In this document: positions 1 through 64,000 of the stretch, piece by piece
How positions within the stretch are numbered: position 1 is the first letter of the stretch
Layout of the letters: each line of letters begins with the position of its first letter
Assembly (NCBI RefSeq): GCF_902713615.1
Contig: NC_052158.1
Coordinates: forward strand, 36,757,729 to 36,821,728
Source: Scyliorhinus canicula
Taxonomy: Eukaryota
DNA length: 64,000 bases
Direction: 5' to 3'
Position numbers and translations under genes: made by a program
Notes under the pieces: model-generated
What the model saw: only the letters and a program-made list of their open reading frames with translations
The model's database searches: none
What the model was told of the DNA's origin: nothing

Positions 1-13200: not shown

Positions 13201-14510
13201 TCTCCAGCTTGGCAGCCCTGCTCATGGCTCCTTTACCGCTGCCGCCGGCCAGGTTCTCCACCAGCCCGGTAGTGGTGGTGACCCTGCGGATATGGGGCCA
13301 GTGGAGGAGGCATGTAGGAGAGATGGGGGCATCTGTCTTGGCGCCAATCTGTGACAACCATCGGTTTGCCCCAGGGAGTATGAATGAGGGGTTTCGGGCA
13401 TGGTGGCGGGTACGGGTGGGTAGGGTGGGCGATATGTTCCTGGAAGGGAGCTTTGCGAATTTGAGGAGCTTGGAGGAGAAATTTGGTCTGGTAAGGGGAA
13501 ATGATTTCAGGTACCTACAGTTGCGGGTCTCTGTCCGCAGACAAGTCCCATCCTTCCCACACCTCCCGCCTTTGGGGATCCAAGACAGAATAGTCTCTCA
13601 GGGGGAAGGGGGGGAGGGTAGAGTCTCTGATATTTATAAGGTGCTCATGAAGGAGGAAGGGTCCCAGACGGAGGAACTGAAACTCAAATGGGAGGAGGAG
13701 CTAGGTGGGGAAATGGAGAACTGGAGAAATGGAGAAATGGGGAAATGGCAGAAGCCCTGAGTAGGGTGAATTCGACGGCAACATGTGCCAGGCCCGGCCT
13801 GATTCAATTTAAGGTCGTTCACCGGGCCCACATGACGGTGGCTCAGATGAGCAAATTCTTTGGGGTAGCGCTAGGTGCACAGGAGGACCAGTGAAGCACG
13901 TACACATAGTTTGGGCATGCCCGATGCTCAGGGGTTACTGGGAGGGATTTGCGGGGATCATGTCCCGGGTGCTAAAAACAAGGGTGGCGATGGGTCCAGG
14001 GGTGGCATTTTTGGGGTTTCGGAACACCCGGGAGTCCCGGGTGAGAAAGTGGCTGATGTTTTGGCCTTTGCTTCCCTGATAGCTTGGCGACGAATATTAT
14101 TGGCATGGAGGGACTCTAAGCCCCCGAAGACTGAGTTGTGGCTTACGGACATGTTGAGTTTCCTGGGTATGGAAAAAATTAAGTTCGCCCTGAGGGGATC
14201 TGTACAGGGGTTCACCCGAAGGTGGCAACCATTCGTTGACTTCTTTGCGGGAGAGTCAGCATCAGCAGAGGGGGTGGGGGGGGGGGGGGGGGGGGGGGAG
14301 AGGTTAGAGTAGAGTAGAGTAGGAGGGATAAATTGGCGGGTAGTGCCGGTGGGAGAGGAGCGGGCTTGTGCACTATGTTACCATTGAAGTATTGAATGTA
14401 CGCGGATGTTTGCACATTTTTGCCTTTCTGGCTTTCTTTCGGTTGATGTCCGTAACTGTTTACAATGCCAAAAAAACTACCTCAATAAAATTGTTTGTTA
14501 AAAAGAAATG
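10245..14510 (+). mobile_element. 5'-truncated L1-clade LINE, ORF2 broken by frameshifts
   Basis: APE motifs (ITWNVGGLN, MLQEIHL, GGWDFN), RT motifs (RGTRQGCP.SPLLF, LYAGD), C-terminal Cys/His region (HIVWACP), G-rich 3' UTR, AATAAA and an A-rich tail. Confidence 0.93.
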
Positions 14511-14937
14511 CACAAAAAAAGGGGATGATAATCTATCTCCTGCAGGCAGGTGCGTGTGGTAAAGTTGTAATTAGGTCACCCATGATCTCATTGCAAGCCG
14601 AAACAGGTTCGAGGGGCGGAGCGGTCGAGTACTGCTCTTAATCCATCTTTTCCGTTTCATGTCCGGAATTTACTGCAGGTATCTAATGGTGAAATTGCAT
14701 TGTCTCCATGGATATAGTATCAACCAACAAAATAATCGAAAATGCAGGAAACACTAATCGTGCACCATCTTCAGCAAGAGAGAAAAGTAAACAGGGTAAG
14801 GTAAATATTTTGAGCCCGTGTGAATCTTTTCATTTCTTTCGTCCCACTGATGCTATTGGGATGAATGCCTGTATATTACAGTTGCATTGAATATTGATGA
14901 AGTTCTGCGTGTCAACTGACTGGTTAAATTCAGAATG

Positions 14938-15261
14938 AGAGCATAGAACAGCACAGGCCCTTCGGCCCTCAATGTTGTGCTGAACAATGATCACCCTGCT
15001 CATCCACCCTTTACCCGTAACCCAACAATCCCCCCCTTAACCTTACTTTTATTAGGACACTACAGGCAATTTAGCATGGCCAATCCACCTAACCCGCACA
15101 TCTTTGGACTGTGGGAGGAAACCGGAGCACCCGGAGGAAACCCAAGCACACACGGGGAGGACGTGCAGACTCCACACAGACAGCGACCCAGCCGGGAATC
15201 GAACCTGGGACCCTGGAGCTGTGAAGCATTGATGCTAACCACCATGCTACCGTGAGGCCCC
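14938..15261 (-). mobile_element. V-SINE (tail class matching the CR1 at 42-47 kb)
   Basis: Full SINE. The tail reads ...CAGCACAACATTGAGGGCCGAAGGGCCTGTGCTGTTCTATG on the minus strand. Confidence 0.9.
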
Positions 15262-16089
15262 AGGGATATCGCATCTGTGAATGGGACGTCTGTTTCCACT
15301 TGTCGGAGAATATGGAACTGAGGATCACTGTTTAAACATAAATGGTCGCTCATTTAAGATAGAAATGTGACGCATTCCCTTTTTTCCCTGATAGGGCCAC
15401 ATGTCTCTGGAACTCTATTCCAAAGAAGGCAGTGGAAGCAAACTGTTTGAATATTTTTGAAGCAGAGTTCGGTAAAATCTTGAATAAAAAGGGGGTGACA
15501 GGTTATCGGCGGAAAGCAGGTATCTGTGGTAAAGTTGCAATCAGATCACCCATGATCTTTTTGAAAGCAGAAACAGGCTCGATGGACCGACCGGCCGACA
15601 ACTGCTCCTAATCCATATTTTCCGGTTCGTGTTGGGAATTTCTGCTGGTGTCGAATAGTTTAATTAAATTGTCTCCATGGATGTAGCATCAACTAGCAAT
15701 AAACATCGAAAATGCTGGAAAAACTCAGCAAATCGTGCAGCATCTGCAGCGAGAGAGAAAAATAAGCAGGGTAAGGCAAAAATTTTGAGCCCGGGTGAAT
15801 CTTTTCATTTACGATTTCCAGCATGTGCAGAATTTTGCTTCAATTCTAATATCAAATCGTATCTTTCGGCCCACTCTTGCTCTTGAGATGAATGTCTGGA
15901 GTGTAGAGGTAAAATGAATATCGATGAATTATCTGGGTGTCAACTGACTCGTTAATGTCAGATTAACAGCATTTGGTGTGTTTAACATTGGAACTAGAGG
16001 AATGGAATCAAATCAATGTGGCATGAAGTTTAAAAACCACAAAGGTGCGTGGTTCGATACCACACAGGGACGAAGTATAAAAAACATTA

Positions 16090-16153
16090 CGTCCCTGAGT
16101 GGGATCGAATACGGTTGACAGCCGAACTCGCTAACCGATTGCGCCACAGAGAC
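16090..16153 (-). pseudogene. tRNA-Asn pseudogene, ~10-nt deletion, anticodon drifted to GTC
   Basis: Asn 5' half is recognisable. The variable loop/T-stem 5' side is deleted and the anticodon loop reads CT-GTC-AA. Confidence 0.85.
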
Positions 16154-17117
16154 GACAACTAGTGCCATCCATGGACAAATTAGGAGTGAACCGGTCATCT
16201 TGTCTACATCATAATAGCAAATTATTGCTGATGCTGCAATCTGGAACAAAAACAGAAAAGGCTGGGCAGTCATAGCAGGTCTCACACATCTCTGGAGAGA
16301 GAACGGAGTCTGCGTTTCAAGAGAGGGTGACCGTGTGTCAAAGAAAAAAGACTGCACCAACATCCATATCCCTGTCAATAACGCGCCTCCAGCCTTCTGC
16401 ATTCGAACCATTGTTCTATTTTCTGCTTCCAGATATTCGCAATGAACCCAATACTAAACTTTATTTTCTGATGTGCATTAAGACAGTCATCTCAGTTTCC
16501 AAATATCAGTTAATTTCTAGAACCATTCTAAACAAGGGGAAGGTGTCTTGACTGCCTCTGATTGGTCGGGCAGCGCCCTCCCTTCTCCTGGGATTCTACT
16601 TCTCAAAATGTTTCCCAACATTCAGAAAACTGGAGCTTGATTTTCGTGTTTCGCTTCGTTTTAATTTTCTCCACTGCCAACTGGCTCTATTTCCCAAAAC
16701 ATTGCCCACTGCTCCTCATTGCATCGTGACCAGCTGTCAGGAAATTCGTTTATATGGAGAGACTATCGAGACCAAGAATATTCTCCGTGAATACACAAGG
16801 TTAAGTGGGTATTTGGTTGAGACGCTTAAACATTTTTGGGTGAATCGCCGAAGAAGCTGATGGAACAAATTGAGAGACTGTTTTCACTTCCAAAAAGACA
16901 AGAACTGGATGAGGACGATTTAAGATAATAATTAAAATATGAAACCGGAGCATGGGAGGGGAGCCTCGTATTCACAACAGTTTGAATTCTTAGCATCAGA
17001 CATGGGAAGAAGCATGCGCCTCAGTTATTAACCCGATTTAACCATGAAACAAACTCGCCTTTCTCCCCATAAATGTTGTGTTCTCAATGCGTTAATTTCG
17101 GAAAAAGCACAAGAAGT

Positions 17118-17189
17118 TACCGAGAATCGCATTCGAACCGAGGCTGCTGCGACCACAATGCAGAATACTAACCACGAGACGATCACGGC
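17118..17189 (-). pseudogene. tRNA-His pseudogene
   Basis: 72-nt His body with several substitutions in the acceptor, D and T arms. It sits at the homologous position of the array unit. Confidence 0.85.
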
Positions 17190-17460
17190 GCCACACAGCA
17201 CGCGCCGAGGTAATCTGCAACTGTTCATGGACTTGGCAATCAAGTGTTTCGAACCTATCACCACCTCACACTTTGTGATTCCCTAAGTACACCTTTAGCA
17301 GATGAACAGTTTGGATGTCTTACCCGTCGTACCATAATAATATTACTGCAACAAGTACATATATACATATATCTACTTTAAACAAGGCTTATAAAAACAT
17401 TACTGCAACCAATATAAAATATAACATATAACTTTTTCCACATTCATCCCATACACACTT

Positions 17461-17729
17461 ATGGAATTTCTACGTTCTCCCGGTGTCTGCGTTGGGTTTT
17501 TCCGCCTGCTCACGGTCTCTCCTACAATCCAAAGATGTGAAGGTTCGTTGGATTGGCCATGATAATTTGTGCCAGATTGTCCGAAATTGTACAGTTCTGC
17601 TGGACTGACCATGATGAACGGGCGGGGTTCTGGGGATAGAGCAGGTGGACGTGGGCCGAATCACTTCAGGAGGTTCGGTGTTGATTCGATGGGTAGAATG
17701 ACCACTTTCTGCACTCTGGGAATTCTATG
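17461..17729 (+). mobile_element. 5'-truncated degenerate V-SINE belonging to the array unit
   Basis: V-domain plus tail. A shorter remnant lies at the same place in units 1-2 (~2060-2160 and ~4180-4280). Confidence 0.7.
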
Positions 17730-19703
17730 GACTCCGCCCGAGAATTGCCGTTTTACAGCATAGACATGAGGTTGCACGCTGTGCCAGATGCAATCGATCC
17801 CCAAACATTTTGTTTCAAACATGGAGTTAGTTCCATTCACACCTCGCTGAGTGAAAACAGGAATTTCCTCAGCTCACGTCGCCCCTTACGGATCTTTGCA
17901 ACCACGTTATCATATACACCTTTCCTCCTGTTCCCGAATATTGTCAGTGAAAAGAATCTCTCCCTCTACTTCCTCTACTGGACTTCTCCACCCTCTTGCC
18001 TCTTGACTGTTGCACTTTAGATTGCCTCTCTTATCCCTATTTATCATTCTTTGCTCCAAATATAACAATCTCGGCCTTTATATTTTTTCAGTGGAACTGA
18101 TTTTCCTCCGCCTTGTACGTGACAGAAGCCGGATTATAATTATTACGGTTACTATTATTTTGAAAATAGATTCCCTGTTTGGAATGGGATAGGTCGAAAA
18201 GATATAACACAGAAAATTCCGTCTCCAGTATTGTGGCTGTTGAGCAACGCTGTTGAGAAACTGAATCAGAGGAAAAAGAAGGGCGAATAGCCAGAGAATA
18301 ATCAGAGACAGGCAAGGCAGATTTCCCATCTTTCGGAAGCTCAAATAGTTGCTCTGAATATATTGGAGAAATTAACAAATCTTAGAAATTGACATACTGC
18401 TCAGGGGAAGATAAAGCTTAACATTGGCTTCAGGTCAATTTGGATATTTGGAAACAGAATTTGCAATGTCAGGCACGAGTGTATGAGGCTGGTAGAGAGT
18501 TGTTCAGATTGGGATTGACGTCTGTGCAATGCTTACTGTTCCCATGCTGGTTCCCAAAATTGAATTGTCAATAATGGCAGGAAGAAAAATTGATGAGTGA
18601 TTGAGGGGTTCTGAGTTGGAGGCAGCTCCATATCTAAGTGCATTAACCGCAACAGGCTACCATACAGGTAGAGCAAGGACTCAGGAAAACTAATACATTG
18701 TTGTTATCGTGACAGGAATTGATTACAAAAGTAGGGAGGAGTTTTCAAAGGCTTTGGAGAAACACATTGAGTATTGTGTACAGTATAGGTCTCATTATTA
18801 AAGGAAATATTTAAGAAGCAAATCAGAGAAGTAATAGTACCGGGAATGGATAAATTGTCTTGTTTGGAAAGGCGGCAATGTTAGATCTGTCCGCACTAGT
18901 ACTTAGAAGATGAAGAGACGACTGAACCAAATCCTTTGTGATCCTGCGGGGCATCGCAGGTGTGAAAGAGCAAGAGGCTGTTTCCACTTGTTGGAGAATC
19001 TGGAACACAGGATAACTGTTTAGAAATAAATGGTCGTTCATTTAAGAGAGAAATGAAATCGCTTATTTCCCTGATAGGGCCATCAGTCTCTGGAACTCCA
19101 TTCCACAGAAGCAAAGTGTTTGAATATTTTTGATGCAGAGTTCGGTAGAATCTTGAATAAAAAGGGGGTGAAAGGTGATCGGCGCTAGGCATCTTTGTGT
19201 GTTAAAGTTGCAATCAGATCACCCGTGATGTAATTGAATGCCGAAACAGGTTCGATAGGCCGACCGGCCGACTGCTCCTCCAAATTCTTATTTTCCGGTT
19301 CGTGTTGGAAATTTCTGCACGTGTCTAATGCTTTATTTAAATTGTCTCCATGGGTATAGCATCAAATAGCAATAAAAATTGAAAATTCTGGAAAAACTCA
19401 GCAAATCTACACCATCTGTAGAGAGAGAGAGGAAAAAACAAGCAGAGTAAGGCAAAAAATATATTGAGCCGTATGAATCTTTTAATTTCAGATTTCCAGC
19501 ATGTGCACAATTTTGCTTCAATTCCGATATCAAACATTTTCTTTAGTCCCACCGTTGCTATTGGCGTAAATGTCTGTATATTGTAGTTCAAATGAATATT
19601 GATGAACGATCTGTGTGTGAACTGACTGGTTAAAATCAGAATGACAGCATTTGCCGTGTTTAATATTGGAACCGAAGGAAATAAATCAAATCAATGATTT
19701 CTG

Positions 19704-22020
19704 TTGTCAAATCAAGTCAGGCGACCCTGACCTATACAAAAAATCCAGGTACAACCTCCATAAATTCACCCAGGATGCCAAGGGACAATATCAGACCAAG
19801 CTAGAGTCACAGATTAGCGTTACAAACTCTCGTTGGTCATGTCAAGGCCGAAACAATGTAACGGTCTCCAAAGCGAAGCCGAACAGAATAACCCCTCCTC
19901 AATGAACTCAATGCATTCTATGCTAGGTTCGAGCAGGAAACCATCAAACAACTTTCGACTGTCCCACCAGTCCCAGATACACCCACACCCACCATCACAG
20001 CTTCCAAAGTCAGATGGACCTTCCTCAAAGTAAACCCTCGGAAGGCGATGGGTTGGACAGGGTCCCTGGTCATGCACTCAAAACCTGAATGGACCAGCAG
20101 GCAGATGTTTTTGCAGACAACGGAAACTCTCCCTACTCCATTCTGAGGTCTCCACCTGCTTCAAGAAGACCACCATCTTGCCGGTGCAAAGAAGAACCAG
20201 GCAGCCTTCCTGAAAGTAAACCCTCGGAAGGCGGTGCGTCCAGACAGGGTCGCTGGTCATGCACTCAGATCCTGGCAGAGGTGTTCCCAGACAACCTAAA
20301 CTCTCCCTACTCCATTCTGAGGTCCCCACCTGCTTCAAGAAGACCACCATCTTACCGGTGTAAAGAAGAACCAGGCAATGTGCCTCAATGACAACTGTCC
20401 AGTGGTTGACAACTGTCCAGTGGCCGACATTGATCATAATGAAGTGCTTTGAGAGACTGATTATGAGGCATATCAAACCATACTTCCAGAATGCCTAGAT
20501 CCCACTGCCACAACCGGTCTACAGCAGATGCCATCTGCCTGGTACTGGACACATCCCTGGAGCATCTCTACCACAAGGACTCCTACATCAGACTCCTATT
20601 TATTGACTCCAGCTCCGCCTTCAACAATATAATCCCAGCCAGGCTCATATCAAAGCTCCAAAACCTAAGACATGGCTCGACAACTGGATCCTTGACTTTC
20701 TGATCTATAGACCACAATCAGTAAGAACAAACAACGACACCTCCTCCATGATAGTCCTTAATACTGCTGCCTTGCAAGGCAGTGTATTTAGTCCCCGACT
20801 ATACATGTGGGCGGAACGGTAGCACAGTGGTCAGCACTGTTGCTTCACAGCTCCAAGGTCCCAGGTTCGATTCCCGGCTTGGGTCACTGTCTTTGTGGAG
20901 TCTGCACATTCTCCCTGTGTCTACGTGGTTTTTCTCCGGGTGATCTGGTTTCCTCCTCCAAGTCCCAAAAGATGTGCTGTTAGATAATTTTGACATTCTA
21001 AATTCTCCCTCTGTTTACCCGAACAGGCGCCAGAATGTGGTGACTAGGGGCTTTTCACAGTTACTTAATTGCAGTGTTAATGTAAGCATACTTGTGACAA
21101 TCAAGATTATTATTATTCCCTATACTCACAGGACTGTGTGGCAAAATATGGCTCCAACTCCATCTACAAAGTTGCTGATGACTGTAGTGCGTCAGATCTC
21201 AAACAACGATCAGTCAAAAGACATGAGGGAACCTCGTGGGGTGGTGTAATGACAACAATCTATCCATCAATGCCAGCAAAACTAAAGAGCTGGTCATTGA
21301 CTTCAGGAAGGAAAGTACTGTACACCCCTTTGTGTGCATCAACGGGGCCGAGGTGGAGATGGTTGACAGCTTCAAATTCCGTGGTGTGCACATCACCAAA
21401 AATCTGTCCAGGTCCACCCATGTCGATGCTATGACCAAGAAAGCACAATATACTTCCTCAGGAAAGTAATACATTTTGGCATGTCCACATTGACTCTCGC
21501 AACTTTTACAGGTGCACCATAGAAAACATCCTATATGGCTGCATCACAGCTTGGTATGGCAACTGCTTGGCCCAAGATGGTAAGAAACTGCAGAGAATCG
21601 TGAACACCGCCCAGTCCATCATACAAACGTACCTGCCATCCATTGACTCTGTCGACACCTCGCGCTGTTTTGGCAAAGCAGGCACATTAATCAAAAGCCC
21701 GTCCCACCCAGCTCACTCACTCTTCCAAATTCCTCCATCAAGCAGGTGATACAAAAGTCTGAGAACATGCACGAACAGATTCAAAAACAGCTTCTTCCCT
21801 GTATTTACCAGATTCCTCAACGACCCTCTTATGGACTGATCTGATTAATACTACACTCCTGTATGCTTCACCCGACGCCAGTGTCTATGTATTTGCATTG
21901 GGTATCTTGTGTTGCCCTACTATGTATTTTCTTTTCATGTACTAAATAATCTGTTTGAGCTGCATGCAGAAAAATACTTTTCACTCTACATCGGTACAAA
22001 TGACAATAAACAAATTCAAA
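19704..22020 (+). mobile_element. Rex1/Babar-type LINE RT fragment inserted in an array unit
   Basis: [56 protein letters not shown]. It carries an internal ~186-bp tandem duplication (20031/20217) and is interrupted by a SINE. Confidence 0.8.
20808..21116 (+). mobile_element. V-SINE subfamily with (ATT)n tail
   Basis: Same head and V-domain as other copies. The distinct tail is ...TTGCAGTGTTAATGTAAGC.TACTTGTGACA...ATTATTATT. Confidence 0.85.
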
Positions 22021-22075
22021 TGCACATACAAATGTGGCATGGAGTATAAAAACCACAGCAGTGGCTAGTACACTT

Positions 22076-22145
22076 CATTTCTGGGTGGGATCGAACCAGC
22101 CCTGGTTCGCTCTGGAATCGCTCTAACCGATTGCGCCACAGAGAC
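22076..22145 (-). pseudogene. tRNA-Asn pseudogene
   Basis: Ends (CTGGGTGGGATCGAACCA...CTAACCGATTGCGCCACAGAGAC on +) are retained and the anticodon arm is scrambled. Confidence 0.8.
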
Positions 22146-22838
22146 ATATGCTTCAAATAAACATGTACAAATCATAAAGGAAATAGTTTCAAAAAATCTA
22201 CATCATGGCAGGAAATTATTGCGGAAGCTGCAATCTGGAACAAAAACAGAAAAAGCTGTGCAGTCTCAGCAGGTCTGACAGCATCTGTGGAGAGAGAACG
22301 GAGTCTACATTTCAAGCCAGGGTGACTCTGTGTCAAAGAACGAAGACTGCACCAACATCCATATCCCTGTCAATAACACGCATCCAGCCTTCAACATTCG
22401 AGCCATTGTTGTATTTTCTGCTTCCAGATATTCGTATTGAAACCAATATTCTGATTAGTCGGGCAGCGCCCTTTGTTCTCCTTTGATTCAGTTTCTCAAA
22501 ATGTTTCACAACATTCACAAAACTGGAGCTTGATTTTCATGTGTCGCTTCGTTTTCAATTTCACACTGCCAACTGCCACTATTTCCAAAAACTTTGCCCA
22601 CTCCTCCTCATTGCATCATGACCAGAGGTCAGGAAATCCGTTCATATGGAGAGACTATCGAGACTGAAATTATTCTCCACGGGTAAAGAAGGGTAAGTGC
22701 ATGCTGGATCAACAAACATGAGCAGAAGCATGCGCTCAGTTTTTACCGCGATTTGGTCAAGAAAAGAACTGGCCTTTATACATGTAAATGGTTGATTTCT
22801 ATATGTGTTCATTTTGGAAAAAGCACAACAATTACCGC

Positions 22839-22910
22839 TGCCCTGACTCGGATTCGAACTGACGTTGCTGCGGCTACAACGCAGAGTACTAACCACTATA
22901 CGATCATTCG
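22839..22910 (-). pseudogene. tRNA-His pseudogene with GTA anticodon
   Basis: His D and anticodon arms are intact but the loop is TT-GTA-GC. The 5' acceptor strand is replaced at a rearrangement junction and the T stem has two mismatches. Confidence 0.85.
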
Positions 22911-23021
22911 CAATAAAACCAATATTAAACTATATTTTCTGATGTGCTCTAAGGACTGTCTTCTCAGTTTTCAAAAATAAGTTAATTTCTCAAATCATTC
23001 TAATCAAGAGAAAGGTGTCTT

Positions 23022-26000
23022 TTTTTTCATAATCATTTTATTGAGGTATTTTTGGTTTTACAACAACGGCAAAATAAACAATACACATAAGTCTATAAAC
23101 ATAGTGCAAAAAGCCTGCTTTCTCCCTGTCAGGTCCCACCTTTATTAACCCCCTAATATACTCTGAACGACCCCAGCCCCTTCTGCTGACGATTAATTTT
23201 CTGCAAAAATGTCGACGAACGGTAGCCACCTCCAGGCGAACCCTGACAGTGACCCTCTCAAGGCGAACTTGATTTTCTCTAAACAGAGAAAGCCAGCCAT
23301 GACAGTAAGCCAGGTCTCCGACATCGGGGGCTTTGAGTCCGTCCAAGCAAATAAAATCCGTCTCCGGGCTATCAGGGAAGCAAAGGCCAGAAAGACTGCC
23401 TCTTTCTCTTCCTGGATTCCCGGACCTTTTGTGACCCCAAAAATCGCCCCCTCTGGACTCGGTGCCATCCTTGTTTTAACACCATGGACATGACGTCTGC
23501 AAACCCCTGCCAGAAACCGCTGAGCTTTGGGCATGCCCAAAACATGTGGACATGGTTCGCTGTCCCCCTGCACCCCCCCCCCCCCCCCCCCCCCCCGCCT
23601 CCAGCACACCTTGCATGCCTATCTTCTGCACCAAAGAACCTGCTCATCCGGGCCTCTCTAATGTGAGCCCTGTGAACAACCTTGAACTGTATCAGGCTGA
23701 GCCTGGCGCATGTTTTGGATGCATTGACTCTACTCAATGCATCCGCCCAGAGACCATCCTCTATCTCTCCTCCAAAATCCTCTTCCCACTTGCACTTCAG
23801 CTCCTCAGTCTGCATGTCCTCTGACCCCATGAGCTCCTTATAGATGTTGGAGACCTTCCCTTCTCCGTCCAGCACTATGGAAACAAACCCTATCTTGAAC
23901 CCCCCTTGGTAGTAGTTGCGGGAAGGTTGAGACATGTCCATATAGCAAGTCCCGCACCTGCTGGTACCTAAATTCATTTCCCCTCACTAATCCAAATTTC
24001 TCCTCCAGCTACCTCAAGCTAGGAAAGCTCCCTTCTATAAACATGTCCCCCATCCCCTCAATTCCTGCCCTCTGCCATCTCCAAAACCCCGGTCCATCCT
24101 TCCTGGGGAAAACTGGTGGTTCTTGCAGATTGGAAACCAGACCGATGGTCCCTCTGCTCCCACATGTCCCATGTCCCATTGTCCCCAGACTCCCAGGGCT
24201 GCCACCAACACGGGGCTGGTGGAGTACTGTGCCATCAGGAATGGCAGAGGTGCCGCTATCAATGCCCCCAAACTGGTGACCTTACATGAGGCCATCTCCA
24301 GACGTTCCCATGCTGACCCTCCCCCACCACCCACTTCCTTATCATGGCTATATTCGCTGCCCAATAATAGTTACTGAAGTTTGCCAGCGCCAGCCCGCCT
24401 ATTCCCTGGCTCCACTCAAGCATCCCTTTTTTTACTCGCATGGTCTTGCTCGCCCATACAAAGCCCATGATAACTTTATTAACCCATTTTAAAAGGTCCG
24501 CAGAATAAAGATGGGGACACTGGAACACATACAGGAATCTCAGAAGGACCGTCATCTTCACCGTCTGGTCTCTCCCAGCTAATGACAACGGGAGCGCATC
24601 CCACCTCCGAAAATCGTCTTTAATTTGGTCTACCAGATGGGCCAGATTAAGTTTGTGCAACCGTTCCCATTCCCGCGCCACTTGGATGCCTAGTTACCTA
24701 AAACTTCACCTTTCCACTCTAAATGGCAGTTCCCCCAGATGCCTCTCCTGTCCCCTTGCCTCAATCGCAAACATCTCGCTTTTCCCCATATTTAGTTTGT
24801 ACCCCAAAAACCGGCCAAATTCCTCCAGAATCCTCATGATTTCATCAAATCCCCTCCACTGGGTCCGATACATACAGTTGCAGGTCATGTGCATAAACTG
24901 AGAATCTGTGTTCCACTCCCACCCCGGACCAACCTCTTCCAGCCCCTAGAATCTCTCAGCGTAATTGCCAGCAGCTCTCCAGCTAGCACGAACAACAGTG
25001 GGGAGAGAGGCACCCTTGTCTCAACCCCTCATAGAGCCTAAAATAGTCCAATGTCATCCATAAGCTCAACACAGGAGCCTGATACACAACCTGACCCAGT
25101 TAATAAAACCCCGCCCAAATCTGAACTGTCCCAGTACCTCCCACAGATATTCCCATTCTACTACTCGATCTAAAGCCTTCTCTGCTTCCATTGCGACCAC
25201 GACCTCCACCTTCCTACTTTCTGGGGGCATCATGATTGCATTTAGCAATCTTCTTACATTGGACACCAACTGCCTTCCCTTAACAAACCCGTTTTGGTCT
25301 TCCCCAATCACATCCGGAACACAGTCTTCAATCCTAGAGGACAAAATTTTGTTCAGCAGTTTGGCGTCCACTTCAAAAGGGATATCAGCCTGTAGGATCC
25401 ATACAGCGGATCCTTATCCCACTTCAGAATCAGTGAGATCGAGGCCTGTGACATCATTGGGGGAAGAACCCCTCTCTCCCTTGCCTCATTGAATGTCCTC
25501 ATCAACAGCAGCCCCAATATCCCAGCGAACATTTTATAGAACTCCGCTGGGTACCCATCCGGCACTGGGGCTTTCCCCGACTGCATGGCCTTCAGCCCCT
25601 CCACTATCTTTTTGATCCCAATCGGGGCCCCACCCCTTCTACCAGATCCCCGTCCACCTTTGGGAAATTCAGCCCCCTAGGAAGTGCCTCATACCCTCTG
25701 GCCCTGTGGGGGTTCAGACCCATAGAGCCTACTATAAAACTCGTTTAACGCATTATTCACCCCTGCTGAGTCTCTCACCAAGTTCCCGTTACCATCCTTT
25801 ACTTTCGCTATCTGCCTGGCTGCCTCCCTCTTTCTAAGCTGCTGTGCAAGCATTCTGCTGGCCTTCTCTCCATGCTCATAAATTGCCTTTCTCAGCTGCT
25901 CCACCGCCCTCCCTGTGGTTAGCAAGCAAAACTCCAACTGTAGCCTCCGCCATTCCCTGAAAAGCCCTGCATCTGGGGTCTCCGCATACCTCCTGTCGAC

Positions 26001-28103
26001 CTGTAGTATGTCGTTTACCAGTCAGACTGCCTCTGTCCAGTCTACCTTCTCCCTGTGGGCCCGTATCAAGATCAGCTCCCCACTATCCACCACCTTCAAT
26101 GTCTCCCAGACAACTGCGGCTGAAACTTCCCCCGTGTCATTGACCTCCAGATAATTCTGAATACATCTCCTCAACGGCCCGCACACCTCCTCGTCCACTG
26201 AAAGCCTCACGTCTATCCTCCAGTGCGGGTACGGATTACTGCCTTTACTAACCTGTACATCAACCCAGTGCAGGGCATTGTCTGAGACTGTGACCGCCGA
26301 GTACCCCGTGTCCACAACCCCCGCCAGTAGAGCCCTGCTCAAAATAAAGAAATCAATCTGGGAATACACTTTATGCACGTGTGAGTAGAAGGAGAACTAA
26401 TTTACTCTTGGCTGCCCAAATCTCCATGGGTCCACTCCACCCCCACCCCACCTGCTCCATGAATCCTTTTAGCCCCTTAGCCATTGCTGGCACCCTGCCC
26501 ATTTTTGAACTGAACCAGTCTAAACCATGGTCAATAACTGTACTGAAGTCCCCTCCCATGACCAGCTTATGCAAATCGAGTTCTGGTATCTTCCTCAGCA
26601 TCCTCTTTATAAACTCCACATCATCCCAGTTTGGCACGTATACATTTATTAGTACCACCTGCACCCCCTCCAATTTCCCACTGACCATAATGTACCGGCC
26701 TCCCCCATGCAAAACTATTCTTCCACACCACTCAATTGTTGATCACGATCGCGACTCCTCTGGTCTTCGCATCCAGTCCCGTGTGAAAAACCTGTCTAAC
26801 CCAACCTTTTCTTTACCGAATCTGATCAGCTACTCTAAGGTGCAAGACCTGCAGCATTACGACATCCGCCTTCAGTCCTCTCAAATGCGTGAACACATGT
26901 GCTCTCTTGACCGGCCCATTGAGCCCTCTTACATTCTAGGTGATCAGTCTAGTTGGGGGGGCTCATCGCTCCGCCCCGCCCTTCCCCAATCAGCCATCCC
27001 CTCTCTTGAGACAGTTGCCAACCCATGCCTCCACTGGCCCGCCCCCAGGCAGCCTCCGCCCCTGACCTCTTCTCTGTCCCTCAGTAAAAGTCCCTACCTC
27101 ATCAGCAAAACATTCCCCCCTCCCCACAAAGTAACAGCACAAAATAAATCAACCCCTTTAATAAGCCTAACATCTGCTCACCCCCCCCCCACTACGCTGT
27201 AAGCTAGCCTGCCCAGCTACCTGGCCCCACACATTCTCCCACCTATTGTTCCCCTCCGCTCATACATACATATCCAAATGAAAAACAATCCCAACACAAT
27301 TGTCCGACAGATTTTTTTTAAATTCCAAGTTGAACACGAGAAAAAGATCAAGCAAAAGATCCAGCATTTGAACAAATACACCTCCATCACCAACAGTGCA
27401 AGTGCAAACTTTACCTCACTCAGCTCTGAAGCGGGCCTCAGACTCATACAGCAGGCTTTACAAATAACATTCGAAAAAAACAAGAAACAAGAAACTTTTT
27501 TTGAAAAACATAAACGCTACAGCAAAATTCAAAGTTCAAAGTTCTCAGTCCGACACCAGTCCTTTTCCTTTTCGCGAAGTCCAGCACTTCCTCAGTTGAG
27601 TTGAAACTGGAATTTTGCTCCTTGTATATGATCCAGAGGCGGGCCGGATACAACAGCCCAAACTTCACCCTTTTCTTGAACAGGGTTGACCTGATCTGGT
27701 TAACCCCACTCTTCTGGCCACCTCGGCACTCAGGTCTTGATAGATCCGCAGGTTACAGCAGTCCCGTTTGCAGCTCTGTGTCTGCTTGGCCCACCGTATC
27801 ACACACTCCTTATCCAGATAGAAGTCTTACAACACCAGGTTAAAGTCCAACAGGTTTGTTTCAAACACGAGCTTCAGGAGCCGTGCTCCGAAAGCTCGTG
27901 TTTGAAACAAACCTGTTGGACTTTAACCTGGTGTTGTAAGACTTCTTACTGTGCTCACCCCAGTCCAACGCCGGCATCTCCACATCATCCTTATCCAGAT
28001 AGCTGTGGATTCTCACCACCATTGCCCTCGGGAGTTTCCCATTTATGCTTCCTTGTGAGCGCTCTGTGAGCCTTTCCACCTCCAAGGGACTGTTGAAAGA
28101 GAC
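23022..28103 (-). mobile_element. L1-clade LINE (partial ORF1 + broken ORF2) inserted in an array unit
   Basis: T-rich tail at 23021-23045. ORF2 fragments are present, with ORF1 fragments KFGLLYPARLW and LEVER...PRAMVVRIHSYLDK. TSD AAAGGTGTCTT at 23011-23021 and 28104-28114. Confidence 0.9.
27821..27987. mobile_element. short Penelope-like terminal-repeat insertion forming a 54-bp perfect hairpin
   Basis: Arms 27821-27874 and 27892-27945 are exact reverse complements. The insert is flanked by the 15-bp TSD TCCTTATCCAGATAG (27807-27821, 27988-28002) within L1 ORF1. Confidence 0.85.
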
Positions 28104-28452
28104 AAAGGTGTCTTGACTGTCCCTTTCTTCTCCTAGAAATCTGTTTCTCAAAATGTTCCCCAACATTCACAAATCTGGAGCTTGATTTTTGTGTGTCGCT
28201 TCGTTTCCATTTTCTCCACTGCCAACTGGCTCTATTTTCCAAAACTTTGCTCACTCCTCCCCGTTGCATCATGACCAGCTGTCAGGAAATTTGTTTATAT
28301 GGAGCGACTATCGAGACCAAAATTATTTTCCGCGGGTAAAGAAGGTTCAGTGGGTATTTGGTTAAGACGTTTAAACATTTTTGGGCGAATCGCTGAAGAA
28401 GCTGATTGAGCAAATTGAGAGAGACTATTTTGATTTTGAAAAAGACAAGAAC

Positions 28453-28871
28453 TTCTGGCCTTTGCGTCCCTGGTAGCCCAGCGCAGGATTCTTTTACAGT
28501 GGAAAGATGCGAAGCCCCCAAGTGCGGAATCCTGGATCAACGACATGGCTGGGTTCATCAAACTGGAGAGGGTCAAGTTTGCCCTAAGGGGGTTGGTGCA
28601 AGGGTTCTTCCAGCGGTGGCAGCCGTTTCTAGACTTCCTGGTGGAGCATTAGGGGGTGGTCAACTTCAGCAGCAACTGGGGGGGGGGGGGGTGGGGGGAG
28701 GGTGTCAGGGGATTGCTTGCTCAATATGGGGGATGGGTGTGTGGTTTTATGGTTTCATGTTCATTCTTTATGTTAATTTATTACTGTTGTATTTGGGGGA
28801 GTTACTGGTTTTCTTTGTTTTGTGGGAGAACATTTGTTGAAAATTTGAATAATAATTATTTAAAACAAAAA
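28453..28871 (+). mobile_element. short 3' fragment of an L1-clade LINE
   Basis: ORF2 C-terminus (RILLQWKDA..P...SWINDMAGFIKLERVKF) and 3' UTR. TSD GAAAAAGACAAGAAC at 28438-28452 and 28872-28886. Confidence 0.9.
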
Positions 28872-28897
28872 GAAAAAGACAAGAACGGTAGCATGGT

Positions 28898-29247
28898 GGG
28901 GCAGCACGGTAGCATGGTGGTTAGCATAAATGCTTCACAGCTCCAGGGTCCCAGGTTCGATTCCCGGCTGGGTCACTGTCTGTGTGGAGTCTGCACATCC
29001 TCCCCGTGTGTGCGTGGGTTTCCTCCGGGTGCTCCGGTTTCCTCCCACAGTCCAAAGATGTGCGGGTTAGGTGGATTGGCCATGCTAAATTGCCCGTAGT
29101 GTCCTAATAGTAAGGTTAAGGGGGGGAGTTGTTGGGTTACGGGTATAGGGTGGATACATGGGTTTGAGTAGGGTGATCATTGCTCGGCACAACATCGAGG
29201 GCCGAAGGGCCTGTTCTGTGCTGTACTGTTCTATGTTCTATGTTCTA
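28898..29247 (+). mobile_element. full-length young V-SINE
   Basis: Head, V-domain and tail ending (TTCTATG)n. The first ~13 nt of the head region are duplicated at 28886-28898. Confidence 0.92.
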
Positions 29248-29432
29248 ACTGGAGGAGGACGATTTTAGGTAATAGTTAAATTATGAAGCCGGAGCATGGG
29301 AGGGGAGCAGAGGAGCAGAAACGGGCAGAAACATGCGCTCAGTTAAGAACCCGATGAAAAAAAAACAGAATTTTACACAGATGCACGTTTAATTTCTTAA
29401 TGCGTTCATTTGGAGAATACAAAACAAACCAA

Positions 29433-29503
29433 TCGCTGACTGACAGTCGAAGCGCTGTCGTTGCGACCACAACGTAGAGCACGAACCATTATACGATCAC
29501 TCT
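29433..29503 (-). pseudogene. highly degenerate tRNA-His pseudogene (last array remnant)
   Basis: GCGACCACAACGTAGAGCACGAACCATTATACGATCAC matches the His anticodon/D region, and the flanks match the array unit. Confidence 0.7.
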
Positions 29504-30035
29504 GTCACAGGTCAACCGTCGATGCCAGATGTACTTGGCAATTGCAGTCACCTCTCATTCGTCTATATTCCAATCTGCTCACCCTTCGCTCAAAAAGTAG
29601 TTTATTCCAGGCATCAGCCCGATCAACCTTCCGACAACTGACTTCAACGTCAATATGCTCCTCCTTAAGTAAGGAGGAGAAACCAGTATGCACTGCTCAG
29701 GTGTGGCATAAGCATTGCGCTCTACAGTTGTCCAAGTGGAACTGGGGTTCCAGCTTCCTCTCTCCCGCAGCCTTCTGCAGTCTCGCTGACTTTAAATTAT
29801 ATTCCGCTGCTCCATTCCACCTGGCAAAAAGGAGAAATCACTCAAAAATGCTTATCTGGGCCTGTTTCTTGTTTTCATGTTCAGACAGGGCTGACCGTTT
29901 TTTTGCCATGAACACTTTCTGCTATTATGCATTGAGCATCTGCTCACCAGCATTCTGTTAAGTTGCTTAAACTGCTTCTCTCCCTTTTGCAACAAAGTAA
30001 TCCCATCACATTCCTGCCTCTCCCCATTTGCAATA

Positions 30036-30140
30036 AGTCATATTGGAGTCGAAACACGAACCCTGTTTCTCTCTGAACCGGTGCTGCTAGGTATGCCGAG
30101 ATTTTCCAGAGTTTTGTTCTTATTTCAGATTTCCAGAACC
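30036..30140. mobile_element. remnant of a second Penelope-like terminal repeat family
   Basis: GTCATATTGGAGTCGAAAC...TGTTTCTCTCT...GATTTTCCAG...TTCAGATTTCCAG is related to inverted segments at ~700-900 of the array unit and at 15700-15850. The family call is inferred. Confidence 0.4.
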
Positions 30141-30707
30141 CAGAATTTACTTTTGCGTCGCACACCTCAGCTAGGTTAAAATATTCTCCAAATTTTATCA
30201 GCTCTGACCTTAACCAGTAACATCCACACCGGATACTTTATGAATATTTATTTTAAATAAAATGAGAAAGGCAGAGATGTCCCAGTTATTGTACTGATAG
30301 ATCCTTATCCTATTGAAGTTGGCTTTCCACCATTCCTACTCCACAATTGCTCTTTGTCCTTTCCATTTGTTGCAATCCCAGTTGGTGTTATAACTGTGGC
30401 AGATCCCAGAATGGAAACAGGCCTCAAAAGACCATAATTTTTAATGTTTTTACAAAACACGGAGGAACAGAGTTACAGGACCACTAATTACAACAAGAAA
30501 AAAAACATTTATTAAACATGAAAAAATTGGTTTATGATAACACTACATATTTAATTCCCTTTAGCTTAACAAGGCTGATTTAAAAATTAACATAGATTGC
30601 AATGTATATCGTAAGATACAACGGTTTCATTAAGCACTCAAGGTGACTGTGGGAAAATATATTCTCCATTCGGAACTCCAAGTGAATGTTTGGAGATGTC
30701 TCCTCAG

Positions 30708-31020
30708 AATAATAATAAAAATCTTTATTAGTGTCACAAGTAGGCTTACATTAATGCTGCAATGAAGTTACTGTGAAAATCCCCGAGTCGCCACACTCCA
30801 GCACCTGTTCAGGTCCAGTGAGGGATAATTCAGAATATCCAATGCACCGAACAAGCATGTCTTTCGGGACTTGTGGGAGGAAACCGGAGCACTTGGAGGA
30901 AACCCATGCAGACACGGGGAGAACATGCAGACTCTGCAGAGACAGTGACCCAAGCACAGAAATCAAACCCGGGTCCCTGGTGCTGTGAAGCGTCAGTGCT
31001 AACCACTGTGCTACTGAGCC
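30708..31020 (-). mobile_element. V-SINE, (ATT)n tail class
   Basis: Reverse copy of the family at 20808-21116. Confidence 0.85.
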
Positions 31021-31187
31021 GGTGTCCTTCCACCCCACCCCCATGCTCGGAACACTTTGATAATTCTTTCTTGAATTTTATGAACCATAGTTTCGTTACT
31101 GGTCACTTAAATGCAAACTTTTTGAACAGGTCTCTTCATTTCTCTCATTTCCTGAAATAGCTGAACTTAGCTTTCTGGCATCTGTTT

Positions 31188-31520
31188 TCTTTTTTTTAAA
31201 TAATTTTTATTAAGATTTTCACAAAATATAAACAACAAAACAATATTAACAAAACAACCATGGTAAATACCCAAGAACAACACCCACCCAACTACAAAAG
31301 CAACTGGAAAATAAAACAAACAACAAAAAGGAAAGAGATAACACCCGCCACATCCCACAAACCCATGTACACAGTTCTCCCTCCCACCGAACCAACCCCC
31401 CCGCCCCTCCCCCCCCCACCCCCACCCCCCACCCCCCCACCCTCCCCCCCCCCCCCCCCCACCCCCGGATTACTGCTGCTGCCGCCCTATTTCCCTACCG
31501 TTCCGCCAGGAAGTCCAGGA
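31188..31520 (-). mobile_element. L1 3' UTR fragment
   Basis: Poly-T and poly-C tracts plus the ORF2 end (GGACTTCCTGGCGGAACGGTAG on the minus strand). Similar to the 3' end of the L1 at 32290-37619. Confidence 0.8.
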
Positions 31521-31539
31521 AAGTTATATACAGTTCGAG

Positions 31540-34500
31540 CATAACATCACAGCTCAAAAGCTCTATGCCTCATCTAATAAAAGGTTTATATACCATATGC
31601 CTTCCTAACCACTGTATCCAGCTGCTCTACTACCTTAAGAGACAGGTATATATGCACACTAAAGTCCCTCTGATCCTCGCTGCTTCCCAGGGTGGTGCTG
31701 TTTATCATGTTTTCCCTTGCCTTTTTTGTCCTGCCCAAGTGCATCACCTCACACTTATCCGGATTGAATTCCATTGCCACTGATCAGCCTATCTGACCAG
31801 CAAACAACATCCAGCACTATTCTCATTACTTACTAACCCACCAATTGTTATATGATCCACAAACTTACTGATCAGCCCTCCTACATTCACGTCTAAATCA
31901 TTTATATAAACCACAAACAGCAAGGGCGCCAACACTGATTCCTGGGTGACCCCACTGAACACAGGCTGTCAGTCGGAAAAACACCACGAACATCACCTCT
32001 GCTTCCTGGCAATAATTCTGAATCCAATTTGCAAATTTCCATGGATCTCAGGGGCTCTCACCTTCCCCTTCAGCCTCCTATATGGGACTTGATGAAAAGC
32101 CATGTTGAAGTCAAAATAGACTACATCAAATGCATTTTCCTCATTTACACACATGGTCACCTCTTCAAAAACAATTAAATCAAGCTGGTCAGATGTGATC
32201 TCCCTGGAACAAAATTATGCCACATGTTCTGAAATAATCCCTGCCTCTCCAAATGCAGGTTAATTGTGTCTCTCAGAATTTCTTCTTCTACCCAGGCGGC
32301 CCAGGAGGTGTCCATTCGGGAGTTGCAGCAGCAGGCCGCTGAGCGGGAGGAGGAGGCTGTGGTCTTCGTGGGGAAAGTGGAATTGCACAAGGCACTTCAC
32401 AAAAAGTGGCAAGACCGCTTGGAGGAGCTGGACGTTCGCATGAGGCGAAAGAATTTGAGGATCCTGGGCCTGGCGGATGGGCTGGAGGGGTCGGATCATC
32501 CGTCTTATGTGCCCACGCTGTTGAGCTCGTTGATGGGAGCGGGGTCCTTCCATTTGCCCCTGGAGCTTGAGGGAGCTCACAGAGTGCTGGCCAGGAGCCC
32601 CAAGACAAATGAACCCCCGCAGGTGGTGCTGGTGCGGTTCCATCGATTCAGCGACCGGGAGTGTGTGCTGTGATGGGCCAAGAAAGAGAGGAGCAGCAAG
32701 TGGGAGAATTCGGTAGTGCGAATCTACCAGGACTGGAGTCTGGAGGTGGCTAAGCGGCGGGCCGGGTTCAACCGAACGAAGGCGGTGCTGCATGCCAGGC
32801 AGGTCAAATTTGGAATGTTGCAGCCTGCGCGTCTGTGGGTGACATATAAGGACCGGCGCCACTACTTCGAGGAGGCATGGGCCTTTGTACAGGCAGAGAA
32901 ACTGGACTCGAACTAGGGTTTGGGGGCACACTATAGTCGTTGCTGTTTTTGCTGTTGCTGTTTTGTAATTTTGAAATGTGTTTTCTATGCTGGGGGTTTT
33001 TTTTTTTGCTCTGTTTCCGGGTGGGTCTGTCTGTTGGATATGGTTTTGGGTTATGTGGGGAATGTTGGGGGTTTGTGTTTTTTACTTTCCCTTCTGTACG
33101 GGGCTGGGGGTTGGGGTGAAACTGGATTTTGGGGAGCTGCGTCAGAAGGGTGGGGTGTGGCAGTATGAAAGCGCGGGCTTTCCTCTGGTTTCCCGCGCTG
33201 TGGGGCAGTGGGGGTGGAGCTGGCGGTGGGGGCGTGGCCTCTATTGGGTTTTTTTCCCGCCCTGATGCGGTGCCAAGGAGGTATGGCAAGAGGGGGATGA
33301 ACCCATGCCGGGAGGGGACGTGTTTTGGCGGGAGCTGCCGGGGTCAGCAAAAGTCAGCTGACTCACGGAAGTACCATGAAGGGTGCGTCGCAGCTAGGAG
33401 GGGTCCTAGCCTGGGGGGGGGGGGGGGGATACCGGGTTGCTGCTGGAATGGCCAGGAAGGAGCTGGTGTGGGCCAGGGGGGGTAGAGGAGAGGCGTTATC
33501 GCCATGGGGAAAGGGTCGGACGTGGTGCGCTGGCCTGGGGCGAGCAGTCGATGAGCTATGGCTAGCCAGCGGGGGAGGGGGGCGGGTTGCCCTCTGATCC
33601 GGCTGATCACCTGGAACATGAGGGGGCTGAATGGCCAGTTAAGAGAACTAGGGTATTTTCTCATCTGAAGGGGCTGAAGGCGGACGTGGCTATGCTCCAG
33701 GAGACCCACTTGAAGGTGGCGGACCAGGTTCGTCTGAGGAAGGGGTGGGTGGGGCAGGTTTTTCACTCAGGATTGGATGCGAAGAACCGGGGGCTGGCGA
33801 TTCAGGTGGGGAAGAGGGTGGCATTCGAGGCGGCTGAGGTGGTGTCGGACAAGGAGGGCAGATATATTATGGTGAAGGGTAGGCTGCAAGGAGAGAAGGT
33901 GGGGCTGGTTAATGTATATGCCCCGAATTGGGATGATGCTGGCTTCATGAGGCGCTTGTTGGGCCGCATTCCGGACCTGGAGGCAGGGGGCCTGATCATG
34001 GGGGGAGACTTTAACACAGTGCTGGATCCCCCACTGGACCGGTCCAGTTCAAGGACGGGTAGGAGACCGGCAGCGGCCAAAGTGCTGAGAGGGTTTATGG
34101 ACCAGATGGGAGGGGTGGATCCCTGGAGGTTTGGGAGGCCGAGGGCGCGGGAGTATTCCTTTTTCTCTCATGTCCATAGGGTTTATTCCTGAATAGATTT
34201 TTTCGTCCTGAGCAGGGGATTGATCCCGAAGGTGCAGGATGCCGAGTATTCGGCCATAGCAATTTCAGACCATGCTCCGCACTGGGTTGATCTCGAGATG
34301 GGGGAGGCGCGGGACCATCGCCCGCTATGGCGCCTGGATGTGGGGATGCTGGCTGATGAGGAGGTGTGTAGGAGGGTCCGGGGAAGTATTGAGGGGTATC
34401 TTGATACCAACGACACGGGGGAGGTCCGGGTGGGGATGGTCTGGGAGGCTCTGAAAGCAGTGATCCGGGGGGAGCTGATCTCCATCCGGGCCCATAGGGA

Positions 34501-37500
34501 AAGGAGGGAGAGGGAGAGACTGGTGGTGGAGCTCCTGCTTGTGGATAGGAGGTACGCGGAGGCACCGGAGGAGGGGTTTCTGGGGGAACGGCGTAGTTTG
34601 CAGGCCAAGTTCGACTTGTTGACCACCAGAAAGGCGGAGACACAGTGGAGGAGGGCACAGGGCACGGTATATGAGTATGGGGAGAAGGCGAGCAGGATGT
34701 TGGCGCATCAGCTCCGTAGGCGAGATGCGGCTAGGGAAATTGGTGGACTGACGGATAAGGGTGGGAATGTAGTGCAGAAGGGGGCTGAGGTAAATGGGGT
34801 CTTTAGGGACTTCTACGAGGAACTGTACCGGTCGGAGCCTCCGATGGGTGCGGGGAATGAGAGCTTCATGAACAGACTATGTTTCCCAAAGGTCCAAGAG
34901 GAGCTGGTAGAGGGGCTGGGGGCTCCGATAGAGTTGGAGGAGCTAGTCAGGGGGATTGGCCAAATGCAGTCAGGTAAGGCGCCGGATGGGTTCCCGGTGA
35001 AATTTTATAAAAAGTATGCGGATCTGGTGGGTCCACTGTTGGTGTGAGCCTTCAATGTGGCATGGGTGGGGGGGGGCTTTGCCCCCGATTATGTCGCGGG
35101 CGCTGATCTCTCTGATCCTGAAACGGGATAAGGACCCCTTGCTGTGTGGATCATACAGGCCTATCTCGCTCCTCAATGTTGATGCTAAGTTGCTGGCGAA
35201 GATCCTGGCCACCAGGATAGAGGACTGTGTGCCAGGGGTGACACACGAAGATCAGACAGGATTTGTCAAGGGACGGCAGCTCAACACGAATGTGCGGAGA
35301 TTGCTAAATGCTATTATGATGCCGGCGGTGGAGGGGGAGGTGGAGATAGTGGTGGCACTGGATGCAGAGAAATCGTTTGATAGAGTAGAGTGGGGGTATA
35401 TGTGGGAGGTGCTGGAGCGGTTTGGATTCTGGGAGGGGTTCATCAAATGGGTGAGGTTGCTCTACGCGGCTCCGATGGCGAGTGTAGTTACCAATGGAAG
35501 GTGATCGGAGTACTTTAGGCTCTACCGTGGGACCAGGCAGGGGTGCTCCCTGTCACCCTTGCTCTTTGCATTGGCGATTGAACCTCTGGCTATGGTATGG
35601 AGGGAGTCAGGGAGGAGGAGGGGTCTGGTGCGGGGTGGGGAGGAACATCGGGTATCGCTGTATGCGGACAACCTGCTGTTGTATGTGGCGGACCCAGAAG
35701 GGGGAAAGCCGGGATGATGGAGCTGTTGGCGGAGTTTGGGGGCTTCTCGGGCTATAAGTTAAATTTAGGCAAGAGTGAGGTATTTGTAGTACACCCCGGT
35801 GATCAGGAGGAGGGAATTGGGAGGCTCCCATTTAAGAGGGCAGTGAAGAGTTTCAGATATCTGGAGGTGCAGGTGGCCAGGAGTTGGGGGACTCTGCATA
35901 AGCTTAATTTTACCAGGCTGGTGGAGCAGATGGAGGAGGAATTTAAAAGGTGGGACATGGTGCCGCTATCGTTGGCGGGTAGAGTGCAGTCCGTCAAAAT
36001 GATGGTTCTCCCGAGGTTCTTGTTCCTCTTTCAGTGTTTGCCCATCTTTATCCCTACGGCCTTTTTTAGAAGGGTGACTAGCAGCATCATGAGCTTTGTT
36101 TGGGCGCATGGGACCCCGAGGGTGAAGAGGGTCTTCTTGGAGTGGGGTAGAGATGGTGGGGGGCTGGCGTTACCCAATCTCTCGGGGTATTATTGGGCGG
36201 CCAATGTGTCGATGGTGCGCAAGTGGGTGATGGAGGGGGAGGGGGCAGCATGGAAACGGATGGAGAGGGAGATGGAGTCCTGTGGAGATACAAGCCTGGG
36301 GCCCTGGTAACGGTGCCATGGCCGCTCCCTCCTACGAGGTATACCACGAGTCCTGTGGTAGCGGCTACCCTCAAGATTTGGGGGCAGTGGAGGCGACATA
36401 GGGGAGAAGTGGGGGGCTCGATGGAGGCTCCGTTAAGGGGGAACCATCGGTTCGTCCTAGGGAACATTGATGGGGGATTCCAGGGTTGGCACAGAGCGGG
36501 CATCAGACAGCTGAGGGACCTGTTCATTGATGGGAGGTTTGCGAGCCTAGGGGAGTTGGAGGAGAAATTTGGGCTCCCCTCGGGAAACATGTTCAGATAT
36601 CTGCAGGTAAAGGCGTTTGCCAGGCGGCAGGTGGAGGGATTCCCTTCGCTTCCCGCGAGAGGGTTGAGCGACAGGGTGCTTTTGGGGGTCTGGGTCGGAG
36701 CGGGGAAGATATCTGATATCTACAAGGTAATGCAGGGGGTAGAGGAAGCGTCAGTAGAGGAGCTGTAAGCTAAGTGGGAGGAGGAACTGGGGGAACAGAT
36801 CGAAGACGGGACATGGGCTGGTACCCTGGAGAGGGTTAACTCTTCCTCCTCATGTGCGCGGCTTAGCCTCATCCAATTCAAGGTGCTGCACTGGGCCCAC
36901 ATGTCCGGGTCTAGGATGAGTAGGTTCTTTGGGGGCGAAGACAGGTGTGTCAGGTGTTCGGGGAGTCCAGCGAACCATGCCCATATGTTCTGGGCATGCC
37001 CTGCACTGGAGGAGTTCTGGAAGCGGGTGGCGAGGACGGTGTTGAGGGTGGTAAGATCCAGGGTCAAGCCAGGCTGGGGACTCGCGATTTTTGGGGTTGG
37101 GGTGGAGCCAGGAGTGCAGGAGGCGAAAGAGGCCGGTGTGCTGGACTTTGCGTCCCTAGTAGCCCGGCGGAGGATCTTGCTACAGTGGAAGGATGCGAGG
37201 CCCCCAAGCGTGGAGACCTGGATCAATGACATGGCCGGTTTTATTAAGCTAGAGAAGGTCAAATTCGCCCTGAGAGGATCGGTACAAGGGTTCTTTAGGC
37301 GGTGGCAACCTTTCCTCGACTTTCTGGCTCAACGATAGGGTACTGGGACAGCAGCAGCAGCAACCCGGGGGGGAGGGGGGGGGGAGGAAGAGAGGGGGGA
37401 AGGGGGGGGGATGATGACTATGATTGTTTATTTAATTTTAATTTATTTTTAAGTTCTCTTGTTGTTCACTGGGTTTGGTGGGGGGTGTGGGGGAGATGTG

Positions 37501-38880
37501 ATACATGCGTTGATACGGTCTTGGGGGTTTTACAGTTATTATGGGGTTATTTTGTTGCACTTCATTGTTTGTTGTCATATTTTCTGTAAAAACTTCCAAT
37601 AAAAATTAAAAAAAAAAAAAGAATTTCTTCTTCTGGTTTCCCCGCGACTGAGTTAGACTGACTGGCATCCAGTTTCCTGGTATATCCTTTCCTCCCTTCT
37701 GGATAATGGTACACATTGGCTGTTATCCAGTCCTCCGGCTCCTCTCTCGTGGCCAGATAGGAATTGAAAATTGTTGCCAGTGCCCCAGCTATTTCCTCCC
37801 TTGCCTCACTCAACAGCCTGGAATTCATTTCATCTGAATCTGAAGCTTGCTAGACGACTCAGCATCTGTTCTCTGTCTATGTTCATCACAGAGTCCCTAC
37901 AATGCAGAAAGAGGCCATTAGGCCCATCGGATCTGTGCAGGCCCTACAAAAGAGCACCCTACTGATGCCCAATTCCGGCTCTAGCTCTGCACCCTGCCGA
38001 ACCTTTGGACACTGAGGGGAAATTTAGCATGGCCAACCCACCTAACTTGAACACTTATTAACTGTGGGTGGAAACAGGAGCACACGGAGGAAACCCATGC
38101 AGATATGGGGGAGAAAGTTCAAACTCCACAGTCACCCAATGTTGGTATCAAACCCAGGTCCCTGGCACTGTGAGGGAGCAATGTTAACGAATGTGCTGCT
38201 TAAATCTCTTCAATTTTATCACAGTCCTTCTCCCTGATTTCTGTACCCACAGTCCCTCTCACGAGTGAATAGCGACAAATGCTACACATTTAGAAACCTC
38301 CAACAGCTCAACACACAAATTCTCACCGTGTTCCTTAATGGACCCTACTCTTTCCGTAGTTATCATTTTACCCTTATTATACTTGAAAAACAATGTAGGA
38401 TTTTCCTTCAATTTATCTGCCAGTATCATTTTATGTCCCCTTTTTGCTCTCCTAATTTTATTTTTAATTTCTTCCTTGCAAATTCTTTCCACCTCTTGGG
38501 CTTCTACTGTTTTGAGCACTCGATATCTGCCATAAGACTTCCACGTTGTCCTGACCAATGCTGTGTATCACTCGATATCCAGGGTTCACTGGATTTGGTG
38601 GTCCCCCGCTTTTTTGATTGGAACATGTTGGCCCTGTACTCTTCCTTATTTCCGTCTTGAATTAATCCCACTGTTCTCTCACAGATTTTCCTAAAAGTGT
38701 CTGCTCGCTGTCCACTCTGAACAATCTGATTCTCTTAAAATGTGTCTTTCCCCAGTTTAGAACTTTAATCCCAGGCCCACCCTTGCCCTTTTCCATAACA
38801 GTATTGAATCTAACGGAGTTATGATCATTGTCTGCAAAATGCTCACCCACTGACACTTCAACCACTTTCCAGGCTTTGTT
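31540..38880 (-). mobile_element. old CR1 ORF2 split by an L1 (32290-37619) and a SINE (~37885-38200)
   Basis: Minus-strand CR1 peptides (MEFNPDKCEVMHLGR, EAREEIAGALATIFN, KENPTLFFKY, DNDHNSVRF) are collinear across the insertions. Confidence 0.8.
32290..37619 (+). mobile_element. near full-length L1-clade LINE (5'-truncated ORF1, ORF2 with stops)
   Basis: ORF1 RRKNLRILGL...LELEGAHR...VLVRFHRF, a ~660-nt inter-ORF region, APE/RT fragments and poly-A. 15-bp TSD AGAATTTCTTCTTCT at 32275-32289 and 37620-37634. Confidence 0.95.
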
Positions 38881-39017
38881 AAATTCTTCCTACATGGGGT
38901 AATAAGGATATGGTGGATGATTGGGCTGAGGTTAGGGTGCTCTTTCAGAGGGTTGGTGCAGACCCGATGGGCTGGTTGGCTCCTTCTGCATTGTAGGGAT
39001 TCTATGACATTATAAAT

Positions 39018-39230
39018 AATAGATTTGGAGTACCCAATTATTTTTTTCCAATTAAAGGGCAATTTAGCGTCGCCAATCCACCTAACCTGTACTTTTTTGG
39101 GTGTGGGGGTGAAATCCATGCAGACACATGGAGAATGTGCAAACTCCACACAGACAGTGACATGGAGCCGTGATCGACCCCAGGTCCTCAGTGCCGTTTG
39201 CAGCAGTGCTAACCACTGCACCACCATGCC
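39018..39230 (-). mobile_element. V-SINE, short-tail class
   Basis: Head and V-domain with tail ...CCCTTTAATTGGAAAAAAATAATTGGGTACTCCAAAT. Related copies lie at ~40975-41192 (+) and ~56810-57010 (-). Confidence 0.8.
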
Positions 39231-39270
39231 ATCCTCAGGGATTCAATGACTTAACTGGTCTAGACATATT

Positions 39271-39458
39271 GGGTGGGATTCTCCATCCCACTGCACCCGT
39301 TTGCTGGTGCGGCGCACCTCTGTCGGCAGCGGGACCCTCCATCTCGCCAGCCGGCCAATTGGGTTTCCCATTGTTGGTACCCCGACGCCATGGAAAATGC
39401 ACGTGCATGAGTACATTGCCAGTGAAATGGAGGATCCCACCGGTGGAGAATCCAGCTC
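39271..39458. mobile_element. MITE-like element with imperfect terminal inverted repeats
   Basis: Starts GGGTGGGATTCTCC and ends GGAGAATCCAGCTC. A related copy at 54339-54475 reads GGGCTGGGATTCTCC...GGAGAATTCTGGCCC. Confidence 0.6.
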
Positions 39459-39771
39459 ACTATGTCTTCCTAATTCACTTGATGTCTCTTCTAATTTTGA
39501 CTGTGCATCTATCCATGCTGAACATTCTATCAGGATCCCAGCCCCCTGCCAAATTAGTTAAACCCTTCGCAGAATCACGAGTGAACCTCCCTGCAAGATC
39601 ACTGGTCCTATTTCAGTTCAGCTAAACATCCATCTTGTATAGGTCCCACCCTCCCCATAAATGGTCCTTATGTCCCCAAAATCGAAAACCCTCCCTTGTG
39701 CATCATTTCAGCAGCCACACATTAATCTGGACTAACCTATTTCTATACTTACTAGCACACAGCACTAGTCG

Positions 39772-40660
39772 GCAGGTAGAGGGGGTGGGGGTGGTGGTCA
39801 ACCCCCCCCCCCTCCCCCTCCCCCACGACCAAGCTGATCACGTGGAATGTGAGGGGGCTGAACAGGCCGGTCAAGAAGTTGCGCATGTTCTCGCATCTAA
39901 AGGGGTTGAAGGCGGACATGGCCATGTTGCAAGAGACGCACCTCAAGCTCGCTGACCAGACGATGCCCTGGGCAGTTTTGGACCAGATGCCCTGGGCAGG
40001 GTAAATTCCTCCTCATCATGTGCCAGGCTCAGCTTAATTGAGTTAAAGGTGGTGCATCGGGCTCACATGACGACGGCGAGAATGCGCAAGTTCTTTGGGG
40101 TGGAGGACAGGTGCGTGAGATGTGCAGGGAGTCCAGCGAGCCATGCCCATATGTTTTGGGCATGCCCGGTGCTTAAAGAATTCTGGCAGTGCTTTGCGAG
40201 GGCTATGTCCAGGATTTTAGACACGCGGGTGAAGCCGAGTCCAACAATAGCGATATTTGGGGTGTCAGAGGATCCGAGAGTGCAGGAAGTGAAAGAGGAC
40301 AAGGTTTCGGCCTTTGCCTCCCTGGTAGCCCGGAGACGGATCTTGTTAATGTGGAGGGACTCGAAACCCCCAAGCGTGGAGACCTGGTGATATGGCGGGG
40401 TTCCTCAGCCTGGAGCGAATAAAGTTCGCCTTGAGAGGGTCCTTGATGGGGTTCTCCCAGCGGTGGCAACCTTTCCTTAACTTTCTGGGGGAGCAGGAAA
40501 GTGTCAGTAGCAGTTGCATTCGGTGGGGTGGGGTGGGGGGGGGGGGGGGGGGGGGGGGGGAAATTGTTGTCATAGTGTGTATTTTCATTTTGTATAAAGA
40601 CAACACCCACCTTGATTTGTTAAATCATTTTTTGTTTATTTTTGTTGTGTAAAAACGTTG
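39772..40660 (+). mobile_element. internally deleted L1: start of EN joined to the ORF2 C-terminus and 3' UTR
   Basis: LITWNVRGLN...LQETHL (39830-39950) is followed directly by VHRAHMT...HMFWACP. GATGCCCTGGGCAG is duplicated at the junction (~39962-40000). Confidence 0.8.
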
Positions 40661-41359
40661 GTTGGAAAGAGCTTAAATTAAAACAATAAAAAATAAATAA
40701 ACCTTCAACATTTAACGTTAAAATCCAAAAGGTGTTACTAGATCTCACGTCGTTCAGAATGGTATGGTTTCTTCTCTTTTTCAGAGCACAAAATTAAATT
40801 CATGGGCAGCAAACAAGGTTCTCTCTGGAATTTAGTTTGCTCAGCAATTAACATATGCTGTGGTCATAACATATATTAAAGTCCAATACATTCCAATTTC
40901 TTTCAGTGATGCATGTGTCAATCTGAGGAGCCTCAAGGCAGTTGCAATTACTGGTTATGTTGATAATTTATAGGCTGGCAGAATGGCAATGGTTCGCATT
41001 GCTGCCTAAGGGCGCTGAGGACCCGAGTTTGATCCTGGCCCCGGGTCAGTATCCGTGTGTAGTTTGCACATTCTCCCCGTGTCTGCGTAAGTCTCACTCC
41101 CACAGTCCAAGATGTGCAGGGTAGGTGGATTGGTCACGCTAAGCTTCCCCTTTATTGGGATAAAGAATAATTGGGTGCTCTAAATTTTTTTTTTAATGTT
41201 TATAATTTACACGTACATTTTGTTTTATAAATTCTCTGGTGTATCCAGCCCAGAGGTTTACACAAGTTCAAGCATCTTGGTGTTAGAAGGGATAATTGTC
41301 ATTTTTCATTGAGCCTTTGCAGCTTCTGCCCCGAGACTTTGTTCATCCCTCAGCATTTC

Positions 41360-42055
41360 CATAGAATCACAGAATCCCCATAGTGCAGAAGGAGGCCATT
41401 TCGACTCTCCGAAAAGACCCCTGCCTAGGCCCAATCCCCCACCCACTCCCTGTAACCCCATCTAACCTTCAGACAGTACGGGAAAATTTAGCATGGCAAA
41501 TCCATCCAACCTGCACATCTATGCTGTGGGAGGAAAGTGAAGCACCTGGAAGAAATCCACGCAGACACAGGGAGAATGTGAAAAATCCATATAGACAGTC
41601 GCCCGAGGTTGGAATCAAATCCAGGTCCCTGATGCTAACCACTGTCCACCATGCTCTGAACCTCCTGAACTTTCCCATCCGTCATTTTTTTTTTCCATAG
41701 AATTTACAGTGCAGAAAGAGGCCATTCAGCCCATCGAGTCTGCACCGGCTCTTGGAAAGAGCACCCTACCCAAGGTCAACAACTCCACCCTATCCCCATA
41801 ACCCAGTAACCCCATAACCCAGTAAGCCCACCCAACACTAAGGGCAATTTTGGACACTAAGGGCAATTTATCATGGCCAATCCACCTAACATGCACATTT
41901 TTGGACTGTGGGAGGAAACCGGAGCACCCAGAGGAAACCGACGCACACACGGGGAGGATGTGCAGACTCCGCACAGACAGTGACCCAAGCTGGAACCGAA
42001 CTTGGGACCCTGGAGTTGTGAAGCGATTGTGTAATCCACAATGCTCGCGTGCTGT
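41360..42055 (-). mobile_element. two head-to-tail V-SINE copies (~41360-41655 and ~41696-42055)
   Basis: Each has a head, V-domain and a ...TTCTATG tail. Confidence 0.85.
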
Positions 42056-42138
42056 ATTGGACTTTTTTCAACTGTCTGTTTCCTCCTCCATAACATCACC
42101 CATCAGTCAGTTATTTATTTCACTACAGCTCTGTGAGA

Positions 42139-42943
42139 GACAGCCAGGACATTGAAAAGAGCGCGAGAGGTAAGACAGCCGGGACATTGAAAACAGCGCG
42201 GGAGGAGAGACAGCCAGGACATTGAAAAGAGCGCGAGAGGTAAGACAGCCGGGACATTGAAAACAGCGCGAGAGGAGAGACAGCCAGGACATTGAAAAGA
42301 GCGCGAGAGGAGAGACAGTCGGGACATTGAAAAGAGCGCGAGAGGTAAGACAGCCGGGACATTGAAAACAGCGTGGGAGGAGAGACAGCCAGGACATTGA
42401 AAAGAGCGCGAGAGGTAAGACAGCCGGGACATTGAAAACAGCGCGAGAGGAGAGACAGCCAGGACATTGAAAAGAGCGCGAGAGGAGAGACAGTCGGGAC
42501 ATTGAAAAGAGCGCGAGAGGTAAGACAGCCGGGACATTGAAAACAGCGCGGGAGGAGAGACAGCCAGGACATTGAAAAGAGCGCGAGAGGTAAGACAGCC
42601 AGGACATTGAAAAGAGCGCGAGAGGAGAGACAGTCGGGACATTGAAAAGAGCACGAGAGGTAAGACAGCCGGGACATTGAAAACAGCGCGGGAGGAGAGA
42701 CAGCCAGGACATTGAAAAGAGCGCGAGAGGTAAGACAGCCGGGACATTGAAAACAGCGCGAGAGGAGAGACAGCCAGGACATTGAAAAGAGCTCGAGAGG
42801 AGAGACAGTCGGGACATTGAAAAGAGCGCGAGAGGTAAGACAGCCGGGACATTGAAAACAGCGCGGGAGGAGAGACAGCCAGGACATTGAAAAGAGCGCG
42901 AGAGGTAAGACAGCCGGGACATTGAAAAGAGCGGGAGGGGACA
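42139..42943 (+). repeat. 35-bp minisatellite, 23 units, at the 5' end of a CR1
   Basis: Unit GACAGCC(A/G)GGACATTGAAAA(G/C)AGCGCG(A/G)GAGG(TAA/AGA). The first and last unit starts are 770 nt apart (22 periods). Confidence 0.97.
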
Positions 42944-43220
42944 CATTGAGAGCGGCGGGGTGCCAGTGGGAGCAAAGATAATATAAGGCGGGAACCGGAA
43001 GTACGACCCGCGGACTTCTGGGAAGGATTTTCTCCTAGCCAATAAATTGTGGTGGAGAGGATACCCGAGACACTACACGTATAGTGTCTCCCACCCGCCC
43101 TCCTCCTCTAACCTAATAATAAGACCCATTGGGGTGAGCAGATAAGTGCTATATTATATTATTATTATTTTTTTATTTGTTTTATATTTGTTTACCAGAA
43201 CTTGGTTGAAATTAAGTGGG

Positions 43221-44127
43221 ATGGCAGGGAAGGTAGTGCAATGTTCCTCCTGCAGGATGTTTGAGGTGAGGGATGCTGTTAGTGTCCCTGCTGATTTTAC
43301 CTGCAGGAAGTGCAGCCAGCTCCAGCTCCTACAAGACCGAGTTATGGTACTGGAGCTGGAGTTGGATGAACTTCGGATCATTCGGGAGGCAGAGGTGGTC
43401 ATAGATAGGAGCTTCAGGGAAGTAGTTACACCAAAGACTGGAGATAGATGGGTAACTGTAAGAGGGACTGGGAAGAAGCAGACAGTGCAGGGACCCCCTG
43501 CGGTCGTTCCCCTGAGTAACAAGTATACCGTTTTGGATACTTGTGGGGGGGACGACTTACCAGGGGTAAGCCATGGGGTGCGGGACTCTAGCACGGAGTC
43601 TGTCCCTGTTGCTCAGAAGGGAAGGGGGAGAGGAGCAGAGCATTAGTAATTGGGGACTCAATAGTCAGGGGCACAGATAGGAGATTTTGTGGGAGCGAGA
43701 GAGACTCACGTTTGGTATGTTGCCTCCCAGGTGCAAGGGTAAGTGATGTCTCGGATCGTGTTTTTCGGGTCCTTAAGGGGGAGGGGGAGCAGCCCCAAGT
43801 CGTAGTCCACATTGGCACTAACGACATAGGTAGGAAAGGGGACAAGGATGTCAGGCAGGCCTTTAGGGAGCGAGAACAAACAGAGTTGTTATCTCTGGGT
43901 TGTTGCCCGTGCCACGTGATAGTGAGACGAGGAATAGGGAGAGAGAGCAATTAAACACGTGGCTACAGGGATGGTGCAGGCGGGAGGGATTCAGATTTCT
44001 GGATAACTGGGGCTCTTTCTGGGGAAGGTGGGACCTCTATAGACAGGATGGTCTACATCTGAACCTAAGGGGCACCAATATCCTGGGGGGGAGATTTGTT
44101 AGTACTCTTTGGGGGGGTTTAAACTAA
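43221..44127 (+). pseudogene. CR1 ORF1 (zinc-finger/coiled coil + SGNH/GDSL esterase), two frameshifts
   Basis: MAGKVVQCSSC...CRKC...LELELDEL, then VIGDS, CLPGARV, HIGTND and DGLHLN spread over three frames (shifts near 43630 and 43870). Confidence 0.9.
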
Positions 44128-44238
44128 TTCAGCAGGGGCATGGGAACCTGGATTGTAGTTTTGGGGTGCGAGAGATTGAGAGTAGAGAGGTCAGGAGCAC
44201 AGATTTGACTTCGCAGGAAGGCGGCAGTGTTCAGGTAG

Positions 44239-47010
44239 GTGGTTTGGTGTGTCTATTTCAATGCCAGGAGTATACGAAATAAGGTAGGGGAACTGGCAGC
44301 ATGGGTTGGTACCTGGGACTTCGATGTTGTGGCCATTTCAGAGACATGGATAGAGCAGGGACAGGAATGGTTGTTGCAGGTTCCGGGGTTTAGGTGCTTT
44401 AGTAAAGTCAGAGAAGGGGGCAAAAGAGGGGGAGGTGTGGCGCTGCTAGTCAAGGACAGTATTACGGTGGCAGAAAGGGTGCAAGATGGGGACTCTTCTT
44501 CCGAGGTAGTACGGGCTGAGGTTAGAAACAGGAAAGGAGAGGTCACCCTGCTGGGAGTTTTCTATAGGCCACCTAATAGTTCTAGAGATGTAGAGGAAAG
44601 GATGGCGAAGATGATTCTGGAAAAGAGCGAAAGTAACAGGGTAGTTGTTATGGGAGACTTTAACTTTCCTAATATTGACTGGAAAAGATATAGTTCGAGT
44701 ACATTGGATGGGTCGTTCTTTGTACAATGTGTGCAGGAGGGTTTTCTGACACAATATGTTGACAGGCCAACAAGAGGTGAGGCCACTTTGGATTTGGTTT
44801 TGGGTAATGAACCAGGCCAGGTGTTAGATCTGGAGGTAAGTGAACACTTTGGAGACAGTGACCACAATTCGGTGACCTTTACATTAGTGATGGAAAGGGA
44901 TAAGTATACCCCGCAGGGCAAGAGTTATAGCTGGGGGAAGGGCAATTATGATGCCATTAGACATGACTTAGGATATGTAGGTTGTAGAAGTAGGCTGCAA
45001 GGGTTGGGCACACTGGATATGTGGAGCTTGTTCAAGGAACAGCTATTGCGTGTTCTTGATCAGTACGTACCAGTCAGACAGGGAGGAAAGGGTAGAGCGA
45101 GGGAACCGTGGTTTACCAAAGAAGTGGAATCTCTTGTTAAGAGGAAAAAGGAGGCCTATGTGAAGATGAGGCGTGAAGTTTCAGTTGGGGCGCTTGATAG
45201 TTACAGGGAAGCGAGGAAGGATCTAAAGAGAGAGCTAAGACGAGCAAGGAGGGGACATGAGAAGTCTTTGGCAGGTAGGATCAAGGAAAACCCAAAAGCT
45301 TTCTATAGGTATGTCAGGAACAAAAGAATGACTAGGGTAAGAGTAGGGCCAGTCAAGGACAGTGGTGGGAAGTTGTGTGTGGAGGCTGAGGAGATAAGCG
45401 AGATACTAAATGAATACTTTTTGTCAGTATTCACTCAGGAAAAAGATAATATTGTGGAGGAGAATGCTGAGACCCAGGCTATTAGAATAGATGGCATTGA
45501 GGTGAGTAGGGAAGAAGTGTTGGCAATTCTGGACAAGGTGAAAATAGATAAGTCCCCGGGGCCTGATGGGATTTATCCTAGGATTCTCTGGGAAGCCAGG
45601 GAAGAGATTGCTGAGCCTTTGGCTTTGATTTTTAGGTCATCATTGGCTACAGGAATAGTGCCAGAGGACTGGAGGATAGCAAATGTGGTCCCTTTGTTCA
45701 AGAAGGGGAGTAGAGATAACCCCGGTAACTATAGGCCGGTGAGCCTAACATCTGTGGTGGGTAAAGTCTTGGAGAGGATTATAAAAGATACGATTTATAA
45801 TCATCTAGATAGGAATAATATGATTAGGGATAGTCAGCATGGTTTTGTGAAGGGTAGGTCATGCCTCACAAACCTTATCGAGTTCTTTGAGAAGGTGACT
45901 GAACAGGTGGACAAGGGTAAAGCAGTTGATGTGGTGTATATGGATTTCAGTAAAGCGTTTGATAAGGTTCCCCACTGTCGGCTATTGCAGAAAATACGGA
46001 GGCTGGGGATTGAGGGTGATTTAGAGATGTGGATCAGAAATTGGCTAGTTGAAAGAAGACAGAGAGTAGTGGTTGATGGGAAATGTTCAGAATGGAGTTC
46101 AGTTACGAGTGGCGTACCACAAGGATCTGTTCTGGGGCCGTTGCTGTTTGTCATTTTTATAAATGACCTAGAGGAGGGAGCAGAAGGATGGGTAAGTAAA
46201 TTTGCAGACGACACTAAAGTCGGTGGAGTTGTAGACAGTGCGGAAGGATGTTGCAGGTTACAGAGGGACATAGATAAGCTGCAGAGCTGGGCTGAGAGGT
46301 GGCAAATGGAGTTTAATGTGGAGAAGTGTGAGGTGATTCACTTTGGAAAGAATAACAGGAATGCGGAATATTTGGCTAATGGTAAAATTCTTGGTAGTGT
46401 GGATGAGCAGAGGGATCTCGGTGTCCATGTACATAGATCCCTGAAAGTTGCCACCCAGGTTGATAGGGTTGTGAAGAAGGCCTATGATGTGATGGCCTTT
46501 ATTGGTAGAGGGATTGAGTTCCGGAGCCATGAGGTCATGTTGCAGTTGTACAAAACTCTAGTACGGCCGCATTTGGAGTATTGCGTACAGTTCTGGCCGC
46601 CCCATTATACGAAGGACGTAGAAGCTTTGGAACGGGTGCAGAGGAGATTTACCAGGATGTTGCCTGGTATGGAGGGAAAATCTTATGAGGAAAGGCTGAT
46701 GGACTTGAGGTTGTTTTCGTTAGAGAGAAGAAGGTTAAGAGGTGACCTAATAGAGGCATACAAAATGATCAGAGGGTTAGATAGGGTGGACAGCGAGAGC
46801 CTTCTCCCGCGGATGGAGGTGGCTATCACGAGGGGACATAGCCTTAAATTGAAGGGTAATAGATATAGGACAGAGGTCAGAGGTGGGTTTTTTACGCAAA
46901 GAGTGGTGAGGCCGTGGAATGCCCTACCTGCAACAGTAGTGAACTCGCCAACATTGAGGGCATTTAAAAGTTTATTGGATAAGCATATGGATGATAAGGG
47001 CATAGTGTAG
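44239..47010 (+). CDS. CR1 ORF2 (AP endonuclease + reverse transcriptase), 923 codons uninterrupted
   Basis: YFNARS, SETW, GDFN, SDHN; YMDFSKAFDKV, GVPQGSVLGP, FADD. The called start is GTG, so the true initiation site is uncertain. Confidence 0.93.
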   Translation: MVWCVYFNARSIRNKVGELAAWVGTWDFDVVAISETWIEQGQEWLLQVPGFRCFSKVREGGKRGGGVALLVKDSITVAERVQDGDSSSEVVRAEVRNRKGEVTLLGVFYRPPNSSRDVEERMAKMILEKSESNRVVVMGDFNFPNIDWKRYSSSTLDGSFFVQCVQEGFLTQYVDRPTRGEATLDLVLGNEPGQVLDLEVSEHFGDSDHNSVTFTLVMERDKYTPQGKSYSWGKGNYDAIRHDLGYVGCRSRLQGLGTLDMWSLFKEQLLRVLDQYVPVRQGGKGRAREPWFTKEVESLVKRKKEAYVKMRREVSVGALDSYREARKDLKRELRRARRGHEKSLAGRIKENPKAFYRYVRNKRMTRVRVGPVKDSGGKLCVEAEEISEILNEYFLSVFTQEKDNIVEENAETQAIRIDGIEVSREEVLAILDKVKIDKSPGPDGIYPRILWEAREEIAEPLALIFRSSLATGIVPEDWRIANVVPLFKKGSRDNPGNYRPVSLTSVVGKVLERIIKDTIYNHLDRNNMIRDSQHGFVKGRSCLTNLIEFFEKVTEQVDKGKAVDVVYMDFSKAFDKVPHCRLLQKIRRLGIEGDLEMWIRNWLVERRQRVVVDGKCSEWSSVTSGVPQGSVLGPLLFVIFINDLEEGAEGWVSKFADDTKVGGVVDSAEGCCRLQRDIDKLQSWAERWQMEFNVEKCEVIHFGKNNRNAEYLANGKILGSVDEQRDLGVHVHRSLKVATQVDRVVKKAYDVMAFIGRGIEFRSHEVMLQLYKTLVRPHLEYCVQFWPPHYTKDVEALERVQRRFTRMLPGMEGKSYEERLMDLRLFSLERRRLRGDLIEAYKMIRGLDRVDSESLLPRMEVAITRGHSLKLKGNRYRTEVRGGFFTQRVVRPWNALPATVVNSPTLRAFKSLLDKHMDDKGIV

Positions 47011-47204
47011 GTTAGATGGCCTTTAGTTTTTTTTCCATGTCGGTGCAACATTGAGGGCCGAAGGGCCTGTACTGCGCTGTATCGTTCTATGTTCTATGTT
47101 CTATGTACTCCAGGCTGTCTCTTTTACAGATTGCGTCAGGATAATTACTTTCTTGAGTGAGAAATATATACAAATGTCAAGTTACTTTCAAGTTCAGTTA
47201 TGTA

Positions 47205-47640
47205 GTCTGGGCATCGTTGGTTAAGGTAGTATTTATTGGTCATCCCCAATTTCCCTTCTGGTGGTGGCGAGCTGCCTTCTTGAGCCACCGCAGTGCAGGT
47301 ACATCCACACCCACTGAGGGATGGAGTTGCAGGATCTTGACCAAGCGACAGTGAGAAATCGCAATAGATTTCCAAGTCAGGATGGTGTGTGGCTTCAAGG
47401 GGATCTTGGTGGTGGTCTCTGCATGGGTCTGCTGCCCTTCTCTGTCTAATTGGTAGCAATTCTTGGTTTCAAAAGGTGCTGTTGAAGGAGTCCTGGTAAA
47501 GCCCTGCAGTGCATCTTGTAGATGATACACACACTGCTTCCACTGTTCATTGTTGGTGGATGGATTGATGTTTTTGTGGAACGGGTGATAAAGAAGCGGG
47601 ATGTTTTCTCCTGACTAGTGTCAAGCTTTATTTGGTGTTG
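47205..47640 (-). mobile_element. degenerate L2-like 3' fragment
   Basis: Inverse of the family seen at 49450-49722 and 54476-54760. The clade call is inferred from resemblance. Confidence 0.5.
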
Positions 47641-47816
47641 GAGCTACACTCATCCAGGTAATTGGAAAGTATTGTATTCCAGTGAAATGGCAAACAGCCA
47701 CTGATGAAACTCTGTCAAATCCTTCTGGCACCCTGAGCCCAGATTTATTGCTGTTGAATAACCTAGTTTGGCATCAGTTCCAGAGCTGTTAAAACCCCAG
47801 TGAGTAACATCGTGTC

Positions 47817-47857
47817 TCATGCCGTGACTGACGAGCTCGATTCAATTCTTTCTTCAG
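47817..47857 (-). CDS. putative last coding exon of an MHC class I-like gene (S-EERIESSSSVTA-stop)
   Basis: Strong acceptor ATCTTTCTTTTCCACAG ending at 47858. The phase-1 frame gives EERIESSSSVTA*, with AATAAA candidates near 47744-47749 and 47627-47632. Confidence 0.65.
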
Positions 47858-47986
47858 CTGTGGAAAAGAAAGATTTTTGTGACAGACATTTTACAGCCTG
47901 CTAAATATTGAGACAAAGAAGAACAGGTACACAGGGATCTCTACACTCAGACACATGACCCACTCTGGTAGCATTGGAATACTTAC

Positions 47987-48016
47987 AATTTGCTGGGCTG
48001 TATCTAGATTTTTGTT
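47987..48016 (-). CDS. putative 30-nt cytoplasmic exon of an MHC class I-like gene (x-QKSRYSPAN)
   Basis: Long polypyrimidine tract plus AG at 48018-48017 and donor GTAAGT at 47986-47981. Phase 1-1, and it encodes the YxxA motif typical of class I tails. Confidence 0.65.
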
Positions 48017-48308
48017 CTCTTCCAAGAAGAGATAGAAAGAGAACATAAGGTGCAATCAAGTTCCCTTCCTCACCTCATTCCCAAAACTTCACTGGGGAAA
48101 TGACCAGCTATACCCACGCCATTTAAAGGGTATTATTTTACTCAACTGAGACAAAGCATCAGACAATATTCTCCCTTTCTTCCATCCTCTCACTGAATTT
48201 GAGTCCCCTGTCCCCTCGCTTTATGGGCCCCTGTCCAATACTGCTCAGTATGAGCCCCCGGTCCATTCACATCCCTTCCAGCCACAGGGGCGGCTTGGTA
48301 ACACAGTA

Positions 48309-48600
48309 GGGTGGCACGGTAGCACAGTGGTTAGAACTGTTGCTTCACAGCGCCAGTTTCTATTCCCGGCTTGGGTCATTCTTTGTGCTGAGTCTGCACG
48401 TTCTCCCCGTGTCTGTGTGGTTTCAGTCCAGCTTCCTGCCACCATCCTGCAAGACGTGCTTGTTAGGCGAATTTGACATTCTAAATTCTCCCTCAGTATA
48501 CCCAAACATGCGCCGCCATGGTGTGGCAACTAGGGGATTTTCACAGTAACTTCATTGCAGTGTTAATGTAAGCCTACTTGTGACACTAATAAAATATTAT
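48309..48600 (+). mobile_element. V-SINE, (ATT)n tail class
   Basis: Head, V-domain, tail CAGTAACTTCATTGCAGTGTTAATGTAAGCCTACTTGTGACAC. Confidence 0.85.
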
Positions 48601-49750
48601 TGTTACAATTCCCCCCACTCCCCATATAATCCCATCTGGCTCCTCTCTTCCTTTTTTAGACTCTGAATCCCAGTGCAACCCCCAGTCCCCTTATCCTCTG
48701 TGCTTTGCTGGCAGTTTCCCACAGGTCAAAAGGGATAATTGAAGTCCCCCATTTTCCCTGAAGCTCTCGTATTGTAGTGCAAACATTTATTCCTTACACT
48801 CCTTCTCACTACTGTATTTAGCGACCTGTAGTATTTCTGACGGACTTGAGCAGGCCCAATTTCCCAAGCTTCAATGCTGTCCTTTCCTTCATATGCCTGG
48901 GCCTCAACTCTGAATTTCCTCACTTCAGGTTTCCACCTCTGAAACTCATGTTCTTCAATGACGGTGCTCCTTAAATCCTAAACTGTTTGACCAAGCTTTT
49001 GCCCAACTGTCCTAGCATCGCCTTATGTAGCTTGTCATCACTTTTTGTTTTACAGTCTTGGATGTTTTATTCTGTTACATGCACTAATTAATGGTTTTAT
49101 AAAAGAATTAGCAGTGAAATGTCTCCCCTATTGTTCCCTAACTGTCCAATTAGATTATTTCTTTGAACGCTCCTCCATTACATAATCGCATTCCAATGCT
49201 TGAAAGTAACTTCAATGAATACTGTTAATCTTTGTTTCTTGTCCCAATGAACCTGCTAGCACCCATCACTATCCTTTCATGAGCCTATACTGAAACTGAT
49301 GTGGAATTAACACTCATGTATGAAACCAGAAATGAGGCATCATTCCAATACCTGCAGACGAGCAATAACCTGCATACAATTGGTTCCTTTACTGTATATA
49401 AACTCAAGTTGCTACTGACCATAAACTTAAGCAGAATGGCTGTATAAATCATGTGGCTACAAGGACAGGTCAAAGGCTGAAAATTCCATAGTGACTCACT
49501 CATTTCCTGACTCTCTAGAATATATGCACAATCTAGATTGGATAGGTGAGGACCATGATGGAGTATTCACCACTTGCCTGGATGAATGCAACTTCAACAC
49601 TCCAGACGCTCGACATCATCCAGGACAAAGTAGCCTGTGTGCCTGGCATCCATGTCGTCCACCATCTTAAACTTTTACTCTCTCCACCACAGACACAGTG
49701 GCAACAGTGTGTACCATCTACAAGAGCAGAGGGCAGCAGAGCAGAGCTTC

Positions 49751-50220
49751 TGATTGGCTGTTCTGGGGACATTTGCATACGTGCAGTGCGGTCAGCGTAA
49801 GTTGAAGGTGGTTTGTGAAGGGGCTGTTCTCGAGTGACAGCTTTACCCGAAACACTACTTACGTAGTGTCTCCCACCCATCCGCCTCCTCTAACCAAAAA
49901 AAAAAGTTCTGTCCGTTGGCCTAGTTTCAGCCGTTCAGAGGAGGAGGAGCAATCTGTGGGTGAGTATAAAAACTCACTTTAACCCAGGGATCGAGGCCTA
50001 GTTTCGGGAGCCGTTCAGAGGAGGAGGAGCAATCTCTGGGTGAGTATAAAAACTCACTTTAACCCGGGGATCGAGGCCTAGTTTCGGGAGCCGTTCAGAG
50101 GAGGAGGAGCAGTCTCTGGGTGAGTATACAGACCTAACGGTAACTTCCTGTTTTCCACTTTTTTTTTCAAAAGTGACGTCAGAGGGAAGCTTGATCTGAT
50201 TGGTTGGTAACCAATCTGCC
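49751..50220 (+). promoter_or_regulatory. candidate internal Pol II promoter of the CR1
   Basis: Inverted CCAAT (49753), octamer ATTTGCAT (49771-49778), ETS-like ACTTCCTG (~50143), CRE TGACGTCA (50174-50181) and further CCAAT boxes near 50200-50217. Motif matches only. Confidence 0.45.
49918..50130 (+). repeat. ~2.7 copies of an 80-bp repeat in the CR1 5' UTR
   Basis: GGCCTAGTTTC... starts at 49918, 49995 and 50075. Each copy has GGGTGAGTATA, and the first two continue AAAACTCAC. Confidence 0.92.
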
Positions 50221-50269
50221 CCAAATTTAAAACTCGTAAACTTAAATTAAACAAATTAATTAATTAGAG

Positions 50270-51225
50270 ATGGCTGGTCAGGTGATGTGCTTAAGCTGCT
50301 TGATGTGGGAGCTGGCAGATCCCATTGCGAGCTGCAGCGACCACATCTGCAGTAAGTGTTGGCTGCTCGAAGAACTCCGGCTCAGAGTTGATGAGCTGGA
50401 GTCTGAGCTTCACACACTGAGGCACATCCGGGAGGGGGAGGCTTACCTGGACACTTTGTTTCAGGAGGCAGTCACACCTGTCAGAGTAAATAGTTTAAAT
50501 CCTGCCAGTGGCCAGGGACAGCAGGGTGTGACTGCAAGTCAGGCAGGTAAAGGGAACCAGCAGTCAGGAACTCAGGAGCCTCAGCCCTTGACCCTGTCCA
50601 ACAGGTACGAGACACTTGCTCCCTGTGTGGATGGCGAATGGGCTGCAGGAAGGATGAGTCAGCTGACCAAGGCACCATGGTTCAGCAGGCCATTCAAGGG
50701 GAGGAAGTAAATAGGCAAGTTGTAGTTGTAGGGGATTCTATTATCAGAGGGATAGATAGTATCCTTTGTGAGCAGGATCGAGGGTCCCGCATGGTATGTT
50801 GCCTGCCCGGTGCTAGGGTGCGGGACATCTCTGACCGGCTTGAAAGGATATTGGAGAGGGAGGGGGAGGATCCAGTTGTTGTGGTCCATGTCGGTACCAA
50901 CAACTTAGGCAAGTCTAGGAAAGAGGACCTGTTTAGAGATTATAAAGAGTTAGGATTCAAATTAAAAAACAGGTCCTCAAGGGTCATAATCTCCGGATTA
51001 CTGCCCGAGCCACGTGCAAATTGGCATAGGGAGGCAAGAATAAGGGAAGTTAACACGTGGCTGAAAGAGTGGTGTGGGAAAGAGGGGTTCCTTTTCATGG
51101 GACACTGGCATCAGTTTTGGGACAGGGGGGACCTATACCGTTGGGATGGTCTCCACCTGAACCGAGCTGGGACCAGTGTTCTGGCGAAAAGAGTAAATAG
51201 GGTGGTCAATAGGACTTTAAACTAG
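50270..51225 (+). pseudogene. CR1 ORF1 (zinc-finger/leucine zipper + SGNH esterase), one frameshift
   Basis: CLSC...ICSKC...LRLRVDELESEL in one frame, then VVGDS, CLPGARV, HVGTNN and DGLHLN in the -1 frame from ~50638. Confidence 0.9.
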
Positions 51226-51359
51226 AGATTGGGGGGGAAGGGAAAGTCAGGGAACCAAGAGGTGAAGGGATCAGTGGGAAGCGTAGCTCCTTAGGATTAC
51301 AAAAAATCACGAAAAGACAGAGCTCAGGAGAGGTTACGATAGTCCCCATCTCACAAAAT

Positions 51360-54236
51360 ATGACACAGTGTATGGAAAGGCTCAGTAAACCAAGGTCCAT
51401 CACACTAAGAAAACAAAAAGGGACAGTCAATAGGGAATTAAAGGTGCTATATTTAAATGCCCGCAGTGTACGGAACAAGGTAGATGAGCTTGTGGCCCAG
51501 ATTGTGACTGGCAGGTATGATGTGGTAGGCATCACAGAGACGTGGTTGCAGGGGGTTCAGGACTGGCAGTTAAACATCCAGGGATTTACAACCTATCGAA
51601 AAGACAGAGAGGTGGGTAGAGGGGGCGGGGTTGCCTTGTTAATTAGAAATGATATTAAATCAATAGCACTAAACGACATAGGGTCAGACGATGTGGAGTC
51701 TGTGTGGGTAGAGTTGAGGAACCACAAAGGCAAAAAAACCATAATGGGAGTTATGTACAGGCCTCCTGACAGAGGTCAGGACCAGGGGCACAAAATGCAC
51801 CACGAAATAGAAAGGGCATGTCAGAAAGGCAAGGTCACAGTGATCATGGGGGACTTCAATATGCAGGTGGACTGGGTAAATAATGTTGCCAGTGGACCCA
51901 AAGAAAGGGAATTCATTGAATGTTTACAGGATGGCTTTTTGGAACAGCTTGTGATGGAGCCCACGAGGGAACAGGCTATTCTGGACTTAGTGTTATGTAA
52001 TGAGCCAGAATTGATAAAAGACCTTAAAGTAAGGGAACACTTAGGAAGCAGTGATCATAATATGGTAGAATTCAGTCTGCAATTTGAAAGAAAGAAGGTA
52101 GAATCAGATGTAAAGGTTTTACAGTTAAATAAAGGTAATTACAGGCGCATGAGGGAGGAACTGACAAAAATCGACTGGAAGCAGAGCCTAGTGGGAAAGA
52201 CAGTAGAACAGCAATGGCAGGAGTTTCTGGGAGTAATTGAGGACACAGTGCAGAAGTTCATCCCAAAGAAAAGAAAGGTTATCAGAGGGAGGATTAGGCA
52301 GCCATGGCTGACAAAGGAAGTCAGGGAATGCATCAAGGCAAAAGAGAGAGCCTATAATGTGGCAAAGAGTAGTGGGAATTCAGAAGATTGGGAAGGCTAC
52401 AAAAACAAACAGAGGATAACAAAGAGAGAAATAAGGAAGGAGAGGATCAAATATGAAGGTAGGCTAGCCAGTAACATTAGGAATGATAGTAAAAGTTTCT
52501 TTAAATACATTAAAAACAAACGGGAGGCAAAAGTAGACGTTGGGCCGCTCCAAAATGACGCTGGTAATCTAGTGATGGGAGACAAGGAAATAGCTGAGGA
52601 ACTTAATAAGTACTTTGCGTCAGTCTTCACAGTAGAAGACATGAGTAATATCCCAACAATTCAGGAAAGTCAGGGGGCAGAGTTGAATATGGTTGCCATC
52701 ACAAAGGAGAAGGTGCTAGAGAAACTAAAAGGTCTGAAAATTGATAAATCTCCGGGCCCAGATGGGCTACATCCTAGAGTTCTAAAGGAGATAGCTGAAG
52801 AAATAGTGGAGGCGTTAGTTATGATCTTTCAAAAGTCACTGGAATCAGGGAAAGTCCCAGAGGATTGGAAAATCGCTGTTGTAACCCCCCTGTTCAAGAA
52901 GGGAACAAGAAAAAAGATGGAAAATTATAGGCCAATTAGCCTAACCTCGGTTGTTGGCAAAATTCTAGAATCCATCGTTAAGGATGAGATTTCTAAATTC
53001 TTGGAAGTGCAGGGTCGGATTAGGACAAGTCAGCATGGATTTAGTAAGGGGAGGTCGTGCCTGACAAACCTGTTAGAGTTCTTTGAAGAGATAACAAATA
53101 GGTTAGACCAAGGAGAGCCAATGGATGTTATCTATCTTGACTTCCAAAAGGCCTTTGACAAGGTGCCTCACGGGAGACTGCTGAGTAAAATAAGGGCCCA
53201 TGGTATTCGAGGCAAGGTACTAACATGGATTGACGATTGGCTGTCAGACAGAAGGCAGAGAGTTGGGATAAAAGGTTCTTTTTCGGAATGGCAACCGGTG
53301 ACAAGTGGTGTCCCGCAGGGTTCAGTGTTGGGGCCACAGCTGTTCTCTTTATATATTAACGATCTAGATGACGGGACTGGGGGCATTCTGGCCAAGTTTG
53401 CCGATGATACAAAGATAGGTGGAGGGGCAGGTAGTATTGAGGAGGTGGGGAGGCTGCAGAAAGATTTAGACAGTTTAGGAGAATGGTCCAAGAAGTGGCT
53501 GATGAAATTCAACGTGGGCAAGTGCGAGGTCTTGCACTTTGGAAAAAAGAATAGAGGCATGGACTATTTTCTAAACGGTGACAAAATTCATAATGCTAAA
53601 GTGCAAAGGGACTTGGGAGTCCTAGTCCAGGATTCTCTAAAGGTAAACTTGCAGGTTGAGTCGGTAATTAAGAAAGCAAATGTAATGTTGTCATTTATCT
53701 CAAGAGGCTTGGAATATAAAAGCAGGGATGTACTTCTGAGGCTTTATAAAGCACTAGTTAGGCCCCATTTAGAATACTGTGAGCAATTTTGGGCCCCATA
53801 CCTCAGGAAGGACATACTGGCACTGGAGCGGGTCCAGCGGAGATTCACACGGATGATCCCAGGAATGGTAGGCCTAACATACGATGAACGTCTGAGGATC
53901 GTGGGATTATATTCATTGGAGTTTAGGAGGTTGAGGGGAGATCTAATAGAAACGTACAAGATAATGAATGGCTTGGATAGGATGGACGTAGGGAAGTTGT
54001 TTCCATTAGCAGGGGAGACTAGGACGCGGGGGCACAGCCTTAGAATAAAAGGGAGTCACTTTAGAACAGAGATGAGGAGAAATTTCTTCAGCCAGAGAGT
54101 GGTAGGTCTGTGGAATTCATTGCCACAGAGGGCGGTGGAGGCCGGGACATTGAGTGTCTTTAAGACAGAAATTGATAAATTCTTGATTTCTCGAGGAATT
54201 AAGGGCTATGGGGAGAGAGCGGGTAAATGGAGTTGA
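51360..54236 (+). CDS. CR1 ORF2 (AP endonuclease + reverse transcriptase), 958 aa, ATG start, intact
   Basis: YLNARS, ITETW, GDFN, SDHN; YLDFQKAFDKV, GVPQGSVLGP, FADD. No stops. Confidence 0.96.
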   Translation: MTQCMERLSKPRSITLRKQKGTVNRELKVLYLNARSVRNKVDELVAQIVTGRYDVVGITETWLQGVQDWQLNIQGFTTYRKDREVGRGGGVALLIRNDIKSIALNDIGSDDVESVWVELRNHKGKKTIMGVMYRPPDRGQDQGHKMHHEIERACQKGKVTVIMGDFNMQVDWVNNVASGPKEREFIECLQDGFLEQLVMEPTREQAILDLVLCNEPELIKDLKVREHLGSSDHNMVEFSLQFERKKVESDVKVLQLNKGNYRRMREELTKIDWKQSLVGKTVEQQWQEFLGVIEDTVQKFIPKKRKVIRGRIRQPWLTKEVRECIKAKERAYNVAKSSGNSEDWEGYKNKQRITKREIRKERIKYEGRLASNIRNDSKSFFKYIKNKREAKVDVGPLQNDAGNLVMGDKEIAEELNKYFASVFTVEDMSNIPTIQESQGAELNMVAITKEKVLEKLKGLKIDKSPGPDGLHPRVLKEIAEEIVEALVMIFQKSLESGKVPEDWKIAVVTPLFKKGTRKKMENYRPISLTSVVGKILESIVKDEISKFLEVQGRIRTSQHGFSKGRSCLTNLLEFFEEITNRLDQGEPMDVIYLDFQKAFDKVPHGRLLSKIRAHGIRGKVLTWIDDWLSDRRQRVGIKGSFSEWQPVTSGVPQGSVLGPQLFSLYINDLDDGTGGILAKFADDTKIGGGAGSIEEVGRLQKDLDSLGEWSKKWLMKFNVGKCEVLHFGKKNRGMDYFLNGDKIHNAKVQRDLGVLVQDSLKVNLQVESVIKKANVMLSFISRGLEYKSRDVLLRLYKALVRPHLEYCEQFWAPYLRKDILALERVQRRFTRMIPGMVGLTYDERLRIVGLYSLEFRRLRGDLIETYKIMNGLDRMDVGKLFPLAGETRTRGHSLRIKGSHFRTEMRRNFFSQRVVGLWNSLPQRAVEAGTLSVFKTEIDKFLISRGIKGYGERAGKWS

Positions 54237-55038
54237 AATCAACCATGATTGAATGGTGGAGTGGACTCGATGGGCCGAATGGCCTTACTTCCACTCCTAT
54301 GTCTTATGGTCTTATGGTCTTATGTATTTAATTCACCAGGGCTGGGATTCTCCATTCCGCATTTGCCCTGCCACCACTTCCAGCAAGAAGGAAGAATTTG
54401 GTGCTCAGCCAAAACTCATTCATTGCAGTGGGACCATAAATTCCTTCAGCATGAATCAATGGAGAATTCTGGCCCAAGGGTTCTTCATAAGCAGCTTCCA
54501 AATTCACAAATTCCCATCACGTCCAAAATTAAACAGAGCAGACGCATGACAACAACAGCAGCTGCAGGTTATTCTCCAATTCAAACCGCATTCAGACTGG
54601 AAAATATATCACTGCCCCTTCAATGCCACTGGATCAAAAACTTGGGAATCCATTCCTCTTGGGACTGTGAGTGGGCTTGTAGTGGTTCGTGAAGGTGACC
54701 TTCTACTGGTCGCTCAAGGGATATAGAGATGGGCAACAGATGCTGGCCTTTCCAGCAATACATATCTCAAAGAATAATGACAAAATGGAGCATGTTTCAG
54801 TATGGGGACATTTTGGAAATAGTGATTACATTAATATCAGCTTTTTATTGACATAATGAATGTGGAGAGGATGTTTCCCCTTGTCGGAAAATCTTGAACT
54901 TAGGATCACTTTTCAAAATGTCGAACTCGGGGTCGTCCGTTCATTTAAGACAGAGTTGAGGAGAAATGTCTTTTCTCAGAGGGTCGTGACAGGTTACCAG
55001 GAGTAGACTGGAATGTGTAGTTGAGGTTGCAATCAGAT

Positions 55039-55330
55039 CATTTGGCCCATCGAGTCTGCACCGACCCACTTAAGCCCTCACTTCCACCCTATCCCCGTAA
55101 CCCAATAACCCCCCTCTAACCTTTTTGGTCACAAAGGGCAATTTAGCATCGCCAATCCACCTAACCTGCATGTCTCTGGATTGTGGGAGGAAACCGGAGC
55201 ACCCGGAGGAAACCCACGCAGACATGGGGAGAACATGCAGGCTCCACACAGACAGTGACCCAGCGGGGAATCGAACCTGGGACCATGGCGCTGTGAAGCC
55301 ACAGTGCTATCCACTTGTGCTACCGTGATG
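55039..55330 (-). mobile_element. V-SINE
   Basis: Head, V-domain and a CR1-like tail. Confidence 0.85.
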
Positions 55331-57750
55331 CCCTTCACCAAAACAATGGCAGGTGTGGAACTCTGCCACTCAAACCAACACATTCTATCTTGATTCCTTT
55401 TAAACCTGAGACTTCTAAATTTGTTGCCTGCAAAGGGTATTAAGGAACATGGAGTTGAGGGAGAGATCACCCGTAATCTAATTGAAAGACACACGAGCAG
55501 TTGAATGACCTACACCATTTCAGATTGTCTCAAATATCTCCACTCTTTTGGCTGTCCTTGTACTGTGCTCTGGATGTGGCTGAATCAAGGCTATTCACAA
55601 TGTAGAAAATACTCTGATCTACCAAGCTGTTCCAAAATGGATGGTATCACATATCTATGCATTGAAAACTTTCAGGAATAATAACATTCTCTCAATGCCT
55701 CAAAGTTTTTAAAAAAAATTTCATGCTTCCGTCTACGCCACTTACAATGCCACCAATATTTGTGTGCTGAGGACCTGTGCCTTGTTATTTAAGCTACTGT
55801 AATAAATGTGAGCAGCTGAAGCCCCATCACAGAGCCTTGTGAGAAACCATTGACACGTTTATTCCTACTCTGTTCTTTACTGCCTTACCAGTCTCCTAAT
55901 CAGATCAATAAATATTCATTCAATTCCGTTAGCACAGGACTCTTCTGCTGAACTTTATGGAAGTTCATATAAACTACATTCATGGATTTTCTCCTGTCTA
56001 CTGATTCCTCAAACAATTCGATTGGGTATACCAGATCTCTGCTTTGCAAATCCAAGCTGTGATTCTCCAATCAGCTCAAATTTAGTCAAGTACTCTTTCT
56101 CTCTTCTTTCTTAAATGATGGAGCTACGCAAGTAATTTTCCAAACTACCCATACAATTCCCAAATTGGATCAACTTTGGAAGTTAATGGCTAAAACATCT
56201 GCAATTTGCTCACCTACATCCTTTAAAATCCTAATAAAGGTTCAGCATTACTTCTCAGTTTTGTACTCTGCGCTTCTATTTATGAAGGCCAAGATCTGTA
56301 ATGACCCAACTAATTTTCAATAACTTCTGACAGTTTATCTGTAAGTTTTCCCGATAACAATTTTGACCAGTTTTCTGTTTTCTGTCTCATCCCGTTAAAA
56401 GTTAGTGAAAATCGCTTATTGTCACAAGTAGGCTTCAAATGACGTTACTGTGAAAAGCCTCTGGTCGCCACATTCCGGCGCCTGTTTGGGGAGGCTGGTA
56501 CGGGGAGTCATACCAAAACCTAGAATATTAGTAAATAGCATCTTTCTCCTTTTTGAAACCAACATTGAATGTGATCATATTATGATCACTGTTTGATAAA
56601 CGTTCCTTTTTTGTTATGTTAACTGTATCTGGTTCATTACTCAATCCTAAATGGAGTACACCATGACCTAGTGTTGGCTCGCCAACATTTTGGAAGAAAA
56701 TTAGATTGAATGAAGAGGTTCAATATTTTTCTAACCTCAGTTACTGTGTTTCTCCTCATCTATGTTAAAAAGAAACCTTTTGTTTGCGACAAGCCTCTCT
56801 CTTGTTAAATAAATTTAGAGTACCCAATTCAGGGGCAATTTAGCGTGGCCAATCGACCTAGCCTGCACATCTTTGGGTTGTGGGGGTGAAACCTATGCAA
56901 ACACGGGGAGAATGAGCAAATACCACATGGACAGTGACCCAGAGCCGGGATCAAGACTGGGATCTCCGGGCCGCAAAGCAGCAGGGCTAACCACTGCACC
57001 CCCACACTGCCCCCTTGCTGCAAGCCTTTCTAATCTCTTACCTAATATTTTGTGTGTCACTTCAAAACTGTTTGCAGGCAGCCTGGCGACAACTCCCAGT
57101 ATATTCATATGTCCTTTTACATTTCACAATTCAAACTGAAATCACAATATTTTGCTTTCCCTTATCTAGATTATTTCTCTAATATTAGAATAATCCAAGT
57201 AAAATTAATTGTCTCTCAGTAAAGGCTGGGTTAGAAAATTGACAGCCAGCCTGGAATTGTAAAAGCAAATCGTGTCTGACAGGCTTGTTGAGAATAGAAC
57301 AATTGATATTTTGTATATCAATTTTCAAAAAGATCTGATAAAAGTGAAAGCTGTGGTAATAAGGGTCCAGTGTCAGTGTGTATACAACATTGACTACGAG
57401 ACAGAAAACATGTTTCTCAGGCTGGAGGCAAGTACAGAATGGTATTTCCCAGGGTTTGGTATTAGGACCACATCTCATATTGTAGATTATATTGATAACC
57501 TGGACCTGGGTATTCAAAAGATTAATTTCAAACTTTTCAGGTGGTAGAAATACAGTAAAAAAAGAAAGGATTGCAGCAGACTTCAGCGGGGGCACACAGA
57601 CTAGTGAAATAGGCAGGCAGGTAGCCAACGAGGTTTAATGCAGCCAAGTGCAGAGATGTCCAATTTTAAAAGACAGAATGAGGAGAGGTGATTACAAACA
57701 TCTTTAAAACCTCACTGACAGACACAGCCCGCAGTCGCTATTCTTCTTAC

Positions 57751-58023
57751 CCCAATCTCTGGCCTCCACTCCTTTGCTGCGCTGCTTATACCGACAGGAA
57801 TAGGTGGCGCTGTCCGCCAACTCTATCTGCACCCATCTTCTGAGCTGGTAGGTGCCATTGTGGTTGGGCAAGGTGCCCGTGGAATATGCGTCTGTAATCG
57901 GCTCACCATTTTTCAGGAGGATTACTTCAATATCGCAAGGGTAAAATCCAGTGACGAGACAGGGGAGTTGGGTCGGTTTAGTGGCTGATGCCTTGTCCAC
58001 AGAAATAAACATCTGAGGAGCGA
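57751..58023 (-). CDS. MHC class I-like alpha3 (Ig C1-set) exon
   Basis: Acceptor TGTTTTACTCTCAG (AG at 58025-58024) and donor GTAAG (57750-57746); 273 nt, phase 1-1. Encodes (V)APQMFISV...LPCLVTGFYPCDIEVILLKNG...TLPNHNGTYQLRRWV...TYSC...DW with 54 residues between the canonical Cys. Confidence 0.9.
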
Positions 58024-58244
58024 CTGAGAGTAAAACAGATTATAGTTTGTGTGAATAGTGTGAGGGCTTTAAACTGGATTTGGATACCTGATATCAGAAA
58101 CACAAATTCACAGAAATATTACAGCGCAGATGGAGGCCAGCCATTTTGCCAATTGTGCCGCACCAGCTCTCCAAACAAGCAACGTGGCAATGCCTTTCCC
58201 CTGCATTTTCCCCAGACCCATGCATATTGCTTCCATTCAAATCA

Positions 58245-60848
58245 AGAAGGGCCAAGTGGCAATGCACGCTTATGTGAAGAAGGCGAGCAGGATGCTTGCC
58301 CAACATCTTAGGAAACAGGAGGCAGCAAGGAAAATTTGCAGAGTGAAGGACAGGTAAGGTGGGGGTGAATGGTGAGTTGGAGGAGTTTTATAGGAGATTA
58401 TATGAGTCAGAGCCCCCGGCTGGGGAGAGGGAGGGAATGTGGTGGTTCATGGATGAGTTGAAATTTCCCAGGGTGGGCGAGGAACTGGTGCAGGGATTGT
58501 GGGCTCCCCTTGGGTTGAGGGAGTTAATGGATTTTAAATGTGGATGCTGGTGCTAGGTTGTTGGCGAAGGTGTTAGCTTCGTGAATTGAGGACTGTGTCC
58601 CGTGGATGATATGTGAGGACCAAAAGGAGTTTGTGAAGGTGAGGCAGTTGTTGTCGAATGTGAGGAGATTGCTTAACGTGATTATGATGCCCCGGAGGTG
58701 TTGGGAGGGTTTGCGTTGGGCAAGGGTTTGTGAACTTGGTTCGGTTGTTGCAAAAGGAACCGGATGAGTTTGGAATATTTCGGTTTGCACCATAGGACAA
58801 GGCAGGGGTGCCTGCTCTCACTGCTGCTTTTTGCCTTGGCGATAGAGCCATTGGCAATGGCGCTTGGAGTGTTGGGGGATGGAGAGGGATGTGCCAGGTT
58901 TGGGAGGTGGGCGCGGTCAAACACACCTTTTCGCTGTATGCGGATGGCCTGCTGCTATATATTTACGGCTGATTGGGGGGCATTGGCAGTATTATGGAGA
59001 TTTTGGAGGGCTCTGGTCAGTTTTCCAGAAATAAGCTGAATACGGGAAAGAACGAGGAGTTCCCGATTGAGACCAGAAGGCAGGAGAGGAGGTTGGGGGA
59101 GCCCCCGTTCAAGATGGTGCAGTCGAGTTTCCGGTATCTAAGCATTCAGGTGACGCGGGGTTGGGCATAGCTGCATCAGTTAAATTTAACTCGGTTGGTG
59201 GAGCAGATAAAGGAGGATTTTTAGAGGTGGGATGTGCTGCCATTGTCGTTAGTGGAGTGGGTGCAGACAATGAAGATGACGGTGCTGCCAAGGTTCTTGT
59301 TTATATTTCAGAACCACAGGATCGTCTTTCTGAAGTCATTTTTTGAAAAGGTTACTGCATTGTTCTCGGGGTTTGTGTGCGCATCAAGAGGGTTTTATTG
59401 GAGTAGTGGTGAGGAGGAGGAGGAGGAGAGTTGTCGTTGCCAAATATAATAGATTACTACTGGGCGGCTAACATCGATAGTGAGGAAGGGAGGGGTCGGA
59501 ATGGAGGCTACTTCTTGCAGGATAACGAGTTTAGGGGCACTGTCGAGAGCGCCTCTGCCGTTGTCGCCGGCCAAGTACTCCGTGAGCCCAGGGGTTGTGT
59601 CGGCCGAGAGGGTAGGGGGGCAGTGGAGGCAGTACTTGAGACTGGAGGGTGCCTCAGTATGAGCACCGATCTGTGACTACTAGGGGGGCTGGATGCGAGG
59701 TTTCAGGGGTGATTGAGCAGCTTGGAGATCTGTTCATAAGGGACACCTTAGCAAGATTAGAGGACCTAAAAGTGGAATATGAGCTGCCCCGGGGAAATGG
59801 TTTCAGGTACTTACAAGTGGGGGCGGAGGGAGGTGCCTTCCTTTCGCATGTTGCCGCTCTTGGGGCTGCAAGAAAAGGTGTTGGTAGGGGAGGAGAAGGT
59901 GTCCGAGGTTTATAAGGAGCTGATAGATTGGAGGGGGCCCGGTTGGGGGAAATTAAGCGGAAGTGGGAGGAGGAGCTGGGGAAGAGGTTGGGGGGAGGTG
60001 ATGGCTGGGACGTGGGAGGAGGCTCTGCAGAGGGTGAATACGTCCTTGTTGTGTGTAAGGCGCAACCTTATTCAATTTAAAGTCGCCCACAGGGTGCATA
60101 TGACGTTGGCGAGGATGAATAGGTTCTTTGAGGGGGTGGAGGGCAGCATGGTAGCATTGTGAATAGCACAATCGCTTCACAGCTCCAGGGTCCCAGGTCC
60201 GATTCCGGCTTGGGTCACTGTCTGTGTGGAGTCTGCACATCCTCCCCGTGTGTGCGTGGGTTTCCTCCGGGTGCTCTGGTTTCCTCCCACAGTCCAAAGA
60301 TGTGCAGGTTAGGTGGATTGGCCATGATAAATTGCCCTTAGTGTCCAAAATTGCCCTTAGTGTTGGGTGGGGTTACTGGGTTATGGGGTTATGGGGATAG
60401 GATGAATTGTTGACCTTGGGTAGGGTGCTCTTTCCAAGACCTGGTGCAGACTCGATGGGCTGAATGCCCTCCTTCTGTACTGTAAATTCTATGATTGGTC
60501 TGGGTGGTGTGCGGGGAGGTCAGCAAACCACATCCACATGTTTTTGGTGTGCCCAAAACTGAAGCGTTTCTGGCAGCAGTTTGCAGACATAATGTCTGAG
60601 GTAATGGGGGTGAAGGTGGTGGCCTCGAGCCCAGAGATAGTCATATTTGGGGTGTCGGAAAACCAGGAGACCAGGGGAAGTGAGAGGCCGATGTCTTGAC
60701 CTTTGCCTCCCTGATAGCCCGGAGATAGATTTTGCTTGGATGGAGGGACTCGGAGATTCCGAATCCGAATGTGGAAAATATCAAGCTCGTCTTGAGAGGG
60801 TGGGTTGATGAGTCCGCCCGGAGGTGGATGGTGTTCATCAACGTCTTC
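58245..60848 (+). mobile_element. 3' half of a degenerate L1 ORF2 (contains a SINE at 60141-60493)
   Basis: From KASRMLAQHLRKQE through RTRQGC.LS.LLFALAIEPL to IKLVLRG...RRW. Confidence 0.85.
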
Positions 60849-63200
60849 TTTCTGCAACTTCCCTACCGCCTTTCCCATGGACACCAGCCAAAACTCCCTC
60901 TCCTTCAACATTCCTGCCTACATGGCCTCTGAATACCTCCTGTTCACCCTCACAATCTCTTCCACCAATCTTGCCATCTTGTCCCGTTCCACCTTTCCCC
61001 TGTGTCCCGGAATCAAAATAACCACCCCCCAACCACCGCCTCGAGTGCCTCCCACAGCGTGGCGCCTGTGACATCCCCCGTATCATTAAGTTCCACATAG
61101 CTCCGGATGGCCCACTTGCACACCAGATCTGGAATCTTCCCCAGTAACCACCTCATGAACTCCACACTATCCCAGTTTGGGGCATAAACATTTCCCAAAA
61201 TGCTGGCATACCCTCCAGTTTCACACTGACCATCATGAACCTTCCCCCCTGAATCTGCCGCAATGTTCCCCACATCGAATGCCACCTGCTCATTCACCAG
61301 CACCGCCATGCCCGTCGTATTCGTGTCCAGACCCGAACGAAACACCTGCCCTACCCATCCTTTCCTCAGACTTGTTTGATCCCCGATCTTTAAATACACG
61401 TCTTGTAAAAAAGCCAGGTCCATCTTTTCATTCATAGAATTTATAGAATTTACAGTGCAGAAGGAGGCCATTCGGCCCATCGAGTCTGCACCGGCTCTTG
61501 GAAAGAGCACCCTACCCAAGGTCCACACCTCCACCCTATCCCCAAAACCCAGTAACCCCACCCAAAACTAAGGGCAATTTTGGACACTAAGGGCAATTTA
61601 GCATGGCCAATCCACCTAACCTGCACATCTTTGGACTGTGGGAGGAAACCGGAGCACCCGGAGGAAACCCACAGACACTGTCTGTCCAGACTCCACACAG
61701 ACAGTAACCCAAGCCGGGAATCAAACCTGGGACGCTGGAGCTGTGAAGCAAATGTGCTAGCCACAATGCTACCGTGCTGCCCCACAATGCTACCGTGCTG
61801 CCCCTATCAGAGTCCTCAGGTACGCGAACACACGTGATCGTTTGACATGCCCATTAGCCCCCTCACAATGTGACCAGCCTGGTTGGGGGGCTCCCCGCCC
61901 CCTCTCCTGCTGATCAATCATTTCCTTTTTGGGCACGCCCCAACCCCATCACATGGCCCTCCAGGCCCATCCTTGGATGTTCACCGTCATAGCTCCCTTT
62001 TGAACCACGACAACTCCTTTGACAGCACCCCCTTTCCACCCAACAAACCAACAGCCTCTCCCTGACACCAACCACCTGACCAACCCCCACTGCGTTCCCT
62101 TTAACTCACCTGCCCAGCTAGCATGGCAGCCCGGGCCTAAGGCCTCCAAACTACCATCAGCCCCAAATTCCCCTTCCTTCCCTCCCCCATCCCCACTCCC
62201 TCCATAAACAAAGAAACAGAAAAAAAGTGCACACACCTTTGATGCTCCCCAAGCACCCTGCCACCAATTCCGACAACACATTTCGAAGGGGAAAATGAGA
62301 AAAATTTCTCCATCAACGACCAAGGGGAAACCCCTCCAAAGTTCAATGTCCGCCTCCTCCTGCCAGTCCATTGTCTCTCAAAAACTCCATAGCCTCCAAA
62401 ATAGCATTCCCAATTCTGGAATGCCACCCAGAGGTGGATCGGGCATAGCACTACAAACTTCACCACCTTCTTGAAGAGGGCAACCTTGTTCCGGTTAAAC
62501 CCAGCCCATCTCTTTGCCAGTTTTGTGCCCAGGTCCTGATCCCACAGTTCCCTTCCAGGTGCATGTCCCAGGTGCACGTCCTTGTCTGTCTTGCCCACTG
62601 CAGAATTTACTCCTTGTCCAAGTAGTGGTGCAGCTGCACCACCATCGCCCTCAGTGGCTCGTGCCTGTGGCCTCCTCATAGCATCCTGTGCCCTTGGGCG
62701 ACATCCAGGGACCGGCTCACGGCCCCTTCTCCCCATCAGCTTTTCCAACATCTTCGGGCACATACTTGACAGCCTCTACTTCATCAATGCCTTCGAGCGT
62801 TGGCACGATCCGCAAGTTGTGTCTTCTGGAGTGCTTCTCCAGATTCTGCAGTTTCTCCTTCAGCCTCTTTTGGGTCTGCAGAATCACTCCCATCAGCCAC
62901 CAATGAGGCCAATGTGCTCCCCACCATCTCCTCCACCTTCTGGATTACCTGGCCCTGGGACTCCAGCCTCTGTTCCACATGCCAATACCCACTTTAAGAG
63001 ACTCTACCACCTTGGCTGGGTCTTCCTGGGCTTCTTTTCAGCTGGCTGGTTTAATTTAACAAAACCACCAACTGCTCCACTGATCACTGGGTGGGCAGGA
63101 CAGGCCTTTTACTGTCTGACATCTTGACCGGTGGCGCAGAAAGATTCTGCTCCACCAGGTCCCTTAATCTCGACCCACTCCTGCACCATGGATCCATCCA
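60849..63200 (-). mobile_element. 5' half of a degenerate L1 (ORF1 + EN; contains a SINE at 61433-61801)
   Basis: ORF1 remnants (LAKRWAGFNR...VKFVVLCP), EN (FLQDVYL...KGWVGQVF, NVYAPNWD), ending at MGKAVGKLQK. Confidence 0.85.
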
Positions 63201-63289
63201 CCAGCCACACCAGAGGAGTCACTATTTCACCTGGCACGCCTACACTTTTTCCATCCAAACGTCCACCCTATGAAGGGGAAAAGGACCAA

Positions 63290-64000
63290 AAGCAGTTCCT
63301 CATCTCCTATCTACCCTCATAACTGAATGTTCTCATCCCTGGAACAATTCTTGTAAACCCCTCCTGCACTTATTACAATCCGGTCACATCCTTCCTATAG
63401 TGTGGCACCTAGAACTGTACGCAATATTCCACCTGAGGCCTAACTGGTTCTTGTGTAAGCTGCGTATAGCCTCCTTGCTCTTGAACTCTATGCCACTATT
63501 AATAAAGCCAGAATACTATCTGCTCGATTAACTGCTCTCCCACCTGTCCTGCCACCTTCACTGATCTATGCACAAATACACCCAGGTCCTTCTGCTCCTG
63601 CACCCTTGTAAGAATTTTACTGTTTTTCTCGATTATTTCTCCCTGTTCTTCCTACGAAAATGCATCGCCTTACACTTCTCCCCATTGAGCTTCATCTGCC
63701 ATCTAACTGCACACTCCACCAACTGCTGAAGTTCTCCACTGTCCTCTTCACAGTTATAATTCCAAATTTTGTGTCATCCACAAACTTGAAAATTGTCTAC
63801 ATCATGAATATATAATCAGGAAAAGCAAGGTTTGCAAACCACAACCCCGAGGAACACCACTGCAAATCCTCCAGCACAAAAAATAGCCATTGGCCATAAT
63901 TTTCTGCTTTTCATTATTCAGCCAATTTTGTACCAATGTTGCAACTGTCCCTTTTACACCATGAGCTACAATTTTTCTCGCAAGTCTGTTGTGTGGCACT
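63290..64000 (-). mobile_element. degenerate CR1 RT fragment
   Basis: Minus-strand peptides RLARKIVAHGVKG...VQNWL...SGVPRG and a CR1-like downstream region. Confidence 0.8.

Follow-up and report, generated by a model that had tools for sequence, protein, structure and literature searches.

Alpha3 and cytoplasmic-tail exons of a shark-specific MHC class I lineage in Scyliorhinus canicula, possibly the remains of a recently disabled copy

Introduction

Can a locus that holds the 3' exons of an MHC class I gene still make a class I chain? The question is raised by the window, i.e., the 64-kb stretch of the S. canicula genome analyzed here, which carries on its reverse strand a C1-set exon and, further downstream, two small exons that a preliminary description had assigned to one atypical class I gene. 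The published nonclassical class I lineages of sharks comprise the multicopy UBA and UEA and the single-copy UDA, UFA and UGA, all of which are MHC-linked (PMC10751288, PMC12562908). The exon set in the window lies on the catshark MHC chromosome, in agreement with the published MHC linkage of elasmobranch class Ib genes (PMC10751288, PMC12562908). Below we consider to which class and lineage the exons belong, whether they constitute one gene, and in what state that gene is likely to be.

The alpha3 exon

The C1-set exon occupies positions 57751-58023 of the reverse strand. It is 273 nt long and of phase 1-1: its first two bases finish a split codon, its last base begins another, and the 90 full codons between them are open and include PCLVTGFYP, LPNHNGTYQ and YSC. 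The exon has an AG acceptor, with ttttactctcag immediately 5', and the donor GTAAGA immediately 3', and its borders fall at the same residues as in the homologues (V/APQ ... DW/, where the slash marks an exon border). The translated domain matches the Pfam C1-set family with E=1.3e-12 and 48 bits (cut-off 21), and the two cysteines of the Cys-Cys pair (C21 and C76) as well as the core tryptophan W63 are all in place. Among 1.84 billion representative proteins, 671 match this domain, the best single-domain match showing 70% identity and E=2e-33; judged by these scores, the similarity is far beyond chance.

The PDB sequence scores are 49-61 bits for the alpha3 domains of MR1, CD1 and class I, at most 38 bits for beta2-microglobulin alone and 39 bits for an Ig heavy chain, and no class II chain is found in the top 60 PDB sequence matches. 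An AlphaFold model of the domain (pLDDT 84.8) has seven strands, and its best Foldseek matches are the shark class I structure 6LUP and shark UGA 9CH4 (rmsd 1.8 A); fold comparison alone does not discriminate between alpha3 and beta2-microglobulin. On the sequence scores, the domain is assigned to class I alpha3, and not to class II, beta2-microglobulin or Ig/TCR.

Relatives of the alpha3 domain

The alpha3 domain has 65-72% identity to the members of a shark-only class I clade, as against at most 53% to the classical UAA-type alpha3. The clade includes sequences from Stegostoma, Chiloscyllium, Heterodontus (P0004/P0160), Scyliorhinus, Squalus and others, with individual identities of 72% for Stegostoma (XP_048375966, P0277), 69% for Heterodontus (P0004), 68% for Chiloscyllium plagiosum (XP_043534426, P0274), 68% for S. 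torazame (XP_072331241, P0153) and 66% for an annotated S. canicula gene (P0269). The annotated members of the lineage are S. canicula XP_038672469-74, S. torazame XP_072331241, Stegostoma XP_048375966 and Chiloscyllium XP_043534426, and Squalus AAN77874 also has an alpha3 of this type. The alpha1alpha2 region of the lineage is 80-84% conserved among its galeomorph members. Two of the published lineages were rejected as the identity of the window copy: UEA, because the relatives of this copy retain the alpha2 cysteines, and UGA, because the identity of the window alpha3 to 9CH4 is only 38%.

Phylogenetic analysis places the window alpha3 within the shark-only clade, with support values of 100/96 in a 57-row tree and 100/100 in an 18-row tree, and its sister group in these trees is Stegostoma plus Chiloscyllium (85/91 and 95/91, respectively). 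These orectolobiform genes and the window alpha3 share APQMF, EVILLKNG and the NHNGT sequon. The annotated catshark gene is thus not the closest alpha3 relative of the window copy, although the evidence against grouping it with the annotated catshark genes is marginal (p-AU 0.039). The terminal branch of the window alpha3 (0.19) is no longer than those of its relatives, and it carries two private changes at sites that are invariant among 11 relatives, where functional relatives carry 0-2. The 273-nt phase 1-1 exon with a C1-set domain and class I hallmarks that the preliminary description had announced is present, and its domain, with 65-72% identity to class I heavy chains, does not group with Ig, TCR or class II constant domains. 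The epithet "atypical" has to be dropped, since this alpha3 is an ordinary member of the shark-only clade without an excess of odd substitutions.

Cytoplasmic-tail exons

The first tail exon, at positions 47987-48016 of the reverse strand, is 30 nt long and of phase 1-1 and encodes xQKSRYSPAN, which contains the YxxA motif. Its acceptor consists of a polypyrimidine tract and AG, and its donor, T/GTAAGT, is perfect. A second AG is located 2 nt 5' of the in-frame acceptor (AAGAG), and its use would change the frame. The coding part of the terminal exon, which comprises SEERIESSSSVTA and a TGA stop, lies at positions 47817-47857 of the same strand behind the acceptor ttcttttccacag. Joined in phase 1, the two exons read xQKSRYSPAN/SEERIESSSSVTA followed by the stop, so that YSPA in the first and ESSSS in the second form a YxxA motif and then a Ser-rich end. 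The YXXA motif of class I tails acts in endocytic trafficking (PMC6769792).

When all 2883 stop-to-stop fragments of the two strands were scored with a profile built on the first tail exon in the homologues, tail exon 1 ranked first with E=0.018, the next best fragment having E=0.96. Likewise, the final 13 residues ranked second among 2753 stop-preceded peptides by similarity to the C-termini of the homologues, and a chance origin of the tail exons is rejected on these two ranks. In the tail alignment, QKSRYSPAN/SEERIESSSSVTA of the window stands against GEKKSGYSPAN/PAERGESSSNSSARA of Heptranchias and VERKSAYRPAN/CGESSSNSSSQA of S. canicula, and the pattern common to the window and the lineage is KSxYxPAN, then ESSS. 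By this resemblance, we assign both exons to the class I cytoplasmic exons of the same shark lineage as the alpha3.

The interval between alpha3 and the tail

All relatives possess a connecting-peptide/TM exon at this place, and the TM exons of the lineage are highly conserved (GIVxAxxxLIxxxIGxxVWKRxG). The interval expected to hold this exon in the window, positions 48017-57750 of the reverse strand, is 9.7 kb long and consists mostly of transposable elements. Neither there nor elsewhere in the window was a hydrophobic, phase-compatible or homologous exon found. Searches of the window by tblastn with seven class I proteins and two hydrophobicity scans returned no TM exon; a list of every open AG..GT exon of phase 1-1 and 60-180 nt contained candidates derived solely from LINEs and SINEs; and, when both strands were searched with a profile of nine TM exons of the lineage, the best match (E=0.2) lay inside a LINE on the opposite strand.

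The individual candidates that were rejected include 52411-52560 and 51355-51507, which are antisense LINE sequence, 56858-57025, which is a SINE-like repeat, and 54488-54568, which has Arg and Asp, reads into a stop and sits in a repeat. The hydrophobic in-frame stretch LIAPYVLFLSLLG ahead of tail exon 1 is merely the translated polypyrimidine tract. The interval contains, antisense to the class I exons, a full-length LINE on the forward strand at about 49908-54325 (both ends approximate), with an esterase ORF1 and a stop-free ORF2 of 958 aa that encodes EEP and RT; no clear target-site duplications were seen flanking it. The LINEs of the interval appear to be young, because their ORF2s are intact.

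As the TM exon is absent, the three exons cannot make a normal membrane class I chain. Much of the preliminary description stands on the 3' side of the locus: the two small exons with good splice sites join in frame to exactly the peptide it gave, the reading of this peptide as a class I tail with YxxA and then Ser-rich sequence agrees with YSPA, ESSSS and the top ranks window-wide, and the alpha3 and same-lineage tail exons share the strand and follow in the right order. Besides the term "atypical", what failed in its reading is that the absence of the TM exon was overlooked.

Upstream region and transcription

The 6 kb upstream of alpha3 (58024-64000, reverse strand) contain transposon-derived ORFs and no alpha1 or alpha2 exon; the preliminary description had put the presumed leader, alpha1 and alpha2 exons beyond 64 kb. 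On either strand of the 64-kb window, no alpha1/alpha2 (PF00129) sequence was detected by tblastn with class I proteins, and a profile of 137 alpha1alpha2 sequences gave a best E=11. No protein model with this alpha3 was found in the databases searched (lengths 50-157, 135-429 and 210-670 aa), and none of the database proteins was flagged as window-encoded; the lack of a protein model is weak evidence.

Three sequencing runs bear on transcription, namely X1, which we guess to be an RNA run, the DNA-like run X3 and the RNA run X5. In X1, a 220-nt contig aligns to positions 47643-47858 and stops at the last exon's acceptor, four of its letters remaining unaligned; its depth is very low, about 4, and the intron has zero depth. 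This contig covers the 3' UTR over 47643-47816 on the reverse strand; AATAAA signals lie at 47744-47749 and 47627-47632, and a high-copy repeat follows from about 47590 downwards. The contig also matches base 47858 (G); alpha3 ends in G and tail exon 1 in T. X1 has no depth at tail exon 1 and the introns around the tail exons, and in this mapping alpha3 and the tail are not connected by any read or contig. None of 15 million raw reads of X5 falls on any unique part of 47573-48300, and X3 covers everything. Presuming that X1 is RNA, the last exon appears to be both transcribed and spliced.

Discussion

With moderate confidence, we regard the three exons as the 3' portion of an old paralogue, so far unannotated, from which the anchor exon has recently been lost and which is transcribed at a low level. 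They would represent the alpha3 and two cytoplasmic-tail exons of a second S. canicula copy of a shark-specific class I lineage, which as assembled has no connecting-peptide/TM exon and whose interval would have been filled by young LINEs. The present state would most likely be that of a recently disabled copy, either a pseudogene or a 3' gene remnant, the last exon of which may still be weakly transcribed and spliced. What we infer is that the three exons belong together, that the anchor was lost recently and that the copy no longer functions. The copy is probably old, because in the trees its alpha3 joins the orectolobiform genes rather than the annotated gene of the catshark, and, being old, it was presumably long kept by selection; the loss of the anchor is probably recent, because the YxxA/Ser-rich tail, which is useful only behind a membrane anchor, is still well preserved. 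Several observations count against decay: the three exons are intact, without stop or frameshift, and have good splice sites and compatible phases; the private changes and branch length of alpha3 are no worse than those of the relatives; and the closest relative has an annotated isoform that lacks the TM exon (Chiloscyllium XP_043534431), so that an anchorless product can be natural.

The same observations bear on the unlikely reading that the gene is functional and encodes a constitutively secreted, anchorless class I-like chain, in which the former tail is kept as a C-terminal peptide. The possible splices are ...RDW-E-QKSRYSPAN-SEERIESSSSVTA via tail exon 1 and ...RDW-A-EERIESSSSVTA via tail exon 2, and both remain in frame to the conserved stop. 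The intact exons, splice sites and phases, the lack of excess decay in alpha3 and the seemingly transcribed and spliced terminal exon agree with such a gene, and the Chiloscyllium isoform XP_043534431 (P0278) does splice alpha3 straight to the homologous tail exon. The G at 47858 weakly favors alpha3 over tail exon 1 as the upstream partner of the last exon, and PMC2846915 provides an example of soluble class I genes elsewhere, salmon Sasa-ULA. However, the endocytic-trafficking motif YXXA (PMC6769792) would be purposeless in a secreted protein and yet is conserved, which points to a recent loss of the anchor rather than to a long-standing adaptation; the depth of about 4 in X1, the empty tail region in X5 and the missing protein model also speak against secretion. 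The more specific proposal that an ancient catshark paralogue turned into a dedicated secreted class I-like molecule by fixing the bamboo-shark alternative splice form seems to us a shade less likely still.

It is improbable that the locus is an ordinary membrane-bound class I gene that lacks its TM exon only in this assembly or haplotype (by collapse or deletion near the LINEs) or has one that has diverged too far to be recognized. The well-kept cytoplasmic tail implies that the anchor was working until recently, and the interval is repeat-rich, the kind of place where assemblies and haplotypes vary; however, the window contains no N, the DNA-like X3, repeats aside, is colinear with 47300-50000, and five independent searches yielded no hydrophobic phase-compatible exon, which ought to have been detected because the TM exons of the lineage are so conserved. 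We think it also improbable that the alpha3 and tail exons are independent, scattered class I fragments that belong to no single transcription unit and have no 5' half nearby. This would suit the lack of a linking read in the mapping around the tail exons and of alpha1/alpha2 in the 6 kb upstream, whereas all exons share one strand, the correct order and compatible phases, alpha3 and tail are both closest to one lineage, and it is simpler to assume the remnant of a single gene that underwent one internal deletion.

A disabled copy would be of value chiefly for annotation, as one more unannotated class I locus on the catshark MHC chromosome; the finding that this conserved lineage was once represented by two copies in carcharhiniforms would help to reconstruct the birth-and-death evolution of class Ib genes in sharks. 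Should the anchorless reading be true, the locus would be a rare cartilaginous-fish gene dedicated to making a soluble class I product. Either outcome leaves the understanding of how class I molecules work unchanged.

The annotated S. canicula XP_038672469-74 ("H-2 Q9 alpha chain-like / MR1-like") and its orthologue, S. torazame XP_072331241, belong to the same alpha3 clade as the window copy and share its exon phases and tail design (theirs being KSAYRPAN, then ESSSNSS), but they have a leader, alpha1, alpha2 and a TM exon, the last of which the window copy lacks. They are also compact: the whole S. torazame gene takes 8.4 kb, whereas the window copy needs 10.2 kb from alpha3 to the stop alone and extends over more than 16 kb. 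The Chiloscyllium anchorless isoform joins alpha3 directly to a tail exon, as the window locus would have to; however, the orectolobiform gene that yields this splice variant is also equipped with a TM exon and an extra cytoplasmic exon, whereas no TM exon was found in the window. Pseudogenes and fragments exist among the human HLA class I genes. In salmon, PMC2846915 describes both a soluble class I gene, Sasa-ULA, and a pseudolocus, Sasa-UCA. Truncated copies are a regular by-product of class I families, in which anchorless, secreted members also become fixed from time to time. The window copy is most likely not a new kind of immune gene but a decaying copy of a known shark class I lineage.

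Class I Exons in the Window

The alpha3 exon, which encodes a C1-set domain, occupies positions 57751-58023 (273 nt) on the minus strand, with ttttactctcag before it and gtaaga after it. It has phase 1-1, the standard arrangement for Ig-domain exons, in which two bases finish a split codon at the start and one base opens another at the end. All 90 full codons are open, and their translation shows the cysteine pair and core tryptophan as well as the motifs PCLVTGFYP, LPNHNGTYQ, and YSC. About 9.7 kb downstream on the same strand, the 30-nt tail exon 1 (47987-48016) is preceded by a long polypyrimidine tract and an AG acceptor and has a perfect donor (gtaagt after an exonic T). The terminal exon, tail exon 2, starts 129 nt beyond it at position 47857, also on the minus strand, with the acceptor ttcttttccacag. 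Joined in phase, the two tail exons encode xQKSRYSPAN/SEERIESSSSVTA (here and below, slashes mark exon boundaries), with a stop codon at 47817-47819 and AATAAA signals after it at 47744-47749 and 47627-47632. What the preliminary description observed, the 273-nt exon and two in-frame mini-exons, is thus correct in every detail. The acceptor of tail exon 1 contains a tandem AAGAG (48017-48020), where splicing at the first AG, unlike splicing at the second, would put the tail out of frame.

The alpha3 domain matches the Pfam C1-set family with E=1.3e-12 and has 671 matches among 1.84 billion representative proteins, the top single-domain matches reaching 70% identity with E about 1e-33. For the tail, profiles built from the tail exons of eight homologues were compared with all stop-to-stop fragments on both strands of the window. 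Tail exon 1 was the top match among 2883 window fragments (E=0.018; runner-up 0.96), and the last 13 residues of tail exon 2 ranked second of 2753 stop-preceded peptides. Strand, order, spacing, splice sites, and phases add to these ranks, and on this combined evidence the tail exons are real.

The window tail retains the KS.Y.PAN and ESSS elements of its relatives, whose C-termini read ...WKKRG/GEKKSGYSPAN/PAERGESSSNSSARA in Heptranchias, .../VERKSAYRPAN/CGESSSNSSSQA in the annotated S. canicula gene, and .../GKKKSIYNLAN/STDSGESPTISFSLA in Chiloscyllium. The YXXA element is a known conserved trafficking motif in class I tails (PMC6769792).

Placement of the alpha3 Domain

When the PDB was searched by sequence, the strongest matches came from the alpha3 domains of MR1, CD1, and class I heavy chains, among them nurse-shark class I 6LUP and shark UGA 9CH4. 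Scores were lower for beta2-microglobulin and Ig heavy chains, and no class II chain appeared in the top 60 matches. The AlphaFold model (pLDDT 84.8) is a seven-stranded C1-set sandwich, and its best Foldseek matches are again 6LUP and 9CH4 (rmsd 1.8 A, 38% identity), although fold by itself cannot tell alpha3 from beta2-microglobulin. Identity is highest to Stegostoma XP_048375966 (P0277; 72%), followed by Heterodontus P0004/P0003 (69%), S. torazame P0153 and Chiloscyllium P0274 (68%), Heptranchias, Squalus AAN77874, and Pristiophorus (67-68%), and the annotated S. canicula gene XP_038672469 (P0269; 66%); it is at most 53% to alpha3 domains of the classical UAA type.

A 57-row maximum-likelihood tree places the window alpha3 within a shark-only class I clade (support 100/96), as sister to two orectolobiform genes from Stegostoma and Chiloscyllium (85/91). 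The same pairing was recovered in an 18-row tree (95/91). When the window alpha3 was constrained to join the annotated catshark genes, the log-likelihood fell by 8.3 units, a marginal rejection only (p-AU 0.039; 91 alignment columns). The domain itself does not deserve the label "atypical" given to it earlier: at positions invariant in 11 relatives it carries two private changes (I50T, Q77R), against 0-2 in those relatives, and so shows no excess. Its NGT sequon is common to Stegostoma and Chiloscyllium, and an extra cysteine (FYPCDI vs FYPRDI) is private to the window copy.

The Missing Membrane Exon and the Surrounding Transposons

In all relatives, alpha3 and the tail are separated by an exon of about 43 codons for a connecting peptide and a highly conserved membrane span (GIVxAxxxLIxxxIGxxVWKRxG). 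No such transmembrane exon was found by tblastn with seven class I protein queries (E up to 50), by two hydrophobicity scans of all open frames, or by listing all open phase 1-1 AG..GT exons of 60-180 nt in 48017-57750. A profile of nine transmembrane exons of the lineage, run against both strands of the whole window, gave a best E=0.2, on the opposite strand inside a LINE. The candidates from these searches proved to be antisense LINE or SINE sequence only. The missing membrane anchor, overlooked in the preliminary description, is the truly unusual feature of this locus. Exons for alpha1/alpha2 are likewise absent from the whole window (tblastn; a 137-sequence profile, best E=11), and if they exist they lie more than 6 kb upstream of alpha3. 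For comparison, the whole gene of the S. torazame relative spans 8.4 kb.

The interval between alpha3 and the tail consists mostly of transposons. It contains a full-length plus-strand LINE at approximately 49908-54325, with a GDSL-esterase ORF1 and an uninterrupted 958-aa ORF2 with EEP and RT domains; its 5' end carries tandem repeats of 80 nt (49918-50128). A second plus-strand LINE, at 44239-47010 and just past the downstream end of the gene, has an intact 923-aa EEP+RT ORF2. Both elements look young and are possibly active. Just upstream of the latter ORF2, a 35-nt minisatellite (42135-42941; 23 copies, 87% matches) creates three overlapping long minus-strand ORFs. The start of the window (1-6400) holds at least three head-to-tail copies of a unit of about 2.13 kb, of which the first two are 95-100% alike and the third 65-71%.

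Annotation and Transcript Signal

Word-index searches jointly spanning products of 50-670 aa found no protein model with this alpha3 and flagged no window-encoded protein; hence, no public protein model appears to include the exon set. Sequencing runs were aligned over 47300-50000, with alpha3 outside this stretch, and yielded no reads joining alpha3 to the tail. Run X3 is DNA-like, with every bin covered and an 851-nt contig colinear over exon and intron. Run X1 is RNA by guess (75 Mb of contigs), and its only unique coverage of the stretch is one 220-nt contig (47643-47858) that starts at the acceptor of the terminal exon and runs on into 174 nt of 3' UTR. Depth is zero both over tail exon 1 and in the intron flanking the terminal exon. 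Since chance is unlikely to place a contig end so close (within one base) to the predicted acceptor, we read the terminal exon as spliced in this presumed RNA run. The match of this contig includes base 47858 (G). The last base is T in tail exon 1 and G in alpha3, a hint that the last exon may be joined directly to alpha3, or to some other exon ending in G, in the transcript. Contigs of run X12 cover 47300-47641, not the coding part of the last exon, and are locus-specific, having two SNPs in common with X3; they may represent a longer 3' UTR in a 3'-biased library, ending near AATAAA at 47231-47236, or an unrelated transcript. The raw RNA run X5 (15 million reads sampled) gave nothing on the unique parts of the aligned stretch.

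Interpretation of the Locus

The best explanation for the three exons is that they belong to a single class I gene copy from which the internal anchor exon has been lost. This copy is old, with an alpha3 as well preserved as in working relatives, and was thus under selection for most of its history. A trafficking tail is purposeless without a membrane span, yet this one is well preserved, and therefore the anchor was probably lost recently. Considering also that transposons have bloated the locus, that its RNA signal is very low, and that no protein model was found, we take as the most likely state, with modest confidence, a recently disabled copy, either a pseudogene or a 3' remnant, weakly transcribed.

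The main rival is that the gene works and its class I-like chain is secreted: joins of alpha3 to tail exon 1 and to tail exon 2 are both in frame, and the closest relative has an annotated isoform that skips the transmembrane exon (XP_043534431). We consider a secreted chain fairly improbable. The window is free of any N, and a normal transmembrane exon hidden by an assembly or haplotype artefact is less likely than a secreted chain, to the point of being doubtful. The tail belongs to the same lineage as the relatives of alpha3; that the exons are unrelated scattered fragments is likewise less likely than a secreted chain, and slightly harder still to credit than an artefact. The locus comprises real exons of a known kind of gene, most likely in the course of decay.

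Comparison with Known Class I Lineages

The alpha1alpha2 domains of the galeomorph members of the clade (P0151, P0274, P0277, P0269) share 80-84% identity among Heterodontus, Chiloscyllium, Stegostoma, and Scyliorhinus, a striking and, for class I, unusual degree of conservation. In squalomorph genes of the same alpha3 type, alpha1alpha2 is of the ordinary UAA-like kind, suggesting that domains have been shuffled between lineages. An identity of the clade with UEA was ruled out, as the relatives retain the alpha2 cysteines, and UGA was also rejected; UBA, UCA, and UDA are the candidate published letters. In the annotated Chiloscyllium plagiosum isoform P0278 (XP_043534431), alpha3 is joined directly to the YNLAN tail exon, skipping the transmembrane exon together with a further cytoplasmic exon; a soluble form is thereby predicted for the nonclassical gene closest to the window alpha3. 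The Heterodontus francisci model P0003 ("CD1d2-like") begins with about 70 residues that match LINE reverse transcriptase, also matched in the window LINEs, followed by alpha3 and a transmembrane segment, and probably represents another class I 3' fragment merged into a chimeric gene model. Nonclassical class I genes of elasmobranchs have been reported as numerous, in part multicopy, and without exception MHC-linked (PMC10751288; PMC12562908), and the window locus fits this published picture.
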